Below are positions 1 to 64,000 of a stretch of DNA of 64,000 nt, piece after piece. This DNA comes from an uncultured Chloroflexia bacterium. GTDB lineage: Bacteria; Chloroflexota; Limnocylindria; Limnocylindrales; CSP1-4. The notes under the pieces were generated by a model. It was given only the letters and a program-made list of their open reading frames with translations, had not been told where the DNA came from and did no database searches. Made by a program: the position numbers and the translations under genes. Every line of letters begins with the position of its first letter. Positions within the stretch are counted from its first letter, which is position 1. The DNA lies in the NCBI GenBank assembly GCA_963713975.1, contig OY970218.1, positions 800,001 through 864,000 of the forward strand, read 5' to 3'.

Positions 1-279
1 ACACCCTGTGACCGACGCACCAAGGGATCTGGAGCGAACCGGTCACGAACGATCCGGGCGTGTCGGACGTCCGTCGCGGGTTCGCGACATCACAAAGCCG
101 ACGGCGAGCCCGTTGCGCAGGTCGGGCCACGGTGCAGGTCGGGGCGCGCGCTGTCAAGACCCTGGACTTCGTCATGTATTTTGGACTTCGCGAGCGGTGA
201 AGGAGATTGTCTGGGCGCGAGGTCGTGGTTCCGCAGTATCGTCGTCATCCGCCTCGACGCTGCGGCCGGCGAGCGGTGT

Positions 280-1317
280 CTACTGGGTATCGGCCCCGAT
301 ACGGACGACTCGACCCTGGATGGCGCTGGCCCGAGCGGCGTCGAGCACCTCGAGCGTGCGGATGGCCTCCGCGGCGGGCACGGGGTAAGCGCCCTCGCCT
401 CGGAACGCGGCGGCGAACTGCGAGTAGTAGTCCTGGTAGGCGCCGCGCTCGGACGGCACACGGACTGCGCCGTTCGCGGTGTGCAGCGTGCCCCAGTGTG
501 ACTCGGGCTCGTATCCCCAGGCCTCGCCCTCGATGGCCGGTCGGCGCCCCGCGAAGATCGCCGCGGTCTGGGCATCGGAGCTCCGACCGACGTACGACCC
601 GGCGCTGCCATACGCGCGCAGCTCCTTCTCTACGTTGCGGTTGAGCTTGGTCGCGCTCGCCCGTGAGCGCACGCCGCTCTCGTGGACCAGCGCGATGCCA
701 AGGCCGACGTCGGTCCGACCCTCGGACAGGTCCACCCAGTCGAGGTCGGCGTACACGGTGCGGATGGGACCCAGCAGCCATAGCAGCTGGTCCACGAGGT
801 GGGCCCCGAGGTCGCGTAGCAGCCCGCCGTGCGGCCCGGCGTCCAACCCGCCCGGTTGGTCCAGGTCGAACCGCGACTCGACACGCCAGATGTCCCCGAG
901 GTCGCCCCGTCCGAGGATGGCCGCCAGCGTGCGGATGTCCGCGTCCCAACGGCGGTTCTGGTACGCGCAGAGCGCGACGCCGGCGGCGCGGGCGGCGTCG
1001 TCGAGCTCGCGCCCACCGGCCGCATCCGGTGCGAAGGGCTTGTCGGCGATGACGTTGACCCCTGCAGCGACGGCGGCCAGGACGAGCTCACGGCGCGTCG
1101 CGGGCGGCGTGGTGATCGTGACCGCATCGACCCCCGAGGCCAGGAGGTCGTCCAGGGAATCGAAGGCGGGCAGGCCGGGATAGTCGCTCGCCAGCTCAGC
1201 CCGCCGTCCGGCAGACCGCGTGACGACACCGACGAGCTCGACATCGCGGGCAGCGCTGATGTACGGGGCGTGGAAGTTGCGTCCACCGTTGCCATACCCC
1301 ACGAGGCCGAGTCGCAT
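280..1317 (-). CDS. Gfo/Idh/MocA family NAD(P)-dependent oxidoreductase
   Basis: MRLGLVGYGNGG Rossmann motif, ADKPFA and YQNRRWD motifs, DLGAHLVD; GGAGG RBS before ATG at 1317. Confidence 0.92.
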   Translation of the reverse strand: MRLGLVGYGNGGRNFHAPYISAARDVELVGVVTRSAGRRAELASDYPGLPAFDSLDDLLASGVDAVTITTPPATRRELVLAAVAAGVNVIADKPFAPDAAGGRELDDAARAAGVALCAYQNRRWDADIRTLAAILGRGDLGDIWRVESRFDLDQPGGLDAGPHGGLLRDLGAHLVDQLLWLLGPIRTVYADLDWVDLSEGRTDVGLGIALVHESGVRSRASATKLNRNVEKELRAYGSAGSYVGRSSDAQTAAIFAGRRPAIEGEAWGYEPESHWGTLHTANGAVRVPSERGAYQDYYSQFAAAFRGEGAYPVPAAEAIRTLEVLDAARASAIQGRVVRIGADTQ

Positions 1318-1467
1318 CGTCGCGTCCCTCCAGTCCGGCGATCGAGGCCCGGCCGTCAGCCCGCACCCTGCCGTCATGGCGAGCCTACGTCAGGCACGAG
1401 ATCGCGGCCCGTGTGCGTCGGACGCACGCCGCGCGCGGCAGAGGTCACGGAGAGGTCAACCGCCATG

Positions 1468-1505
1468 TCCACGGAGCCTTCACGCCGTGTCCATCGACGC
1501 TCCAC
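1468..1505. promoter_or_regulatory. Four TYCAY boxes at exact 11-bp spacing, candidate OmpR/PhoB-type operator
   Basis: TCCAC 1468, TTCAC 1479, TCCAT 1490, TCCAC 1501 in a divergent intergenic region. Confidence 0.5.
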
Positions 1506-1581
1506 GCCGACAAGGTCAACTCGGACGTGATCAATTCGCCAACGAGCGGATCGCCGCTCGACGCTGAAGGATGCTCGTCCC

Positions 1582-2448
1582 ATGTCTGCTCAGGCTTCCA
1601 CCCGGTCCTCGCTCACCAGAAGCGGCAGGCGCACGGTCGTCCTGCTTGCCGCCGGTCTTGCCACGTCCCTTGCCCTGGGTGCCTGCTCGCCCGGAGCGGT
1701 CACAAGCGACGCCGACGCCGCCCTGACCGGCGGCGGGCACGGGCTCGCGGGTGACGGGTCCGGTGACGGCAACGGCGGGAACGGGACCGGCTACGGCGGC
1801 GGCGGCCGATACGGCGGCGATGGCGGTGGCGGCAATGGCGGCTACGGCAGCGGGTCCGGGGGCATCGAGGCGCGGGGCTCAGGTGAGAGCGGCGACATCT
1901 CGCTCCGCATCGCCGACATGCCGGTCGCCACGCTGACCGCCGAGGAGATCGACGGCCTCGTGTGGATGCGCGAAGAGGAGAAGCTGGCTCACGACGTGTA
2001 CGTGGCACTCGGGGAGACCTGGGGCAGCCGCGTCTTCGAGAACATCGCCGGCGCTGAGACAACCCACACGGAGGCCGTCAAGACCCTCCTTGATCGCTAC
2101 GGGATCACCGACCCGGCCGCGGGCCGGCCGGCCGGGGAGTTCACGAACCCGGACCTCCAGGCGCTGTACACCGACCTCGTGGCCCGTGGGCGGACGTCGC
2201 TTGTCGACGCCTTCACGGTGGGGGCCCTGATCGAGGACCTCGACATCAGTGACCTGCGCACGCGGGCGACCGGCACCGCCGACATCGCCCTGGTCTATGC
2301 GGACCTGGAGCACGGGTCGGAGAACCACCTGCGCGCCTTCACCAGGAACCTGGACCGCCAGGGAGTCTCGTACACGCCGACTTACATCTCGGCAGACGAG
2401 TTCGAGACGATCATCGGCTCGCCGATCGGGCAGGGCCGGTCCGGCTGA
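1582..2448 (+). CDS. DUF2202-family ferritin-like protein, probable lipoprotein with Gly-rich linker
   Basis: MREEEKLAHDVY, IEDLDI and GSENHLRAF ferritin-like motifs; RR plus hydrophobic stretch plus LGAC lipobox. Confidence 0.85.
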   Translation: MSAQASTRSSLTRSGRRTVVLLAAGLATSLALGACSPGAVTSDADAALTGGGHGLAGDGSGDGNGGNGTGYGGGGRYGGDGGGGNGGYGSGSGGIEARGSGESGDISLRIADMPVATLTAEEIDGLVWMREEEKLAHDVYVALGETWGSRVFENIAGAETTHTEAVKTLLDRYGITDPAAGRPAGEFTNPDLQALYTDLVARGRTSLVDAFTVGALIEDLDISDLRTRATGTADIALVYADLEHGSENHLRAFTRNLDRQGVSYTPTYISADEFETIIGSPIGQGRSG

Positions 2449-2491
2449 CGTCGGACGCCACGTCGGTCACCAGTACTCCGGAGCAACGACC

Positions 2492-3133
2492 ATGACAGCG
2501 ATCCCGTTCACCACCTCCCCGCCTCCCACGACCCCTCGGGCGAAGACGATTTACTACGTGCGATCGGTCGTCGCCCTGGCGATGATCACCAGCTGGACCG
2601 TGGCCGGCCTCAGCGGCCTCGCCCTCTGGTCGGCGGCGGATGGATGGCGCGCAGACCTGCTGCCCGCACTCGTCGGGCTGACCAAGCACGCCTGGTCCGA
2701 CATCCACGTCGTGGCCTCGTTCCTCGCGATCGCCCTCACGATCACCCACGTGACGGTGATGCGACGCGGGGTCATCTCCTACGCGCGGCTGGCCCTGACC
2801 GGGCGCCGCAGCCCCGGCCGGAGCGTGAGCCGGCGCCCGAAGGCGATCGTCTACATCCGAGCGTTTGCCGTGGTGGCGATGGTCGTCCTCGTCCCGGTGG
2901 TCATGGCCAGCGGCGTCATCCCGTGGCTTGCGGCCGACGGCCGGCGTGCCGGCCAGCAGGTCCTGCTCTTTGCCGTGACGAAGCACGAGTGGTCGGACAT
3001 CCACACCGCCGTCGCGGCGGCCGTGGCCCTGATCGCGGTGACCCACGTCGTCGTCGTCCGGGCCGGACTCGTGGCCGACGTTCGCCTGCTCGCCACGGGC
3101 CGGCGCAGCGCTCCCCGGGCTGCGCGCCGCTGA
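2492..3133 (+). CDS. Membrane protein with two tandem DUF4405-like (cytochrome b-like) repeats
   Basis: Two copies of SG-xx-W...TKHxWSDIH...THV; GGAG RBS. Confidence 0.75.
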   Translation: MTAIPFTTSPPPTTPRAKTIYYVRSVVALAMITSWTVAGLSGLALWSAADGWRADLLPALVGLTKHAWSDIHVVASFLAIALTITHVTVMRRGVISYARLALTGRRSPGRSVSRRPKAIVYIRAFAVVAMVVLVPVVMASGVIPWLAADGRRAGQQVLLFAVTKHEWSDIHTAVAAAVALIAVTHVVVVRAGLVADVRLLATGRRSAPRAARR

Positions 3134-3207
3134 CCGCGGCGGCCGCAGGACAAATGCCCCGATCGTCTGACCGACCGACGACGATCGAGCCCTGGGCCGC
3201 CTCTGCC

Positions 3208-3681
3208 CTACCCCTCCTCGGCCAGGAGGACAACGAGGCGGTCGATGAAGGCGGCCTGTGGGGCCTTGATCCTGATCCGGGCCGCAGCGGGATCGAACCA
3301 GCCCACCCGGTCCACCTCGGGGGCTTCGACCATCCGGCCGGAACCCACGGGCCACTCCGCGACGAAGGTGTTGCTCGTCGCCCCGGCGGGATCGAGATCA
3401 CCGTCGGCGGCCCAGCCATGGACGTGCTTGCCGCCCTTCTGGACGATCTCGCCGAGCGGGATCAGCTCCGTGGAGCCAAGGCGGTGGCCGGTCTCCTCCT
3501 CGAGCTCGCGTCGCGCCACGGCCTCGAGCACCTCGCCCGGTTCGACCTCGCCCTTGGGGATGGACCAGTAGCCCGCGTCCCTGGTCGCGAACCGCGGGCC
3601 GCCAGGGTGGGCAAGGAGCACCTCCAGGCCGCCGCCAGTCCGGCGAAACAGGAGGATCCCGGCGCTAGTGCGTTCGGTCAT
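3208..3681 (-). CDS. NUDIX hydrolase
   Basis: SAGILLFR, LAHPGGP and the Nudix box WSIPKGEVEPGE...ARRELEEETG. Confidence 0.92.
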   Translation of the reverse strand: MTERTSAGILLFRRTGGGLEVLLAHPGGPRFATRDAGYWSIPKGEVEPGEVLEAVARRELEEETGHRLGSTELIPLGEIVQKGGKHVHGWAADGDLDPAGATSNTFVAEWPVGSGRMVEAPEVDRVGWFDPAAARIRIKAPQAAFIDRLVVLLAEEG

Positions 3682-3832
3682 CGTCCCGATGAGGCGCCGG
3701 GTCCGCCGCTCGCGGTTCGGGCGTCTCGAGCCGCCGGGCGGCCCCGCCATCGGCGAGCGCGAACTCGCAGTCGTCCGGGCGGAGGAGACACGTCCCTCGC
3801 TCGCGGTCGTAGCCGGGGCAGTCCTCGGTCAT
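3665..3832 (-). CDS. Small Cys-containing hypothetical protein (start uncertain)
   Basis: MTEDCPGYDRERGTCLLRPDDCEF; co-oriented with neighbours and overlapping the NUDIX start. Confidence 0.5.
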   Translation of the reverse strand: MTEDCPGYDRERGTCLLRPDDCEFALADGGAARRLETPEPRAADPAPHRDDDRTH

Positions 3833-3918
3833 GAGGCACTCGTCCAGCCTGGTCAAACGATCCACTCGAGCGATCTCCAGCGACAACATGGAGCGGGCCG
3901 CGGGCCCGCCTGGTGGGC

Positions 3919-4152
3919 TCAGTCTGCCTCGCCGGTCCGCCACCGGTGGCCGCAGAACCCGCAGGACGGCTTGCCGGGCGCCTGGGCCACGCCGCACATG
4001 GCGCACGTGTGCCAGTCGGCCCTCGGCTCGGGCAGGCAGTTGCAGGGGCCGCTGGCAAGCGTGCTCGCCTCGGGCGTCGGCTCGGGAGAGCACGGGCCGT
4101 CGCCATGTGGCTCCTCACCACAGGACCGGCAGGTTCCCGGTTGGACGGTCAT
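3919..4152 (-). CDS. Small Cys-rich zinc-ribbon-like protein
   Basis: CRSC, CNC, CAMC and CGFC motifs in 77 aa; AGGAG RBS. Confidence 0.7.
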   Translation of the reverse strand: MTVQPGTCRSCGEEPHGDGPCSPEPTPEASTLASGPCNCLPEPRADWHTCAMCGVAQAPGKPSCGFCGHRWRTGEAD

Positions 4153-4450
4153 CGCTCTATCTCCTGGCAGGCCGGCACCAGCACCCCTGCCGTCCGCTCA
4201 CCCCGTGGAAGGGGTGCCCCCCGGTGCCTCCAGCATAGCCCCGGGCCACGAGGCGCCGCGCCGCCCGGGTGGCACGTAGGCCTATCGACGCCTCCGGATG
4301 GGCGAATCGGGCGGTGGACGGACGGGGCCATTGCGCCGAGGGTGAGAGGGATCCCCGGACCCCCGGGGCATCACCATGGCGCGCGGGCGTGCGCCGTCAC
4401 CACGGACCCCCCAGCCGCAGGTCGCCCGCCGCGGCCACGACCAGGACTCC

Positions 4451-6451
4451 ATGACCGCTGTCCATCGTCCGCGCATCGTGCGGGCCATCCTCGCCGCCGC
4501 GATCCTGATCAGCCTTGTCGCCGGCACGACGAATGCCGGTGTGCCGCATGCGAGGCGCTACCACCCCGGCGGCAAGATCACGCTGGACACCAACCTGCGG
4601 TCGAGGAGCGGGGTCTCGGCCTGGGCCATCGACGAGTATCTCAAGGCGCATACGCCGCTGCCGCCGCTCGGGACCGCCTTCCTCGCTGCGGAGCGGAAGT
4701 ACAAGGTGAACGCGCGGTTCCTCCTGGCGGCCGCGCTCCACGAGTCGGGCTGGGGCTCCAGCTACATCTCGCGCGTCAAGCACAACCTGTTCGGCCTCAA
4801 CGCCTACGACCGCGACCCGTTCCGCTATGCCAGTGCCCACGCCTCGTACGCCGCGGGCATCAAGGCGACAGCGAAGTTCATCAGGGATTCGTACCTGACG
4901 CCGGGTGGCCGCTGGTGGGGCGGCCAGCCGACGCTCCGGAGCATGCAGCAGTACTGGTCTTCGTCCGGGCGCTGGGGGGAGGCCGTGAGCCGGATCGCGA
5001 GCTCGCTGCGCCTCGGCTCCCTGGCCCGTCGGAAGATCGACTTCGCTGCCCCCGTCGCGACCGGCCTGGTGCACGGCGCCGAGCGGACTTCGGTCCGGCT
5101 CGCATGGTCCGGCGGCGCCATCCCCGCAGGGATCTCGTTCGTCGCGACCTGGCGCCCGATCGAGTTGGACTCGGCGCTCACCCCCGCCACGATGTCGAGT
5201 CCGGCCAGCCTGGACCCGGGCGTCGCCGGCGCCATGGCGGCCTCGGCGTCACGCGCAACCGTTGGAAGCGGGTCGTCCGCCACGCCGCCATCCGTGACCG
5301 TCCCGGGGACGAGCGCACCCAGGACCGTCGTGGCACGCAGGATCCGGACCGGCGCCCACTCCATCACCCTCGCGGTGACAGCACCGCGTGAACCGGGGCG
5401 GTACGCGCTTCACGTCGAGATGAGAGACACCGGGCGGGGCACGCTGCCGGCTCGCGAGCGAGTCCGCATCCCGGGTGTCGAGGTCCGCGTCTTTGGCAAG
5501 CGTGCGGTGAGCTTCGACGTGGAGCCCAGCGCCGACGGCACCGGCGCCATCGTCCGGATCACGAACGCCGGGCTGGTCACGATCCCGGGGATCCCGAGCC
5601 TGGGCCTGTCCGCAGCCAGCTACGCCGCGGAGGCCGCGCGTTCGATCGTCACCGTGACCGCGTCGACCGGCGATCCGGCCGACCGGTCGCCGGTCGACCT
5701 CATCGCCTCGCCGCTGGCCGCCGACCTGAAGCCGGGGGCATCGATCACGGTCAACGTTCCGGGCATCGAGACGACCACCGGTCGGAAGACGAACTGGCTG
5801 TCCGTCGGCTTGGCCGTGGCCGGCGACCACGGCTGGCTCCCGACTTCCTCGACGCGAGGGGTCTGGTTCTCCACACACTCCACACCGGGGGCGGGCACGG
5901 CCGCGATCGCAACGCCCGCGCCAACGACAAAGCCGACACCGGCGGCGACGCCGACTCCCACACCGAAGCCGACTCCTACGCCCGTGTCGAAGCCGAAGCC
6001 CACCCCAACGCCCAAGCCGGCGGCGACATCCACGCCGAAGCCGACTCCCAAGCCGACTCCAAAGCCCAAGCCGAAGAAGGTCACCAGGACCTACTCGGAG
6101 CACAGCGGCGCCATCATCTATCGCGGCGGCTGGGGCGACGCACCCTATCGCGGCTACATCGGCGGCAACGTCGCGTGGTCGACCACCCCCGGCGCGACGG
6201 CGACGTTGACGTTCACCGGCTCCTCGGTCCGCTGGATCGGTCCGAAGGGGCCCACGCGGGGAACCGTCCTCGTCCTCCTCGACGGGCGAGCCATCGCCCG
6301 CGTCAGCATGTGGGAATCGTCCTTCGTGCCGAGATCCGTGCTCTTCCAGCGCTCGTTCCGCGCGTCCGGACGGCACACCCTCACGATCAAGGTGCTCCGG
6401 TCTCCTGGGCGTCAGTACGTCGCCATCGACGGGTTCACCGTCAGGTCCTGA
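4451..6451 (+). CDS. Secreted glucosaminidase-domain (GH73-like) peptidoglycan hydrolase with Pro/Thr/Lys linker and C-terminal beta-sandwich domain
   Basis: Signal peptide; AALHESGWG and HNLFGLNAYD motifs; PTPKP repeats; C-terminal ATLTFTGSSVRWIG...HTLTIKV. Confidence 0.85.
   Translation: MTAVHRPRIVRAILAAAILISLVAGTTNAGVPHARRYHPGGKITLDTNLRSRSGVSAWAIDEYLKAHTPLPPLGTAFLAAERKYKVNARFLLAAALHESGWGSSYISRVKHNLFGLNAYDRDPFRYASAHASYAAGIKATAKFIRDSYLTPGGRWWGGQPTLRSMQQYWSSSGRWGEAVSRIASSLRLGSLARRKIDFAAPVATGLVHGAERTSVRLAWSGGAIPAGISFVATWRPIELDSALTPATMSSPASLDPGVAGAMAASASRATVGSGSSATPPSVTVPGTSAPRTVVARRIRTGAHSITLAVTAPREPGRYALHVEMRDTGRGTLPARERVRIPGVEVRVFGKRAVSFDVEPSADGTGAIVRITNAGLVTIPGIPSLGLSAASYAAEAARSIVTVTASTGDPADRSPVDLIASPLAADLKPGASITVNVPGIETTTGRKTNWLSVGLAVAGDHGWLPTSSTRGVWFSTHSTPGAGTAAIATPAPTTKPTPAATPTPTPKPTPTPVSKPKPTPTPKPAATSTPKPTPKPTPKPKPKKVTRTYSEHSGAIIYRGGWGDAPYRGYIGGNVAWSTTPGATATLTFTGSSVRWIGPKGPTRGTVLVLLDGRAIARVSMWESSFVPRSVLFQRSFRASGRHTLTIKVLRSPGRQYVAIDGFTVRS
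5911..6072 (+). repeat. Coding low-complexity Pro/Thr/Lys linker repeats
   Basis: TPAPTTKPTPAATPTPTPKPTP... within the glucosaminidase. Confidence 0.85.
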
Positions 6452-6485
6452 ACCCAGGTTCGGGCCCGCATCGGCCAGCGAGACG

Positions 6486-7310
6486 CTACTCCGGCAGCGG
6501 TCCGATGACGGCCAGCCACGGGTGCACCAGCAGGTCGAAGGTTGGCGGCGGGATGAGCGTGCGGTAGCGCATCGCCATCCAGACGTTCCAGAGCGCGACC
6601 AGGCCGCGCCGCGCGGCCTCGCCACTGCGGTCGATCGCCTCCGCTGCCCGCGATTCCTCGGGTCGCGTCCTGGGCTTCCAGTCGCCAAGCCATGCGGCGA
6701 TGCCCTGCGGCTTCGGGACAGGCTCGCCCGTCCGCAGGTCTCGCCCGGCGAGGATGCCGCCGACCGTGATCTCGAGCTCCGCGAACTCCTCCAACATCGT
6801 CTCGAGCTCGGGGCGTGGTACGCGCACGCCATCGGTCCAGGTGATGCCGAAGCCGCGGCCGATGTCGGACGGCGAGCCCGCTGCAAGCATGTCCCCAACC
6901 ACCAGCCCTAGCCGCGAGATCTCGTCGGGCGCCAACCTGGCGGCCCACCCGAATACCACCTCCGGCCCTGCGGTCGTCCGCGCCGATGCCGACAGTGCCG
7001 CCGCCCGGGCGAGCAGCGCAGAGGAGACCGGGATCGAGCGTGTCCCTTGCGTGGGGTCGGCGCCGGCAGCGCTGTCACCGTCATCCTCGAGCGATCCCTG
7101 TGTGGCCTCCCGGGCCTCGATCATCGCGAGGAGGGTCCGTGCCCGTTCGGGACGCTCCAGGCCGAGCCGCATGCCGACGCTGAGCCAGCGAGAGTCAATC
7201 GCCTCAAGCCCGTCGGCTCGATTCCCGCCCGGGAGATCCTCGAGCGCCTCGGCCAGGGCGGCGTCGATCGCTCGTCCATCGTCAAGCCTGTCGCCGCCAT
7301 CGGTCGGCAT
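6486..7310 (-). CDS. Hypothetical protein
   Basis: Protein-like composition; GAGGAG RBS before ATG at 7310; no family recognised. Confidence 0.7.
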   Translation of the reverse strand: MPTDGGDRLDDGRAIDAALAEALEDLPGGNRADGLEAIDSRWLSVGMRLGLERPERARTLLAMIEAREATQGSLEDDGDSAAGADPTQGTRSIPVSSALLARAAALSASARTTAGPEVVFGWAARLAPDEISRLGLVVGDMLAAGSPSDIGRGFGITWTDGVRVPRPELETMLEEFAELEITVGGILAGRDLRTGEPVPKPQGIAAWLGDWKPRTRPEESRAAEAIDRSGEAARRGLVALWNVWMAMRYRTLIPPPTFDLLVHPWLAVIGPLPE

Positions 7311-7509
7311 CGAACGCCTGCTCCTCTGGTCAGAGGTGGTCAGCACCGAGCATACGTCGATGCCGCCTGCGGTCGACCACCGATCGGAGCATCACGTCCG
7401 ACCGCCAGAGCCAGGCCAGGCATCGCGGTGACCGATCTGCCGAGGGCAACGAGGCTGAGCACCGGCAGCGGGTGCATCCCGGTGTGTGGTGGCGTGGCCA
7501 CGGTCCCAC

Positions 7510-8664
7510 TCAGCCGAGGATGGGCTCGACCGGGTACGGGAACAGGATCTCGCCCCCTTCGGGCGTCACCCGATACACGTCCTCGTGGCGGACTCCGCCA
7601 AAGCCCGGGATGGCCAGGATCGTGTGCCCGATCGTGACCGTCATGCCCTCCCGCAGCGGGATGTTCCGGTGCGGCGGGATGATCGTGGAGGCCGGCGTCT
7701 CCTCGAACCGGAGCCCGATCCCATGGCCGATCCCGTTGACGTGGTGCGAATCCAGCCCTCGTTCACGGAGGACCTCCTTCGATCGCGCGTCCAGCCTGGC
7801 GACGGTGGCGCCCGGTCGCATGGCTTCCCGCACGGCGGGGATCAGCGCCGCGTACGCGTCCAGCAGCGAGCGCTGCTGCACATCTGGCGTGCCCAGGACG
7901 AACGTCCGGGCCAGGTTCGCGCAGTAGCCGTCCACCATCGGCGTCAGGTCGATCACGACCAGGTCGCCGGTGCGCACGGGTTTCGGGCTCAGCCAGCCGT
8001 GGAGCATGCACGTCTCGCGGCCAACGTTCACGTAAACCGGGGTGCTGGTCCGCGCGGCGCCGGCGCGCATCATCACGTACAGCACCTCGGTAGCGATGTC
8101 GTGGGCCATCGCTCCATCGCCCAGAAGCTCGCGCGCACGGTCCATCCCGATGGTGGCGATCCGCTGGGCCTCGGTCATGGCGGCGATCTCAGCGGGCTCC
8201 TTCACGCCACGCAGCGGGTCCATGATCGGGTCCGAGGACACGAGCTCGACCCCCGGGTTGACCTTGCGGAACATGTCCACCAGGAATGCCGGTGTGTCGA
8301 ACCACTGCTGCATCGCAACCCGGAGGCGCGCGTCGGGACTCGCAGCGGCCTCGCCTCGCTCCGCAGCCATTGCACGCATCTGGGTGACCACGTCGTTGAT
8401 CTGGCCGCCGACCGACCCCCAGACCATGACCGGTCCGCCGCCCATGAGCTCCCGGAGCTCCGCCTCCTCCGCCCTGAACGCCACCAGGGCCGGGGCACCC
8501 GTCGCCGGGATGACTGCCCGGGGCTGCGCGCGGTCGAAGCCGAAGAACCAGCGGTAGTCGTCGTGGTTCATGACGACGATCGCGGCGATGCCCTGCTCGC
8601 GCATCAGCGCCTGGGCGCGCTCGATGCGGTCGACACGCACGGGGGAAGGCGCTGGATCGTTCAT
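7510..8664 (-). CDS. M24 family Xaa-Pro aminopeptidase
   Basis: Creatinase-like N domain; LHG, IDL, GIGHGIGL..EETP and GGVRHEDV motifs. Confidence 0.9.
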   Translation of the reverse strand: MNDPAPSPVRVDRIERAQALMREQGIAAIVVMNHDDYRWFFGFDRAQPRAVIPATGAPALVAFRAEEAELRELMGGGPVMVWGSVGGQINDVVTQMRAMAAERGEAAASPDARLRVAMQQWFDTPAFLVDMFRKVNPGVELVSSDPIMDPLRGVKEPAEIAAMTEAQRIATIGMDRARELLGDGAMAHDIATEVLYVMMRAGAARTSTPVYVNVGRETCMLHGWLSPKPVRTGDLVVIDLTPMVDGYCANLARTFVLGTPDVQQRSLLDAYAALIPAVREAMRPGATVARLDARSKEVLRERGLDSHHVNGIGHGIGLRFEETPASTIIPPHRNIPLREGMTVTIGHTILAIPGFGGVRHEDVYRVTPEGGEILFPYPVEPILG

Positions 8665-8886
8665 GCGGTCATGGTGCCACGGGGCGGAGAACCGCACCTG
8701 CGGGGCGACATACCCGACCGGCACGCCGAACACATGCACCAGGCAGGTGCCTTTCGCCTTCATGGTCGCCCTGTCCGCGCCGGTCGTGGTCTGGCTGTCG
8801 CGTTGGAGCGGGCGCCACCGGGTCGGGCTCGCCTAGACTCCCGGCACGCCAGCGCCGGCAGCCGTCGCGGATCCAAGGAGGGACCG

Positions 8887-10053
8887 ATGTCGATGACACC
8901 TCGCGAGCGCGTGCTCGCGACCCTCGCCCACGAGGTCCCCGATCGCGTGCCGATCGTGCTGGGACCCAGCAACGCAACCGGCATCAAGATGGGCACCTAC
9001 CGGCGGGTCAAGGCCCTCGCGGGGATCGAGGCCCCCGACGAGTACCTGTACGACTGGCCGGAGCTGGGTACCGCAAAGCTCGACGAGGCGACGCACCAGC
9101 GGCTCCACGCCGATGTCGTCGGCGTCCTGGACCACCCCCCGGCCCACGTCCGCGAGCGCAATGCGAGACGCGAGCCCCTGTCCCCGATGATCGACGACTG
9201 GGGGAGCGGCCAGATCTACGCCGGCCCCGAGGACTGGTTCCCCGGCGTCCATCCCCTCGCCGACGCGTACACGCTCGAGGAGATCGAGGCGTATCCCTGG
9301 CCCGACATGACCGATCCGACCCGGTTCGAGGGCGTGCGCGCCAGGGCCCAGCGGCTGCGCGACGAGAACCGCTACGCGGTGATGGGCACGCCGTGGCTCG
9401 CATTCCCGCTCGAGCGCGCGTTCGCCATGCAGGGGACCGCCAACTTCCTGGCCAACCTCGCGGGCGAGCCCGAGTTCGCCGAGGCGCTGCTGTGGAAGAC
9501 GCAGTCGCTGTGCAAGACGCTCATGGACCGCTTCCTGCGCGAGTGCGGCGACCTCATCGACATGGTCAAGATCGGCGATGACCTCGGGTCCCAGGTGGGG
9601 TTGCTGATGTCACCTGCCATGTACAGGCGCATCCTCAAGCCGATCCACGCGGACCTGATCGCGTTCATCCGGGAGCGGACGAGGGCGCCGATCGTGTTCC
9701 ACACCGACGGCGACGTGTACGAGCTGCTGGGCGACTTCATCGAGATCGGGGTGGACGTGCTCAACCCAGTCCAGGCCTCGGCCGGCGGGATGAGCGACTT
9801 CGCGGGGCTCAAGCGCCGCTTCGGCGACAACCTGGTGTTCTGCGGCGGGATGGACACCCACCACGTCCTGCCCAACGGCACGCCCGATGACGTCCGGGCC
9901 GAGGTGAAGCGGGTCATCGGGACGCTGGGCGACGGCGGCGGCTACATGCTGGGCGCCGTCCACACGGTCATGAACGACGTGCCTCCCGAGAACGTGCTGG
10001 CGATGGTGGATGCGGTCGAGGAGTACGGGCACTATCCGCTCCGCACCGGGTGA
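8887..10053 (+). CDS. Uroporphyrinogen decarboxylase family protein (MtaA/CmuA-like)
   Basis: MTPRERV...PDRVP, GDDLGSQ, FHTDG, CGGMDT, VPPENV motifs; AAGGAGG RBS. Confidence 0.9.
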   Translation: MSMTPRERVLATLAHEVPDRVPIVLGPSNATGIKMGTYRRVKALAGIEAPDEYLYDWPELGTAKLDEATHQRLHADVVGVLDHPPAHVRERNARREPLSPMIDDWGSGQIYAGPEDWFPGVHPLADAYTLEEIEAYPWPDMTDPTRFEGVRARAQRLRDENRYAVMGTPWLAFPLERAFAMQGTANFLANLAGEPEFAEALLWKTQSLCKTLMDRFLRECGDLIDMVKIGDDLGSQVGLLMSPAMYRRILKPIHADLIAFIRERTRAPIVFHTDGDVYELLGDFIEIGVDVLNPVQASAGGMSDFAGLKRRFGDNLVFCGGMDTHHVLPNGTPDDVRAEVKRVIGTLGDGGGYMLGAVHTVMNDVPPENVLAMVDAVEEYGHYPLRTG

Positions 10054-10119
10054 CGCCAACGTCGCCCGGCCGTGATGGCGCGGGCGGCGTTGGCGGAGGA
10101 GAGGAGACGCCTCTGCGGA

Positions 10120-10368
10120 CTACCGGGCGACGACCTCACGGTCGAGCGGTTCGCTCGTTGACAGCTTGGGATCCTGGAACGCGAGGCCGAGGTGATCTAC
10201 CCCGTCATCCGCGAGGTCCTGCTCGTAGGTGCAGATACACGGACCGCCGTGGGCGCAGCCGACGCAGCAGTAGGTCTCGTCCATCCGGTAGACGGGGCGG
10301 GCCGGGTCCGGGAGCAGGCTGTCACACGACGCGCAGTAGCCGCGCCGAGGGCTGGCGAAGACGTGCAT
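10120..10368 (-). CDS. Small Cys-rich metallothionein-like protein
   Basis: CASC...YCCVGCAHGGPCIC (7 Cys) followed by an acidic tail; GGAGG RBS; directly downstream of gdh. Confidence 0.75.
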   Translation of the reverse strand: MHVFASPRRGYCASCDSLLPDPARPVYRMDETYCCVGCAHGGPCICTYEQDLADDGVDHLGLAFQDPKLSTSEPLDREVVAR

Positions 10369-10397
10369 GGGAACCTCCAGTTTCTTGTTGACGGAGC

Positions 10398-11675
10398 TCA
10401 GGGGTAGAGGCCTCGAAGGCTCGTGGCCGTGGCGACCCGCTCCACGGCAAGCGCATGCGCGGCGAGCCGTGGCGGGATCCCATCGGCCGCGGCGCGTTGC
10501 CACACCGCATCCGCGGCCGACAGGATGAGGCGACGGAGGCGGTCATTGACCTCATCGCGCGTCCACGCGAGGGCCGACCGGTTCTGCGCCCATTCGAAGT
10601 AGCTGACGATGACGCCGCCAGCGTTGCAGAGGATGTCGGGGATCACGGTCACCCCGTTCGCCCACAGGATGGGGTCCGCCGAGGGCTCGGTCGGGCCGTT
10701 GGCGCCCTCGGCCAGGATCCGTGCTCGGATGTTGCCGGCGTTGCGGGCCGTGATCTGGCCATCGAGCGCGGCGAGGACGAGGATGTCCACGTCGAGCCCG
10801 AAGAGGGTCTCGTTGTCGATGGGCGTCGAGCCCGGGGTGCCGGCCACGGTGCCGTGGGCCCGGAACCGCCGGGCGAGGTCCGGAATGTCGAGGCCGTCCG
10901 GATCGTAGGCCCCTCCACCCACGTCGGTGATCGCGACCACGCTCGCGCCGCTCTCGTGGAGCAGCCGGGCGGTCGCCTCCCCGACGTTGCCAAACCCCTG
11001 GACCGCGACGGTGGCATTCGCGATGTCAAGGCCGATCCGGCGGGCCGCGTCCTCGATCGTGTAGACGATGCCCTGGCCCGTCGCATCAGCGCGTCCGATG
11101 GAGCCCCCGATCGAGACCGGCTTGCCGGTGACGACGCCGGGCACCGAGTACCCCTTGTGCATCGACACCGTGTCCATGAACCAGGCCATGACCTGGGCGT
11201 TCGTGCCCACATCCGGGGCCGGGATGTCGGACTCCGGCCCGACGATCGGTTCCAGCTCCGTGGCGAAGCGCCGGGTGAGGGCCTCGAGCTCCTTGCTGCT
11301 CATCGCCAAGGGGTCACAGGTCACGCCACCCTTCGCCCCGCCGAACGGGACGCCCACGAGCGCGCACTTCCAGGTCATCCACATCGCGAGCGCGCGCACG
11401 TCATCGAGGTCAGTCTGGGGGTGGAAGCGAAGACCGCCCTTGGCGGGGCCACGCGAGACGTTGTGCTGGACGCGATAGCCGGAGAACATGCGGACCGAGC
11501 CGTCGTCCATGGTCACGGGGAAGTTGACCGTGTACTCGCGCTGCGGGACCCGCAGGACCGCGCGGAGGTCGAGGTGGATGGCGAGGTGGTCTGCGGCAGC
11601 ATCGAATTGCGCGAGCGCGGAAGCGAGGGCTTCCTGTCCGGCGGTGCCGCGCGGTGCGCTGGGTGCGATGGTCAT
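10398..11675 (-). CDS. gdhA: Glu/Leu/Phe/Val dehydrogenase (glutamate dehydrogenase)
   Basis: GPAKGGLRFHP, MTWKCAL, PFGGAKGG, DIPAPDVGT, VQGFGNVG, EGANGP motifs; GGAG RBS. Confidence 0.95.
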   Translation of the reverse strand: MTIAPSAPRGTAGQEALASALAQFDAAADHLAIHLDLRAVLRVPQREYTVNFPVTMDDGSVRMFSGYRVQHNVSRGPAKGGLRFHPQTDLDDVRALAMWMTWKCALVGVPFGGAKGGVTCDPLAMSSKELEALTRRFATELEPIVGPESDIPAPDVGTNAQVMAWFMDTVSMHKGYSVPGVVTGKPVSIGGSIGRADATGQGIVYTIEDAARRIGLDIANATVAVQGFGNVGEATARLLHESGASVVAITDVGGGAYDPDGLDIPDLARRFRAHGTVAGTPGSTPIDNETLFGLDVDILVLAALDGQITARNAGNIRARILAEGANGPTEPSADPILWANGVTVIPDILCNAGGVIVSYFEWAQNRSALAWTRDEVNDRLRRLILSAADAVWQRAAADGIPPRLAAHALAVERVATATSLRGLYP

Positions 11676-11758
11676 TGTGCGTCTCCGGGCAACTACTGGT
11701 GGCAATGCCGACTGGGACAGAGCGTCGCCCGGGCAGGGAAACGAAGGCATGGACGCAC

Positions 11759-11806
11759 GTGAACGACCCGTGAACGGCAGGCCTGCCGTATTCACGGCAC
11801 GTTCAC
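11759..11806. promoter_or_regulatory. 48-bp imperfect palindrome made of two inverted pairs of GTGAAY boxes (11-bp spacing), candidate operator
   Basis: GTGAACgacccGTGAAcggcaggcctgccgtaTTCACggcacGTTCAC between divergent gdh and GreA-like/TCS genes. Confidence 0.6.
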
Positions 11807-11892
11807 ACTGGTTCCCCGGATGCTTCAGGCACGACGTGGACGATGCAGTTGAAGGGCGGCGATCCGACGCGCCCGCCACGGAGGCACCGACC

Positions 11893-12345
11893 ATGGCCGA
11901 GCCCGCCTATTCCCTCGCGATCAGCCCCGGTCGCTGGCCGATGACGCTTGCCGCCCGTGAGTCGCTCGTGGCCGAGGCCGACCGTCTTGCCGACGACGTC
12001 GCGCACGACAAGCTGGCGCGGACCACCGATGACGAGGGCCTCGTGCACCTGCATGTCGCACACGCCGCACGCAAGCTCAACGCCATCCGTGCGGTCCTGG
12101 AAGCATCGGTCGTCGTCACGGACCCGGACACGGTCCTGATCGGCCGCCGGGTGACGGTGTGCGATGCGAACGGGCAGGTCAGCACCTACGCGCTGGTCGC
12201 TCCCGGCGACGGCGACCCGTCACTGGGCTGGATCTCCGCGGGCTCCCCGCTCGGCGCCGCCGTCCTTGGCCGACGGCCCGGCGACCGTGTCGAGGTCGCC
12301 GCGCCTGCCGGGAGCTGGACAGTCGCGATCATCGCCGCCGAGTGA
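11893..12345 (+). CDS. GreA/GreB C-terminal-domain protein (Rnk-like)
   Basis: VLIGRRVTV...YALV..GDGDP..GWISAGSPLGAAVLGRRPGD; GGAGG RBS before ATG at 11893. Confidence 0.85.
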   Translation: MAEPAYSLAISPGRWPMTLAARESLVAEADRLADDVAHDKLARTTDDEGLVHLHVAHAARKLNAIRAVLEASVVVTDPDTVLIGRRVTVCDANGQVSTYALVAPGDGDPSLGWISAGSPLGAAVLGRRPGDRVEVAAPAGSWTVAIIAAE

Positions 12346-12406
12346 TGGACGACTATGCTCAATGCATGTCCGCCAGCGTTTCGCGTGAGTCAGCGCTTCG
12401 AGAGCA

Positions 12407-13381
12407 ATGAGCACCTCGCCGTTGCTCCGCGCCGCACTTGCCCTCCTCCCGCCGTCGGCGACCGCCAGCGAGCTTGATCAGCGGTTCGCGGCCGCGGGTG
12501 CTGATCTCCAGCCCGGGACAGCCGCCCAGGTGCTGGGGAAGCTCGCCAACCTCGGGCTCATTCGAGCCAGCCGGCAGACACGCGATGGCGTCCGCTACGT
12601 GGCGACCACGCTCGGCACGAGCTCCATGGATGCGAGCCTCCGCGGTGAGGCGGGGAGCTCGCTCGCCGACCTCGAGCGCCTGCGGACGGACCTGCTCTCG
12701 ACCATTGCCCATGAGCTGCGGACGCCGCTCACGGCCGTGCGCACGAGCGTCGGCCTGCTGCTGGAGCCGACCGCAGAACCAACCGAGGATCAGCACCGGG
12801 CGTTGCTTGAGGCCATCGAGCGCAACGCCGAGCGGATGCAACGGCTCGTGGGCGACATCCTGGAGCTGTCCCGGTTCCGCTCCGGCAGTGTGAGCCTCCA
12901 ACTCCGCCGGTTCAGCGCGGTCGAGCTGGCGGACTCCGTCATCGCCGTCATCGCACCATTGGCCCTCCAGCGCGGCCAGAACCTCGAGCGGCTTGCACCT
13001 CTCTCCGGCGACCATCGGGTCTACGGTGACCACCGGCGGCTGGAGCGGGCCCTGCTCAACCTGGTCTCCAATGCGCAGCGCTTCACGCCCGACGGCGGGG
13101 CGATCTCGGTGGCCGTGGACGTGCGCGAGTACCTCACCTGCTGGACGGTGAGCGACGAAGGGCCCGGGATCTCCGACGCAGACCAGGCCCGGCTCTTCGA
13201 GCGCTTCTTCGTGGGCCGCAACGACACGTCCGGCCCGCATGATGGCGTGGGCCTGGGGCTGCCGACGGCACTCGCCATCGCCCAGGCGCACGGAGGGACG
13301 ATCGAGGTCCGCAGCGAGCCTGGCCGTGGAAGCACGTTCTCGCTGGTCGTCCCGACGGCCGGCCCGGATGAGGAGCCGTGA
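12407..13381 (+). CDS. Cytoplasmic sensor histidine kinase with N-terminal winged-helix-like domain
   Basis: HELRTPL H-box, NLVSNA, DEGPGI, GVGLGL; no TM segment. Confidence 0.9.
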   Translation: MSTSPLLRAALALLPPSATASELDQRFAAAGADLQPGTAAQVLGKLANLGLIRASRQTRDGVRYVATTLGTSSMDASLRGEAGSSLADLERLRTDLLSTIAHELRTPLTAVRTSVGLLLEPTAEPTEDQHRALLEAIERNAERMQRLVGDILELSRFRSGSVSLQLRRFSAVELADSVIAVIAPLALQRGQNLERLAPLSGDHRVYGDHRRLERALLNLVSNAQRFTPDGGAISVAVDVREYLTCWTVSDEGPGISDADQARLFERFFVGRNDTSGPHDGVGLGLPTALAIAQAHGGTIEVRSEPGRGSTFSLVVPTAGPDEEP

Positions 13382-14073
13382 TGCGCATCCTCGTCGTGGA
13401 TGACGAGCCGGACGTGATCGAGTCCGTGCGACTCGGCTTCATGCTCCAGTGGCGCGAGGTCGAGGTGCTGGGCATCGGCGACGGCGACGCGGCCCTGGAC
13501 ATCGTCGAGCGGCAGTCGCCGGACATCGTCCTGCTGGACGTGGGCCTGCCCGATCGAGACGGGTTCGACGTCCTACGCGAGCTCCGCTCCTTCTCGGACG
13601 TCCCCGTCGTGATGCTGACCGCCCGCGATGACGCGATGGACAAGGTCAAGGGCCTTGAGCTGGGCGCCGACGACTACGTGACGAAGCCGTTCAACCATCT
13701 CGAGCTGATGGCGCGGGTCAAGGCGGTGCTCCGCCGGTTGGACATGCCCGCTCCCGCCAGCCGAGCACCGTCCTTCCGGTCGGGCGACCTCGAGGTTGAC
13801 TTTGCGAAACAGGAGGCGCGGCTGTGTGGCGAGCGGATCGACCTCACGCCGACCGAGTACAAGCTGCTCTACCACCTCGTCCGCAACGTCGGCCATGTGC
13901 TGCAGCACGGGACGCTGCTGGCGAAGGTCTGGGGCCGCGAGTACATCGACGAGACCGACTATGTCCGCGTCTACATCCGTCGGCTGCGCGACAAGCTTGG
14001 TGACGATCCGGACCACCCGCGCTACATCAAGACGGAGCGCAGGCTCGGCTACCGATTCCTCGCGCCGGGTTGA
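13381..14073 (+). CDS. OmpR-family response regulator
   Basis: ILVVDDE, LLDVGLP, GADDYVTKPF, LTPTEY, wHTH C-terminus; coupled to the kinase stop codon. Confidence 0.95.
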   Translation: MRILVVDDEPDVIESVRLGFMLQWREVEVLGIGDGDAALDIVERQSPDIVLLDVGLPDRDGFDVLRELRSFSDVPVVMLTARDDAMDKVKGLELGADDYVTKPFNHLELMARVKAVLRRLDMPAPASRAPSFRSGDLEVDFAKQEARLCGERIDLTPTEYKLLYHLVRNVGHVLQHGTLLAKVWGREYIDETDYVRVYIRRLRDKLGDDPDHPRYIKTERRLGYRFLAPG

Positions 14074-14167
14074 AGGAACCCGTGGGCCCAGCCGGCGGCG
14101 GCGTGATGCGGCCACGTGGTGCGCCTGACCCGCCTCCAGCGGCAGCAGACCAGAAGAGGAGTGACCA

Positions 14168-14425
14168 ATGACAGACGAGCATGTTCTCGACATACGCAGT
14201 GAGCCGCCTTCTCGCCGCCACGCCGTGATCTTCGAGACATTCGAGGCGTTGGCACCGGGCGACGGGTTCGAGCTGGTCAATGACCATGACCCGAAGCCGC
14301 TCTACTACCAACTCGCGGCCGAGCAGCCGGGGGCGTTCACGTGGGACTATCTCGAGACCGGGCCCATCGTGTGGCGTGTGCGGATCGGTCGCGCCGAGAC
14401 CGTGGTCCCGACCACGGGCGCCTGA
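14168..14425 (+). CDS. DUF2249 domain-containing protein
   Basis: LDIR..PP..RH..IF..F..L..G..F.LVNDHDPKPLYYQL...W.Y...GP..WRV; GAGGAG RBS. Confidence 0.88.
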   Translation: MTDEHVLDIRSEPPSRRHAVIFETFEALAPGDGFELVNDHDPKPLYYQLAAEQPGAFTWDYLETGPIVWRVRIGRAETVVPTTGA

Positions 14426-14440
14426 TCACCACACGTGCAG

Positions 14441-15241
14441 ATGCCATCCCGGCCTGACGGCCCCCCGCTCGGCATCGCGTCGGTGCCCAATCTCCGTGAC
14501 GTCGGTGGCAGCGCGACGCGTGACGGACGCATCGTCCGAACGGGCCTGCTCTACCGGTCCGGTGCTCTCCGGCGGCTCGACGAAGCGGACGAGGAGGCGT
14601 TCGGGCGGCTCGGGCTCCGCCGCGTGTACGACCTGCGTGGGTCGAGGGAGCGGGAGGTCGCGCCCGACCTGCAGCCGCCCGGGACGGAGTACGTGCCCCT
14701 CGACGTGCTCGCGGACTGGGGCGAGGGCGGCCCCGACCGCATCTTCGCGTTGTTCGAGGACCCGGAGGCCGCCCGCAGGGAGCTTGGCGGCGGCGGGGCG
14801 GAGGCGCTGTGGGTCGAGCAGTACCGCAGGCTCGTCACGCTCCCGAGCGCCCACGCCGCCTACGGACGCATCTTCCGCGACCTCGCCCGCGCTGACGGCC
14901 CACCGGCGCTGGTCCACTGCTCCGGGGGCAAGGATCGGACCGGATGGGCGGCCGCGTCGCTCCTGCTGCTGCTCGATGTCGCTCCGGACCTAGTGATGGC
15001 CGACTACCTGCGGGGCGGCTGGGGCGAGCACGCGTCCGCGAGCCCGTTGATGCGGGCCCTGGTCGAGCGTGGCGGCGACCCGGATCTGTGGCAGCCGATC
15101 TTCACCGCCGAGCCCCGCTACCTGGAGGCCGCGCTCGACGAGGTCCACCACTCGTTCGGGTCGATCAGTGCCTACTTCGCCGATGGCCTGAACGTCGATG
15201 CCGCCGCGCAGGACGGGCTCCGGGCCGCCTTCACCGGCTGA
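14441..15241 (+). CDS. Tyrosine-protein phosphatase (Y_phosphatase3 family)
   Basis: NLRDVGG, LYRSG, DLR and catalytic HCSGGKDRTG. Confidence 0.92.
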   Translation: MPSRPDGPPLGIASVPNLRDVGGSATRDGRIVRTGLLYRSGALRRLDEADEEAFGRLGLRRVYDLRGSREREVAPDLQPPGTEYVPLDVLADWGEGGPDRIFALFEDPEAARRELGGGGAEALWVEQYRRLVTLPSAHAAYGRIFRDLARADGPPALVHCSGGKDRTGWAAASLLLLLDVAPDLVMADYLRGGWGEHASASPLMRALVERGGDPDLWQPIFTAEPRYLEAALDEVHHSFGSISAYFADGLNVDAAAQDGLRAAFTG

Positions 15242-15359
15242 GGCTCGACGGCCGGCGGTGAGTCTGGGTGAACGCCGTCGCCGGGCCCAGACGGCGTCGC
15301 TCAGTCCACGAGGCGGACGCGTACGCCGAGTGCCTCGGTCGTGGCATGAGTCGCGCCAC

Positions 15360-15467
15360 TCAGCGACGGCGGGCCCACAGCAGGAGCGCCATGCCCACGA
15401 GCGCAGCGGTGGCCGCTCCGGGGTCGTGGCCATGCTCGTGCGGGTGATCGGGATGGTCCGTCGTCAC
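15360..15467 (-). CDS. Possible 35-aa His-rich membrane peptide or gene remnant
   Basis: GAGG RBS, GTG start, MTTDHPDHPHEHGHDPGAATAALVGMALLLWARRR; too short for the ORF track. Confidence 0.3.
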   Translation of the reverse strand: MTTDHPDHPHEHGHDPGAATAALVGMALLLWARRR

Positions 15468-15569
15468 GATTGCCTCAGTCGGGCCGACCGGAGATGGGAT
15501 CGGCCGCCACCTATTGTCGACCATGCCTTGAAGGCTCGCGTGTCCGGACGCAGCGACGCCAGGGACCGT

Positions 15570-16352
15570 TCAGCCCTTCGGCGGCCCGATCTCCTCGATG
15601 ACGTCGATCAGTGGCTGCTGGCTCACCTGGAGGAACCCGCGGCGAGGACGGTCGAGGTCCACGATGAGCGTGATCAACGCCCCGAGGACGATGACGAGGA
15701 TGACGGCACCGACGCTGCTCCGACGCCGGGTCAGGCCAGCGTGGAACCCCACCATGCCGAGGATCAGCGCTGATCCGGCGAACACCAGCAGCACGACCGT
15801 CTCCGGCACCCGGGCGTACTCGATCGCCGTCTGGCGGGCCTCGCCGACGTCGAACATGTCATTCAGCGCGGAGCTGTAGAGCGCGAGCGCCTGCGAGTCG
15901 GGCGACTCGCGCACGAGGGGCTCGGCGATCGCCCACAGCCGGTCCTGGATCTCGCCCGAACGGGCGAACTGCACCTGGAGCTGGGCCTCATCTGCCGTAT
16001 CGACACGCTGCGGCGCGTAGTCCCGGAGAAGCTCACGTGTCTGGTCGGACGCCGGTTGCGGCAGGAATCCGGCGCGAAGGTAGACCGTGCCGATGGCATT
16101 TGCCTCCTCGAGCACCAGTTGCCGACGCATGTCGAACCGGTCCGAGGCCATGCCCATGGTGACCGCGAGCAGAAACGCCATCAGCGCGAGCAACGAGCCG
16201 ACCAGGATGCCGCTCGGTCCCTGGACCTCGTCGGGGGTGCGCTCCTGCCACCAGCGACCGACCCGGTATCCGATCTCGTAGGTGACAAGCGCCACGAGCG
16301 CGAACAGGAGGTACACGCCGAGGACGGGAATGGGGTCGAGCAGCTGGTGCGT
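15570..16352 (-). CDS. DUF4239/bestrophin-like membrane protein (start codon appears as ACG)
   Basis: RFDMRRQLVLEEANAIGTVYLRA and IVDLDRPRRG motifs; AAGGA RBS lies 8 nt before an in-frame ACG. Confidence 0.8.
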   Translation of the reverse strand, partial: THQLLDPIPVLGVYLLFALVALVTYEIGYRVGRWWQERTPDEVQGPSGILVGSLLALMAFLLAVTMGMASDRFDMRRQLVLEEANAIGTVYLRAGFLPQPASDQTRELLRDYAPQRVDTADEAQLQVQFARSGEIQDRLWAIAEPLVRESPDSQALALYSSALNDMFDVGEARQTAIEYARVPETVVLLVFAGSALILGMVGFHAGLTRRRSSVGAVILVIVLGALITLIVDLDRPRRGFLQVSQQPLIDVIEEIGPPKG

Positions 16353-16548
16353 GGCTGTGGTCCTTGGGCGGGATGACAAGGGGTCGGCGCGGTTCCGTCT
16401 CCCCGAGTGCAGCGTATCCCGACGCCGGGACTGGCGTGCGGCCTCCGACGCCGATCGCACGGCAGTTGCCCCGTCAGCGCGCGACGCCCTGGCTCGCATG
16501 GTCGACGCTGCACGGTGGTGCCGGTCGTGCAACGCCATCGGCGACGGA

Positions 16549-16564
16549 TGGTCGGGGCGAGAGG
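16549..16564. repeat. att core copy 1 (tRNA-Pro 3' end)
   Basis: TGGTCGGGGCGAGAGG, 16/16 identical to 34206-34221. Confidence 0.9.
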
Positions 16565-16652
16565 AGGCAAACCTCCACGACCGACCTTAGCGTCCCGCAA
16601 GTCCGGCGGCCTTCGTTCAGCGGTGACTCACGTGGCGCCCGGCGTCGTCCGC

Positions 16653-17828
16653 TCAGCCGCGACCGACGACCATCGCCTCGTAGTCCACGAGGAGGTCGAA
16701 CAGGTCCGTGGCGGCGTACTGGCGGTCGTAGGTCCCCTGGCTGATCTGTGTGAGGACCCCGGCCTCGGCAAGAGACTTGAGCGCCGCGAGCGTCTGTTGC
16801 TGGCTGGTGCCGATGGCCGTACGCGCGGTAGGCGCCGAGAGGACCGGCAGTGCCGGCAGGAGCGCGATCAACTTCGACGCCGCCGATCCGGACCTCGGGT
16901 TCCCGGCGAGGTCCATCCAGCCCCGCTGGAGGGCCGCCACCCGGTCCGCCAGCACCACCGACGCCGATGCCGCATCCCGGGTCGCGGCGGCGAATGAGCC
17001 GATCCACTCGGCAAGCCTGCCCTCCCGGAACCCGACGAGGCCGTCCACGTACGCGCCGGGCCGCGCGGCCAGCACGATGGACACCGGTGGCACGAAGCGC
17101 ACGGTGGCACCCCGACGGCGCAGGACGACATGCACCAGACACCGTCCGACGCGACCGTTGCCGTCGAGGAAGGGGTGGATCGTCTCGAACTGGGCGTGGG
17201 CGATCGCGGCCTGGGCAACGACCGGCAGGTCGTCGCGACCGAGGAAGGCGGCCAGGTCCTCCAGCAGGCCGGAGACGAGATCCTCGGGCGGCGGGATGTA
17301 CCGGGCATCGGACGGGTTGTCCAGTCGACCGCCGATCCAGTTCTGCTCCTCTCGTACGCACCCCGGCCGCGCCCGCTCGTCGCCGGCCATCAGTGTGCGG
17401 TGGATCGCGAGCAGGTGGTCGACGGAGACCCGCTCATCGCCTGCACCGATCGCAATCGCCTCCTCCATCGCGGACACGTTCGCCGCGACGATTCGCGCGC
17501 TCCCCTTGGCCGCACGGGGATCGACCAGGGCACGGGCGAGGTTGAGGGAGCTGACGTCGTAGCCCTCGAGGCGGGACGAGGCCACCGCCTCCGATCGCAG
17601 GAGCAGCGGTCCGATCGCCTCGAGCCCGCCGACCGACGCCCGGTCGTTCAGGGCCCGGATCGCGGTCGCGGCTGCGGCCGCGAGGTCGGCCGTCTCGAAC
17701 GGGACGACCGGTGCGAGGGTGGCGACCGGGTCAGGCACGAAGGCCCGATAGCGGAAGGTGGCCCGGGCGCGCCGCCCGCCGATCGTCCCCGGATCGCCTT
17801 CCCAAACGCGCTCGACCGACCGAGGCAT
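16653..17828 (-). CDS. Fic family protein with C-terminal HTH
   Basis: HAQFETIHPFLDGNGRVGR Fic motif; EAVASSRLEG inhibitory-type motif. Confidence 0.95.
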   Translation of the reverse strand: MPRSVERVWEGDPGTIGGRRARATFRYRAFVPDPVATLAPVVPFETADLAAAAATAIRALNDRASVGGLEAIGPLLLRSEAVASSRLEGYDVSSLNLARALVDPRAAKGSARIVAANVSAMEEAIAIGAGDERVSVDHLLAIHRTLMAGDERARPGCVREEQNWIGGRLDNPSDARYIPPPEDLVSGLLEDLAAFLGRDDLPVVAQAAIAHAQFETIHPFLDGNGRVGRCLVHVVLRRRGATVRFVPPVSIVLAARPGAYVDGLVGFREGRLAEWIGSFAAATRDAASASVVLADRVAALQRGWMDLAGNPRSGSAASKLIALLPALPVLSAPTARTAIGTSQQQTLAALKSLAEAGVLTQISQGTYDRQYAATDLFDLLVDYEAMVVGRG

Positions 17829-18008
17829 GACTGTGGCACCCTTCACCTGCCGTCCAACAGTGAACGGATGGGCACACACTAGCCATCTAAACCTTCAATG
17901 TCAACGAACGAATGAAGGGTTGGACGGCGACCCGGCTCAGCGCCGACGGCGGGAAGGTGCGCGGAGCACGGAGCCCCGTGACGTCCAGGGGTCTCGGGGC
18001 TGATGACC

Positions 18009-18024
18009 TGGTCGGGGCGAGGGG
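18009..18024. repeat. att core copy 2
   Basis: TGGTCGGGGCGAGGGG, 15/16 match to the tRNA-Pro 3' end. Confidence 0.8.
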
Positions 18025-18245
18025 GCTCGGGCCTCCGCTACCCGGCAGATCCGCGGTTGCACCGTCGCCATGGGCGGCAGGCGCCCGTCAGTAGACGAGA
18101 CGCGCATCGCATGAGGCCGCGGCCGTCACGCCCCGCCGAGCGCGCCACGGACCGGGACGTCTCTGGCCGGCTCCGACTAGCTTGAAGGGGCGAACGAGCC
18201 GTTTGCCTCTGGTCATCTTGGGCCGCCCGTGCCGAGAATCGCCCC

Positions 18246-18320
18246 AGCGGGAGGCTGTGACGCGCGGCTCATGCAGCGGCCGCCCGGACCGCGCCGAGCC
18301 ACTGGCGAGACCGACCCGCT
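18246..18320 (+). ncRNA. c-di-GMP-II-like riboswitch (GAG-type variant)
   Basis: P1 AGCGGG/CCCGCT, kink-turn GGCTGTGA...GAGCC, pseudoknot CGCC/GGCG, 3' GAGACCGACC; 19 nt upstream of a start codon; homologous to 56541-56615. Confidence 0.8.
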
Positions 18321-18339
18321 CGCGCAGGAGGGCGGCGCG

Positions 18340-19020
18340 ATGGGTCTGCGCAGATCGTTCTGGCTGCCGTTCTTCGGGGTGCCGCGCGGTCCGCTCGGGT
18401 GGGTCGGCGCTCGGCTGCTGCCGAAGGTCGCCCGGCCCCTCAATGCGATGGTGGCCGGGCAGCTGGCCCTCGGGCCCGACGATTCGTTGTTGGAGGTTGG
18501 CTGCGGCTCCGCAGGGTTGCTCGTCGAGCACGCCTCGCATGTCCGCCACGTCGCTGGCCTGGACGCATCGGAGATCCAGGTGGACATGGCCAGGAAGCGG
18601 CTGGCCGACCGCATCGCGGCAGGGACGGCCGAGATCGTCCTTGGCAACGCGATGGCCCTGCCGTGGGAGGACGGCCACTTCAGCGTCGTCGCCTTGGTCA
18701 ACTGCCTGAAATTCGTCCCTGATCCCCTGAAGGCCCTGAGCGAGATGCATCGGGTCCTCCGTCCCGACGGACGGCTGGTGCTCACGATCGACAAGCAGGT
18801 CGACAAGTGGGGTCGGTCGGGCAAGATCGACGCGTTCGGCCAGTGGCAGTGGAGCGTGGATGACATGCGGCGGATGATGGAGGAGGCCGGCTTCGCCGAC
18901 GTCTCCGTCGCCGATATGCCGACCAAGCTGGGCCTTCAGTTCGTGCGTGGCGCGAAGCGGGCGGCACTGCCTGTCGCGGAGGCCGCCGAGGCGCCGGCGC
19001 TCGTGGGGGCGGCCGGATGA
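18340..19020 (+). CDS. Class I SAM-dependent methyltransferase
   Basis: LLEVGCGSAG, GLDAS, GNAMALPW, EMHRVLRPDG; AGGAGG RBS. Confidence 0.9.
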   Translation: MGLRRSFWLPFFGVPRGPLGWVGARLLPKVARPLNAMVAGQLALGPDDSLLEVGCGSAGLLVEHASHVRHVAGLDASEIQVDMARKRLADRIAAGTAEIVLGNAMALPWEDGHFSVVALVNCLKFVPDPLKALSEMHRVLRPDGRLVLTIDKQVDKWGRSGKIDAFGQWQWSVDDMRRMMEEAGFADVSVADMPTKLGLQFVRGAKRAALPVAEAAEAPALVGAAG

Positions 19021-19556
19021 GCACCCCGCTGACCGGGGACCGTCGCACCGGCACGCCGCACGCGACGCCCCACTGGCTGATCCGCCTCGTTGGGGTCGTC
19101 CACCTCGCCGGCTATCGGCTCAGGGGCGGGAGGCTCGGGCTCTCGCGTCCGACTCCCGCCCGCTGGGGCAACATGTGCATCACCACGACCGGACGCAGGA
19201 CAGGCAAGAAGCGGCGCGCGATGCTCGGCTACTTCGATGACGGCCGGAACCTAGTCGCGTTGGCCGTGAACGCTTGGGCGGATGCCGAGCCCGCCTGGTG
19301 GCTCAACCTTCAGGCGCATCCCGACGCCGTCGTCGAGCTCAAGGACGGGTCCCGGGCGGTCCATGCACAAGCGGCTGAAGGCGACGAACGGACGCGCCTC
19401 TGGGCGCGCTGGCGCGAGCTGGGAGAGCGGTCCGGCGAGGCCATGATCGCGAATTGCGACGCGTACGCCGCCGGGATGAACCGCCAGCCGGCGGTCGTGG
19501 TGTTGGAGCCTGCAAGTGCACCCCGGGATAGCCCGCCGGACAACCGTCGGGGATGA
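19017..19556 (+). CDS. Deazaflavin (F420)-dependent nitroreductase/quinone reductase family protein
   Basis: TTTGRRTGKKR and PAWWLNLQAHP motifs; ATGA overlap with the upstream gene. Confidence 0.88.
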   Translation: MSTPLTGDRRTGTPHATPHWLIRLVGVVHLAGYRLRGGRLGLSRPTPARWGNMCITTTGRRTGKKRRAMLGYFDDGRNLVALAVNAWADAEPAWWLNLQAHPDAVVELKDGSRAVHAQAAEGDERTRLWARWRELGERSGEAMIANCDAYAAGMNRQPAVVVLEPASAPRDSPPDNRRG

Positions 19557-19586
19557 GTCGCCGACGCTCACCGAGGAGGCAGAGAG

Positions 19587-19718
19587 ATGACCGCGTCGAG
19601 GCGCCCGGGCGGCATGTACGTGCGCGAGTCCGACCTGCCATCCGAGCTCCGCCGCGAGCCGGCACCGGAGGCGGAAGCGGTGGAGCGGATGCGACGGAAG
19701 GTGGCGGCGGCCGCCTGA
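19587..19718 (+). CDS. Small hypothetical protein (43 aa)
   Basis: GAGGAGG RBS then ATG; MTASRRPGGMYVRESDLPSELRREPAPEAEAVERMRRKVAAAA; operon position. Confidence 0.5.
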   Translation: MTASRRPGGMYVRESDLPSELRREPAPEAEAVERMRRKVAAAA

Positions 19719-19736
19719 GCGCGGGAGGCTACAACG

Positions 19737-20440
19737 ATGCGACTCACCCCATCCCTGCACCGACTTGGTGAGGAGATCGTCGGCTGCTACCTCGTGGACC
19801 CGCCTATTGCGCCGACCTGGCGACCGAGCTCGCAGCCATGGGCCGCACGATCGATGACGTCCGGGCGCTCGTGTTGACCCACGGCCACGGCGACCACACC
19901 GGGTTCGCCGAGCGACTGCGAGCCGAGCATGGCGTGCCGGTCAGCATCCACCCGCTCGATCTGGCTCAGGCCCGGGGCACGGCCGGTAACCCGAGCGCGG
20001 GCATGGGCGAGCGCAGGCTCCGTTCGCTGCTGCACTACCTCCTGTGGCTCGCGCGTCACGGCGGGATGCGCGACAGGCCGGTGAGGGAGATCGGCACGTT
20101 CGAGCCAGGCACCACGCTCGACGTGCCTGGCGCGCTGCGCGTCATCCATGTGCCGGGACACACTCCCGGCAGCGTCGCCTTCCATTCCCCGGCACACGAC
20201 GCCCTGTTCGTGGGCGATGCGCTGGTGACGGACGCTGTCATCAACAACCGGCACGGTCCGCAGATCAGTCCCTTCGCCGCTGACCCTGACCAAGCCCTAG
20301 CCTCCTTGGAGAACTTCGAGCAGCTCGAGGCGCACTGGCTCCTGCCTGGACACGGGAGTCCTTGGACCGGCGGCGTCGCTGCCGCCGTGACAGCCGCGCG
20401 CGACGTCGGAATCGGGCACTTGGCCCGACCGAGGCGCTGA
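19737..20440 (+). pseudogene. MBL-fold metallo-hydrolase, frameshifted near 19800
   Basis: GGGAGG RBS plus MRLTPSLHRLGEEIVGCYLVD in one frame; PAYCADLATELAAMGR...THGHGDH...PGHTPG...PGHG in another; the usual xxDAG motif is missing. Confidence 0.75.
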
Positions 20441-20537
20441 CGACGCGTCGGATCGTCGCTCCCTGCCCGCCCGATCCCGAAGGCATGGCCCGAACGACCG
20501 AATAGAAACCTGGGCTCGCCGCCCGCACCCTCGAGGC

Positions 20538-21236
20538 ATGACTTCGGCCGTCCGCGCCACTCGCCGCACTCGCGACGGCCGGCCAGCCGTGGTCCGGCGC
20601 CCGTACGCCCTGACCATGCTCCACTGCGCCAGCTGCGGCCGGCACCTGATTGGCGACACGGGGCGGTACCGGCACCCGGACCCCTGCGAGGCGTTCACCG
20701 CCGTCCGACGCGAGCCACAGAAGCGAAGCCGGGGACAGCGCGTGGGGATGCCGGGCCACGGCGATCGCGCCGAGGAGTACGAGGCCATCGTTCGCGAGGT
20801 CCTCGCGCAGGTCTCCCTCGGGTCCGACGGGATCGCCGCGGTCGTCGAGGCCACGCGGGCGCCGGAGCCCGACCGCCTTGCGCTGGCCAGGATCGGCCGG
20901 GAGCGCGACGCTGCCGTGGCGCGCTACCGCCGCGACCGCGACCTACACGCGCTCGAGGCGTCCATGGCGGCGCTCGACGAGCAGGAAGCCGAGGCCCGCG
21001 ACCGCCAGCCGGCGCCCGAGCTCGCGGCGGTCGAGGTCGCGGCCTACCTGCGGGACCTGCAGCGACTGTGGGACGACGCGCCGGACTCGAGGCGTGGGCT
21101 CACGGAGTCGCTGTTCGAGCGGGTGGAGGTCCTCGGACTCCGGCGGATGCACCTGGAGCCGACGCCGGCCGCGGTCGCCGCGGGCCTCGTAGAGGCGTTC
21201 TCGTGCGCATCTGCTGGTTATGGTCGGGGCGAGAGG
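20538..21236 (+). pseudogene. Large serine recombinase C-terminal remnant (Zn ribbon plus coiled coil) running into att core
   Basis: RRPYALTMLHCASCGRHLIG Zn ribbon, coiled coil, LFERVEVLG, ends GYGRGER on the tRNA-derived core; catalytic N-terminus absent. Confidence 0.75.
21221..21236. repeat. att core copy 3
   Basis: 16/16 match to the tRNA-Pro 3' end. Confidence 0.9.
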
Positions 21237-21449
21237 GATGGCCCGCCACCACGACCTTTCGATCACGATGCGCCTCGCGGAGCCGCCGGTGCCCTGCGAG
21301 CTGGACAGACGGCGCAGCTGGTGTGCATCCTGGCATTGCGCCTCCTGGAACCCGACGGCCTTGTCCCAGCAGATGACGAGGGCCTGTTCCGGCCCGGAGG
21401 CGTCGATGTTGCCGACAGGATCGCGGGGAACGGCGCCATCAGCCGCCGA

Positions 21450-22910
21450 TCACGCGCCAGGCGTGTGGTAGAGCTTGAACGTGCCCGTCTCGATCATCCT
21501 TCCCGACTCCTTGATCCACTCCTTCTTGGCGTAGTACTCGTCGCCGAAGACCTCCCAGTCGATGGCGACATAGCCGCCGCCACTCGCGCCGTCGGTGTCG
21601 AGCTCCGCGATGTGGGTCGCGAGGAAGGTGTTCGTCCAGGCCGGGAACGGGGGAAGGGGCAGGCGTGGGCCCGATGACCCGCAGATCTTGATCTTCGCGC
21701 TCTCCGACGTGGGGCCGGGCATGTAGTTGAGGAGGAAGTCGATCTCCCGACTGTCGAACTGGTCCGGCCTGGCGCTCAGAATCCGCAGCCTGTTGACCAC
21801 GAAGTCGCCGTCGCCCGTGATGCTCGTCGCCCCGCACGGTGCCTTGAACTTGAAGGCCGTGTTCACCAGTAGCGCCTCACCGTAGATCCGGCTCTCGTCG
21901 GGATCGAACCGGAGCATGACCTCCGACGTCACCGTGGATTCATAGCCGCCGTCGGCCACGTCCAGGATCCCAGTCGACTCCACCTTCAATTGGAAGGTCA
22001 GGCACTTGACGGTGAGGTCGCGCGCCTCCCGCAGCGGCGCTTCGTCGAGCGCCTGCCCGAACATGCCAAACACCGCGAACTGGCGTTCCATGCTCCGCCA
22101 GACGAGGGCCATCCGGTGGATGACGTGCTCCTCGACGCACAGCTCGAACTCCTCGATGATGCAGACCCTGGCGGCCTTCTCCACGAGCCCCGGGTACCGC
22201 TCTAGTCCGCTCGCCGTCGAGGACAGGCCCAGCAGCTGCCGATGGCGCTCCAGGGTGATGACGGACTCGATTGCCAGCCTGCCCTTGGCACAGCTCTCGC
22301 CGGCGACAGCGACGCGGGGCACCACCACCTGCCGCTCGTACTCGAGCATGGTCGCCTCGTACGCGGCTGACAGGAAGGCGCCCTGGAACTCGCCGCCTTC
22401 CTGTCTGATCCGGATGACCTCGGCGTTGAGCGCGGCCGTCAGGCGCCGCTCGGCGTCGCCGCCGATGCGCCTGCGGTCTGGCTCGATGTCGGCCAGCAGG
22501 CCCCGCGTGACACCGTTGCCGCTGAAGTGGGGGACCGAGATCTGGATGTCCGTCGACCCGATGACCGGCTGGGCCAGGATCACGTCCCTGCCGTCCGCTT
22601 CGTAGCCGAACGGGAGCTGCTCGCCCGGCGGGATCGGCTGGGCCGGCGCGATCGTGAGGACGGCGGGGTTGTACAGGAAGAGGCCGTCCGGGCTGAGCTG
22701 GACCCCATAGGTCTGCTGGCCACCGAAGGGGAGGCCTCCGACGCTTGCGACCGGGGTCAGCCCGATCGACGTCTCGGTCAGGAGGGCGTTCGCGGGGATG
22801 TCGAGCGTGTAGACGGTGCCGTCGGCGCCGGTTGCGCTGACGCTGCCGCCCTCGATTGGAATGACGGCTTCGACGGCGCCCGCCGTTTCAAGCGTGAGGG
22901 CGAGGTCCAC
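21450..22910 (-). CDS. Hypothetical protein, probably 5'-truncated exported protein
   Basis: 486-aa protein-like ORF with beta-rich N part and Cys residues; no RBS or signal peptide; abuts the ATPase fragment junction. Confidence 0.65.
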   Translation of the reverse strand: MDLALTLETAGAVEAVIPIEGGSVSATGADGTVYTLDIPANALLTETSIGLTPVASVGGLPFGGQQTYGVQLSPDGLFLYNPAVLTIAPAQPIPPGEQLPFGYEADGRDVILAQPVIGSTDIQISVPHFSGNGVTRGLLADIEPDRRRIGGDAERRLTAALNAEVIRIRQEGGEFQGAFLSAAYEATMLEYERQVVVPRVAVAGESCAKGRLAIESVITLERHRQLLGLSSTASGLERYPGLVEKAARVCIIEEFELCVEEHVIHRMALVWRSMERQFAVFGMFGQALDEAPLREARDLTVKCLTFQLKVESTGILDVADGGYESTVTSEVMLRFDPDESRIYGEALLVNTAFKFKAPCGATSITGDGDFVVNRLRILSARPDQFDSREIDFLLNYMPGPTSESAKIKICGSSGPRLPLPPFPAWTNTFLATHIAELDTDGASGGGYVAIDWEVFGDEYYAKKEWIKESGRMIETGTFKLYHTPGA

Positions 22911-22944
22911 CGGGGCCGCCGCCGAGTCGAGGATCCAGGCTGTA

Positions 22945-23725
22945 CAGCACGAGATCGCGGAGCTTGCGCGTTAGCCCTGACAAGCTCAGGGTCTTGTTGA
23001 GGCGCTTCATCGCGGCAGATCCGGAGGCCAGTAGGCGGAAGACGGAGCTGAGGAGCAAATTGGGGAGGTCACGTTCGCGGGTGGTCGACGCTGTGACGAA
23101 GGTCCAGGAAGCGCAGGCCCGGCTTTCCCGTCTCCCGGCGCTCGAGGAGCGACTCAAGCGCTACCAGAAGGCGGGAGTGGAAACTCGCCTCAAGGAGCGC
23201 AGCCAGCTCGTCACGGAGGAGCGGATCCTGACCTCCGCTGCAGATGCCGTCGCAGCAAGACGCTCGATCGTTGACAGCTTCGCGGCAGTCCTTCCGATCG
23301 ACCGCGGCTACCTTGACGCGACGAAGCTCAAGGACCTGAAGGGCCGCCCGATCCTCGAGGAGATCGAACCAGTCTTGGAGAAGCTCGAGCAGGATCTCGA
23401 GGCGGCACAGGCAGGTGCGGAGAAGGCAATCAATGCCGCAGCCCTCGCGGTTGAAGCGATCCGAGCAAAGTGGCAAGTGAGGCAGGCGGCGGTCCAGGAG
23501 GCATATGCGAAGGTCTTGCGAGAACTTCAGACGACACGCATCGACGCCAGGGAGTTCCTGAACCTTCGAAGAGACATCGAGGAACTCGTGCCGGTCCGCG
23601 ATCGCCTGCCGGAACTCGAGACCGAGCTCAAGGAGGCGCGCTCCGCTCGAGATGACCTCTTGGCGGATTGGGAGGACGCGAAGACTGCAACCATGCGACG
23701 CCCAGCCATAACGTCTTGCCGCTGA
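22945..23725 (+). pseudogene. Internal coiled-coil fragment of a TrlF/PHP-AAA-like ATPase
   Basis: QHEIAELA then frameshift to SPDKLRVLLRRF...RLPALEERLKRYQKAG.E.RLKE.S.LV.EERIL; no Walker A or PHP domain; visibly more A-rich than flanks. Confidence 0.6.
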
Positions 23726-24083
23726 CTCCGGACGCCGCTCCTGATCGTAGCCCGAGCGCTATCGCGGCACAGACGAGACCCGATCCATCGGTGCCCACGA
23801 CCGCACGAGCCGCAGCAGGGACCGGGCCTGCTTCATAGAGAGCCGACGGTCGCCGTAGGGTCTCCCTTGTGAGGACCGGGCGTCGGCGAACGAATGGGCA
23901 AGGGCTAGGAATGCGAGGTGGACGCCGGGCTCCACGTCTTCCGCAAGCTCGTCGAGCACGACCTGCAGGCACCGGGATCCGCCCCAATCCCGCGGTGTCC
24001 CCCCGCTCCGATTCCGCGCGCCCGGCGCGTCATCGGGCGGGCACGCCTTGTGACAGTCCTCACGATGCCCGACACTCCCGGCC

Positions 24084-26861
24084 ATGGAGGTCATCGGGCG
24101 TGACGCCGAGCTCCGCGGGGTGGACACGTTCCTCGACGCGGTGACCGGGTCGCTCGCGGTCCTGGCGATCCGGGGCGAAGCGGGCATCGGCAAGACCACG
24201 CTCTTCCGGGAGGCGGTGCGCCGGGCTGCCGAGCGCGGCTTCACCCTCCTGGTCGCCCAGGCCGCGGCCGCCGAGGCTCACCTGACGCTGACGACCCTCG
24301 CCGACATCGTGGAACCCGTGGTCGACGCGGCCGGTGACGCGCTCCCGCCGGTCCAGCGGGCGGCGCTCGACGCCGCGCTGCTCCGGACTGGACCATCCGA
24401 GCGACCACTCGAGCCGCGGCTCCTCGGCGCCGCCACCCGGTGTCTGCTCAACCACCTGGCGTCGACGAGCCCGGTGCTCGTCGCGATCGACGATGCGCAG
24501 TGGGCCGACACGGCCTCGGCGTCGACCCTCGCGTTCGCGCTCCGCCGCCTCCCATCCGCCCCGGTCGGCCTCCTCCTGGCGCTGCGGACCGGCGAGCCCG
24601 CTCCGCCCGCGCTCGCGTCGATCGCCGACTCCGAACGCACGACATCGATTGACATCGGCCCGCTCTCCGTGGCGGCGCTCCACCACCTCCTCAAGGCGCG
24701 GACCGGGCGTTCGCCCTCCCGCTCGGTACTCATCCGGATCAGGGAGGCGTCCGGGGGCAGCCCACTGTTCGCGCTGGAGATCCAGCGCGCCCTCGACGAG
24801 GGTGGCATGCCCCCGGCCGGTGAGCCACTGCCCGTCCCGCCGGACGTCCGCGCGCTCGTCCGGGACCGGATCCGCCGTCTGCCAGACGCGACCGCAGACC
24901 TGCTGCTGGTCGCGGCAACGGCCGGTCGCGCCCCGGTGGAGCTCATGGCTCGGGCGCTCGGGCGGCCCGTGGACGGGGACCTCGCGATCGCCGCGCACGA
25001 GGACATCGCCCGCGCCGAGCGTGGCGCCATCATGTTCGGACATCCCCTGTTCGCGGCAGCGGTCATGGCCGAGGCGACGCCCGACCATCGTCGCGCAGCG
25101 CACCGGCGCCTCGCCGATGTCGTCGCGGGAGTGGAGGAGCGCGCCCGACACCGGGCGCTGGGATCCGCCGGGCCCTCCGCCGACCACGCCGCGGAGCTCG
25201 ACAGGGTCGCGGCCCAGGCGAACGGCCGCGGGGCGCCGGCCTCCGCCGTCGAGCTCCTCGACCTCGCGATCGTCGTCACGCCCGAGGGCGACGGGGCCGG
25301 CCGCGACGCCCGCCGCCTGCTCGTCGGCGAGTACGCCCATCGTGCGGGGGACGCCGGCCGCGCCCAGGTGGCGCTGGAGCGCGTCATCACGGGGGCGGAT
25401 GATCCGAGGATGCGCGCGCGGGCCGGCCTCGCGCTCGCCGCGATCCGGTACGAGGCGGACGCGGCGAGCTCCGCGTTCGAACTTGCGAACGCGGCGTTGG
25501 ACGACGCCGAAGGCGACCCGCAGCTCATGGCGCGGGCGCACGCCACCCTGGCCGCTGTGGACTGGGAGGACTTCAGTCGGCCCGCCGCCCACGTCGCGGA
25601 GGCGCTCCGGCTCCTGGGGACGGTCGACGATCCGGATCCGGTCGTCCTAGGGCTCGCCCTCATGGGGCGCTGCGCCACGGATGTGGCCGCCGGCCGCACG
25701 CTGGATCCCGTGATCGTCGAGCGCGGGCTCGAACTCGAGCGCCGGGCCGCGCCGTCGAGCGTCGCCGACCGGTTCAGCGCCTCGCTCGGGGCCTGGCTCA
25801 AGACGCTCGACGACTTCGCCGGTGCCCGGCGCTGGCTGGAGGGGACCTACCTGGCGGCGATGGAGGAGGGCGATGAGGGGTCCCTTCCGTACGCGCTCAG
25901 CCACCTGCCGGAGCTTGAGCTCTGGACCGGCGACTGGCCGGCCGCCGAGTCGTACGCCCGCCGCCACCTCGAGATCGCGACCGACCGTGAGCTCGAGTCG
26001 CAGCGCCGGCAGGCCCTGTACAACCTCGCCCTGGTACACGTCCACCAGGGACGCGACGCCGAGGGCCGGGCCGAGATCGACGAGGCGCTCGCGGCGGCCG
26101 CCACGGACGGCGACAGCTGGACGGTCACGAGCGTCACGCCGCTCCTGGGCCTTCTCGAGCTCCTCGCGGGGAACGCGGCCGCGGCCGCCGGGCACCTCCT
26201 CCGGGCCACGGAGCAGCGCGAGGCGATGGGCCACGTTGCGCCGCGACGGCACGACCAGGACCTCGTCGAGAGTCTGGTCGCCGTGGGGGATCTCGACCGG
26301 GCGCGCGAGGCTGTGGATCAGATGGAAGCCCGCGCCGGGCGGTACCACCGGCACTCGGCACTCGCCAACGCCGCGCGCTCGCGGGCGCTCACCGTCGCGG
26401 CGTCCGGCGATCTCGACGGCGCGATCGCCGCGCTGGACCAGGCGCTGGGAGAGCATGACGCCGCGCTGATCGAGGTCGACCGGGCACGAACGCTGCTCAC
26501 GATCGGCCAGGTACGGCGGCGGCGGCGTGAGCGGCGCGCGGCCGGAGCCGCGTTCGAGGCGGCCCTGGTCACCTTCGAGCGGCTGGGCGCCGCGACCTGG
26601 GCCGAGCGGACCCGCGCCGAGCTCGCCCGGACGGGCATCCGGCGTTCGGCCGGGCCCGGCCTCACGGAGACGGAGTGGCGGGTCGCCGAGCTGGCCGCGT
26701 CGGGGATGACCAACCGCGCGGTGGCTGCGGCGCTGTTCCTCAGCCCCAAGACCGTGGAAGCGAACCTGTCGCGCGCCTACGCCAAGCTCGGGGTCGCGTC
26801 GCGAGCCGAGCTCGGGGCCCTGCTGGGCCGAGGCCGAGGGTCCGAGACCCTGCAACCGTAG
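24084..26861 (+). CDS. Large ATP-binding LuxR-family regulator (AAA + TPR-like + LuxR HTH)
   Basis: IGRDAEL, GEAGIGKT Walker A, IDDAQWAD, C-terminal LTETEWRVAELAASGMTNR...LSPKTVE. Confidence 0.93.
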   Translation: MEVIGRDAELRGVDTFLDAVTGSLAVLAIRGEAGIGKTTLFREAVRRAAERGFTLLVAQAAAAEAHLTLTTLADIVEPVVDAAGDALPPVQRAALDAALLRTGPSERPLEPRLLGAATRCLLNHLASTSPVLVAIDDAQWADTASASTLAFALRRLPSAPVGLLLALRTGEPAPPALASIADSERTTSIDIGPLSVAALHHLLKARTGRSPSRSVLIRIREASGGSPLFALEIQRALDEGGMPPAGEPLPVPPDVRALVRDRIRRLPDATADLLLVAATAGRAPVELMARALGRPVDGDLAIAAHEDIARAERGAIMFGHPLFAAAVMAEATPDHRRAAHRRLADVVAGVEERARHRALGSAGPSADHAAELDRVAAQANGRGAPASAVELLDLAIVVTPEGDGAGRDARRLLVGEYAHRAGDAGRAQVALERVITGADDPRMRARAGLALAAIRYEADAASSAFELANAALDDAEGDPQLMARAHATLAAVDWEDFSRPAAHVAEALRLLGTVDDPDPVVLGLALMGRCATDVAAGRTLDPVIVERGLELERRAAPSSVADRFSASLGAWLKTLDDFAGARRWLEGTYLAAMEEGDEGSLPYALSHLPELELWTGDWPAAESYARRHLEIATDRELESQRRQALYNLALVHVHQGRDAEGRAEIDEALAAAATDGDSWTVTSVTPLLGLLELLAGNAAAAAGHLLRATEQREAMGHVAPRRHDQDLVESLVAVGDLDRAREAVDQMEARAGRYHRHSALANAARSRALTVAASGDLDGAIAALDQALGEHDAALIEVDRARTLLTIGQVRRRRRERRAAGAAFEAALVTFERLGAATWAERTRAELARTGIRRSAGPGLTETEWRVAELAASGMTNRAVAAALFLSPKTVEANLSRAYAKLGVASRAELGALLGRGRGSETLQP

Positions 26862-26955
26862 GGAATCCCCCGATGCAGCGTCGGTGCCCGGAACCCAAAG
26901 TCGGGGTTGGGCAAGCCCCGACCGGCGCGGGCTCCCGGAGAGCCGAGGTCAGCCG

Positions 26956-27546
26956 ATGCGTCCCGCGTCCCCCTTCCAAGCGCTTGCCGGGCTCGCCTGT
27001 CTCCTCCTCGTGGCTGCCTGCTCCGCGTCACCCGCGTCACGCGCGACAACCGCCTCGACCGCTCCGTCGGCATCCGAGGCGGCAGCGGCCACATCGGGAG
27101 CGGGCGATCCCTCGCCCTCCGGGTCACAGGAAGGCACCGGGCGACCCGCCGGCGAGACCGACGACTACACCCTGTTCACGACCGATCGCCTCGCCGCGCT
27201 CGTCGGCCAGCCGGTCCACGTCGGCGACACGAGCCTGCTGTTCGGGATGGGCTGCCGATGGGACACGGCCGACGGCCGGGGCGGCGTCGTCATCCAGCAC
27301 CAGCCGGTCCACCTCGGGTGCGGGGATATCGCCGCGCAGGACGGGCAGCACCCCGTGACCGGGGTCGGCGACGAGGCGACCATCGGCCCGGCTGCGTTCT
27401 ACGGGACCAATGGCGACGGGCCGTTCGACGCTACGATCGCCGCCGCGATCGTGGGCGAGGGCTTCGTCTCGGTCGTGATGGCACCGGCGCCGTCCGACGA
27501 CACCGTCGTGGGGCTACTCCGCGACCTCGCCGGCGCGGTGCGCTGA
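26956..27546 (+). CDS. Lipoprotein (DUF3558-like)
   Basis: LLVAAC lipobox, Ser/Ala/Pro linker, GCRW, VTGVGDEA. Confidence 0.75.
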   Translation: MRPASPFQALAGLACLLLVAACSASPASRATTASTAPSASEAAAATSGAGDPSPSGSQEGTGRPAGETDDYTLFTTDRLAALVGQPVHVGDTSLLFGMGCRWDTADGRGGVVIQHQPVHLGCGDIAAQDGQHPVTGVGDEATIGPAAFYGTNGDGPFDATIAAAIVGEGFVSVVMAPAPSDDTVVGLLRDLAGAVR

Positions 27547-27547
27547 G

Positions 27548-29101
27548 ATGGCAGGATCCGTGCGCCGCGGCGCCAGGCCGATCAGCGCGCTCCTCGCGAT
27601 CGCGCTGCTGGCCGGCCTGGTGGCGGGATGCGCCGCGTCCCCGTCACCGGCCGGATCGCCCGCCGGGTCCGCCACGAGCCGCCCGTCGAGCCCAGCGGCG
27701 ACCGAGAGCCTGAGCCTCGAGGACGCCGTTCTGGCCTACGGCCAGGGCCCCACGCGCGATCCCTCGATCACGTACCAGCCCGATGTCGTGTTCGTCGAGG
27801 GCGGTCCATCGAGCATCCGGTGGGCTAGCGCCGACGGGCTGACCTGGGCCATCGACCGCAACGCGCCCGGCGCGGCGGACCTCCGGACCGGGTCCGTCAT
27901 GTTCGCCACCACGGTTGCCCTCGGTCGCGTGACGGCGATGGAGGACCAGGGCGACGACCGGATCGTGCACCTCGCGCCAGTTGACCTGACGGACCTCGTG
28001 AGAGACGGAACGATCGAGTTCGACCAGGACCTGGACCTCGCCGACGCCACCTATCGCCAGCTTCCCGACGACATGCCCGCCGTCCTGACCGACGCCGACT
28101 CGCCGCCCTCACCCAGCCCCGGCGCGGATCTCGCACCGACGGACGGCACCGGGGTGGTCACGATGCCGCCGATCCGGCTGGCTGCGGCCCGCACCGGGCT
28201 CCCGGCGATCGAGCCTGCCGCCGTCGGCAAGCTGACGGTCCCAAGCAAGGTCTGCCCCAAGCTCGGGATCAGCGACTGGAGCGTGGAGTACTGCATCCAG
28301 GGCCCGGGCCTGTCCCTGGCGATCGACCGCAAGCTTGGCGGCCACCTCAAGGTGGGGGTCGGGCTCAAGCTGCTGACCAGCAAGCTGCGTTTCCACGCCG
28401 GCACGGTCATCAAGGGCGGCCAGATGATCGACTCCGGCGGCCTGCTCGACGGCCTGGATGGCTTCGAGCTGGACCTCGCCGGGGGCGTCGAGGACGGCGC
28501 CCAGGACAACGTCAAGATCAAGATCGAGGTGCCGGTCGAGATCGAGACCGGCTCCATCGTGGTCGGCGGGATCCCGCTCAAGATGTACATCGAAGCCAAG
28601 TTCACGATCGAGACCGCGTTCTCGGGGAAGAACTCGACGCTCAGCGGGACGGGCGAATACCACTTGAGCGGCCCGATCGGGATCCAGGGCGGGAAGCCCG
28701 TCGTGCCCCAGCTCACGGTCGTCCGGAGCCTCCTCGACAGCCTCAAGGGCATCACCGTGGGGCCCAGCGGCGTGGTCATCGCGGTGAAGTGGAAATTCCA
28801 GGGCGGCGTGGGGCTCTACGGCTTCGTCGCGGGTCCGTACCTGACGGTCACCTTCGCGATGGGCATCGGCCGCGGGTCCGTGATCGGGGCGCCGCTCGCC
28901 GTGTGCCACGGGGCCACGCTGGGGATCTGGGTGGGCGCCGGGGGCGGGTTCAACCTCAACGCGTCGAAGCTGGGCTGGCTGCTGGGCAAGGACAGCCTGG
29001 TCGCGAAGTACCTCAAGGCCAAGATCGATATCGACCTTCTCCAGTTCGAGGTCGTCAACAAGAAGGCGGTGACCCCCGATGTCCCCCTCTGTCGTGGCTG
29101 A
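27548..29101 (+). CDS. Large hypothetical lipoprotein
   Basis: LVAGC lipobox; beta-rich, Gly/Lys-rich C-terminal half; operon spacing. Confidence 0.8.
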   Translation: MAGSVRRGARPISALLAIALLAGLVAGCAASPSPAGSPAGSATSRPSSPAATESLSLEDAVLAYGQGPTRDPSITYQPDVVFVEGGPSSIRWASADGLTWAIDRNAPGAADLRTGSVMFATTVALGRVTAMEDQGDDRIVHLAPVDLTDLVRDGTIEFDQDLDLADATYRQLPDDMPAVLTDADSPPSPSPGADLAPTDGTGVVTMPPIRLAAARTGLPAIEPAAVGKLTVPSKVCPKLGISDWSVEYCIQGPGLSLAIDRKLGGHLKVGVGLKLLTSKLRFHAGTVIKGGQMIDSGGLLDGLDGFELDLAGGVEDGAQDNVKIKIEVPVEIETGSIVVGGIPLKMYIEAKFTIETAFSGKNSTLSGTGEYHLSGPIGIQGGKPVVPQLTVVRSLLDSLKGITVGPSGVVIAVKWKFQGGVGLYGFVAGPYLTVTFAMGIGRGSVIGAPLAVCHGATLGIWVGAGGGFNLNASKLGWLLGKDSLVAKYLKAKIDIDLLQFEVVNKKAVTPDVPLCRG

Positions 29102-29681
29102 GCAGCGTGGCCCGTGGCGGTCTCGCGGATGGCTCGTGGCCCGCCGGGCCGCCGGCGCGGTGGCGCTGGCGCTCCTGGTCGCATGTTGCTCGGGCGCGCC
29201 CGTCCCAGCGGCCACCGCGACACCGCTCGCGATCACGGCCGAGCCGGCAACGCCCACGCCCAGCCAGGTCCCGGCCTCCGACACCCCGCCCCCGCCGACG
29301 CCCGCCGCGATCGACCCCTGCGGGCTGATCACGCACGACGAGGCCAACGCCCTCGCGGGGGTCACGGTGCAGGATCCCGAGCCGGCTGGCGAGCCGCCCG
29401 TCCGCTGCGTCTGGGCGACCCCGGTGACGGGCGCGATCGGCCAGGTGGAGATCGATGTCGGGGACGGGGCGAAGAAGGCCTACGACATCGACGCCACCGT
29501 CCTGGGCCACACGTTCGCTCCGGTCGCGGATGTTGGCGACGAAGCCTACGCGGAGGACGGCGCGATCTTCTTTCGCACGAGCGACACCTGGGTCGCGATC
29601 CGCGTCATCCGTCTCGATGACCCCGCCAGGAGCTCGGGACCTCTCGAGCAGCTGGCCCGCGTGGTCGTCGGGCGGATCTGA
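29079..29681 (+). CDS. DUF3558-like lipoprotein (start uncertain)
   Basis: LLVACC lipobox, DPCGLIT, CVW, VADVGDEAY. Confidence 0.75.
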   Translation: MSPSVVAEQRGPWRSRGWLVARRAAGAVALALLVACCSGAPVPAATATPLAITAEPATPTPSQVPASDTPPPPTPAAIDPCGLITHDEANALAGVTVQDPEPAGEPPVRCVWATPVTGAIGQVEIDVGDGAKKAYDIDATVLGHTFAPVADVGDEAYAEDGAIFFRTSDTWVAIRVIRLDDPARSSGPLEQLARVVVGRI

Positions 29682-29683
29682 CG

Positions 29684-30031
29684 ATGTCCGGGTCGGTGCG
29701 CACGTTCCTCGCCGAGTGCTACATCCCGGGGATCGAGGAGTCCTCCGTGGCCGCCGCGGCGACGCGGGCACGCGCGGCCGTCCGCGCCCTTGTCGCCGCG
29801 GGCGAGCGCATCGAGTACCTGGGTGCCGTCCTTGTCGCGGGCGATGAGGTCGTGTTCCACACGTTCGGGGCGCAGGATCCTGTGCTCGTCGAACGGGCGA
29901 GCCGGAACGCGGGCCTGGCGTTCGAGCGCATCGTCGAGTCCGTGGCCGTGGACGGGGCCGACCCGGGCCTCGCCGGGCAGCGGCTAGCTACGGCGCCGGG
30001 GTTGCGTCGACGGGCGAGCCGCAGTCGGTGA
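29684..30031 (+). CDS. SCO4226/DUF4242-like (nickel-binding family) small protein
   Basis: FLAECYIPG...IEYLGAVLVAGDEVVFHTF...AGLAFERIVE pattern. Confidence 0.65.
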   Translation: MSGSVRTFLAECYIPGIEESSVAAAATRARAAVRALVAAGERIEYLGAVLVAGDEVVFHTFGAQDPVLVERASRNAGLAFERIVESVAVDGADPGLAGQRLATAPGLRRRASRSR

Positions 30032-30097
30032 ACCACAGGACCGCGCCGCCGCCAGCGACCACAAGGAGCACCCGGCGTACCGGGTGATGCTGGCAGG

Positions 30098-30330
30098 ATC
30101 GCGGAGGCCGTGTTCGAGCGGATCGATGTCCTGGGGGTGACCGACTTCACGTTCACGCTGACCGCTCACGCCAAGGCGCGAGGCTGGGACGCGGCCTTCG
30201 GGGCCGGCGCCGTCCGCGTGAAAGAAGGTCGATCTGGTCGGGGCGAGAGGGGTAGCCCCGCCACCACCGACCTTCCGATCACGTTGCGCCTCGCCGAGCC
30301 GCCGGAGCCCTTCGACTGGGCCGATGCACG
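30098..30330 (+). pseudogene. Second serine recombinase extreme C-terminal remnant spanning att core
   Basis: IAEAVFERIDVLG...TAHAKARGWDAAF...GRSGRGER aligns with LFERVEVLG...TPAAVAAGLVEAF...GYGRGER of the 20538 remnant. Confidence 0.7.
30235..30250. repeat. att core copy 4
   Basis: 16/16 match to the tRNA-Pro 3' end. Confidence 0.9.
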
Positions 30331-30606
30331 GCGTCCTCGCTGCCACCGAATCTGCCGTTCGTCGTCTTCACCTTCAGGTTTGCGCCGGATCCGCCGGCGG
30401 TCGAGGCGGTGAGACGCCGCCGGCGGCGCCGCTGGGCGAGTTGGCGACGTGGGACAGCGGCCGGAGCTACCGAACGTCGCCGACCCAGGTGGATCCGCGG
30501 TCGGCAGCCCGCCTGAGTCGCACGACCGATTGCCCGCGGTCAATACGACTCGACCGACCGTTTCCGAGCGACCACTGGTTATGCGCGACTCACAACGGCC
30601 ACGGGC

Positions 30607-33582
30607 CTATCCATCGGCCGGCGGCAGCAGCCCGAGGCGGGTGGCCGCGGCGGCCGCGTCGTAGCGACTCAGCGCTCCGAGCTTGTCCATCGCGTGCGTC
30701 ACGTGAACGGACGCGGTCTTCTCCGAGATGAAGAGCCGAGCGCCGATCTCGCGGTTCGTGTGTCCCGCTGCGACGAGCGCGAGGACCTCCCGCTCGCGCG
30801 TCGTCAAGGGCGTCTCGCCTGACGCTTCGGCGGTCGCGGCGTCGGCCGCCATGTCCAGTCGGATCCTCGCTCGAGATGCCAGGGCCTCTGTCGCGCGCTG
30901 CAGCGGCACCGCACCGAGGTCGGTGGCCACCGCGTGCGCCTCGCGCAGGGGTATGGCTGCGTCCGCCGCCGACCCGCCGCTCGCGAGGATCGCCTCGGCA
31001 TGGCGGTATCGGACGGATGCCGACTCCCACGGCTGCTGCAGCACGCTTCTCGCCTGGACGGCGACCGCCCAGCGAGCGGGGTCCGCGCGACCCTCGAGGC
31101 GCTCCGCTTCGGCGTCCATGCGCAGGACCTCCGCTCGGACCAGCGGGCCGCCACCGTCGGCGTCGATCGCCCGCCGGGCACTTCGGCGGAACAGGTCGAT
31201 GAACCGCCGACCGGCGATCACCGCTTCGTCAGCTTCGGTGCGCCGGCGTCGACGGCGGGCGGCGCCGGCGTGATTCGCTTCGCCCTCGGTCGCCTTGACG
31301 AGCGACCACCACAGGGTCGCGTCGTGCTCGGGCTCAGGCACGGCCTCGATCGAGGCATCCATCAACCGGCGGCCATCGGCGTGCCGCCCGGTCGCGTACG
31401 CCACGAAGATCTGGTCCTCGAGCTGCCAGACCCGGTGCGGTCCGACGGTCGGTATCCGAGCACCCTGCTCGATCTCCCGCTCGGCGTCCTGGGTCCGGCC
31501 CAAGTACGTGTTCAACCGGGCGAGCGACATATGGATATAAACCATCTCGAACGAGAAGGCCACGAGGGTCATGATCTGGTCCGCGGTCGCAAACGCCTCC
31601 GGCCATCGGCCGAGCTCGACGAGGTTCTCGAGGACGCCGTGGAGCAGGTGCGCGCCGTACCGACCGTCGGCGCCGTCGCGTCGCGCGATCTCGAAGCCGT
31701 GACGGTCGTGGGCAAGGCTCCCCTCGAAGTCGCCTTGGATGAAGCCGGTCGACCCTCGCCAGTGATGCGACCGAGCCCGGATGTCGGGGTCCAGCACGAC
31801 GTCGAGGAGTCGTCCGGCCTCCGCGAGCACCGCTTCGGCACGGCTGGTCTCGCCGAGGTGGGTATAGACCTGACCGAGGACCGTCAGCGCCCGGACGAGT
31901 TCACGGGGCGCATCGACAGCGCGGGCCACGTCGATCGCCACGGCACCCGCCTGGAGTGCGGTCGAATACCGACCGTAGTGCCAGTGCAGCAATGCCTCGG
32001 CGGCGAACGCTCGGGCACTTCGCTCTGACCGCTCGTCGCGCAAGACCGGGAGGGCCTGACCTACCGCCCACTCGGCGGTTTCGACGTCCGCTGCCTCCCA
32101 CGCGTAGTCGAACAGCTCGAGCTGGGTCGCGACCCGGCGCGCGACGTCGTTCGGCTCGTACGTCGTCAGGGCCTCGCGCGCCAACGTAACGGCACGGATC
32201 TGGTGGCCGGCGGCCGCCGCCGCGCGGGCGGCTCTTGCCTGCACCGCGGCCAGATCGAGCCCGGCGAGCCTCGCGGGATTCTCGATTCGGGGCCATAGCT
32301 CCAGCATCCGGTCGAGGTGGACCTCCGCATCGGCATGGGCTGAGGCAGCCTCGGCGGCTGCGACCGCGTCGCGGGAGGCAACGAGTGCCCGGGTCAGATC
32401 GCCGGCCGCCATCGCGTGGTGGGCGATCTCACCGGCTCGGCGAGTGTCGGCTGCCCCCGACGCGGTGGCGTCGCTCTCGAGCGTGTCGGCGATCGCCAGG
32501 TGGACGGCGGTGCGCTCCACCGCGAGGAGTTCGTCGTATGCCGCCTCGCGGACCAGGGCGTGGCGGAAGGCGTACCCGGGAACCGGTTCCGCGACATTGA
32601 CCAGGATGCGCGCATTGATGGCGTCCTTGAGCGCCGCGATGAGCACCGAAGCCGGCTCTCCCGCGACCCGTTCGAGCAGCTCATGGTCGACCGCCCGACC
32701 GGCGACCGCGGCGATCCCCAGGACGCGTCGCGTGGGTTCGTCCTGGGTGGCGAGCCTGGCGATCAGAAGCTCGCGGAGTGAGGCCGGGAGCGACTTGCCG
32801 CCTGCGGCGCCGCTGGCGATGAGTTCCTCGGCGAAGAAGGGGTTGCCGTCGGAGCGCTCGAAGACGTCGCGGGCGACGTCGCGGTCGGGCGCGGTCCCCA
32901 AGATCCCGGTCAGCTGCTGGGAGACTTCGTGGGCATCGAACCGTTTGAGGTCGATCCGCTCGAATCCCGGGAGACGGTCGAGCTCGGAGACCGCCGCACG
33001 CAGCCGATGACCTCGCGCAGCCTCGTCGAGCCGTGCGGTCAGGACGAGCACGTACCGTTCGTCCCCCATCGACCGAGCCAGGTAGGTCACGAGGTCGAAC
33101 GTGGATGGGTCGGCCCAATGCAGGTCCTCGATGACGACGACGAGCGGCTCGGTGATGGCCGCGGCTGCGATCGCATCCCGCACGGCGGCGAAGAGTCGTC
33201 CCTGGTCGCCCAGGTGCGGGATCGACCCCGACCCGGCGTCGACGGCAAGCCCCGGGACCAGTCGACCGAGTTCGGCCAGTGTCGGCGGCGGCAGCGATGA
33301 GGTTAGACCGACGCGCTGCAGATCTCGGACGACGTCGACGAAGGGGGCGTACGGGAATGTCCCGACCGCCAGGTCGATGCAATGCCCGGATACGGATGTC
33401 GATCCGCTTGCAGCGGCGAGGGTCGACACCTCCGCCAGGAGCCGGGACTTGCCGACGCCGGCTTCGCCGGCGATCAGGACGACCTGCGGTCGCCCGGCCG
33501 CGGCACGGTCCAGCGCCTCGGCGAGCGCCGCGCGCTCGGCGACGCGGCCAATGAAGATCGGGCTCGAGACGCGACGGACCAC
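30607..33582 (-). CDS. Large ATP-binding LuxR-family regulator
   Basis: SSPIFIGR, GEAGVGKS, IEDLHWAD, GNPFFAEEL, FRHALVREA, C-terminal LTTREREVL...ISEKTASVHV. Confidence 0.93.
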   Translation of the reverse strand: MVRRVSSPIFIGRVAERAALAEALDRAAAGRPQVVLIAGEAGVGKSRLLAEVSTLAAASGSTSVSGHCIDLAVGTFPYAPFVDVVRDLQRVGLTSSLPPPTLAELGRLVPGLAVDAGSGSIPHLGDQGRLFAAVRDAIAAAAITEPLVVVIEDLHWADPSTFDLVTYLARSMGDERYVLVLTARLDEAARGHRLRAAVSELDRLPGFERIDLKRFDAHEVSQQLTGILGTAPDRDVARDVFERSDGNPFFAEELIASGAAGGKSLPASLRELLIARLATQDEPTRRVLGIAAVAGRAVDHELLERVAGEPASVLIAALKDAINARILVNVAEPVPGYAFRHALVREAAYDELLAVERTAVHLAIADTLESDATASGAADTRRAGEIAHHAMAAGDLTRALVASRDAVAAAEAASAHADAEVHLDRMLELWPRIENPARLAGLDLAAVQARAARAAAAAGHQIRAVTLAREALTTYEPNDVARRVATQLELFDYAWEAADVETAEWAVGQALPVLRDERSERSARAFAAEALLHWHYGRYSTALQAGAVAIDVARAVDAPRELVRALTVLGQVYTHLGETSRAEAVLAEAGRLLDVVLDPDIRARSHHWRGSTGFIQGDFEGSLAHDRHGFEIARRDGADGRYGAHLLHGVLENLVELGRWPEAFATADQIMTLVAFSFEMVYIHMSLARLNTYLGRTQDAEREIEQGARIPTVGPHRVWQLEDQIFVAYATGRHADGRRLMDASIEAVPEPEHDATLWWSLVKATEGEANHAGAARRRRRRTEADEAVIAGRRFIDLFRRSARRAIDADGGGPLVRAEVLRMDAEAERLEGRADPARWAVAVQARSVLQQPWESASVRYRHAEAILASGGSAADAAIPLREAHAVATDLGAVPLQRATEALASRARIRLDMAADAATAEASGETPLTTREREVLALVAAGHTNREIGARLFISEKTASVHVTHAMDKLGALSRYDAAAAATRLGLLPPADG

Positions 33583-33632
33583 GGTCTGGATGATGCGCTC
33601 CGTCCGTGCCCACTGGCAAGGGCGCTGGGGTG

Positions 33633-33830
33633 TCAGGCGCCGGCCGGTCGAACGACGAGTCGCCGGATCGTCGCGACGGCGCGGCCGACGCGTGACGCGG
33701 ACGCAGGTTCGGGTTCGGGGAGCGGCGGGGCATCGACGCGGGCGAAGGTCATGCCGGGACGGCCTTCGTCGGCCCAGCCGTGGTGGCGCTCTCGGTCCCT
33801 GATCGCGAGGTATATGCCGAAGGGGTGCAT
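33633..33830 (-). CDS. Small hypothetical protein upstream of the LuxR regulator
   Basis: AGGAGG RBS plus ATG; 65 aa. Confidence 0.65.
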
Positions 33831-34205
33831 CGTCGCCTCCTGGTCGTCGATCGCATGATCGCGATATCCAGGAGGCTACGAACGACGAGCCGCGTCGCCA
33901 TCGTCGAGAACCTTATGTCGGCTGTGCGGCCGACCTCATTTTTTCTCCGCGGGACCATCGGGAGACATGCGGTCGATCCCCGCGGGCTGCTTGGCGGCGT
34001 TGCAGCACGGCACAGCACCATGGGCTCCGACACATCAGCCTCCCGCTCATCGCACGCACGGCCTTCCTGCTGGGCAGAAGGTCGAGTTCCCGGTGGGCCA
34101 GGTCGGTCACGATCCACTCGACGTCGGGTGCCGATGCTCACGGCTGGTCGGGAACGTTCGGCCCGGGGCCCCTGCGCCAAACGCGGGTCTGGCAGTCAGT
34201 ACGAA

Positions 34206-34282
<77 letters not shown>

Positions 34283-34369
34283 ACCGAAAGTGCCCGCTGA
34301 GGGGCCGGGGAATGATATCGCATGTCCGCCGGACCTTCGAACGTGGGGCCTTCGTATGACGCGCAGCGT

Positions 34370-35164
34370 TCAGCCAACACCTGCTCGGAGGCGCGACGCG
34401 ACAAGGCGCTCGCCATGAACATCGGGCCAGACAAGACCCGCAGCGTCAGGGATCGGCGCGCCGGCGTCGCGGAGGGCGGCCAGCCAGGCGTGGGATGATG
34501 CTGGATAGCGGGCCGCGAACAGCGCCCCGAGCCCGCCGATCAGCTCCCGGTTGCGGTGCGTGCCGCGCACGACGAGCAATCCCGCGACGGACCAGCCCGG
34601 GCCGAGCCGATCGCGCGTCGCATGCACCTTGGCCTCGAGGCTGCGCATGACAAGCCCGCCGTCGAGCACGAGATCCCACACCTCCACGACGGCAGCCTCC
34701 CGCCTCGCCGGTCGGGTGAGCAGAACATCGATGGATCGGGGGCGTGGACCGTCGCCCGGCAGCGCAGCCTCGGGTTCCGCACCCCAGCCGCCGGCCGCCG
34801 CCGTCGAGATCACGAGGTTCTGACGGCGCATGTGCTCGATGTCGCGCGGGAGCTGCGCGCCCGGCACGCCCTCGAAGTAGGCGGCAAGGTGCAAGCCGGC
34901 CGCGGCGCCACACGCGGCCCAGGTGTCGATGCCGGCGTTCGACCCGTGGCCGCCCTCGAGCCTCGCGATCTCCGGCTGTGACACGCCGGCACGTGCGGCG
35001 ATCTCGCGCTGGAGGAGGCCGGCCCCGATGCGGGCGTCCCTGAGGCCGATTCCGAGACGGGTCGCGACGTCGGATGCTCGAGCGCGCCCCGCCATGACCG
35101 GACGGGTCGCACGCCTGGAGGTCGTCTGCCTGGCCACGCGGACAGTGTCGGCATGCCGACTCAT
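34370..35164 (-). CDS. XRE-family HTH protein with C-terminal PD-(D/E)XK-like domain
   Basis: [35 protein letters not shown]; SIDVLL...AVVEVWD; start may be 35095. Confidence 0.8.
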
Positions 35165-35178
35165 CTGGGACTTGCCGC

Positions 35179-35347
35179 CATCACCGTGGGTGCTATCTCT
35201 GGGCCAGATGCGGCGGCACAGCCATGGCCGATGGGGATAGGCGCGGCGGGATCACCGCGGTTGATCGATGCAGCGGCACGTGGCCAATCGGAGGCTCCGT
35301 GACGCGCTGGTCGGCGATTCAGGCGCGCAATAGCACCACGGGTGATG
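35179..35347. repeat. 18-bp imperfect inverted repeats bounding a 169-bp intergenic element
   Basis: CATCACCGTGGGTGCTAT (35179) and ATAGCACCACGGGTGATG (35330). Confidence 0.55.
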
Positions 35348-35481
35348 CCGGGGGCCGGGAGGCCACGGCGGCGAGACGGGGCGGCCCGAAGCTGGGAGCG
35401 CGAGCCGGGGCCTGGCGAACGGATCGCGGGCAGCGGCGCGGCGCCCCCCGACGCCGCGCCTTGCCCGATCCCCCCGGTGTC

Positions 35482-37626
35482 TCAGTACTGGAAGAGCAGC
35501 TCGCGATACTTGGGCAGCGGCCAGAGGTCGTCGGCGACGATCGTCTCGAGCGTGTCTGCGATCTCCCGCAGCGCGTCCTGCGCGGGGATGACCGTGTCCA
35601 CGAACACGCGCGCCTCCTCCGGCACCGACGGGGCCTCGTGCGCCTCGTGCTGGGCCCGCTCCAGGCCGTGGATCCGCTCGATCAGGGTATCGGTGTGCCC
35701 CGCGACCGTCTCGGTGAGGTGCTTGATGCCGGCAGAGGCACCCGCGGCGGTGAGCCTCCCGAGGTAGGTGACGGCCGCCGGCAGGATCATCGTCTTGGCG
35801 ATGTCCAGTGCCGTGCTGGCCTCGATGTTCTGGACCTTGACGTACCGCTCCCAGTAGATGTCCGCCCGGGAGACGAGCTCGCGCTCGGACAGCACGCCGA
35901 AGTCGCTGAACAGCTTCTTCGACTTGGCCTCGGTGAGGCTTGGGAGGGCGTCGACCGTGGTCCGGTTGTTCGGAAGGCCGCGCCTCGCTGCCTCCACGTG
36001 CCACGCCTCGGAGTAGCCGTTGCCCTCGAACAAGACCTGCTTGTTCGCCCGGGCGATCCCGGACAGGATCGTGGTGAGTCCGTCGAATTCCCCGGCGGCC
36101 AGGCCATCGAGGTCGTCCGCGAGCTGCTTGAGCGAGTCCGCGACGGCCGTGTTGAGCACGGTCTGTGGCCAGTAGATCGGGGCGGACGAGCCGACCGCGC
36201 GGAACTCGAACTTGTTGCCCGTGAATGCGAACGGCGAGGTCCGGTTGCGGTCCGTCACGTCCATGGGCAGCTCGGGAAGCGACGTCACGCCCAGCTTGAC
36301 CGACCCGCTCCTCTTGGAATTGGACGCAGCGCCCTGCTCCAGCTGGGCGATGACGTCCTCCAGTTGGGCGCCGAGGAAGATCGACATGATCGCCGGCGGC
36401 GCCTCGTTGGCACCCAGGCGGTGGTCCTGGCCGGCGTCCGCGATGCTGGCGCGGAGGATGTCGGCGTGGACGTTGACGCCCCGGATGACCGCGAGGAGGA
36501 ACGCCAGGAACTGCGCGTTGGCATGCGGATCGTTCCCCGGATCGAGGAGGTTCTCCCCGTCGTCGGTGGCCATCGACCAGTTGTTGTGCTTGCCAGAGCC
36601 GTTGATGCCGACGAACGGCTTCTCGTGGATCAGGAACATGAGGCTGTGCTGCGGCGCGAGGCGTCGCATCGTCGACATCACGATCATGTTGTGGTCCGAG
36701 CCGACGGACGTTGGCTCATAGACGGGCGCCATCTCGAACTGGCCCGGGGCCACCTCGTTGTGGCGTGTCTTGGACGGGATGCCGAGGCGCCACAGCTCGC
36801 GGTCCAGGTCCATCATGAACGCGAGGATCCGCTCGCGGATGGGGCCGAAGTACTGGTCCTCCAGCTCCTGGCCCTTGGGCGGCGGGGCGCCGAACAGGGT
36901 CCGGCCGGTCATGATGAGATCGGGGCGCTGCTCCGCGAGCCGCCGGTCGACGAGGAAGTACTCCTGCTCGGGGCCGATGTTGGTGTACACCCGGCTGGAC
37001 GTGGTGTTGCCGAACCAGTGCAGGACCCGCAGCGCCTGGATACCCAGCGCCTCCTGGGAGCGCAGGAGCGGGATCTTGTGGTCCAGGGCCTCGCCCGTGA
37101 ACGAGACGTACGCCGTGGGGATGGTGAGCGTGACGCCGTTGGGCTCCACCTGGAGGAAGATCGGCGAGGTCACGTCCCACGCGGTGTAGCCGCGGGCCTC
37201 GAACGTGGCGCGGATGCCGCCCGACGGGAACGACGAGGCATCGGGCTCGCCCTGGGTCAGGTTCCTGCCCGAGAACTCCGCGATCGTGCTCCCGTCGCCC
37301 GTGGGGGTGAGGAAGGAGTCGTGCTTCTCGGCCGTGGACCCCGTCATGGGCACGAACCAGTGGGTGTAGTGGGTGGCGCCGTGCGCCATCGCCCACTCCT
37401 TGACGCCGTGGGCGACCGCGTCCGCGATGACCTGGTCGAACGGCTCCAAACCATCGATCGTCCGCCGCAGGCGACGGAAGATCGGCTTGGCCAGGTATTC
37501 CCGCTGGGCGGTCTCATGGAACACGTACTGGCCGTAGATGTCCTCGCCGGCGTGCTCGAGGTACTTCTGCGTGCCGGCAACCCTGTGGTTGGCGATGGTG
37601 GCGATGGCAGCGGTTCGGGCGCTCAT
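35482..37626 (-). CDS. glnA: Glutamine synthetase type III
   Basis: THYTHWF, AEKHDSF, EPDASSFPSGG, GPEQEYF, HNEVAPGQFE, GSGKHNNWS, DRNRTSPFAFTGNKFEFR; 714 aa; AGGAG RBS. Confidence 0.96.
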   Translation of the reverse strand: MSARTAAIATIANHRVAGTQKYLEHAGEDIYGQYVFHETAQREYLAKPIFRRLRRTIDGLEPFDQVIADAVAHGVKEWAMAHGATHYTHWFVPMTGSTAEKHDSFLTPTGDGSTIAEFSGRNLTQGEPDASSFPSGGIRATFEARGYTAWDVTSPIFLQVEPNGVTLTIPTAYVSFTGEALDHKIPLLRSQEALGIQALRVLHWFGNTTSSRVYTNIGPEQEYFLVDRRLAEQRPDLIMTGRTLFGAPPPKGQELEDQYFGPIRERILAFMMDLDRELWRLGIPSKTRHNEVAPGQFEMAPVYEPTSVGSDHNMIVMSTMRRLAPQHSLMFLIHEKPFVGINGSGKHNNWSMATDDGENLLDPGNDPHANAQFLAFLLAVIRGVNVHADILRASIADAGQDHRLGANEAPPAIMSIFLGAQLEDVIAQLEQGAASNSKRSGSVKLGVTSLPELPMDVTDRNRTSPFAFTGNKFEFRAVGSSAPIYWPQTVLNTAVADSLKQLADDLDGLAAGEFDGLTTILSGIARANKQVLFEGNGYSEAWHVEAARRGLPNNRTTVDALPSLTEAKSKKLFSDFGVLSERELVSRADIYWERYVKVQNIEASTALDIAKTMILPAAVTYLGRLTAAGASAGIKHLTETVAGHTDTLIERIHGLERAQHEAHEAPSVPEEARVFVDTVIPAQDALREIADTLETIVADDLWPLPKYRELLFQY

Positions 37627-37792
37627 GTGACTCCTGCCGACGATGCGACCCGGTCGGGTCGCAAGCTCCACGGGACCAGGAAAAGCCGAACCTATCGGAT
37701 GGGGCGGACGGTGTCGATAGGCGAGGCGATTCTGCACCCTTCCGCATCAGCGGCGACACCGAGTCGCAAGCCTCGATCCGCCCGCGGCGGCA

Positions 37793-39256
37793 TCAGGCGG
37801 GACGAGCACTCCCGTCGGGACCGGCACGCTCAACGGGACCCGGATCCTCGGCAGAACCCGGGCTCCCGCCATGCCTCGACGCGACCATGTCGTCCAGCAG
37901 CCGCCCGAACTCGCGTCCGACGTCCACGTAGCGGTCCGCGCGCACCACCAGCGCCAGCCGCCCGTCGGCGCCCAGGCGACCCCACACCCGACGGCGCGGC
38001 ATCCAGAAGGTGATCAGCAGGCCGACGATCAGCAGGCCGAAGGCCGTCCACACGAGTCCCTGCCCCGGGTCCCGCTTCGCGATCAGGAGCGTGTACTCGC
38101 CGAAGCCACGCAGCTCGACGGAGAAGTCGGTCCCCGCGGCCGTGTCGGACTCACCGCTCGTGAGCGCGATCGGCTCCAGGCCCTCGATCACCGGCGACCC
38201 GTCCGTGTTCGTGCCCACGGCGTGGAACGGGAGGATCAGCAGCACGCCCGCGCCGTCCGACGCCCGCTGGAGGAGCAGCTGGAGCGCCACGTCCCTGCCC
38301 GGGACGTTGAACTCCGCAAACGGGAAGCCGGCGGCCTGGTCCGTCATGGGGATCGGCCCGGTCCACAGCGGCCTGCCGTCGGCGTCGCGGATGACCACGT
38401 CCGGCGCGGGACCGAACCCGTTCTGGTGGAAGGTGTAGCCGTCGACCTCGAGCGGGTCGTTCACGCGGATGGTCTTCTCCGCGACCTGCCGTCCATCCTT
38501 GAACACGGCGAGACGCGTGGTGAAGTCCGTGGGCGTGCCGGTGTCGAACCCGGGCGCCTCGAAGCCCAGGTTCCGGACCAGCAGCAGGCCCGGCGTCCCG
38601 ATCGGCTGCACGGTGAGCGACTCGCCCTCCGCCACCACGAGACCCTGCTCGAACCCGAGGCGCGAGGTGATCGCCGCCGCAACCAGGAACAGGACGAGGC
38701 CCGCGTGCGAGATCAGCGTCGCCAGCTTGGTCCAGCGGTTGCGGTCCCCGTAGAGGTAGGTGGCGCCGCCGGCCAGCTCGCGGCGGACCGCGAACCGGTG
38801 ACGGCGCAGCACGGCCGCCACGGCATCGGCGTCCACGCCCGACATCAGGGCCCGGTCCGGGAGCTTCGGGTCGTAGAAGGGGTCCGGCTGGACCACCCTG
38901 ATGTCTGCGGACGTACGCCACAGGCGAGGGGTTCGGTCGATGGTGCAGGCGACGATCGAGATGATCAGGACGGCGAGCCCGACACTGAACCACATCGAGC
39001 TGAAGACCTGGAACAGCTGCAGCCGCTCGAGGGCGCCCACCACGCCCGCGCCGAGCGTCGGGTCGTAGAGGTCGTGGAGCGCCTGCATCTCGTTCGCGTA
39101 GTCCGTCGGCGAGCGGAAGGCGAACCCCGGAAGCTGGCGCAGGGTCATGCCCACGAGCGCGAACAGCGAGAGCACGATGATCTGCAGGACGGCGAAGTCG
39201 ACCGAGGTCAGCAGGCCCCAGATGGCGTTGCCGACACGGGCAAGCGGGCCGGGCAT
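37793..39256 (-). CDS. resB: Cytochrome c biogenesis protein ResB (system II)
   Basis: N-terminal TMs with Q.P, IVACTIDR, conserved His in ISHAGL, IRVNDPL, C-terminal DPG-TM-RR. Confidence 0.9.
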   Translation of the reverse strand: MPGPLARVGNAIWGLLTSVDFAVLQIIVLSLFALVGMTLRQLPGFAFRSPTDYANEMQALHDLYDPTLGAGVVGALERLQLFQVFSSMWFSVGLAVLIISIVACTIDRTPRLWRTSADIRVVQPDPFYDPKLPDRALMSGVDADAVAAVLRRHRFAVRRELAGGATYLYGDRNRWTKLATLISHAGLVLFLVAAAITSRLGFEQGLVVAEGESLTVQPIGTPGLLLVRNLGFEAPGFDTGTPTDFTTRLAVFKDGRQVAEKTIRVNDPLEVDGYTFHQNGFGPAPDVVIRDADGRPLWTGPIPMTDQAAGFPFAEFNVPGRDVALQLLLQRASDGAGVLLILPFHAVGTNTDGSPVIEGLEPIALTSGESDTAAGTDFSVELRGFGEYTLLIAKRDPGQGLVWTAFGLLIVGLLITFWMPRRRVWGRLGADGRLALVVRADRYVDVGREFGRLLDDMVASRHGGSPGSAEDPGPVERAGPDGSARPA

Positions 39257-39298
39257 GGGGCGCGCGGCGGGACGGCCGGCGGCGATGCTCGCGATGGC

Positions 39299-40519
39299 TC
39301 AGGCCCCCCGGGCGGCCCGCAGCGCGCGGTCGAAGTCGGCCAGCAGGTCCGCCTCGTCCTCGAGGCCTACGCTGATCCGAAGCAGGCCCTCCGTGATCCC
39401 GGCGGCTGCGAGGGCCGCGGTGTCCAGGGACCGGTGCGAGCTCGTCGGCGGATGGACGACCATCGTGTGGACGCTGCCCAGGCTCGCGGTCCGCTCCGGA
39501 ATGGTCAGGGCATCGAAGAAGACACGGCCCGCCTCGCGGCCGCCCTCGAGGTCCACGGACAGCATCGCCCCGCCGGAGTCGAGGATCCGGGAGGCAACGG
39601 CGGCCTGCGGGTGGCTGGGGAGCCCTGGGTAGGTAACGCGACGCACGCCCGCCTGACGCTCGAGGAACGTCGCGAGTGCCATGGCCGTGGCCGCCTGGCG
39701 CTCCATGCGGACGGCGACCGTGGCGATCCCGCGCAGGACGAGGAACGCGGCGAAGGGTCCGAGCGTGGCGCCGGTGTCGATCTGGGTGCTGCGCACGGCG
39801 GCGATCCGCTCCCGCGACCCGACCACGGCGCCGGCCATGACGTCGCTGTGCCCGGAGAGGTACTTGGTCGCGGACTCCATCACCAGGTCCGCGCCGTGCT
39901 CCAGGGGCCGGCACACGAGCGGTGAGGCAAACGTGTTGTCGACGGTGAGCAGCGCGCCGTTGCGGTGGGCGGCCTCGGCGAGGGCGGGGAGGTCGGCGAC
40001 AACGCAGGTTGGGTTGGCAATCGTCTCGACGTGCAGGATTCGCGTGGGTGTGGCGGCGAGGGCGGCTTCGACGGCCTCCGGGTCCGTGGTGTCCACGTAC
40101 GCGATCTCGACCCCCAGCCGGCCGAACGCAGCGAGCGCCTGGCTGCGGGTGGTGCCATAGCCGACGGTGCCAACGAGGAGCCGGTCGCCGGCCCGGAGCA
40201 GCGAGAGGATCGCGGCGTGGATGGCGGCCATGCCGGTCGCCAGGGCGATGCCCGCCTCCGCCTCGTGGAGATTCGCGACGGCATCGCCGAGGGCGGTGAC
40301 GGTCGGGTTGTCGATGCGGCTGTAGGCGTAGCCCGGCTGGTCGCCCGAGAGGACGGCCGCCAGCTCCTCGGCGTCCGCGGAGGCGAACGTCGCCGTCTGG
40401 TAGATGGGCACCGACGTGGGCACCTGGCGGAGGTCCGGCACGCGCGACGCGGCACGGATCGCGCGGGTGGAGGGGCCGGGCCGGGGTCGATCGTCGGGCC
40501 GGGGTCGATCTTGGGTCAC
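39299..40519 (-). CDS. PLP-dependent transsulfuration enzyme (methionine gamma-lyase/cystathionine gamma-synthase family)
   Basis: PIYQTATF, YSRIDNPT, GMAAI, VDNTFASP, ESATKYLSGHSD, SLGS, RISVGLED. Confidence 0.93.
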   Translation of the reverse strand: MTQDRPRPDDRPRPGPSTRAIRAASRVPDLRQVPTSVPIYQTATFASADAEELAAVLSGDQPGYAYSRIDNPTVTALGDAVANLHEAEAGIALATGMAAIHAAILSLLRAGDRLLVGTVGYGTTRSQALAAFGRLGVEIAYVDTTDPEAVEAALAATPTRILHVETIANPTCVVADLPALAEAAHRNGALLTVDNTFASPLVCRPLEHGADLVMESATKYLSGHSDVMAGAVVGSRERIAAVRSTQIDTGATLGPFAAFLVLRGIATVAVRMERQAATAMALATFLERQAGVRRVTYPGLPSHPQAAVASRILDSGGAMLSVDLEGGREAGRVFFDALTIPERTASLGSVHTMVVHPPTSSHRSLDTAALAAAGITEGLLRISVGLEDEADLLADFDRALRAARGA

Positions 40520-40555
40520 GCGGGCGATGCTACACCGGTGGCCGTCGCGAACCCC

Positions 40556-41035
40556 TCAGCGGGTCCCCCACTGGTAGCTCTGCTTGATCAGCCGCAGGTA
40601 GACGAAGGTCTCCGTCTCGCGAACGCCCTGGATCTTGCGCAGTCGCCCGCTCAGGAACTGCAGCAGCGCCTCGTTGTCCTCCGCCACGCATTCCACCAGG
40701 ATGTCGTAGGCGCCTGCGGTCACCACGACGTAGTCCGTCTCGGGGAACGCGGCGATCTCCTCGGCCACCTCGATCAGGCGGGAGGCCTCCACCTTGAGCC
40801 CGATCATGGCCATCTGCTGGAAGCCCAGCTTGAGCGGATCCGTGACCCCCACGACCTGCAGGATGCCCTTGTCGATCAGCTTGTTGGTCCGGGTCCGGAC
40901 CGATGCCTCGGACACGCCGAGCTCGAGCGCGATCTGGGTGAACGGGCGCCGGCCGTCCTCCTGGAGGTGCTCGATGATCCGCTTGTCGAGGGCCGAGACC
41001 TCCTGGCCTCGTTCGGCGCGCGCTCGGTCGCTCAT
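40556..41035 (-). CDS. Lrp/AsnC family transcriptional regulator
   Basis: LDKRIIEHLQEDGRRPFTQIA...GAYDI. Confidence 0.93.
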   Translation of the reverse strand: MSDRARAERGQEVSALDKRIIEHLQEDGRRPFTQIALELGVSEASVRTRTNKLIDKGILQVVGVTDPLKLGFQQMAMIGLKVEASRLIEVAEEIAAFPETDYVVVTAGAYDILVECVAEDNEALLQFLSGRLRKIQGVRETETFVYLRLIKQSYQWGTR

Positions 41036-41231
41036 GGACGGGTGCCGATGTCGTGCATGGGGGCGCAGGACCTGGCTGGCCTCATCGGACGGCTCCGCGG
41101 GTTCGGTCTCGAGACCGGTGGTGGCGGGGATCGGGGCGGGATGCTAGCACGCGGGCCGGGCCGTGGGGAGACCCTTGTGCAAGGTCCGGGACAGGTCCGG
41201 CGCGGCGCTCGGGGTGCTGAGCGCTTCCACG

Positions 41232-42167
41232 TCAGCCGCGGTCCAGCAGCTCCAGGACGGGGGCCAGGGCGGCGACCGACGCTTCCGTGATCGGGTCAAC
41301 CACCAGTTGCACGTGGCCGATGCCTTCGCGAGCGTAAGCGCGCAGCTCCTCTGCGATGACCTCCGGTGAACCCTCGAGCGGCGCCACGGACATCCGCGGG
41401 TCCTCGTCGCCCATGACCCGGCCCGTCCCGCCCGGCATGCGGACGAGGACGGCAACGGTGCGTTCGATGGCGGCAGGGTCCCGGCCCGCGGTCGTCGCCG
41501 CCGCGTCCACGGCCTCCCGCAATGGCGCCACGCCGTCCGGGGTGTTGCGTGTGTCCGCGTACCAGGCGTTCCAGGCTGCCGCGTACGGGAGCGTTGAGGC
41601 CAGCATCCGCGGACCGCTGGAGCCGACCAGGATCGGCGGACCCCCCGGGCGCGCCGGACGTGGCAGCAACTCGGCCTCGTGGGCGGTGACGTACTCGCCT
41701 TGGAAGTCGATGTACCCGCTCGCCAGCAGGGTGCGGACGACGGTGAACGCCTCCTCGAACCGGCTGACGCGGTGATCGAACGGCGCGTCGATCGCGGCGA
41801 ACTCCGTGTCGTTCCAGCCCGCGCCCAGGCCCAGCACCAGGCGACCGCCGGAGATCTCGTCCACGGTCGCTGCCTGCTTGGCCAGCATGAACGGGTGATG
41901 GAACGCCGTGGCCGCCACGAGTGGGCCAAGCGTCACCCTGTCCGTGGCCTCGGCAAGGCCGGCGAGGGTCGTCCAGGCCTCCCACGGACCACGTGTCTCG
42001 CCCGATGCGAAACGGTAGAGCAGGTGGTCGCCCAGCCAGATGGAGTCGAACCCGGCCTGTTCCGCCGTGCGGGAGATGGCGCGGAGCTCCGGCCAGCGGA
42101 CGTCCCGCTCGACCTCGGGGAGTTGGACGCCGACTCCGAGGGGCCGGCCGGGTCGTCGGGGGATCAT
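41232..42167 (-). CDS. LLM class flavin-dependent oxidoreductase
   Basis: AEQAGFDSIWLGDH, ATVDEISGGRLVLGLGAGW. Confidence 0.92.
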   Translation of the reverse strand: MIPRRPGRPLGVGVQLPEVERDVRWPELRAISRTAEQAGFDSIWLGDHLLYRFASGETRGPWEAWTTLAGLAEATDRVTLGPLVAATAFHHPFMLAKQAATVDEISGGRLVLGLGAGWNDTEFAAIDAPFDHRVSRFEEAFTVVRTLLASGYIDFQGEYVTAHEAELLPRPARPGGPPILVGSSGPRMLASTLPYAAAWNAWYADTRNTPDGVAPLREAVDAAATTAGRDPAAIERTVAVLVRMPGGTGRVMGDEDPRMSVAPLEGSPEVIAEELRAYAREGIGHVQLVVDPITEASVAALAPVLELLDRG

Positions 42168-42312
42168 GGCGTCACCCTAGCGCATCTGCCGGGCATCGCG
42201 AACGATGCCGCGGGGCCTTGGGGCAGGCGCCGAGACCCGGCCAGATACCGCACGCGCGGCGTATCGTACCGATGCCATCGCTCCGGCCGCCGATCGAGGA
42301 GGAACCCGTTCC

Positions 42313-42609
42313 ATGTGCCTGTTCGCGTTGCTCGCGGGCCTGTTCCCGCGCATCGCCTTTGCCGTCTACTGGATCGCCCGGCCCGCCGTGGTCAATGCGG
42401 CCTTCGACACGTTCGTCCTGCCGCTACTGGGCCTGATCTTCCTGCCGTTCACGACCCTGATGTACGTGATCCTGTGGACCCCGGGCGTCGGGATCACCGG
42501 CTGGGACTGGCTGTGGCTGGCGATCGCCGTGATGCTGGACCTCGGCCACTACACGTACAGCGCCTACGGGAACCGGGAGCAGATCCCGGGCATGAGCTCC
42601 GGCCAGTAG
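42313..42609 (+). CDS. Small integral membrane protein
   Basis: GAGGAGG RBS; PRIA...PLLGLIFLPFTTL; three hydrophobic segments. Confidence 0.8.
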   Translation: MCLFALLAGLFPRIAFAVYWIARPAVVNAAFDTFVLPLLGLIFLPFTTLMYVILWTPGVGITGWDWLWLAIAVMLDLGHYTYSAYGNREQIPGMSSGQ

Positions 42610-42620
42610 GACGTCGCAGG

Positions 42621-42975
42621 CACGCCGCGGCCGTCGCCCGAGCGGGCGGCGGCCGCGGATCCTCGTTCCGTGCAGTTCTCGGCCCCCGTCTGCGCCGCCC
42701 ACCGGTTCAACGGTTGGGTCAGCCAGCGATTCAGCCGCTGGGCGGCACCTTTGTCGCTCAGCGGGCCCCGCCCAACCGACAAGCGTGCCACCAGGCGGCG
42801 CAAATGGTGCAGGACCCGACGGTTGAACCGCCCGGCGGCTCAAGGGACGGGCGGTCGCCCGAGGAGGGACGGCAGAAGCTCAGGGGACGGGCGGAAGCTC
42901 ATGGCCAGAATGCTCACGCGGCGGCCGTCGCCCGAGCGGGCGGGCGGCGGCCGCGGATCCTCGTTCCGTGCAGTT
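42621..42975. repeat. Directly repeated ~57-bp GC hairpin (42621-42677, 42915-42975) flanking a palindromic element
   Basis: GCGGCCGTCGCCCGAGCGGGCG...GCGGCCGCGGATCCTCGTTCCGTGCAGTT occurs twice between convergent genes. Confidence 0.8.
42703..42830. repeat. 128-bp palindromic intergenic element, copy 1
   Basis: Ends CGGTTCAAC.../...GTTGAACCG; homologous to 49547-49674. Confidence 0.75.
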
Positions 42976-42992
42976 GTCGGCCTCGGGGCGCG

Positions 42993-44588
42993 TCAGCCCG
43001 CGATCACCCCGTTGCCGCTGATCAGGCTCAGGATCACGTCGATGTCCGCGCTGCCCGCGATCCCCGTGTACTTGGCCCGCACGATTCCCTCCCCGTCCAC
43101 GACGAAGATCCAGGGCATCTCGGTGCCCGGCCAGATGCCCTCGCCCAGCCCCCAGGCCCGTGAGTACCGGTTCAGGGGCGGATCCTCGAGGGCCCCCGAC
43201 AGCACCGGCTCCTCCGTGATCACCTGGTACTCGAACGGCTCCAGGTGGATGAACGCCGCCTCCTGCCAGCGGTCCAGCAGGAACCGGATCATGGTCAGCG
43301 CCCGGCCGCAGGCCGGTGAGACCTTGAAGCGCTCCGAGTCCACCACGAGCACATAGGGCTTGCCGGCCGCACGGGCCTCGGCCGTCGAGGTCTTCGACAT
43401 CCGCAGGTCCGGGTTGGGCTGCGTGGTCACGGCCCGAACGACCCCACCCACGTCATCGAGCGTGGGCGTGGCGATGTCAGGGGCCGGAGCGCCCAGCGAA
43501 GCCGTGCTGCCGGGATCGAGGGCCTGGATCGTGGCCGTGCCACGTGCGTCGCCCGCGACCAGCTGGAGGCCCCAGGCACCGGCCGCCGGGAAGTCCAGGG
43601 TCGCCACGAAGGAGGTCTCGCTCGCACCCTCGGGCCGCACGGCGACGGCCGTGACCGGGGCGCCCTGGGGGCTGCCGTCGGACGCGGTGACCTGGACGAT
43701 GAGCGGCGTCGTGCCGTCGAGCCTCACCCCGGTATCGTCGGCAACCTGCAGGATGACGGGACTCTGGCCACCCGACCAGATGCTCGTCGAGACCACCTCG
43801 GTCACCAGCGATCGGGCGATCGGGTCGGCCGACGAAACCGGTCCGGGCGAGACCGGGGCCGGCGTGACGGGAACCGGCGATGTCACGGCCACGGGCACCC
43901 CGCCGGACGGCGCCGGCCCCTTCGCAAGGAGCGCTTCGAGTGACGCGACAATCGCCGCCGCATCGGTCCCGAATGGGAAGCGCGCCCTGAGCTGCCCCTG
44001 GGCATCCACAAGGAAGATGTCCGCGGTATGCGCCATCGCGTATCCCCCGGCGGAGTCCTGGTCGATCCGGGCGTACTTGACGCCCCACCGGTCTGCGTTG
44101 GCGCGCACATCGGCGGGAGCACCCGAGAGCCCCGTGAAGGCGGCCGGCAGGTAGCGCAGATACGACTTCATCGCCGCCACGTCGTCCCGTTCCGGGTCGA
44201 TCGACACGAACACGGCACGCGGACCGGCTTCCACATCGGCCAGCGCCTCGCTGACGACACCGACCGTGGCCGGGCAGACATCGGGGCAGTGGGTGTAGCC
44301 GAAGAAGACGAGCGCCGGCCGTCCCTGCAGGGACGAGAGCGCGAACGGCTGGCCGTCCTGGTCCGTGAGCTCCAGGGCGGGCGCCGGGCCGGTCTCCGCG
44401 TAGGCGAAGTCGGACGGATCGGGAGTCGCCTCCGCGGCGGTGCCGGACAACGCTCCATCGCGCGCCAGCAGCACCAGCGCCACGAGGCCCACTGCCAGCA
44501 GAGCCAGGAGACCCAGCACGAGACCGCCGGCGACCACGCCACCGCGGTTCGCCGGCGCGGGATCGGAGGGTCGGTCGGTCATCACCAT
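42993..44588 (-). CDS. SCO family protein fused to an Ig-like and a thioredoxin-like domain
   Basis: TM anchor; FFGYTHCPDVCP, SIDPERD, MAHT; C-terminal SPACG...EMPWIFVVDGEG; start approximate. Confidence 0.88.
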   Translation of the reverse strand: MVMTDRPSDPAPANRGGVVAGGLVLGLLALLAVGLVALVLLARDGALSGTAAEATPDPSDFAYAETGPAPALELTDQDGQPFALSSLQGRPALVFFGYTHCPDVCPATVGVVSEALADVEAGPRAVFVSIDPERDDVAAMKSYLRYLPAAFTGLSGAPADVRANADRWGVKYARIDQDSAGGYAMAHTADIFLVDAQGQLRARFPFGTDAAAIVASLEALLAKGPAPSGGVPVAVTSPVPVTPAPVSPGPVSSADPIARSLVTEVVSTSIWSGGQSPVILQVADDTGVRLDGTTPLIVQVTASDGSPQGAPVTAVAVRPEGASETSFVATLDFPAAGAWGLQLVAGDARGTATIQALDPGSTASLGAPAPDIATPTLDDVGGVVRAVTTQPNPDLRMSKTSTAEARAAGKPYVLVVDSERFKVSPACGRALTMIRFLLDRWQEAAFIHLEPFEYQVITEEPVLSGALEDPPLNRYSRAWGLGEGIWPGTEMPWIFVVDGEGIVRAKYTGIAGSADIDVILSLISGNGVIAG

Positions 44589-44699
44589 GGCATCCGGCTC
44601 GAAGGTACCGGGCGGGGCGATATCGTGCTCGACCGAGGCAGGTCGCGAGTCCGGGCGCCGCAGGTGGCGATGCCCGGCCTCACCCACGATCATGGCCTC

Positions 44700-45554
44700 A
44701 TGCAGTACGGAGTGGTCATCACGTCCGGCGACCCCCGGACCGCCGCAGAGCTCGCCGCCGGTGCCGAGGCGGCCGGTTGGGACGGCGTCTTCACCTACGA
44801 CGCCATCGCCATCGGCTCCACGCATCTATGGGATCCGTGGGTCCTCCTCGCCGCGATGGCCATGCGGACGGAGCGCGTCCGCCTCGGCGCCCTGGTGTTC
44901 GCGCCCGCGCGCCGCCGGCCGTGGAAGATGGCGCGTGAGGTGGCGACCCTGGACCACCTGTCGAACGGGCGCCTCGTGCTGCCTGTCGGCCTCGGCACGC
45001 TCGACGACGGGGGCTTCGGGAACGTGGGCGAGCCCTTGGAGGCCAGGACGCGGGCCCGGCTCCTGGACGAGACGCTGGCGATCATGGACGGTCTGGCCAC
45101 CGGCGAGCCGTTCGGGTTCGAGGGGGAGCACTACCGCTTCGGGCCGATGACGTTCCTGCCGACCCCGGTCCAGCGTCCCCGCGTGCCGGTGTGGGTCGTG
45201 GGCGCCTGGCCGCACGAGCGCTCGATGCGGCGTGCGATCCGCTGGGACGGCCTGGTGGTCCAGGCCACGGGCCCCGACGGTAGGCCCGCGACCGGCCCAG
45301 CGCTCCTGCCCGAGATCGTGGACTGGGTCCAAAAGGCACGCGCCACCGCAGGCCTCGACCATCCATTCGAGATCATCGTTGACGGCACCACCCCGGCCGG
45401 GGATCCCGCAGAGGCGGCGAGGATCGCAGGTGCCCACGAGATCGCCGGGGCCACGTGGTGGATCGAGGCAGACTGGGCCGTCGCCTCAACGGACGCGCTT
45501 CGGGCCCGGATCGCCGCGGGGCCACCGCGCCCACGGCCGACGGCGGAGCGCTAG
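44700..45554 (+). CDS. LLM class flavin-dependent oxidoreductase
   Basis: AEAAGWDGVF, DPWVLLAAMA, ATLDHLSNGRLVLPVGLG, PVQRPRVPVWV. Confidence 0.9.
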   Translation: MQYGVVITSGDPRTAAELAAGAEAAGWDGVFTYDAIAIGSTHLWDPWVLLAAMAMRTERVRLGALVFAPARRRPWKMAREVATLDHLSNGRLVLPVGLGTLDDGGFGNVGEPLEARTRARLLDETLAIMDGLATGEPFGFEGEHYRFGPMTFLPTPVQRPRVPVWVVGAWPHERSMRRAIRWDGLVVQATGPDGRPATGPALLPEIVDWVQKARATAGLDHPFEIIVDGTTPAGDPAEAARIAGAHEIAGATWWIEADWAVASTDALRARIAAGPPRPRPTAER

Positions 45555-45611
45555 CCTTCTGGGCAGATCGGCCTATTGGCAGTCACCGCGAATGCCCGCT
45601 ACCGTCTGGGC

Positions 45612-46550
45612 ATGGCCTCGTCCCACTCGGATCGTCGTCTGCTCGTCGTGGCGCTCGCGTGTGTGCTGGCGACCGCAGCGGGTGGTGGCGCTCCGCCGCC
45701 CGCCCAGGCGCGCTCGGCAGCGTCGTGCTCCGTGGGCGACACGCTGACCCGCTATCGAGCGCCGTCCGACTGGTACCGCAGCGTCCTGGATACGCGACTC
45801 CGACTGTCGCGCTCGTACACGCCGCCCGACCTCGTGAGCACCGCGCGGTCCGGGGCTCCGGGGTTCGGCCGCATCAGGCGGATCGCGATCGCGGACCTCA
45901 CGGCCATGTACCGGGCGTCGAAAAAGGCTGGGGCGCGGTTCGCCGTCCAGAGCAGCTACAGGAGCTACGGCACGCAGGTTTCCACGTTCTGGAGCTGGGT
46001 CCACCGTTCGAGCTACCGGAGCGCGCTCCTGTCCTCGGCGCGACCCGGCCACTCCGAGCACCAGCTGGGAACGGTCTTGGACCTCAAGACACCGGGCGGC
46101 TCCGCTCCCTGGGCGTACGCCGATTGGGGCCGGACCAGGGCAGGCGCCTGGCTCGCCCGCAACAGCTGGCGCTACGGCTGGATCATGAGCTACCCGAAGG
46201 GCAAGAGCCCCGGGCAGACCTGCTACAAGTACGAGCCGTGGCACTTCCGCTACGTGGGCCGCCTGATCGCCGGACGGATCCACGCATCGGGCCTGGCGCC
46301 CCGCGAGTGGCTGTGGAGGCAGGGCGGAACCGGGGCATGGACGGGAGGCTCGCCGAACCCGACACCCACGCCGACACCCACGCCGAACCCGACGCCGAAC
46401 CCGACGCCGACGCCCGACCCGACGCCCACACCGACGCCGAACCCGACACCCACGCCGAACCCGACACCCACGCCCGACCCGACGCCCACGCCGACGCCCG
46501 AGCCGACACCTTCGGAAGCGCCGACCGCCTCGCCCACCGACGCGGTCTAG
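45612..46550 (+). CDS. Secreted M15B (VanY-like) D,D-carboxypeptidase with Pro/Thr tail
   Basis: [31 protein letters not shown]; signal peptide. Confidence 0.92.
46352..46510 (+). repeat. Coding PT/PN/PD tandem repeats
   Basis: CCGACRCCCACG-type units encoding [12 protein letters not shown]. Confidence 0.85.
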
Positions 46551-46739
46551 GGTCCCCGCCAGGACGGGCGACCCGGGTGGCACGACGTCCTCGGGCCAAT
46601 GGCCCATGCCGGACCGGGCAATTGTGCCGTCCGGCACGCCACGTGGCCCGTTGCGCTCAGCGCCGAACGGGACGACCCTAGGAAGCGTACCCATGCCACC
46701 CCGCGTCCTGCCATGCCCGTGAACCACCCGAGGATTCCG

Positions 46740-49484
46740 ATGACCGCCACGACTCCGGCGACCGACCCCGCCACCGACGCCCCGCGCGAGCGCCGACCGC
46801 TCGACGCGATCTTCCATCCCCGCTCGATCGCGGTGGTGGGAGCCACCGAGAAGGAGGGCTCGGTCGGCCGGACCATCCTCTGGAACCTGCTCTCCTCCCC
46901 GTTCGGTGGAACGGTCTACCCGGTGAACCCCACCCGCCCCGCGATCCTGGGCGTGAAGGCATACCCGTCCCTCAGCGCCATCGATGAGCCGGTGGACCTG
47001 GCGGTCATCGTCACGCCCGCCAAATCCGCCCCGGGCCTGGTGGAAGAGTGCGGCCAGGCCGGGATCAAGGGCGTGATCATCATCAGCGCCGGGTTCAAGG
47101 AGATCGGGCCCGAAGGCGTGGAGCTCGAGCGCCTGGTCCTGGAGGCGGCGCGCCGCCACGGGATCCGCGTCGTCGGCCCCAACTGCCTGGGGGTGATGAA
47201 CCCGATCGGGCGGATGAACGCGACCTTCGCGGCCGGGATCGCCGCGCCGGGTCGAGTGGGCTTCGTATCGCAGTCGGGGGCACTCCTGACGGCGATCCTG
47301 GACTGGGCCGCGCACGAGGATGTCGGCTTCAGCTCCATCGTGTCGCTGGGCTCGATGCTGGACGTGGGATGGGGCGACGTCATCGACTACCTCGGCGATG
47401 ACCCCAATACCGACAGCATCGTCATCTACATGGAGACCATCGGCGACGCGAGAGGCTTCCTGTCATCGGCCCGCGAAGTTGCGATGACCAAGCCGATCAT
47501 CGTCATCAAGCCCGGGCGGACCGCCGAGGCGGCCAAGGCGGCGGCATCGCACACGGGCTCGCTCACCGGCTCCGACGACGTCCTGGACGCGGCGTTCCGC
47601 CGTGCCGGAGTGCTGCGGGTGGACTCGATCAGCGAGCTGTTCGAGGTCAGCGAGATCCTCGCCAAGCAGCCGCGCCCGAAGGGCCGGCGCCTGTCGATCG
47701 TGACCAACGCCGGCGGGCCCGGCGTCATCGCCACGGACGCCCTCATCGGCGGAGGCGGCGAGCTGTCCGCGATCAGCGACATGACGATGGAGGCGCTCAA
47801 CGCCGTCCTCCCGTCCGTGTGGAGCCACAACAATCCCATCGACATCATCGGCGACGCCCCGCCGGACCGGTACGCGAAGGCGCTCGAGATCGCCGCCGCG
47901 GACCCCGAGACGGACGGCCTGCTCGTGATCCTCACCCCGCAGGCGATGACCGATCCCACCGCCACGGCGCGAGCCCTCGTCAAGCACGCCCACATCGAAG
48001 GCAAGCCGGTCCTTGCATCGTGGATGGGCGGCCAGGACGTGGCTGAGGGTGCCGCGATCCTGCGCGAGGCGGGCATCCCGACGTTCGCCTACCCCGACAC
48101 CGCGTGCATCCTGTTCAACCACCTGTGGCGCTACGACACGAACCTGCGGTCGCTGTACGAGACACCGCGCCTGCCCATCGCACCCGAGCGCGGCGAGTTC
48201 CGCGAGGAGGTCGATCGGATCATCGCCGACGTCAGCGCCGAGGGCCGCTCCCTGCTCACGGAGTACGAGAGCAAGAAGGTCCTGGCGGCGTACGGCATCC
48301 CGATCACGGACACCGAACTGGCCGAGACACCGGAAGAGGCGGTCGCGGCGGCCGATGCCATCGGCTACCCCGTGGTCGCGAAGCTCCTGTCCCGGACGGT
48401 CACCCACAAGACCGACGTCGGTGGTGTCGTGCTAAACCTGCGCACGCCCGACGAGGTGCGGGAGGCGTTCGAGAAGATCCGGGACTCGGTGGCCCAGAAG
48501 GTGGGTGCCGAGCACTTCGAGGGCGTGACCATCCAGCCGATGATCAACTGGACCGGCTACGAGCTCATCGTGGGCAGCAGCCCCGATCCCCAGTTTGGCC
48601 CGGTCCTGCTGTTCGGGATGGGTGGCTCGCTGGTCGAGGTCTTCAGGGACCGCGCGCTGGCCCTGCCGCCGCTCAACATGAACCTCGCCCGGCATCTCAT
48701 CGACGAGACGCTCATCTCGCGTGCCCTCGTGGGCGTCCGAGGCCGGAAGCCCATCGACAAGGATGTCCTGGCCGCGCTCCTCGTCCGGTTCAGCGAGCTG
48801 GTCGCGGAGCAGCCGCGGATCGCGGAGATCGACATCAACCCGCTCCTCGCGTCTCCGGAGCGGATCATTGCCCTCGATGCGCGAGTAGTGCTGCATCCCG
48901 CGGACATCGCGGACGCGGACCTGCCGCGACTCGCCATCCGTCCGTATCCCCACGAGTACCAGCGTGAGGTCACCACGGACGACGGCGCCCGGCTCCTCGT
49001 CCGACCCGTCCGCCCCGAGGACGAGCCCACGGCGGCCCGGTTCCAGGCCGGCCTGTCGACCGAGACGGTCGTCGCCCGGTACGGCACGGATCGCCCGCTG
49101 GCGGAGCGCACCGCCCATGAGCGCCTGACGCGGATCTGCTTCGTGGACTACGACCGCCAGTTCGCGCTGGTCGCCGAGGTCCAGGGCGACGGGGATGCCG
49201 AGGACGGGGTGACCGAACCCGAGTTCGCGGCGATGTCGCGCGTCACCCGCATCCACGCGTCCAATGACCGGATGCTGACCGTGACCGTGGCCGACGCCTG
49301 GCAGCGGCGGGGCGTGGGAGCGCATCTCGTTGCGGCCGCGCTCGACGTGGCGCGCGGGGAGGGCGTCGAGCACCTGTGCGCCGAGCTGAACCCGATCAAT
49401 ACGGCGATGCGCGACCTGCTGGAGGAGGAGGGCTTTGCCTTCGAGACCCGCGGGGACCTGCTGGTGGCAAAGCTGACCCTCTGA
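46740..49484 (+). CDS. Bifunctional acyl/acetate-CoA ligase family protein with C-terminal GNAT domain
   Basis: [38 protein letters not shown]-grasp, RPYP, GNAT WQRRGVG. Confidence 0.92.
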
Positions 49485-49546
49485 GGCTGGGCGGGGGCAG
49501 TGCGGCGGCGGGGCCGCGGGCGGCGCCCGCGAATCCCGCCGGTCAG

Positions 49547-49674
49547 CGGTTCAACGGTCGGGTGGGCCGACGTTCCAGTCGCTCAGCGGCACATCTGTCG
49601 GCTGCACGCGCGCGCCCACCCGTTGAATATGCCGCTGAGCGGCGCAAACCGGGTCGCACCCGACGGTAGAGCCA
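49547..49674. repeat. 128-bp palindromic intergenic element, copy 2
   Basis: Colinear with 42703-42830; inner stem GTCGCTCAGCGGCA/TGCCGCTGAGCGGC. Confidence 0.7.
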
Positions 49675-49820
49675 CTCGGCGGTACGTGCCTGACAAGGCA
49701 CGAGCCGGGCGGGCGCTTGATGGCGGCGTCCAGCGTCCAGTTCGCAACCGTCGGCCGGATACGCGATCATGCCTTGGGCAGCCGGCCTCCGGTCTGTGCT
49801 GCCCAGCCGCCGGGAGTCTC

Positions 49821-51164
49821 ATGGCCAGCCGTCGCCGATCGCTCCGCGCCGCAAGCCTCGTCCTGATCGTCGGCTGTCTTGCCGTCTCTGGCATCGCTCC
49901 TGCCAGCCTCGGTGGTGCGCGACGGGCCGAGGCGGCCGAGCCATCGCCGACCGCGAACCCCGCGGTGGGTCCCGCACTGGAACCTCAAGCCGAACCGACC
50001 GCCACCCCGACTCCGGAGCCCAGCCCGCCGCCGGACGCCGCCGCGACCACAGCGCCGGACCCGATCGCGACGCCAGACCCGACCCCCTCGGCGGACCCAA
50101 CGTCAAGCCCCGAGCCGACCGCAACCCCGACTCCAACACCGACGCCACAGCCGGCCTCCGACTCCCTCCGCCTGGTCCGCTTGAAGGTCATCCGCGGGAG
50201 CATCTCGCCCAAGTCGGTGGTCGCCACCCAGACCGGCCTGTTCATCGCCCAGAACATGATGTACCGGCACTCGATGACCGTGTACAACCGCAAGGGCCAG
50301 CTGGTGAAGACGATCTCGGACAAGGTCGTCCTGGCCAGGTTCGGCTATCCGAAGTGGCCCCTGGCGGTGCGCGGCGCCCCGGTCGAGGCCGCCGTCGCAC
50401 CCGACGGCAAGCACGTGTACGTCTCCCAGTACTCGATGTACGGCCCGGGGTTCCGTCGGCCCGGCTGGGACACCGGGTGGGTCGACGATGCCATCGATCG
50501 ATCGTTCGTCTACGAGATCAGCACCAGCACGTTCAAGAAGACCCGCGTGTTCCGGGTGGGTCCCGTGCCCAAGGCGGTCGCCGTGAGCCCGGATGGGAAG
50601 TGGCTGCTGGCCGGCAACTGGACGAACCGCGACGTGTCGCTGGTCGACCTGCGAAAGGGGCGAGAGGTCAAGCGGATCGTCGTGGGCGGCAACCCGCGTG
50701 GGATCGCCTTCGCGCCCGACTCCTCCAAGGTCTATCTGAGCGCGGAATCGGGGCAGCGGGTGATGATCTACACGTTCTCGACAGGCAAGTTGCGCACCCT
50801 GATCCCGTTGCTGAAGGGTGAGCCACGCCACCTCGTGATCGACGGGGCCGGCAAGTACCTGTACGTCTCGCTCAACAAGGGCGGCGGCGTCGTGAAGATC
50901 GACATCGCCCAGAAGCGGGTGGTGGACCGGGTGAACACGGGCAGCCAGCCGCGGACCATCGTCCTGGCGCCGGACGGTCGCAGCCTGTATGTCGTCAACT
51001 ACCAGAGCCAGACCGTGGCCAAGGTGCGCACCCGAGACATGGCGGTCATCCAGCGCCTCAAGACGGTTGGAGTCCATCCCGTAGGCATCGACTACGACGT
51101 CCAGAGCCGGACCGTCTGGGTCTCCTGCTACCGGGGCACGATCGAGCGCTTCGCGGACCGCTAG
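49821..51164 (+). CDS. Secreted YncE/YVTN-family beta-propeller protein
   Basis: Signal peptide, PT linker, repeated VG..P..VAVSPDGK blades; GGGAG RBS. Confidence 0.88.
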   Translation: MASRRRSLRAASLVLIVGCLAVSGIAPASLGGARRAEAAEPSPTANPAVGPALEPQAEPTATPTPEPSPPPDAAATTAPDPIATPDPTPSADPTSSPEPTATPTPTPTPQPASDSLRLVRLKVIRGSISPKSVVATQTGLFIAQNMMYRHSMTVYNRKGQLVKTISDKVVLARFGYPKWPLAVRGAPVEAAVAPDGKHVYVSQYSMYGPGFRRPGWDTGWVDDAIDRSFVYEISTSTFKKTRVFRVGPVPKAVAVSPDGKWLLAGNWTNRDVSLVDLRKGREVKRIVVGGNPRGIAFAPDSSKVYLSAESGQRVMIYTFSTGKLRTLIPLLKGEPRHLVIDGAGKYLYVSLNKGGGVVKIDIAQKRVVDRVNTGSQPRTIVLAPDGRSLYVVNYQSQTVAKVRTRDMAVIQRLKTVGVHPVGIDYDVQSRTVWVSCYRGTIERFADR

Positions 51165-51189
51165 CGGGTCGGGGCCACCCGCCGCTCGA

Positions 51190-52278
51190 CTAGGGGCTCG
51201 CCGGGAGCTCCACGTGAAACGTCGCGCCCTGGCCCGTGCCGGCGCTCTCCGCCCACGCGCTGCCGTCCATCGCCTCCGCCAGCGCCCGCACGATCGCCAG
51301 TCCGATCCCGGCCCCACCCGTCGTCCGGCTGCGGGCCGCGTCCACGCGGTAGAACCGTTCGAACACCGCCTCCAGCTGGTCCGGGGCAAGTCCGGGCCCC
51401 TCGTCGGCAACGGACACCCGCGTTCGACCGGCCGCCCGACCTGCCGTGACGGTCACCCGCGAGCCGTCCGGCGCATGGCGCAGCGCGTTCGAGAGGTAGT
51501 TGGAGAGGATCTGGGCAAGCCGGTCCCGGTCCGCCATCGCCTCGGCACCGGCAGTCGGCAGCACGAGCGCCAGGCCACGCGTCCGTGCCTGCGGTGCGAA
51601 CCGCGCGCCCACCTCGCGCGCGACCTCGGCCGCGTCCACGGCCTCGATCTGCAAGGGCAGCTGTCTCGCCTCGGCCCGCCACAGCTCCGATAGGTCATTC
51701 ACCATCCGTGTCATCCGCGCGGTCTCCGACCGCAGCAGGTTCCACGTCTGGGCCGACGGCTGGATCACGCCGTCCTCCAGGCCCTCGAGGTAGCCGTCCA
51801 GCGTGGTCAGGGGGGTTCGCAGCTCGTGCGCCACGTCACCCACGAGCTGGAGCCGGCGGCGCTCCGTGGCCTCGAGCGAGCCCGCCATCTCGTTGAACGA
51901 CGTCGCCAGCTCGCCCAGCTCCCCGGGCTCGTCCGCGCCGACCCGCTCGGCGTAGTGGCCGCCGGCAACGCGTTGGGCGGCGCGCGCCATGGTGGAGATC
52001 GGCCGCGCGATGCGTGCTGCCACCGCGAGACTGACGATCCCCGCCGTCACCACGCCGATGATCGTCGCGGCGATCAGTGCCTGGCGCATCGCCTCCGTGA
52101 ATGCGGCCTGGGTGGCCTCGCCCATGACCTCGCCCATCGGATCGCCCGGCAGGTGGCCCATCGCGTCCGAGAAGTACCCGGGTCCTACGAGGGTCACGGC
52201 GATCGCCACGGTACCGACCGACGCGGCCGCCACGACCAGGAACGCGAGGAGGAGGCGGGCGCGGAGCGAGCTGGGCAT
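51190..52278 (-). CDS. HAMP-domain sensor histidine kinase (BaeS/CopS-like)
   Basis: Two TMs around a His/Met loop (DAMGHLPGDPMGEVMG), HAMP, HELRTPL, N box, GAGIGL. Confidence 0.92.
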   Translation of the reverse strand: MPSSLRARLLLAFLVVAAASVGTVAIAVTLVGPGYFSDAMGHLPGDPMGEVMGEATQAAFTEAMRQALIAATIIGVVTAGIVSLAVAARIARPISTMARAAQRVAGGHYAERVGADEPGELGELATSFNEMAGSLEATERRRLQLVGDVAHELRTPLTTLDGYLEGLEDGVIQPSAQTWNLLRSETARMTRMVNDLSELWRAEARQLPLQIEAVDAAEVAREVGARFAPQARTRGLALVLPTAGAEAMADRDRLAQILSNYLSNALRHAPDGSRVTVTAGRAAGRTRVSVADEGPGLAPDQLEAVFERFYRVDAARSRTTGGAGIGLAIVRALAEAMDGSAWAESAGTGQGATFHVELPASP

Positions 52279-52994
52279 CAGTCGCCCTCGCACAACCGGT
52301 AGCCAACACCGCGGACCGTCTCCACGAACCGGGGGTGGGCCGGGTCGTCGCCCAGCTTGCGCCGCAGGTTGGCGATGTGGACGTCCACGAGGTGGTCGTC
52401 GCCAGCGAACTCCACGCCCCACAGCGCATCCAGAAACGCCGGGCGACCGACGACGATGCCGGGCTCGCGCGCGAGCATGGCCAGGAGGTTGAACTCGAGC
52501 GCCGTCAGCTCCACGGACGCCCCGTCCACGCGCACCAGCCGGCGCCCCTCGTCGATCTCGAGGCCGGCGGGCACGACCCCGGTGGCGGTCACGGCCCCGG
52601 TGGCGGGCACGACGTGGCCCGCCCGCGGGCGGCGCAGGAGCGCCTTGATCCGGGCGACGACCTCGCGCGGCGAGAACGGCTTCACGAGGTAGTCGTCCGC
52701 CCCGACCGTGAGCCCCATGATCCTGTCGATCTCCTCGCCCCGGGCGGTCAGCATCAGCACGTAGGCGTCGGAGAAGGTTCGCAGCTGCCGGCAGACCTCG
52801 ACGCCGTCGAGCCCGGGCAGCATGACGTCCAGGATGACGACGTCCGGATCGATGCTGCGGACGGCATCGAGACCCGCGATCCCGTCGGCGGCGCTCGCCA
52901 CCGCCCAGCCCTCGCGCTCGAGATAGCCGGTCAGCAGCTCCACGATGGGCGGCTCGTCATCGATCACCAGGATGCGGGCGGGACGCGGCTCCAT
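52278..52994 (-). CDS. OmpR-family response regulator
   Basis: ILVIDDE, ILDVMLP, GADDYLVKPF, VETVRGVGY. Confidence 0.95.
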   Translation of the reverse strand: MEPRPARILVIDDEPPIVELLTGYLEREGWAVASAADGIAGLDAVRSIDPDVVILDVMLPGLDGVEVCRQLRTFSDAYVLMLTARGEEIDRIMGLTVGADDYLVKPFSPREVVARIKALLRRPRAGHVVPATGAVTATGVVPAGLEIDEGRRLVRVDGASVELTALEFNLLAMLAREPGIVVGRPAFLDALWGVEFAGDDHLVDVHIANLRRKLGDDPAHPRFVETVRGVGYRLCEGD

Positions 52995-53009
52995 GCGCGC
53001 AGTGTGCCA

Positions 53010-54257
53010 TCAACCCCGAGGGACCTCCTCGGGCGCCGGCACCGCCTTGAAGCTCCGGTACAGCAGCACGTCGTAGACGATCTTGATCGACCCCCCGATG
53101 ACGAATGGCAGGCCGATGAACGCCGCACCACCCATCAGCGGCGCGGACAGCAGGGGTGCGGCCGCGGCCCCCATCGAGCGGGCGATGCCGGTGATCCCCG
53201 CCGCCGCGGATCGCTCGTCGGGGTCGACCACGGCCATGGTGTAGGACTGCCGGGTGGGCACGTCCATCTGGCTGATGGCAAAGCGTGCGAGCAGGAGCAG
53301 CACCGCGCTCTCCAGCGTCGGCATGAACGGGACCATGATCAGCATCACGTTGGACGGCAGGTGCGTGTAGACCATCGTGCGCACGAGGCCGATGCGGGCC
53401 GCGATCCGGGCCGCCGCCAGGGCTGAGAAGCCGGCAAGCAGGTTGGCGACGAACAGGATCCCGCCGATGAGGGCCGGACTCGCCCCGAAGCGCAGGGTGA
53501 ACCACCAGGCGACGAGGGCCTGGACCACGAACGCCCCACCGAACGCGTCCAGCGCGAACAACCCCGACAGCTTGGCAACGATCCGCTGGGAACGATGGAG
53601 CCCCAGCCGCCGGGCAACCGATACGTCGGGAGCGTCCGGGACCTCGACGGCCGGCGAGACCCTCGAGAACAAGGCGGCGAGCACGAGCCCCAGCACCGCG
53701 TAGGCCAGGATCACGTCACGGTACGCCTCCACGGGACGCATGCCCGAGGCGATGAACGCGGCCGCCAGCGTCCCGCCGGCCAGGGCTCCGGCGGCCGTGG
53801 CGAACGATCCGACCAGGTTGAACCAGGCAAAGACGCGGGTCCGCTCGCGATCTGGGATCGTCTGCGCCAGGGACGCCTGTTCGACGGCGAGGAACGGCCC
53901 GACCTCGTTGCCGCTCGGGCTGATCACGCCGATGACGGCAGCCAGCACCAGGATCGGCAGGACGTTGGTGGCGGCGAAGCCGACTCCTGCCCCGGCCATC
54001 AGGATCGCCCCGACCAGCAGCACGCGACGGCGTCCGACGCGGTCGGCGTGGGTGGTCAGCCACAGGGAGATCGCAGCATCACCCGCCAGGGTCAGGCCGA
54101 GGAGCAGCCCAATCGCCACGTCCGGCAGCCCCATCGCCGCCAGGTAGAGCACGAGGACGATCGACACGAGCCCGTAGCCGAACATGCGCAGGCCACGGGT
54201 CCCGAACAGGAGCCGCGCGTCACGACCAAGGATCGGCGGGCGATCGCTCGTGGTCAG
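53010..54257 (-). CDS. MFS transporter (probable CTG start)
   Basis: About 12 TMs, ADRVGRRR motif A, SPSGNEVGPF, MDVPTRQSY; GAGAGGA RBS 7 nt before CTG. Confidence 0.88.
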   Translation of the reverse strand: MTTSDRPPILGRDARLLFGTRGLRMFGYGLVSIVLVLYLAAMGLPDVAIGLLLGLTLAGDAAISLWLTTHADRVGRRRVLLVGAILMAGAGVGFAATNVLPILVLAAVIGVISPSGNEVGPFLAVEQASLAQTIPDRERTRVFAWFNLVGSFATAAGALAGGTLAAAFIASGMRPVEAYRDVILAYAVLGLVLAALFSRVSPAVEVPDAPDVSVARRLGLHRSQRIVAKLSGLFALDAFGGAFVVQALVAWWFTLRFGASPALIGGILFVANLLAGFSALAAARIAARIGLVRTMVYTHLPSNVMLIMVPFMPTLESAVLLLLARFAISQMDVPTRQSYTMAVVDPDERSAAAGITGIARSMGAAAAPLLSAPLMGGAAFIGLPFVIGGSIKIVYDVLLYRSFKAVPAPEEVPRG

Positions 54258-54351
54258 GCGATGATCCTCTCGACACGTCGACCGGCGCACCCCGGCCGCA
54301 CGAGTCCATCATCGGCTGCGGCGAGGATCCGTGCGTGACCTTCGGGCGGCC

Positions 54352-55905
54352 CTAGGTCGGGCGGTCCACGATGGTGATCAGGCCGCCGTACATCCCCATC
54401 GAGCACGTGTAGCTGAGCGTGCCCGCGTCGAGCGCCGGCAGGTCGATCACGTTGTCGCCCTCGCGCAGGCGCATCTCGATGCCCAGGTCGGGCACCACCA
54501 GGAACGCCGCGCAGGACCGGGCCGTGGACGACTCGATGGTCCACGTCGTGGGGATCCCCGCGTAGATCGAGACATTGCCGGGGCTGTACCCGTCGACGTG
54601 CTGGTAGGTGCGCAACTGCTGCGCATCGCCTGCCGGCGCGGCGCCAGGCTGGGTGGCTGCTGCCGACAACGGAGCAGCGTCAGCGACCGCGACGCCGATC
54701 CCTGGAAGGTTGACACCCACGAGGCGCAGCCCCGCCCCGCCGTTGAGGATGGCGAACCCGATGACCACGACGCCGACGAACCGGAGCAGCGTCGGTCGGG
54801 CGCGAGTGGGCACGACCAGTGGCAGGCCGGCCAGCGCCAGCAGGCCCGGGGCGGTTCCGATCGCGAACACCGCCATGATCGCGCCGGCGACGAGGGGATC
54901 ACCGGTGGAGAGCGCGTAGATCTGCACGGCCTGCGTGAACCCGCAGGGGAGGAAGAACGAGAGCGCACCGAGCCCTGCCGCGCGGGTGTCGGAATAGGCG
55001 GTGACCGAGCCATCGCCCAGGCCCAGCCGGCGACCCAAGCCCATCGGCAGCGTCGGCGACCACGTCGCCACCCGCGGCGACAGCCCGGTGAGACGGGCTC
55101 CGAGGATCGTCATCATGATCGCGACGGCGACCATCAGCAGCGCGGTCACCTGGGCGGGCATCGCAACGCTCGCTCCCAGGGCGCCCAGCGTCGCGCCAAG
55201 CACGCCATAGCCGACGATCCGGCCCGCCATGAAGGTCGCCGCCGGGCGCATCCGGGTGAGGAGGTCTTCGTCCGCGCCGGCGGATCCCGCACGGTTCGCC
55301 TCGTAGGCCGCCGAGAGTGCGAGCACCAGGCCACCGACGAGCACCATGCAGGTCGAGACGCCGGCGGCGAGGCCCAGCAGCAGCGCCACCAGGAGACCGC
55401 CACTGCCGAGGTCGCCGATGCCGGAGGCAAGGTTCGCGATCCCGGTCGCCTGGGCGACGACCACGGCCGTCGCGACCAGGAGGATCCCGCCGGCTGCGGT
55501 CGCCCAGACCCTCGCATCACGCTCCAGCCACGGCGTCCGGCCAACCTCGTAGCCTGCGGCGTGGATCGCCTGCTCGATGGCGGCGGGGGGAACGGGCGCC
55601 GAGCTCTCGATGGTGACCCGACCGTGGACCGCCGACGCCGTCGCGCGCTGCACGTTGGGGAGTCGCCCGACGTTGCGCTGGATCCGGACCTCGCAAGACC
55701 GGCAGGTCATCCCCGCCACGGGGACGGTGACGGAGATGACCGGGGACGCGGCAGCTTGAGCGGGCCCGGAGGGGACGCCCGAGCCCGAGGGCCGAGGGGT
55801 CCGGCCCATGCGCGATTCCCGCCGTTCGACGGCGATCCGGTGCAGCTCGTCGGGATCCATGGTGGCCGGAGGGCTCACCGGGAGGCTGGGATCTCGAGTG
55901 GCCAT
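54352..55905 (-). CDS. HMA + DsbD_2/TauE-like membrane + cupredoxin-like domain protein
   Basis: GMTCRSC HMA motif; STC..LVGG and FLPCG membrane motifs; C-terminal YTCSMGMY. Confidence 0.9.
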   Translation of the reverse strand: MATRDPSLPVSPPATMDPDELHRIAVERRESRMGRTPRPSGSGVPSGPAQAAASPVISVTVPVAGMTCRSCEVRIQRNVGRLPNVQRATASAVHGRVTIESSAPVPPAAIEQAIHAAGYEVGRTPWLERDARVWATAAGGILLVATAVVVAQATGIANLASGIGDLGSGGLLVALLLGLAAGVSTCMVLVGGLVLALSAAYEANRAGSAGADEDLLTRMRPAATFMAGRIVGYGVLGATLGALGASVAMPAQVTALLMVAVAIMMTILGARLTGLSPRVATWSPTLPMGLGRRLGLGDGSVTAYSDTRAAGLGALSFFLPCGFTQAVQIYALSTGDPLVAGAIMAVFAIGTAPGLLALAGLPLVVPTRARPTLLRFVGVVVIGFAILNGGAGLRLVGVNLPGIGVAVADAAPLSAAATQPGAAPAGDAQQLRTYQHVDGYSPGNVSIYAGIPTTWTIESSTARSCAAFLVVPDLGIEMRLREGDNVIDLPALDAGTLSYTCSMGMYGGLITIVDRPT

Positions 55906-55981
55906 GGGACGCAGGCTCCTGGATCAGGTCGGCTGATGGGACAAGCGTGACCCGCGGGAGCCAGAAATCCAATGCAGCAGG

Positions 55982-56010
55982 GACAAAGCCACCGTCAAGA
56001 TTCGGTCAAG
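55982..56010. promoter_or_regulatory. GTCAAG direct repeats at 11-bp spacing, candidate OmpR-type operator
   Basis: GACAAA 55982, GTCAAG 55994, GTCAAG 56005 upstream of the HMA-MFS-RR-HK cluster. Confidence 0.5.
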
Positions 56011-56148
56011 GGCGCTGGTGGGCGGAATTCGGGCGTCGATCATCGGTTCCAGGCCCGGCGCAGGTCCATGCAGCCCGCCTCAGGTGTGGGTACAGCCTTG
56101 GTCCAGTCGGGGCGGACCTGGACGGCCCGTGGTCCTTCGGGCTGGTGA

Positions 56149-56223
56149 TGGTCGGGGCGGTGGGATTCGAACCCACAGCCTCGTGCTCCCAAAGCACGTG
56201 CGCCACCGTTGCGCCACGCCCCG
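56149..56223 (-). tRNA. tRNA-Pro (anticodon TGG)
   Basis: CGGGGCG/CGCCCCG-ACCA; anticodon arm CGTGC-TTTGGGA-GCACG; T-arm GTGGG-TTCGAAT-CCCAC. Confidence 0.96.
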
Positions 56224-56540
56224 ACAGATTCCGCGCTCGCGAAGCGCATGCGCTTCGGTGCGAGCGGACCGGAGCCTAGGCTACACCGCATGCTGACGGG
56301 GAGGCGACCGACGCTCCAACACGCCCCGCTCCAACGACCTTCTTGCGGCGCGAGCGGCACGAGGCTCCCTGGAATGCCCGAGTTCAACCTGCTCCGAGTA
56401 CAGCGTCGACATCGTCCGCCTGGCCGAGGAGCTCCGGGCCGTGGTGGGTCTGGCACCGGACACTCGCATCATCGAGAATCGAGAATCGAGCATCGTTTAT
56501 CTATTGTCAGCCGGCGCGGGATCTGCCAAGGTACCCAACC

Positions 56541-56615
56541 TGCGGGAGGCACTGACGCGTGGTCCATACCCTGGTCGCCGGGACCGCGCTGAGCCACTGG
56601 CGAGACCGACCCGCA
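56541..56615 (+). ncRNA. c-di-GMP-II-like riboswitch (GAG-type variant)
   Basis: P1 TGCGGG/CCCGCA, kink-turn GGCACTGA...GAGCC, TCGCC/GGCGA pseudoknot; GAGCCACTGGCGAGACCGACCCGC identical to the 18246 copy. Confidence 0.82.
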
Positions 56616-56640
56616 CGTTCACCCCAGGGAGGTTGATCAG

Positions 56641-57198
56641 GTGCGAAGACTCAGAGTCGGCTTGGTGGCGCTAGTGGCCCTCGTAGTTCTTGCCAGCGCC
56701 GCGGTCGCGGTCGCGGGCGACGGCAAGCACGGGATGGGGCGGAGCGGCGATCGCGAACACTACACGGCGATCAAGGTCACGAACCCCAACAATCCAGCCG
56801 AGGTGTCGCGCAAGCTGGTCCGCGAGAAGTCGCCGAGTGCCGTGCTCGACCAGCACATGAAGGCCCTCAATGGCTGCGACTGGAAGGGGCTGATGCAGCA
56901 GTATCCCGACACCTACCAGCTCCGTCTGCCGGGCGGCACCGTGGTCACGGGTCGAACGGAGGCAGCCGCGACATTCGCCGGGTTCGTCAAGCCGCACGCC
57001 GAGGGCGGGCTCTGCGGGATCACGTTCACCGAGCTGTCCCGGCAGGTCACCGGCGGCACGCTGGCCGTCACCTGGGAAGCCAACGCGTCATTCCTGGCAG
57101 AGCCCTACCAGGGCTCCGATGCCTACATCACCGACGACGGCCTGATGGTGTCGATGGTCAGCACCTTCGACGGCGCCGAACTCAAGTTCAAGCCCTGA
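56641..57198 (+). CDS. Secreted NTF2/SnoaL-like protein
   Basis: Signal peptide; AVLDQHMKALN..DW..LM..Y...VVTGR pattern; GGAGG RBS. Confidence 0.75.
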   Translation: MRRLRVGLVALVALVVLASAAVAVAGDGKHGMGRSGDREHYTAIKVTNPNNPAEVSRKLVREKSPSAVLDQHMKALNGCDWKGLMQQYPDTYQLRLPGGTVVTGRTEAAATFAGFVKPHAEGGLCGITFTELSRQVTGGTLAVTWEANASFLAEPYQGSDAYITDDGLMVSMVSTFDGAELKFKP

Positions 57199-57685
57199 GT
57201 GACGCAACTCCTCTGATCTAGCCCGACGGGCTGGCAGATCGGCTGCGCAGCCCGACCATCTATCGACTGCGGACGAGCCGCCCGGGGACCCCCCGGGCGG
57301 CTCCCAAGCATGTGCACCAGCTCTGCCCTCGGCCTGGGGGATCGCCGCTGCCCTGCCGTGGGTCTTCCTCATCGGGTGGTGCTTGGCCTCAGCCACCGTC
57401 CACCGGATACGGCGCAGGGGCTGACGGCGAATTCTCACGCGGACCGTGGCCGTGACAAAGTCCCCACTGGTGGCCACGCAATGGTCCCCGCCCGGATGAG
57501 CACCCCGGGAGCGTCCGGTGGGGCCCCAAAGCGCCGGCCCGAGGCACCGACCGATCCCGGCACGGACGTTGGGATGCTCGCGTCGGGCAAACGCCCGTTG
57601 ACGTCCGGGCTCTGACCGGTACAGTGCGCGGACGCGGCGCATCTTGGCGTGCCGCGGTCGGGGAGCGGAAGGAGCGGCACGGCGC

Positions 57686-57961
57686 ATGGGCGAGAAGGGC
57701 AACGCTATCGAGACCCTCACCGGAACCGGTGCGGTTGACGGCAACCCGCTGGAGGCGCTCGGCGCACTTCCACTCGGGTTCCTCAAGGAGTCGCCGGGCG
57801 TCGTGAAGGACTGGAGCGAGGCGTACCTGCGCTGGCGCGAGATCCAGGACAGTCGCGCGACGATCGCCACGACCGCCGCAGAGCAGGCGCTTGGCATCAC
57901 AACCGATGGGACGGCTGGCAGCGACGGCGTCGGCGGCGCTCCCACCGGGCCCGCCGCCTGA
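57686..57961 (+). CDS. Small hypothetical protein (91 aa)
   Basis: AAGGAG RBS; MGEKGNAIETL...VKDWSEAYLRWREIQD...GGAPTGPAA. Confidence 0.7.
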   Translation: MGEKGNAIETLTGTGAVDGNPLEALGALPLGFLKESPGVVKDWSEAYLRWREIQDSRATIATTAAEQALGITTDGTAGSDGVGGAPTGPAA

Positions 57962-58014
57962 TCCGCGGCGCCTGAACCCGACCCCTCGGCCCCCACCCGC
58001 GTCCCCAGCCCACC

Positions 58015-60666
58015 GTGAGCGGCGTTGCGCTGCCCGTCGGACATGCGCTTGTGCCCGATGCGCTCGTAGCAGCATGCAGTCGCGCCCGACGGTCCCGTGC
58101 GCTCGTGGACGAGCCGCGGACGGGTTCTCTCCTTGGCGTCGAGCACGAGTACCGGATCCTCGGCCCGGACGGCGACGCCGTCGACTTCCGCCACCTCCTG
58201 CCGGTGCTCCCGGTCGCGGGACGGGCGCTGGACCCGGCTGATCGATACGCCATTCGGCTGCCGTGGGGCGCCGTCCTGACTGCCGACGCCGCCGAGGCCG
58301 AGGTCGCGCTACCGCCGCTCGTGGTGCGACGTGGCACCGCGGGCCTGGCGACCTCCCTCGCCGCCCGGGCGCTCGCCGAGCTCGAAGACCTGCTGCCGGT
58401 GCGTCACACCGTGGACGGCTACTCGACCCACATCTCAATCGCGATGCCCACCGATGTCGCCGACGCTGCAGCCGAGCTCTACGTCCGCACCTTCGCGCCG
58501 GCACTGATGCTGTTGCTCGACGGCCGTGACGCGCCCGGACTCCTCGTCCGGCCGCGACCCGGGCGGCTGGAGCTGGGCGGCGACTTCCGGGTTGGCGCCG
58601 GACTGACGGCGGCGCTCGTCTTCGCGCTCGGCTCCGCGCTCGCGACGGCGCGGGCCGTTCGCGAGGCTCACCCGCGGGCACTGCCGCCGGTCGTCGAGGT
58701 CCGCGCGGAGCCGGCGGTGGAGCGCTACGGCTGGTACGTGGACCGCACAGCGTTCGCTGCAGATCTGTACTCGGGCGGCCGGACGACGCCACTGCGGCTC
58801 CGGCGCGGCGGAACGATAGCGGCCGGGGTGCTGCTGGCACAGGCGTGGGCCGTCGCCCGTCGTGAGCTCCGAGGGCGTGCCACCCGCGCGGAGCTCCGGC
58901 TCGTCGACGAGCTCGTGACCGGGCACCGCCCGCTGCCCACGGAGCTCGCTGCGGGCGTCGCTGGAGACCGCAACCCGCGGGCCGTGGCACAGACCGTCGT
59001 CGCCCGCTCGTTCCGGGCACCCGAGGGCCACCTGCTAGATGACATCATCCGGCCCGGGTTCACCCTGCGAGCGACGCTCGCGACCTGGGAGCTGGCGATC
59101 TTCGAGGTCACCGGCGCGCGGCGGGCGATCGTCGCCGTGCCTCGCCGGGAGCTCGGCGCCTTCCTCACCTGGGCCTCTACCGGCATGCTCGACGGTCCGC
59201 TTGCGCGCTTCCTGGCACATCCGAGCCGCGGCGACGTCCTGTGCAGCCGCACCGACGCGCTGGCCGGGACCCGCGCGTGGGATGGGATCGGAGACCCGCG
59301 GGCCCTGATCGCCGACGAGCCCGATGGCACGGGACGGGGATCCGGCACGGACGGCGCGACCGAGGTCGGGCGCGTGCTGGTCGGCGGCGTGCGTGTCGCC
59401 ACGGCCGCCGGCCGCCTCGCCGGGATCGATCTCGACGGCCCGGACCTGCCGGGTGACCGTCCCGGCAAGCGGAGCCGTCGGCTTGACCAGCGACGGGACG
59501 ACCGCGCCGACCAGCACCACGATGCGTCGCCACGCCCGAAGCCCCGACAGGAGGCAGCGCGATCAGTGACCGCGGCAGCCTCGAAGGCCGGGGTGCCGTT
59601 CGCCCCGATCGCCGCCGGGATCGTGGCGGTGGTGGGCATCGTTGCCGTCCTGGTCGTCTCAAACGTGCTTGGCGGGGGGATGCCATCGTCGCCCGAGCCC
59701 TCGCTCGTGGCCGCGGCCGCGGGCGGACCATCGGCCAGCCCGGATGCCTCCGCGATCGCAGTCCCGGCCGCGTCGGTGAGCCCGACGCCGCCGCCGCTTG
59801 GCCTGGCACGCGTCGTGGGTACCTACAACAACGGCGCCGACGACTCGTACCTGATCACCGTGGCGCCCGCCTGTGCCGAGGGCGCCTGTGACGGGACGGC
59901 CCAGGTGATGTCACTTCCCTTCGAGGCAGACGGCCCGCGAGCGTCCGTTGCGTTCCCGTTCGTCGACGCGGCCGGCATCTACTCGGGCGAAGGGACAGGC
60001 CCGGTTCCCGTCTGCCGCACGGCCGACGGCGCGGTGCTGACCGCTTCGCCCACCTACCGCCTCGATGGGTTCCGCCCGACCGCACAGGCCCTGGTGGACG
60101 GACAGTGGATCGCTACCGCGATCGCCGGCACGATCACGGTCGGCCCCGTGTCGACGGCGGTGGCCGGGACCACCTGCTCGTCAAGCGGCTCCTCTCAGGC
60201 CGTGGCGCTCGGCTGGCAGGACCCCGCCGTGACGCCGACACCGATCCCCACCGAGCCGCCGCTGGACCAGGCGCGCTTCGACGGCGACTACTCCCCGAAG
60301 GGCTTCCCTGACACCTTCCGCGTCGCGGCGTCATGCACCGAGGGCCCGTGCCCGGTGAACCTCACCATGCAGTACTGGATGGAGACGTCGGCAAAGCGCA
60401 TGAACACGCTCGAGCTTGCCAACGATGGCACCGGCTGGACCGGCTCGAGCACGTTCAAGGACCTCCGCTGCTCCAATGGCGCCCATGCCAACGTGACCGT
60501 CGACCTGCGTGACCTCCGGACGACCAGGCAGGAGCTGATCGACGGCGTGTGGACCGCGACTCGCCTCGAGGGCGCGTTCGTGCGCAAGAAGTTCAAGCAG
60601 TTCTCCGGGCCGGGCTGCACCGGCGAGACCCAGTCCAGCAAACTGACCCTCAACCGGAACCCCTGA
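58015..60666 (+). CDS. Membrane-anchored protein with N-terminal PafA/glutamate-cysteine ligase-like domain and duplicated extracellular domain
   Basis: GVEHEY, RLPWGAVLTAD..EAEV..PP, GYSTHISI, RPRPGRLE; single TM (~59600-59670); two Cys-containing repeats; start may be 58105. Confidence 0.7.
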   Translation: MSGVALPVGHALVPDALVAACSRARRSRALVDEPRTGSLLGVEHEYRILGPDGDAVDFRHLLPVLPVAGRALDPADRYAIRLPWGAVLTADAAEAEVALPPLVVRRGTAGLATSLAARALAELEDLLPVRHTVDGYSTHISIAMPTDVADAAAELYVRTFAPALMLLLDGRDAPGLLVRPRPGRLELGGDFRVGAGLTAALVFALGSALATARAVREAHPRALPPVVEVRAEPAVERYGWYVDRTAFAADLYSGGRTTPLRLRRGGTIAAGVLLAQAWAVARRELRGRATRAELRLVDELVTGHRPLPTELAAGVAGDRNPRAVAQTVVARSFRAPEGHLLDDIIRPGFTLRATLATWELAIFEVTGARRAIVAVPRRELGAFLTWASTGMLDGPLARFLAHPSRGDVLCSRTDALAGTRAWDGIGDPRALIADEPDGTGRGSGTDGATEVGRVLVGGVRVATAAGRLAGIDLDGPDLPGDRPGKRSRRLDQRRDDRADQHHDASPRPKPRQEAARSVTAAASKAGVPFAPIAAGIVAVVGIVAVLVVSNVLGGGMPSSPEPSLVAAAAGGPSASPDASAIAVPAASVSPTPPPLGLARVVGTYNNGADDSYLITVAPACAEGACDGTAQVMSLPFEADGPRASVAFPFVDAAGIYSGEGTGPVPVCRTADGAVLTASPTYRLDGFRPTAQALVDGQWIATAIAGTITVGPVSTAVAGTTCSSSGSSQAVALGWQDPAVTPTPIPTEPPLDQARFDGDYSPKGFPDTFRVAASCTEGPCPVNLTMQYWMETSAKRMNTLELANDGTGWTGSSTFKDLRCSNGAHANVTVDLRDLRTTRQELIDGVWTATRLEGAFVRKKFKQFSGPGCTGETQSSKLTLNRNP

Positions 60667-60745
60667 CAAGGCACCGGGCGCCTGACGCTCGGCGCGGACC
60701 GATGCAACAACAACACTGGAAGGGGAGGCAGCCATAGGCGCCGAG

Positions 60746-62452
60746 ATGCGGGACGCTCCGAGAGGGCTGCTTCCGATCGCCCGTTGGCTGCCGCGGTACG
60801 ACCGGCGGTGGCTTCGCGCGGACATCATCGCCGGGATCGCCGTCGTCGCGATGATCGTGCCCAAGGACCTCGGCTATGCCGAGATCGCCGGCGTGCCGGT
60901 CCAGAACGGGCTGTATGCGGCGGCCGCGGGCGCGATCATCTACGCGCTGTTCTGCACGTCGCGCCACATCTCGACCGGGCCGAGCTCGTCCCTCGCGACC
61001 GTCGCCGGCGGTGCGGTGATCGTGACCGGCATCACCGGTGACGATGCGGCGCAGCTCGTGGCGGCCATCACGCTCGTGACCGGCGTGCTGTTCCTGGCGC
61101 TCGCCTTGCTCCGGATGGGATGGATCGCCCAGTTCCTCTCGAAGGCCGTGGTCACCGGGTTCCTGGCGGGGGCCGCGATCGACGTCGTGGTCGGTGAGCT
61201 GCCGAAGCTGACGGGAACGTCCGGGGAAGGTGACAACGTGTGGCGTGAGTTCGCGTCATGGATCGGTGGCCTCGGCGAGACCAACCTGACGACGCTGGCC
61301 GTCGGTGTCGTCGCGCTTGCCGCAGTCCTCGCCCTCCGATTCCGGGCGCCCAAGGCCCCGGGAGCGCTCGTCCTCGTGATCGGGGGGCTGCTCGTGTCGT
61401 ACCTGTTCGATCTGGGCGCGCGCGGCGTTGCGCTCGTGGGCCCGGTACCGAGTGGGCTGCCGATCCCACAGCTGCCGAGCCCGGAGCTTGCCCTGCAGCA
61501 CGTCCCCGAGATCCTCATCGCGGCGGTGGCCCTGCTCCTGATCGGGTTCTCGCAGACCGCCGGTGATGCCCGGTCGTTCGCAACCCGGCACCGGTACCGG
61601 ATCGACGTGAACCAGGAGGCCGTGGCCCAGGGGATGGCGAACGTCGGCGCCGGGTTCCTCCAGGGGATGCCGGTGTCGACCAGCCTGTCGGCGAGCTCGC
61701 TCAACGAGTCGGCCGGTGCGCGGACACCCGTGGCCTCGCTCACCACGGGCGTGCTCGTGATCCTGACGCTGATCCTGCTGGCGCCGGTCTTCTCGCAACT
61801 GCCAAAGGCCGTCCTCGGGGCGATCATCATCGATGCCGTCGTGTTCGGGATGATCGACGTGCCCGAGTTCGCCCGCCTGCGCCGCGTGTCGCGGTTCGAC
61901 TTCTGGGTCGCCCTGGCGGCCGTCGTTGGCGTGCTCTCCTCGGGCGTCCTGTTCGGGATCGTCATCGGGATCGTGCTTTCACTCGGCTGGCTCGTCTACG
62001 TGTCCACGAGGCCCGCGATGCCGCTCCTGGGGCGGGAGCCCGGGACGCAGGTGTTCCGCGACATCGCCCTCAACCCCGCCGACGAGACATTCCCCGGGAT
62101 CGAGGTGATCCGCCTTGACGGCGGCCTGTTCTTCGCCACGGCTGAGGCGTTCGATGACCGCATCCGAGGACTCATGGCGGGTGATCAGCGGCTCACCGCC
62201 CTCGTGCTCGATCTCGAGGGCGTGGGGTTCATGGACTCCCAGGGCGCGTCGAAGGTCACGGAGATCCGCGACTTCACGGAAGCGGAGGGCGTCACCCTGC
62301 GGCTGGCCCGGGTGAAGCCGCACGTGCGTGACGTGCTCAGGGCCCAGGGCGTCCTCGACCGGATCGGTGACGACCATGTCCACGGCAATGTCCATCGGGC
62401 GGTCGAAGCCCAGATTGCCCAACGCGCCGATGACGAGGCCACGACGACCTGA
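60746..62452 (+). CDS. SulP family inorganic anion transporter with STAS domain
   Basis: DIIAGIAV...P..LGYA, GLYA, STGP, NQE..AQG.AN, STAS LFFATAE/FMDSQG. Confidence 0.95.
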   Translation: MRDAPRGLLPIARWLPRYDRRWLRADIIAGIAVVAMIVPKDLGYAEIAGVPVQNGLYAAAAGAIIYALFCTSRHISTGPSSSLATVAGGAVIVTGITGDDAAQLVAAITLVTGVLFLALALLRMGWIAQFLSKAVVTGFLAGAAIDVVVGELPKLTGTSGEGDNVWREFASWIGGLGETNLTTLAVGVVALAAVLALRFRAPKAPGALVLVIGGLLVSYLFDLGARGVALVGPVPSGLPIPQLPSPELALQHVPEILIAAVALLLIGFSQTAGDARSFATRHRYRIDVNQEAVAQGMANVGAGFLQGMPVSTSLSASSLNESAGARTPVASLTTGVLVILTLILLAPVFSQLPKAVLGAIIIDAVVFGMIDVPEFARLRRVSRFDFWVALAAVVGVLSSGVLFGIVIGIVLSLGWLVYVSTRPAMPLLGREPGTQVFRDIALNPADETFPGIEVIRLDGGLFFATAEAFDDRIRGLMAGDQRLTALVLDLEGVGFMDSQGASKVTEIRDFTEAEGVTLRLARVKPHVRDVLRAQGVLDRIGDDHVHGNVHRAVEAQIAQRADDEATTT

Positions 62453-62518
62453 GCCATACCGGAACAGCTTCGCCATCGCGTGCTTCGAACTGCTCCGCAT
62501 CGAATATGCTCCGCCGCC

Positions 62519-63166
62519 ATGGGCGACCTGCAGATCCTCCCCGCGACCACGGAACGCTGGCCGGACATCGAGCTGCTCCTGGGCGGCGATGGCGACCGGG
62601 GCTGCTGGTGCCAGGCTTGGCGCGGCCCGGTGACGGCGTTCGGCCTACCCAAGGGCGAGTCGTCCCGCGAGGCGCTGCGGCTCCAGCTCTCGTTCGACGT
62701 CCCACCCGGGTTCATCGCCTACCTGGACGATGAGCCCGTCGGATGGTGCGGGGTGGGCATCCGCACGGAGACGCCGCGCCTCCGGCATTCGCGCACGATC
62801 CCCGCCATCGACGGTCGTCCGGTCTGGTGCATCGGCTGCTTCAGGATCCGGGTCGGCTACCGGCGGAAGGGCGTGGCGAGCGCGCTGCTGGCCGGCGTGA
62901 TCGACGCCGCACGCGACGCCGGGGCGCCCGGGTTGGAGGCCTACCCCATCGATCCGGGCGGTCGGCGGGTGGACGTGAGCCTTGGCTTCGTGGGGATCGC
63001 ATCGATGTTCGACCGGGCGGGCTTCCGTCGCGTCGTCCAGACCGACGCCCACTCGGCCGGCCTGCCACGGATCCTCGTCCGCCTGGACATCGACGACCCG
63101 GCACCCTCAACCGGCGGACCGCGGGCGGGCGCCCCTAGCCTTGCTCTGCCCGACCCGAGGTCTTGA
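62519..63166 (+). CDS. GNAT family N-acetyltransferase
   Basis: GCWCQAWR, PVGWC, CFRIRVGYRRKGVA, LEAYP. Confidence 0.9.
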   Translation: MGDLQILPATTERWPDIELLLGGDGDRGCWCQAWRGPVTAFGLPKGESSREALRLQLSFDVPPGFIAYLDDEPVGWCGVGIRTETPRLRHSRTIPAIDGRPVWCIGCFRIRVGYRRKGVASALLAGVIDAARDAGAPGLEAYPIDPGGRRVDVSLGFVGIASMFDRAGFRRVVQTDAHSAGLPRILVRLDIDDPAPSTGGPRAGAPSLALPDPRS

Positions 63167-63342
63167 GCCCGGAGGGAAGCCGGCGGGTGATCCCACCTCC
63201 ACCGTGTCGTGCCGCTCCGGCGCCCGAACCGTCGGGTAGGCGGCGTGTCCCGTTTCGGTGAATCGTCCGGATACCCGGCGCCCGGCGAGCCGTCATGCCG
63301 CTCCCGACCCGGATGTGCTTCGAGCTTGCCATCTCGCGCGCC

Positions 63343-64000
63343 TCAGTCGAGCACGAACCAGGACACGACGGCCGACGAGGTCAGCGTGGTGTTCAGGTAG
63401 ATCGTGAACTTCCCCGCGGCCGGGACGACGGCCCGGACCCAGCGGCCCGACTCGCTCGTGGCAAGCACAGCGAAGACCTTGCTGGACGTGGTCACGCCGG
63501 CCAGCGCCTTGGTGTAGCTCGACTTGCCCTTGGCCATGCTCTGGCGACCGGACCGGCTGAACTGGACCTTGCCGGTGACCTTCAACGCCAGCTGGGAGTT
63601 CGTCGGAGCCCAGGCCCATACGCCCACGCTCCCCGCGTTGCTGTTGGCGTCACCCTCGACGCCGACGTACCCGTAGCCGATGACGCCGCTGCCACCACTG
63701 CCAAGGACGCCGACGTCGGGACTATCACCCCAGACGCCGGTCGCCGACAGGTTCGGATCTGGGTGGGCTGGAGCCGACCCGAAGACGCCCGTATGGCCTG
63801 TGTGCTCGGGGAGGAACCAGCTTGCATCCGGGGGGCTGACGCTCCAGCCCACCACGCCGCCGCCTCCGGCGCCAGTCCCGAGAACTCCATAGCCGAAACC
63901 CGTCCCGGTGGCCGCGCCGGCGAGGGCCGTACTGTCGGCCCCGGAGTCGGTGACGGAGGTGGTTGCAGTCGTCAGGTTGTCCGTGCCCTTGACGACGTCG
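63343..64000 (-). CDS. Gly-rich hypothetical protein, partial (5' end outside window)
   Basis: Frame open from the window edge; GVxG repeats; C-terminal ALKVTGKVQFSRSG...VSWFVLD. Confidence 0.75.
   Translation of the reverse strand, partial: DVVKGTDNLTTATTSVTDSGADSTALAGAATGTGFGYGVLGTGAGGGGVVGWSVSPPDASWFLPEHTGHTGVFGSAPAHPDPNLSATGVWGDSPDVGVLGSGGSGVIGYGYVGVEGDANSNAGSVGVWAWAPTNSQLALKVTGKVQFSRSGRQSMAKGKSSYTKALAGVTTSSKVFAVLATSESGRWVRAVVPAAGKFTIYLNTTLTSSAVVSWFVLD

Follow-up and report, generated by a model that had tools for sequence, protein, structure and literature searches.

The locus studied here raises the question of whether the integration of a mobile element exchanges the C-terminus of its own recombinase, and of whether the exchanged tail matters as protein or just as DNA of the attachment site. 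The initial annotation had proposed the exchange, from a recombinase reading frame seen to cross its att core. The window, i.e. the whole stretch of DNA analysed (64,000 nt; positions 800,001 to 864,000 of contig OY970218.1), has a G+C content of 70.8% and belongs to a genome of 3.62 Mb in a single contig. Its relevant features are the following, in which core copies are scored as matches out of 16:

34206-34282, minus strand: integration target, tRNA-Pro(CGG), called by ARAGORN.
16549-16600, plus strand: outermost core copy (16/16), marking where the array ends distally, with a P′ arm of the RQTSTTDL.. class.
18009-18185, plus strand: core copy (15/16) with a tail-coding arm of class Q (..TRQIRGCTVAMGG..RIA*).
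20541-21236, plus strand: 3′ remnant of a large serine recombinase gene (tblastn match, extending to 21245, to residues 253-487 of the relative P0001, 88% identity).
21221-21236, strand unassigned (.): core copy (16/16) at a P-O-P′ (attP-like, tandem) junction.
21237-21356, plus strand: decayed P′ arm of class T, ..DLSITMRLAEPP.., with two single-base deletions (alignments).
30086-30250, plus strand: second recombinase remnant, of the ..RSGRGER subfamily, running into the core at 30235-30250 (tblastn).
30251-30319, plus strand: in-frame, tail-coding P′ arm of class T, GSPATTDLPITLRLAEPPEPFDW.

Read in reverse complement, the 3′ end of tRNA-Pro(CGG), with its CCA, gives the core, which is repeated on the plus strand. 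The 16-mer TGGTCGGGGCGAGAGG occurs exactly at 16549, 21221, 30235 and 34206, the last copy being the 3′ 16 nt of the tRNA itself (34206-34221). These four sites, all noted in the initial annotation, were recovered, and a further copy with one mismatch, at 18009, has to be added to that list. In a search over the window with the 17-nt stretch 21222-21238 as the query, allowing up to 3 mismatches, 5 sites were obtained versus 1.44 expected, and 0 of 100 shuffles reached 5. Between the cores, Pfam identified cargo genes, which encode Fic/DOC, a methyltransferase, a metallo-beta-lactamase-fold protein, two AAA_16-LuxR regulators and DUF3558 lipoproteins, and therefore the region 16549-34282 is read as four decayed integrative elements arrayed at tRNA-Pro(CGG). 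Two of the junctions, at 21221 and 30235, look like attP because they are P-O-P′ junctions between neighbouring elements.

Concerning the ends of the arms, that of 18009 has its stop at 18112-18114, and the overlapping ATG 18111 opens a 24-codon remnant of an HTH gene. After the class T arm, 21309-21356 translates as TAQLVCILALRLLEPD, which reads like the C-terminal end of a small GerE-type HTH gene; this putative remnant was not picked up by tblastn of the window. In the arm at 30251-30319, the usual end (RSA, with the stop overlapping the next start) is deleted.

As to the cargo, 16653-17894 (minus strand) encodes the Fic/DOC protein, while 24054-26861 (plus) and 30607-33912 (minus) encode large AAA_16/STAND-like ATPases with a C-terminal LuxR HTH and TPR repeats, possibly regulators or defence-type sensors. 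Two long open reading frames, 21450-22970 (minus) and 27479-29101 (plus), of 506 and 540 amino acids, show strong coding bias (GC3 0.91-0.92) and matched no Pfam family at E 0.01.

When the window was searched by tblastn with five relatives, two recombinase remnants were found and no more. The first one keeps the zinc ribbon, the coiled coil and the C-terminal mini-domain. Its match is limited to residues 253-487 of a reference of 510 amino acids, and thus the catalytic N-terminal half (252 residues) is missing; the ATG at 20538 is not the start of the gene. The second remnant comprises the last ~52 residues, matched at 30086-30235, and is 85% identical to residues 419-470 of the L051 recombinase (query trimmed to its last 470 residues before the core). 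Both remnants cross the core as GRGER, as had been noticed: the frame of 20538-21236 ends there as ...AGYGRGER and the frame ending at 30250 as ...EGRSGRGER. What follows the core was also read correctly at each copy. After 30250, the translation continues into the class T arm; beyond 21236, the alignments show the same arm minus two single bases, which puts its conserved motif out of frame; after 16564, beyond the outermost core, the frame reads RQTSTTDLSV; and at the tRNA it reads GRGERI followed by a TGA, located within the T-loop. No intact recombinase was found in the genome, the search giving a single match, the window remnant itself. Nothing of the integrase system is active in the present genome, which holds only relics of it.

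The window remnant alone gave no Pfam match, and the family was identified through homologue searches. The reading as a recombinase was right, and its class, which the initial annotation did not state, can be added: the enzyme is a large serine recombinase (serine integrase), carried by phages and small elements of Chloroflexota. The relatives found in databases have 485-520 amino acids with Resolvase (PF00239) and Recombinase (PF07508) domains. PF00239 scored above its cut-off in P0001, P0009, L051 and L010 (41-47 bits versus 23.3); the window remnant, in which that half is absent, has no resolvase-type catalytic domain. PF07508 scored 22.8 and 25.7 bits in P0009 and L010 (cut-off 21.1) and 20.4, slightly under it, in P0001. 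In the alignment of the relatives, the catalytic motif R..S...Q is nearly invariant and the C-C-H-C set (C281, C284, H297 and C301) is invariant. AlphaFold models (mean pLDDT 87.3 and 88.1) displayed two long helices at 364-406, and the best full-length PDB matches by Foldseek were the SPbeta, Bxb1 and phiC31 integrases, with E values from 4e-12 to 1e-9.

Related loci were collected from 80 genome contigs, 18 viral contigs and 80 metagenome contigs. The genome contigs are nearly all from Chloroflexota MAGs labelled 'Chloroflexia' or Limnocylindrales. At least some members belong to temperate tailed phages, because the junction of the viral contig L087 lies between RecE/RusA genes and genes for terminase, portal and major head proteins; in L093, the other viral contig with capsid/packaging matches, it is terminase-large-subunit matches alone that lie beside the junction. 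Other members reside in small elements of 3.8-5.5 kb (L051 and L049).

The crossing of the core proved to be a property of the family. Among 151 recombinase 3′ ends in the fetched relatives, after exclusion of 6 more that ran off their contigs, 145 cross the tRNA-Pro core and 6 lack such a core; none stops before it, whereas a stop ahead of the core was one of the two outcomes named in the initial annotation as refuting its reading. Five of the six coreless ends finish in tails of the same kind after apparent cores derived from other tRNAs. Two lineages cross the same core in different frames, as ..GYGRGER (frame A) or as ..MVGARG (frame B). On a FastTree phylogeny of 122 distinct open reading frames (from 127 with at least 400 codons), the distribution of the frame needed 6 changes, versus a mean of 39 after shuffling; branches with good support make at least 4 of the 6 unavoidable. 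Since the same core is crossed in two frames, the residues encoded by it are dictated by the tRNA; the corresponding stretch has a pLDDT below 50 in both AlphaFold models, as for a linker.

At the tRNA itself, frame A always reads GRGERI* (34 of 34 cases), its TGA being provided by the T-loop. In frame B this TGA is not in phase, and translation goes on antisense through the tRNA for 9-165 residues (26 cases with the stop in view), so prophage forms of this lineage carry arbitrary antisense-tRNA tails and junk C-termini are tolerated. At junctions away from a tRNA, the 45 frame-A cases with the stop in view had tails of 22-37 residues in 30 cases, 1 residue in 8, 7-10 residues in 2 and 49-374 residues in 5. 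The long tail is thus not universal, 8 of these 45 attP-type junctions having a tail of a single residue. Frame-B tails at such junctions had a median of 10 residues (28 cases). Out of 60 database proteins, 51 contain the GRGE[RS]-type motif; 13 end one residue later and 38 continue for 10-38 residues, with the terminus [ST]A in 31 of the 38. On viral contigs, a long in-frame tail was present at 9 of the 10 mid-contig, core-bearing, non-tRNA junctions with the far side on the contig. The proposal that excised and integrated forms differ in their tails is borne out in that short and long forms both occur in nature, and the tail swap between free and inserted forms is real and family-wide. The chimeric tails predicted for tandem junctions exist as well: in L047 and L164 a frame-A arm follows a frame-B recombinase.

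Where both ends of an element were visible without a core between them, the frame of the far-end arm was compared, by hand tally, with that of the element's own recombinase. The arm was in frame in 8 of 9 elements, so these 8 would regain a long in-frame tail upon excision:

Frame-A arm with frame-A recombinase: L049, L051, L004 and L071.
Frame-B arm with frame-B recombinase: L009, L104, L020 and the L033 element (arm L181, 25 residues, ending in SSA).
Exception: the L061 element, with 7 residues only.

For the 31 junctions with a frame-assigned arm class (also tallied by hand), 19 were in frame and 12 were out of the conserved frame of the arm; the latter may be chimeric tandem junctions between unlike neighbours. 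In some frame-B elements, the segment may be a separate small open reading frame, started at a TTGA or GTGA overlap. The array with L031, L033 and L061 had been considered as proof that frame-B elements own frame-A arms, but further cores were found in between, so the pairs are not cognate and the claim was dropped. That locus (G001:C6:28-81022) is a very long tandem array that ends at tRNA-Pro; its seven exact cores share a strand and are spread over 81 kb, and it contains at least three intact recombinases.

Whether the tail is coding cannot be judged from its length, since in DNA with 71% G+C stops are rare (about 0.018 per codon, by arithmetic from base composition) and ~30 open codons are no evidence in themselves. 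For this reason, the substitution pattern is what has to be looked at. Ninety-two distinct arms were clustered, and the six frames were compared in gap-free blocks. Among the stop-free frames, the lowest pN/pS corresponded to the recombinase's own frame, with the following values (variable columns given for codon positions 1/2/3):

Set Q1 (4 of the 10 class Q arms): pN/pS 0.32, variable columns 3/7/13.
Set C4 (4 of 4 arms, frame B): pN/pS 0.24, variable columns 7/4/14.
Set C1 (6 of 8 arms; left out, L132m with a 1-nt insertion and L158): pN/pS 0.54, variable columns 15/13/20.
Set T6 (6 of 9 class T arms; left out, L007 and L056 with a 3-nt gap and L064, diverged): pN/pS 0.58, variable columns 7/5/7.
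Set Q10 (all 10 class Q arms, proximal 45 nt only): pN/pS 0.63.

Summed by hand over Q1, C4, C1 and T6, the variable columns were 32, 29 and 54 at codon positions 1, 2 and 3. The last 29-30 codons of the enzyme body gave a pN/pS of 0.13-0.16. With 4-10 sequences per class, the codon signal is weak for class T, which is the class of the window, and for the proximal stretch of class Q. The constraints on the proximal arm are mixed, because the first ~27 nt are probably an attP half-site.

Stronger evidence for coding than pN/pS comes from the codon use of the tail terminus, which across classes and frames is R-S-A (32 arm readings ending in [ST]A). The terminal arginine is encoded by CGC, CGG, CGA, CGT or AGG; the serine by both of its codon families, AGC (10) as well as TCC, TCG and TCA (12); and the alanine by all four codons. 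In representatives of a wider clade, with 30-40% identity, the cores crossed are different tRNA-like ones (..ARPAG.., ..VGDTG.. and ..VGGEG..), and their long forms end in ..[VI]x[IV]P[IV]xGRxEWLxxxRSA. In the AlphaFold model of P0039, the H-type tail forms a beta-hairpin at 489-504 (block pLDDT 84-90), while the class T tail of P0001 reaches a pLDDT of only ~56, of low confidence. The initial annotation had allowed for a tail conserved as DNA only; the lowest pN/pS in the recombinase frame, the codon switches in RSA and the far-end arms in frame in 8 of 9 elements speak otherwise. The tail shows codon-level constraint, and most probably it belongs to the enzyme of the free form as a genuine part. 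A resemblance of R-S-A to the host ssrA tag was considered and has no direct support, since the tag of the host tmRNA is ANKQPALALAA, which ends in LAA, and the likeness comes down to the final alanine.

With respect to the anatomy of the att site, the dyad symmetry of the P-O-P′ sites is best when centred on the core's last GG, for both frames (0.46 and 0.48 versus a mean of 0.27), in a set that contains no empty attB. As judged from this symmetry, the position would fit a crossover by a serine integrase where the identity block ends on its right side, the last 14 nt of the tRNA then coming from the element. In phiC31, contacts on attP reach ±27 bp according to the accessible part of the report (bioRxiv 10.1101/2025.05.02.651858). 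By analogy, the half-site would take up the first ~9 codons of the tail only, and the conserved strand and the RSA end would fall outside it, 36-110 nt out. The P′ arms of all classes (e.g., window 30251-30275 and 18025-18050) begin with a T-arm-like R-N-T-N-R-R-N-C-C followed by a partial complement of AGAGG, and the element side appears to mimic the tRNA T stem-loop without being identical to it.

Among the 32 arm readings with an [ST]A end, 26 have a tail stop that shares bases with an ATG, GTG or TTG. The gene starting there usually encodes a GerE/LuxR-type HTH protein (PF00196) of 70-86 amino acids, and sometimes a ParB-like or other protein. Because of this overlap, integration also separates that gene from the recombinase. 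By its position adjoining attP, the small GerE-type gene is a candidate regulator or directionality factor. In the 3.8-kb element of L051 (5700-7200), an intact GerE-type HTH gene is accompanied by two fragments of the same (..HLANARSKVGA.TTAQLVWIL..), as if several left ends had piled up.

The reading that we consider probable as a whole is as follows. The flagged stretch would be the 3′ half of a dead large-serine-recombinase gene, joined through the core to the left end of the next element. [quoted passage not shown] In the free or tandem form, the frame would enter a conserved tail of about 22-40 residues, typically made of a predicted beta-strand or hairpin, then a proline-rich stretch and a C-terminal R-S-A, with a stop that commonly overlaps the start of the next gene, often one for an HTH protein of the GerE/LuxR type with 80 amino acids. 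Integration would cut the frame at the linker; one lineage would then meet the immediate TGA of the T-loop, and in the other one, which crosses the core in a different frame, the integrated frame would run antisense through the tRNA. The architecture, the two natural forms and the coding constraint on the tail follow from the data above, to which we would add that the enzymes of the free form and of the prophage may differ in activity or stability, and that integration may uncouple the downstream gene from translation of the recombinase. For a difference in activity, the support is indirect, namely the constraint on the tail and the predicted hairpin.

Going one step further, the tail could be a built-in sensor of the state of the element, with the hairpin and the R-S-A end encoded by the free DNA alone and the direction of recombination set partly by the topology of the gene. 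This is a tentative idea, which we find possible rather than likely. If it were true, an integration-competent (or short-lived) enzyme would be made from free DNA and a different, tail-less one from the prophage, and translation of the GerE-type regulator would be coupled to the integrase in the free state only. Directionality would then come in part from the enzyme's own gene topology, beyond a separate directionality factor, in a wide clade of tRNA-targeting serine integrases.

A rival explanation, which we regard as unlikely, is that the overlap is a matter of compaction only: attP, which has to include the tRNA's 3′ end, would by chance sit where the recombinase gene ends, the conserved coding segment past the core would be a small leader open reading frame or a bridge for translational coupling of the downstream regulator, and its fusion to the recombinase would be incidental, with no role in the enzyme. 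The frequent overlap of the tail stop with the next start speaks for it, the tolerance of the enzyme to antisense-tRNA tails agrees with it, and in most tail classes an internal ATG, GTG or TTG is found ~11-19 codons ahead of the stop. Furthermore, arm classes C1, C2 and T are joined also to frame-B recombinases, which stop 4-10 codons past the core; for C1 (5 of the 9 junctions of this kind), a TTG, ATG or CTG from which the frame-A segment might start overlaps that stop or comes immediately before it; for C2 and T, either the stop is found a long way upstream of every such codon or the recombinase frame continues beyond it. The motif QQIRGC.V, located upstream of any start codon, varies mainly synonymously (CGG/CGC/AGG, GGC/GGT and TGC/TGT), which argues against compaction, as do the cognate arms in frame in 8 of 9 elements and the confident hairpin of the H-type tail. 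In addition, frame-B lineages with C4 or C10 arms hold the whole tail of 22-38 codons in frame B, and RSA is retained whatever the gene downstream, be it an HTH, a ParB-like or a phrog_464 protein, or none.

That the tails are a chance open frame in G+C-rich DNA, i.e. untranslated attP-arm DNA that is alike through conservation of recombinase binding sites, is highly improbable and largely refuted here: the ~30 open codons expected by chance from our own arithmetic and the half-site that should occupy the first ~27 nt past the crossover by the phiC31 analogy are in its favour, but conservation reaches 80-110 nt past the core, beyond any serine-integrase site of 40-50 bp, tail lengths cluster at 22-37 codons with no geometric decay, codon-position bias and switches between serine codon families are present, and the tail motif is kept over different tRNA cores and frames at 30-40% protein identity.

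The reading preferred here, with the crossover inside the recombinase gene and a tail that is coding, can be compared with known systems. An open reading frame that crosses its own attP is known in kind, the printed precedents being DsiB and the Mx8 IntP, the two closest ones, neither of which is named in the initial annotation. For the Dehalococcoides serine recombinase DsiB, the accessible text of McMurdie 2011 (PMC3146451) describes that the 3′ end of dsiB always overlaps attL, with a stop located either within ssrA or within the adjacent island, and that the protein is maybe fully functional on the circular element only; the overlapping part was judged by the authors to be divergent and unlikely functional. 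The likeness extends to a serine recombinase, a Chloroflexota host, the 3′ end of a tRNA-like gene (T-loop region) as the target and tandem arrays marked by direct repeats (PMC3146451). From the same description, the target of DsiB is ssrA, whereas here it is tRNA-Pro; DsiB is accompanied by a small recombinase, DsiA, and a six-gene module; and its islands are not phages. Compared by description, the tail studied here differs in its coding constraint, conserved RSA end and predicted hairpin.

In the myxophage Mx8, attP lies inside the integrase open reading frame, the target is a tRNA, and integration gives int a new 3′ end (IntP/IntX), the prophage integrase having altered properties, as told in the accessible parts of PMC6070905 and PMC4383910. 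The Mx8 integrase differs in being a tyrosine recombinase, of unrelated fold and chemistry. A far larger part of the integrase is exchanged in Mx8 than in the tRNA-Pro family. The original studies on IntP and IntX are reportedly those of Tojo 1996 and Magrini 1999.

In the mycobacteriophage BPs, attP lies in the open reading frame beside int, and the viral form of the protein is 33 residues longer than the prophage form; the extra tail carries a C-terminal degradation tag, and integration thereby switches protein stability (PMC4557955, in the text available). The split gene of BPs is, however, the repressor and not the integrase, which by that account is a tyrosine recombinase. The conserved RSA described here is unlike the host tag ending in ..ALAA, and from its sequence it would be a candidate degron at most. 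Mx8 and BPs are the tested cases in which integration alters a protein C-terminus, as far as the accessible portions of PMC6070905 and PMC4557955 tell. In archaeal integrases of the SSV type, the recombination site is also within the integrase open reading frame (PMC7253208, accessible part). These are tyrosine recombinases whose gene is split into two inactive parts, while here only the last ~30 residues are exchanged.

Concerning serine integrases at tRNA genes, the Islander paper (PMC4383910, accessible part) states that they were not known there; it also describes the integrases of Mx8 and SSV as reaching across attP. Integration of serine recombinases into tRNA genes is called rare in the available text of Ghinet 2011 (PMC3218068), which names Mycobacterium AICEs (tRNA-Leu) and the phage phiRSM1 (tRNA-Ser); their hosts and targets differ from those described here, and a statement that the open reading frame crosses attP was not found in that text. 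Nothing on serine integrases in tRNA genes was found in the accessible parts of the TIGER/Islander and Integrase-On-Demand publications. A word search of the open-access literature, which proves little, returned no description of the tRNA-Pro family or of the conserved tail.

The consequences may be considered at two levels. That the open reading frame crosses the core and the tails swap holds across a large family, while the directionality or stability switch suggested in the initial annotation is no more than a possibility. Serine integrases are prized for genome engineering as unidirectional enzymes, their direction being attributed to a separate directionality factor. A clade whose integration rewrites the C-terminus of the enzyme would offer a second, self-contained discrimination between free and inserted states, and would be a source of new integrases that are directed to tRNA genes and use short sites. 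Annotation routinely gets such genes wrong, because the true stop depends on the state of the element and tandem junctions give chimeric tails.

Two minor observations concern the target and the core elsewhere in the genome. A second tRNA-Pro(CGG) was called by ARAGORN at C1:349217-349305; it is unusually long (89 nt) and may contain an insertion or be a false call. Four further cores lie outside the window, on the minus strand and far from any tRNA-Pro (C1:1806180, 1731283, 1301673 and 1300592). One of them follows a recombinase-like ..EGRS end and has an arm of the RQTSTTDL type, and another has a class T arm; the four copies have the look of old secondary sites, or of relics that rearrangement has displaced.

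What the first reader, a model, noticed from the sequence alone, without database searches (positions are those of the whole stretch)
58015..60666. Receptor-like PafA/GCS-fold ligase: cytoplasmic ligase domain, TM helix, duplicated extracellular domain
Seen: the N-terminal ~310 aa carry GVEHEY, RLPWGAVLTAD..EAEVALPP, GYSTHISI and R.R..RLE. A charged linker, one TM helix and two homologous Cys-containing repeats follow (APACAEGAC...LVDGQWIATAIAG and AASCTEGPC...LIDGVWTATRLEG). Established: the GxExE / E / H / R..E order is the glutamine synthetase/glutamate-cysteine ligase active site, and the second motif resembles the PafA/Dop L.NG.RLY.D..HPEYAT segment; those enzymes are soluble. Inference: a signal-responsive carboxylate-amine ligase with receptor-kinase topology, possibly an undescribed post-translational modification or signalling system.
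Basis: partly seen in the sequence, partly recalled or inferred. Interest (0 to 1): 0.8.

Follow-up and report, generated by a model that had tools for sequence, protein, structure and literature searches.

The report
Membrane PafA-like ligase with small partner
This gene encodes a membrane-anchored enzyme shaped like the ligase that attaches the bacterial ubiquitin-like tag Pup, and just upstream lies a small gene whose product begins Gly-Glu-Lys-Gly-Asn, so the pair may be an undescribed protein-tagging system.

Summary
ORF 58015-60666 (883 aa) carries every quoted motif, one TM helix (aa 527-552, N-in by charge) and two homologous 4-Cys repeats (BLASTP E=3e-7).

The conserved cytoplasmic domain is larger than stated (aa ~33-445). 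No Pfam, NCBIfam or PDB sequence match exists. A confident AlphaFold2 model (pLDDT 89.7) hits Dop and PafA first (Foldseek E~1e-8, TM 0.50), then YbdK/GCS2, glutamine synthetases and gamma-GCL.

The family is large (696 clusters at 50% identity) and unnamed. Among 96 long homologues, 90 have a TM helix after the domain, followed by variable extracellular domains, so the fusion is real. Soluble forms also exist.

New here: a 91-aa gene (57686-57961) lies 53 nt upstream on the same strand and starts MGEKGN. Such ORFs occur in 49 of 80 related loci, 37 directly upstream, and once in this 3.6-Mb genome. Gly2, Glu3, Gly5 and Asn6 are invariant, while Lys4 can be Arg.

The genome has no PafA/Dop, Pup or proteasome gene. 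The likeliest reading is a proteasome-independent, Pup-like modification module with reversed polarity, in which an N-terminal Glu is activated. Chemistry, targets and signal control are all untested. I found no publication describing it.

The parts
57598..57625 (+). Sigma-70-like promoter candidate (TTGACG-16 nt-TACAGT), ~60 nt upstream of the small gene
   Evidence: 2 promoter-like sites in 56200-61000 against 0.2 expected from shuffles. This is a consensus match only.
57686..57961 (+). Small partner gene, 91 aa, acidic (12 D/E, 6 K/R), starting MGEKGN. Residues ~1-57 are conserved in its subfamily and the tail is variable.
   Evidence: GC by codon position is 0.68/0.58/0.84, like the ligase (0.75/0.58/0.86). 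AAGGAG lies upstream of the ATG. dN/dS is 0.24 against L003 over 87 codons. It is on record as a predicted protein (P0178). Subfamily alignment.
57686..57703 (+). N-terminal motif M-G-E-K-G-N. Glu3 is the proposed activated residue.
   Evidence: GEKGN occurs once in all six frames of the 3.62-Mb genome. ORFs starting M/V/L-(G)-EKG[NA] occur in 49 of 80 related loci. Synonymous codons vary at every position. K4 is R in 6 of 14 close homologues while G2, E3, G5 and N6 are invariant.
58015..60666 (+). Ligase gene, 883 aa (alternative in-frame start at 58105)
58111..59349 (+). Conserved cytoplasmic catalytic domain (aa ~33-445), GS-fold and PafA/Dop-like
   Evidence: Conserved core by phmmer. AF2 pLDDT is above 90 through model residue ~410. 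Foldseek hits.
58135..58152 (+). Core strand 1, GVEHEY = GhExE signature (G41, E43, E45)
   Evidence: criterion from PMC2588565 section 5
58273..58308 (+). Core strands 2-3, VLTAD-AA-EAEVA (D91, E94, E96). D91 lies 48 aa after E43, the same spacing as in PafA.
58417..58440 (+). Core strand 4, GYSTHISI (S137, T138, H139, S141)
58549..58584 (+). Core strands 5-6, RPRPGRLELGGD (R179, R181, R184, E186, D190)
59455..59472 (+). Juxtamembrane DRPGKR motif (K485) in a low-confidence basic linker, ~40 aa before the TM helix
   Evidence: R, G and K columns are at least 90% conserved in alignment A2. A GK-type motif precedes the TM helix in 67 of 90 TM-bearing homologues, at a median 35 aa. Acidimicrobiia carry an RRNK.RR variant.
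59593..59670 (+). Single transmembrane helix (aa 527-552)
59809..60219 (+). Extracellular repeat 1 (aa ~599-735), all-beta barrel, 4 invariant Cys
60274..60657 (+). Extracellular repeat 2 (aa ~754-881), all-beta barrel, 4 invariant Cys

Best explanation
The 883-aa protein is a single-pass membrane enzyme. [quoted passage not shown] A basic juxtamembrane linker with a conserved Lys, one TM helix, and two disulfide-bearing beta-barrel domains outside the cell follow. It works with the 91-aa acidic protein encoded 53 nt upstream, whose invariant N-terminal G-E-(K/R)-G-N motif is its recognition and reaction site. Proposed mechanism, by analogy with PafA acting on the C-terminal Glu of Pup: the side-chain carboxylate of Glu3 is phosphorylated by ATP at the ExE/Mg site, and the acyl-phosphate is then attacked by an amine. 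The amine is most likely a protein lysine, possibly the enzyme's own juxtamembrane Lys, which would give an isopeptide-linked tag. The polarity is reversed relative to Pup: here the reactive Glu and conserved region are N-terminal and the variable tail is C-terminal. The extracellular domain localises or regulates the enzyme. SHOWN: fold, motif conservation, topology, family-wide architecture, the genomic coupling of the two genes, and the absence of PafA/Dop, Pup and proteasome genes from this genome. INFERRED: ATP use, Glu3 as the reacting residue, the nature of the amine, conjugation to proteins, and any control by the ectodomain.
For: Fold: AF2 pLDDT 89.7, pTM 0.89. Foldseek PDB top hits are Dop 5lrt/7oxy (E 9e-9, prob 1.0, TMq 0.50, ~500 aligned columns) and PafA 4bjr_B (1.3e-8), followed by YbdK, GS, GmaS and GCL. 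The viral library gives only weak amidoligase / COOH-NH2 ligase hits (best 4.7e-3). In the ESM Atlas the first named clusters are Pup_ligase, GCS2 and COOH-NH2_lig at 0.85, which is lead level only.
Motifs: GhExE on strand 1, acidic residues on strands 2 and 3, His on strand 4, Arg on strand 5 and Glu on strand 6 are all invariant or at least 90% conserved in 102 sequences. These match the criteria of PMC2588565 (section 5 read). The spacing from the first Glu of GxExE to the strand-2 Asp is 47 aa in 59 and 48 aa in 16 of 79 family rows. It is 48 in 11 of 12 PafA rows and 76 in 17 of 18 Dop rows.
Partner gene: ORFs starting [MVL]G[ED]KG[NSDT] lie within 1.2 kb upstream in 38 of 80 loci. ORFs starting M/V/L-(G)-EKG[NA] occur in 49 of 80 loci, directly upstream in 37. 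The own 3.62-Mb genome has exactly one, the cognate copy. The degenerate DNA pattern occurs once in each of two Actinomycetes genomes (6.1 and 3.6 Mb), both inside ligase loci, with 0 hits for the reversed control. The background from 400 other genomes is 13 hits in ~1.4 Gb, against 38 or more in 0.89 Mb of ligase loci. The gene is coding (GC3, SD, dN/dS 0.24) and is selected at peptide level. In-frame stops lie 0-5 codons upstream in 8 loci, so the motif is N-terminal. E3 is invariant while K4 is R in 6 of 14, which argues for Glu rather than Lys as the reacting residue. The partner accompanies both soluble and membrane-anchored ligases, so it is tied to the catalytic domain.
Independence from Pup: Pup_ligase, Pup and Proteasome families each give 0 hits in the own genome, which is 92% complete. 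Three Chloroflexota genomes that carry the family also lack Pup_ligase.
Argument from the literature: Iyer et al. 2008 used the presence or absence of a small conserved neighbouring ORF to separate protein-conjugating from metabolite-making GS-fold ligases (PMC2588565, section 6 read).
Against: No sequence-level homology to PafA/Dop was detected. Pfam Pup_ligase and GCS2 do not hit even at E<=10, and 0 of 61 members hit in the N-terminal domain. A local hhalign against 30 PafA/Dop sequences aligns only 11 columns of strand 1 (E=0.06). TM 0.50 with rmsd ~7 A means the same fold but large differences.
Twenty-nine of 80 loci show no EKG-type ORF in the fetched flanks, and no N-terminal fusion either. 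Presence is clade-clustered, so many family members either work without this partner or use one I cannot recognise.
The motif alone is not diagnostic: 0 of 13 other pattern hits in the phylum sample lie next to a ligase.
The strand-4 and strand-6 motifs deviate from the superfamily consensus (S-T-H-I-S instead of [HD]x[NH]; E-L-G-G-D instead of Ex[RK]x2D).
The small proteins have no conserved C-terminal G-[EQ].
Nothing here shows ATP binding, catalysis, binding of the two proteins, or any conjugate.
The juxtamembrane Lys is equally frequent with and without a partner gene (19 of 30 against 10 of 17), so it gives no support for self-tagging.
Confidence: 0.45

Rival explanations
1. The enzyme modifies the small protein itself and does not conjugate it to other proteins. 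For example, it may add an amino acid, a polyamine or another small amine to Glu3, or amidate it. That would produce a modified regulatory or signalling protein, in a RiPP-like or tubulin-glutamylation-like manner.
For: The fold and motif evidence is the same as for the best explanation. Most GS-fold ligases use small-molecule amines (PMC2588565, sections 5-6 read). No conserved third gene that could be a target was found: the best neighbour cluster covers 8 of 80 loci.
Against: The partners are long (36-265 aa) and highly variable outside the first six residues, which looks more like a tag or adaptor than a matured peptide product. No other maturation or export genes are conserved nearby.
Confidence: 0.2
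2. It is a metabolite-forming ligase (gamma-glutamyl-cysteine-ligase or YbdK-like, or glutamine-synthetase-like) tethered to the membrane. The small protein is a regulator, inhibitor or unrelated neighbour.
For: YbdK/GCS2, GS, GmaS and GCL are all significant or near-significant fold hits. Twenty-nine of 80 loci lack a recognisable partner.
Against: Dop and PafA outrank YbdK by about four orders of magnitude in E-value and align over nearly the whole length. The strand 1-to-2 spacing is PafA-like. The tight, same-strand, adjacent coupling with the EKGN gene is far beyond chance.
Confidence: 0.15
3. It is a Dop-like hydrolase (amidase or de-conjugase) rather than a ligase, removing a modification or deamidating a residue.
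For: The best Foldseek hits and the longest alignments are to Dop, not PafA. PafA and Dop share active-site architecture and differ by few features (PMC8599861, passages read; PMC7947786, abstract in search listing only).
Against: The family lacks the ~28-aa extra spacing that the Dop loop gives between strand 1 and the catalytic Asp: 47-48 aa, against 76 in Dop. The reactive motif encodes Glu rather than Gln in all 43 MGEKGN ORFs (GAG 37, GAA 6), so no deamidation step is needed. No second paralogue that could act as the ligase is present in this genome.
Confidence: 0.1
4. The cytoplasmic domain is a catalytically inactive scaffold or pseudo-enzyme, and the protein acts purely as a receptor or adhesin.
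For: There is no direct evidence of catalysis. The strand-4 and strand-6 motifs deviate from the superfamily consensus.
Against: The metal-, phosphate- and substrate-type residues are invariant across 102 diverse sequences, which is not expected of a pseudo-enzyme.
Confidence: 0.05

Closest known systems
Pupylation enzymes PafA (Pup ligase) and Dop (depupylase/deamidase) with the tag Pup (Actinobacteria; Pfam PF03136 and PF05639)
   Same: Closest fold. GhExE, strand-2 Asp, acidic strand 3 and Arg-rich strand 5 are present, and the strand 1-to-2 spacing equals PafA's. The enzyme gene sits adjacent to a gene for a small acidic protein with a short invariant Gly-flanked Glu motif at one terminus.
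   Different: There is no detectable sequence homology. The reactive motif is N-terminal G-E-(K/R)-G-N, not C-terminal G-G-[EQ]. No proteasome, Pup or PafA/Dop gene is in the genome. There is a C-terminal TM helix and an extracellular domain. The family occurs mainly in Chloroflexota and Acidimicrobiia MAGs.
Membrane-inserted Pup ligase plus Pup of Plesiocystis and Rhodopirellula (predicted by Iyer, Burroughs and Aravind 2008, PMC2588565, section 6 read)
   Same: [quoted passage not shown]
   Different: Those are true PF03136 members with four TM segments inserted after core strand 4 and a canonical G-[EQ]-terminated Pup. Here there is one C-terminal TM helix, a large ectodomain, no Pfam match and a different tag motif at the other terminus.
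GCS2 / YbdK carboxylate-amine ligases (PF04107; PDB 1r8g, 1tt4)
   Same: Same superfamily fold and core motifs. Foldseek E 1e-4 to 3e-4, TMt 0.43-0.45.
   Different: These are soluble, smaller, small-molecule ligases without a partner ORF. There is no Pfam hit, and they rank below Dop and PafA.
Bacterial Hanks-type receptor Ser/Thr kinases (PknB-like; comparison recalled, not tested)
   Same: Same topology logic: an N-terminal cytoplasmic enzyme domain, a juxtamembrane linker, one TM helix and lineage-variable extracellular domains.
   Different: The catalytic fold and chemistry are unrelated.
Phage amidoligases / COOH-NH2 ligases (PF14395, Amidoligase_2)
   Same: Same superfamily. They are the only kinds of hit in the viral structure library and a lead-level Atlas hit.
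   Different: Similarity is weak (best E 4.7e-3, TMq 0.25). They are soluble with no EKGN partner.

Membership tests
Carboxylate-amine/ammonia ligase superfamily (GS fold), criteria of Iyer et al. 2008 | GhExE on core strand 1 | tested here: met
   G41-V-E43-H-E45 lies in model strand 15-25. G41 and E45 are invariant and E43 is at least 90% conserved in 102 sequences.
Carboxylate-amine/ammonia ligase superfamily (GS fold), criteria of Iyer et al. 2008 | [quoted passage not shown] | tested here: met
   D91 (at least 90%) is in strand aa 87-91. E94 (at least 90%) and E96 (invariant) are in strand aa 94-98.
Carboxylate-amine/ammonia ligase superfamily (GS fold), criteria of Iyer et al. 2008 | [HD]x[NH] motif on core strand 4 | tested here: inconclusive
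   Strand aa 132-143 carries S137-T138-H139-I140-S141. H139 is at least 90% conserved and S137 is invariant, but the pattern reads SxH or HxS rather than [HD]x[NH].
Carboxylate-amine/ammonia ligase superfamily (GS fold), criteria of Iyer et al. 2008 | Arg on core strand 5 and another Arg in the loop before it | tested here: met
   R179 (at least 90%) and R181 (invariant) are in strand aa 175-181. The loop Arg (R170; 'DR' in the consensus) is below 90%, so the second half of the criterion is only partly met.
Carboxylate-amine/ammonia ligase superfamily (GS fold), criteria of Iyer et al. 2008 | Ex[RK]x2D-type motif on core strand 6; six core strands with helices after strands 3 and 6 | tested here: inconclusive
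   The strand and helix order matches: helices follow strands 3 and 6. The motif, however, is R184-L-E186-L-G-G-D190, that is Ex3[DE], with E186 invariant.
Carboxylate-amine/ammonia ligase superfamily (GS fold), criteria of Iyer et al. 2008 | Structural similarity to solved members | tested here: met
   Foldseek finds 13 PDB chains at E<=0.001, all Dop, PafA or YbdK-type. GS, GmaS and GCL follow at 1e-3 to 1e-2.
PafA/Dop family (Pfam PF03136 Pup_ligase) | Match to the family profile | tested here: not met
   There are 0 Pfam families at E<=10 for the protein, and 0 of 61 members hit in the N-terminal domain. hhalign against 30 PafA/Dop sequences aligns 11 columns, E=0.06.
PafA/Dop family (Pfam PF03136 Pup_ligase) | Two-domain structure: GS-like N-domain plus a small C-terminal domain closing the active site (PMC8599861, passages read) | tested here: inconclusive
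   Dop alignments cover ~500 columns with TM 0.50 for both query and target, and the model has a C-terminal beta/alpha sub-domain at model residues ~320-410. No residue-level superposition was available.
PafA/Dop family (Pfam PF03136 Pup_ligase) | Adjacent Pup gene: 50-90 aa with a C-terminal G-[EQ] | tested here: not met
   The adjacent small protein has no conserved C-terminus and no Pup Pfam match. PF05639 is absent from the genome. An analogous N-terminal G-E-(K/R)-G-N motif is present instead.
PafA/Dop family (Pfam PF03136 Pup_ligase) | Usual linkage with proteasome genes | tested here: not met
   PF00227 gives 0 hits in the own genome, which is 92% complete.
GCS2 / YbdK (PF04107) | Match to the family profile | tested here: not met
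   No Pfam hit at E<=10. There is fold similarity only.
Avidin/streptavidin- or lipocalin-like (calycin) beta-barrels, for the extracellular repeats | Eight-stranded up-and-down barrel similar to solved members | tested here: inconclusive
   AF2 from only 6 sequences gives pLDDT 82.2, pTM 0.47. Single barrels match streptavidin or avidin monomers with TMt 0.54-0.56 and prob 0.99-1.0, but E is 0.03-0.08. The best overall E is 3e-4.

The most novel reading that the evidence does not exclude
This is a second, proteasome-independent, Pup-like protein-conjugation system that evolved within the GS fold with reversed polarity. A small disordered protein is attached to lysines through the side chain of an N-terminal-proximal Glu (G-E-K/R-G-N). 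In this receptor-like version, an extracellular ligand-binding domain controls cytoplasmic tagging, possibly starting with self-tagging of the juxtamembrane Lys. That would be signal transduction by covalent protein tagging rather than by phosphorylation.
Probability: 0.25. Interest if true: 0.9.

Novelty: new variant of a known kind. Interest (0 to 1): 0.8.

Why it matters
Pupylation is so far the only known protein-tagging system built on a glutamine-synthetase-fold ligase, and it is treated as a peculiarity of Actinobacteria tied to the proteasome. A large unnamed family shares the PafA/Dop fold and is coupled to its own small protein with an invariant Gly-flanked Glu at the opposite terminus. 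It occurs in genomes without proteasome or Pup.

If that family is a tagging system, then tagging by this enzyme class is broader and older than thought. It would also supply a new ligase/tag pair with a 5-residue N-terminal handle, of possible use as a conjugation tool.

The receptor-like architecture (cytoplasmic ligase, one TM helix, interchangeable ectodomains) would be a new type of bacterial transmembrane signalling enzyme. Everything needed for a direct test is small and can be expressed in E. coli.

Tried and rejected
- **Complex prediction** of the ligase domain (A2) with the small protein (A3, residues 1-70) plus ATP and 2 Mg. The verdict was 'no answer' (ipSAE 0.20 and 0.23, mark 0.32) and the controls were not run. 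It counts neither for nor against binding.
- **Sequencing runs**: none was listed and no RNA holder was listed, so there is no evidence on expression.
- **Sequence searches for a named relative** all drew blanks: Pfam and NCBIfam at E<=10, PDB by phmmer, PDB by a profile of 102 sequences (only low-complexity noise at E 0.38 and above), and hhalign against PafA/Dop.
- **Conserved third gene**: all-against-all BLASTP of 4513 ORFs of at least 70 aa from 80 loci. The best non-overlapping cluster covers 8 of 80 loci, so I rejected the idea.
- **Reverse test from the DNA motif** in 401 genomes of the phylum: 0 of 13 non-own hits adjoin a ligase. This rejects the idea that the 18-nt pattern alone finds the module.
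- **Fusion of the EKGN motif to the ligase N-terminus** in loci without a small gene: not seen.
- **Association of the juxtamembrane GK motif with presence of a partner gene**: none (19 of 30 against 10 of 17).
- **Riboswitch as part of the module**: the c-di-GMP-II-GAG riboswitch at 56536-56620 is absent from 5 of 5 related loci checked. It belongs to the SnoaL-like gene.
- **Island boundaries by DNA synteny** with 5 relatives: gene order is not conserved and identity is only 68-77%, so no boundaries could be drawn.


Full report
**1. The observation**

ORF 58015-60666 (+) encodes 883 aa. All quoted motifs are present: GVEHEY at aa 41-46, RLPWGAVLTAD at 81-91, EAEVALPP at 94-101, GYSTHISI at 135-142 and RPRPGRLE at 179-186.

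There is one strongly hydrophobic 19-mer region, aa ~527-552 (Kyte-Doolittle maximum 2.81). The 60 residues before it hold 14 K/R and the 60 after it hold 1. By the positive-inside rule (established knowledge), the N-terminal domain is cytoplasmic and the C-terminal part is outside.

The two C-terminal repeats are homologous (BLASTP E=3e-7, 28% identity). Their eight cysteines are invariant in 6 of 6 aligned sequences.

The database version of the protein starts 30 codons later (853 aa). A 56%-identical homologue begins MSGLAL..., like the window's VSGVAL..., which favours 58015. Neither start has an obvious Shine-Dalgarno sequence.

**2. Family and architecture**

Pfam and NCBIfam give no hit even at E<=10. 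PDB sequence searches give nothing, either with the single protein or with a 102-sequence profile.

The protein is nevertheless not an orphan. An exhaustive phmmer search of 1.84 billion representatives finds 696 clusters at E<=0.001 and 410 at E<=1e-30, with the shared core at query aa ~33-445. None of the names given by sources is informative.

In the 102-sequence alignment (positions below are converted to full-length numbering by adding 24):
- Invariant: G41, E45, G85, E96, S137, G175, R181, R184, E186, R237, G239, R256, W358.
- At least 90% conserved: E43, D57, F58, D73, P74, D76, D91, E94, T138, H139, R179, E435.

Of 174 retrieved homologues, 137 matched both of my strict regexes, and 96 of those were long enough to judge. 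Of these 96, 90 have a hydrophobic helix after the domain and 86 have exactly one. The ectodomain length has a median of ~200 aa, range 105-649. My 1.9 threshold also flagged hydrophobic stretches inside the catalytic domain in 17 proteins, which I regard as false positives.

Pfam finds nothing in the N-terminal domain of any of 61 members (0 of 61). Their C-terminal parts carry assorted extracellular-type domains: TIG (2), VHL-beta (2), He_PIG, Big_9, PD40 and a sub-threshold DUF3558.

In 79 genomic loci, 47 ligases have the TM helix and 32 do not. Three of those 32 are cut by a contig end. So complete soluble forms exist, at ~400-440 aa and also a short form of ~270 aa.

The fusion is therefore real and typical, but it is not universal.

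**3. Fold**

AlphaFold2 on aa 25-480 with the 102-sequence alignment gives mean pLDDT 89.7 and pTM 0.89. Only model residues 1-4 and 415-456 are of low confidence.

Foldseek against the PDB gives:
- Dop: 5lrt at E=9.4e-9 and 7oxy_A at 9.9e-9, prob 1.0, TMq 0.50, ~500 aligned columns.
- PafA: 4bjr_B at 1.3e-8.
- YbdK-type GCS2: 1tt4 at 1e-4 and 1r8g at 3.3e-4.
- Then glutamine synthetases, GmaS and gamma-glutamylcysteine ligases at 1e-3 to 1e-2.

The viral library gives only weak amidoligase / COOH-NH2 ligase hits (best 4.7e-3). In the ESM Atlas the 12 nearest clusters are unnamed. The first named ones, at a lead-only score of 0.85, are Pup_ligase, GCS2 and COOH-NH2_lig.

The order of secondary-structure elements is six core strands with long helices after strands 3 and 6. 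This matches the superfamily core described by Iyer, Burroughs and Aravind 2008 (PMC2588565; I read sections 5 part 1 and 6, plus passages). Their motif criteria compare as follows:
- Met: GhExE on strand 1.
- Met: acidic residues on strands 2 and 3.
- Met: Arg on strand 5.
- Variant forms: S-T-H-I-S on strand 4, and E-x3-[DE] on strand 6.

The spacing from the first Glu of GxExE to the strand-2 Asp is 47 aa (59 rows) or 48 aa (16 rows) in 79 family rows. It is 48 in 11 of 12 rows that I labelled PafA and 76 in 17 of 18 rows labelled Dop (the labels come from my own regex). The window has 48 (E43 to D91). The family therefore lacks the Dop-loop insertion.

At sequence level the link is invisible. 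A local hhalign of the family profile against 30 PafA/Dop sequences aligns 11 columns around GxExEY with E=0.06. That target alignment had low diversity.

[quoted passage not shown] The protein is not a member of Pfam Pup_ligase.

**4.

Clustering of ORFs of at least 70 aa from 80 related loci showed no widespread neighbour; the best covers 8 of 80 loci. It did reveal two small clusters of same-strand upstream ORFs that all start MGEKGN.

Systematic scans gave the following:
- ORFs starting [MVL]G[ED]KG[NSDT] within 1.2 kb upstream: 38 of 80 loci, and the window at 57686-57961.
- ORFs starting M/V/L-(G)-EKG[NA] anywhere in the fetched flanks: 49 of 80 loci. Thirty-seven loci have one within 400 nt upstream on the same strand. 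Individual ORFs tally as 37 adjacent, 7 further upstream and 7 downstream or on the other strand.
- Two more loci have MGEKGD, making 51 of 80 with any variant and 29 of 80 with none.

The background is very low:
- In all six frames of the 3.62-Mb genome, GEKGN occurs once, the relaxed motif four times, and an ORF-initial copy once, which is the cognate gene.
- The 18-nt degenerate pattern occurs once in each of two Actinomycetes genomes of 6.1 and 3.6 Mb, both inside ligase loci, with 0 hits for the reversed control.
- In 401 genomes of the window's phylum, it hits 14 genomes once each, and the reversed control gives 8 hits.

The reverse test matters. None of the 13 non-own hits adjoins a ligase. 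Four lie inside large ORFs reading GEKGNDGGQFFTPR, one lies inside another large ORF, and eight head short ORFs. So the motif alone does not define the module. Its density near ligase genes, at 38 or more in 0.89 Mb, is nevertheless thousands of times the background of ~13 in ~1.4 Gb.

The window's small ORF is a real gene:
- GC by codon position is 0.68/0.58/0.84; the ligase has 0.75/0.58/0.86.
- AAGGAG lies upstream of the ATG.
- dN/dS is 0.24 against the closest relative. Differences by codon position are 14/15/39 over 87 codons.
- It is on record as a predicted protein, and a profile of 33 partners finds 48 clusters, all 'hypothetical'.

The motif is selected as a peptide. Among 43 MGEKGN ORFs, codons vary synonymously at every position: Gly2 is GGC 18, GGT 16, GGA 7 and GGG 2; Glu is GAG 37 and GAA 6; Lys is AAG 35 and AAA 8; Asn is AAC 31 and AAT 12.

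The motif is truly N-terminal. In-frame stops lie 0-5 codons upstream in 8 loci (L003, L027, L031, L039, L055, L067, L075, L077), and nothing upstream is conserved.

Outside the first six residues the partners diverge into subfamilies. They are acidic, lack Cys in all but one locus, and have no conserved C-terminus. No Pfam or NCBIfam family matches them.

In the window's own subfamily (14 sequences), residues ~1-57 are conserved. G2, E3, G5 and N6 are invariant, while position 4 is Arg in 6 of 14. An Arg cannot replace Lys as an acyl acceptor (established chemistry), so the invariant Glu is the better candidate for the reacting residue.

If Met is removed before Gly but kept before Glu (the methionine-aminopeptidase rule, recalled), then both MGEKGN and MEKGN variants place the Glu at position 2 of the mature protein. 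This is inference.

The partner occurs with both soluble and anchored ligases, so it goes with the catalytic domain.

Presence of the partner is clustered on the ligase tree: 11 changes against a shuffled mean of 23.5, and 0 of 500 shuffles as low. That FastTree used 72 of 81 rows. Two loci without a GxExE in the recovered ORF and seven rows under 300 aa were left out, and L053 and L065 were labelled 'none' there.

**5. Context in this genome**

- The small gene ends 53 nt before the ligase start. No terminator-like site was found in 56200-61000, and a promoter-like site lies at 57598-57625. The two genes therefore probably form one transcription unit (inference).
- The flanking genes are unrelated and not conserved with the module: a SnoaL-like protein, a SulP/STAS transporter and a GNAT.
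- The genome is one contig, 92% complete. It has one copy of the family and no Pup_ligase, Pup or Proteasome family gene.
- Two Actinomycetes genomes with the module also have PafA and Dop. Three Chloroflexota genomes with the family have neither.
- The ligase was found in only 3 of 401 sampled genomes of the phylum with this query, in 0 of 3 same-genus and 0 of 20 same-family genomes. The stretch 56700-60700 has no DNA counterpart in 5 relatives. It is a patchy accessory gene.
- Named relatives are almost all MAGs of Chloroflexota, Actinomycetota (many Acidimicrobiia) and Dormiibacterota, with a few Pseudomonadota and Acidobacteriota. The closest, at 64% identity, is a Chloroflexia MAG.

**6. 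Ectodomain**

AF2 with only 6 sequences gives pLDDT 82.2 and pTM 0.47, showing two all-beta domains. Foldseek gives marginal matches. Single barrels resemble streptavidin or avidin monomers (TMt 0.54-0.56, prob 0.99-1.0, E 0.03-0.08), and one hit is to a lipocalin. The best overall E is 3e-4. I treat 'two tandem calycin-like ligand-binding barrels' as a lead.

**7. Mechanism and rivals**

Best reading (confidence 0.45): a Pup-like module with reversed polarity. The ligase activates Glu3 of the partner with ATP and joins it to an amine, most likely a protein lysine.

Support comes from four things: the PafA/Dop-like fold, the intact superfamily active-site residues, the tight coupling with a small acidic protein bearing a Gly-flanked invariant Glu at a terminus, and the argument of Iyer et al. 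2008. [quoted passage not shown]

PafA self-pupylation is known (PMC4783102, abstract seen in the search listing only). This makes the conserved juxtamembrane Lys (K485) a conceivable acceptor. However, the motif is as frequent in loci without a partner, so that step is speculation.

The rivals are: modification of the partner by a small amine (0.2), a metabolite ligase with an unrelated or regulatory neighbour (0.15), a Dop-like hydrolase (0.1) and a pseudo-enzyme (0.05). Signal control by the ectodomain is suggested only by the topology and the interchangeable ectodomains.

**8. Novelty**

Five literature searches found no description of this family, of the motif, or of a PafA-like ligase with such a partner. 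The four papers holding 'GEKGN' concern collagen peptides and plant proteins (listing only).

Iyer et al. 2008 describe membrane-inserted true Pup ligases and two other new ligase families, none matching this one. Their Additional file 1 could not be seen because supplements are closed. Iyer et al. 2009 on amidoligases is recalled only.

Three earlier AI notes of this scan describe the same module in other genomes: e1-2796059, e1-2872772 and e1-5071868. I reached my reading before seeing them. They agree with it but are not independent evidence.

I rate the finding as a new variant of a known kind: GS-fold ligase plus small-protein partner, with pupylation as the archetype. It comes with a new family, a new tag motif at the opposite terminus, no proteasome, and a new receptor-like architecture.

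Noticed in passing
window 56536-56620 (+): A c-di-GMP-II-GAG riboswitch (RF03169, 82.2 bits against gathering score 40, E=1.5e-16) lies directly upstream of the SnoaL-like gene at 56641-57198. Same-genus and same-family genomes hold many ~70-75-nt matches to this stretch (for example more than a dozen in G374), so the lineage seems rich in this riboswitch class.
   Followed up: partly
window 56149-56223 (-): A tRNA-Pro (TGG) gene borders the variable stretch that holds the SnoaL-like gene, the small gene, the ligase and SulP. It may mark an integration site, but synteny in relatives was too scrambled to define an island.
   Followed up: partly
window 54352-55905 (-): A 517-aa protein combines HMA (heavy-metal-associated), DsbD_2 transmembrane and cupredoxin-like domains. 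It sits next to an MFS transporter and a HisKA/HAMP histidine kinase with an OmpR-type response regulator (51190-52994), which looks like a metal-handling cluster.
   Followed up: no
window 63343-63999 (-), runs off the window: A Gly-rich ORF (at least 218 aa) has no Pfam match. A DNA match of 74% identity exists in one same-genus genome.
   Followed up: no
L009:4316-5929 (+): Three tandem ORFs (239, 135 and 147 aa) each start V/M-EKGN, upstream of a soluble (no TM) ligase of the family. This is a multi-partner version of the module.
   Followed up: partly
L036:5770-5925 (+): An EKGN partner of 51 aa ends in a CxxC...CxxC zinc-ribbon-like motif, unlike the Cys-free partners elsewhere.
   Followed up: no
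L048, L068, L071, L082 (ligase match ~6001-6800; EKGN ORF ~2 kb downstream); L063, L078 (EKGN ORF on the opposite strand): A short subfamily of the ligase (~270 aa from the GxExE motif, 50% identical over query residues ~12-287) has its MGEKGN gene downstream or on the other strand instead of directly upstream.
   Followed up: no
L118, L128, L129, L130: The peptide GEKGNDGGQFFTPR occurs inside large ORFs (126-390 aa as read from the motif) in four Chloroflexota genomes. From recall, these are probably N6-adenine DNA methyltransferases of restriction-modification systems. They are a source of false positives for the motif.
   Followed up: no
G000:C1:2736124-2736864 (+) = L002: A weak hit of the family profile (E=2e-6, profile positions 354-534, the low-complexity linker part) carries an in-frame TAG. 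It is probably compositional noise.
   Followed up: no
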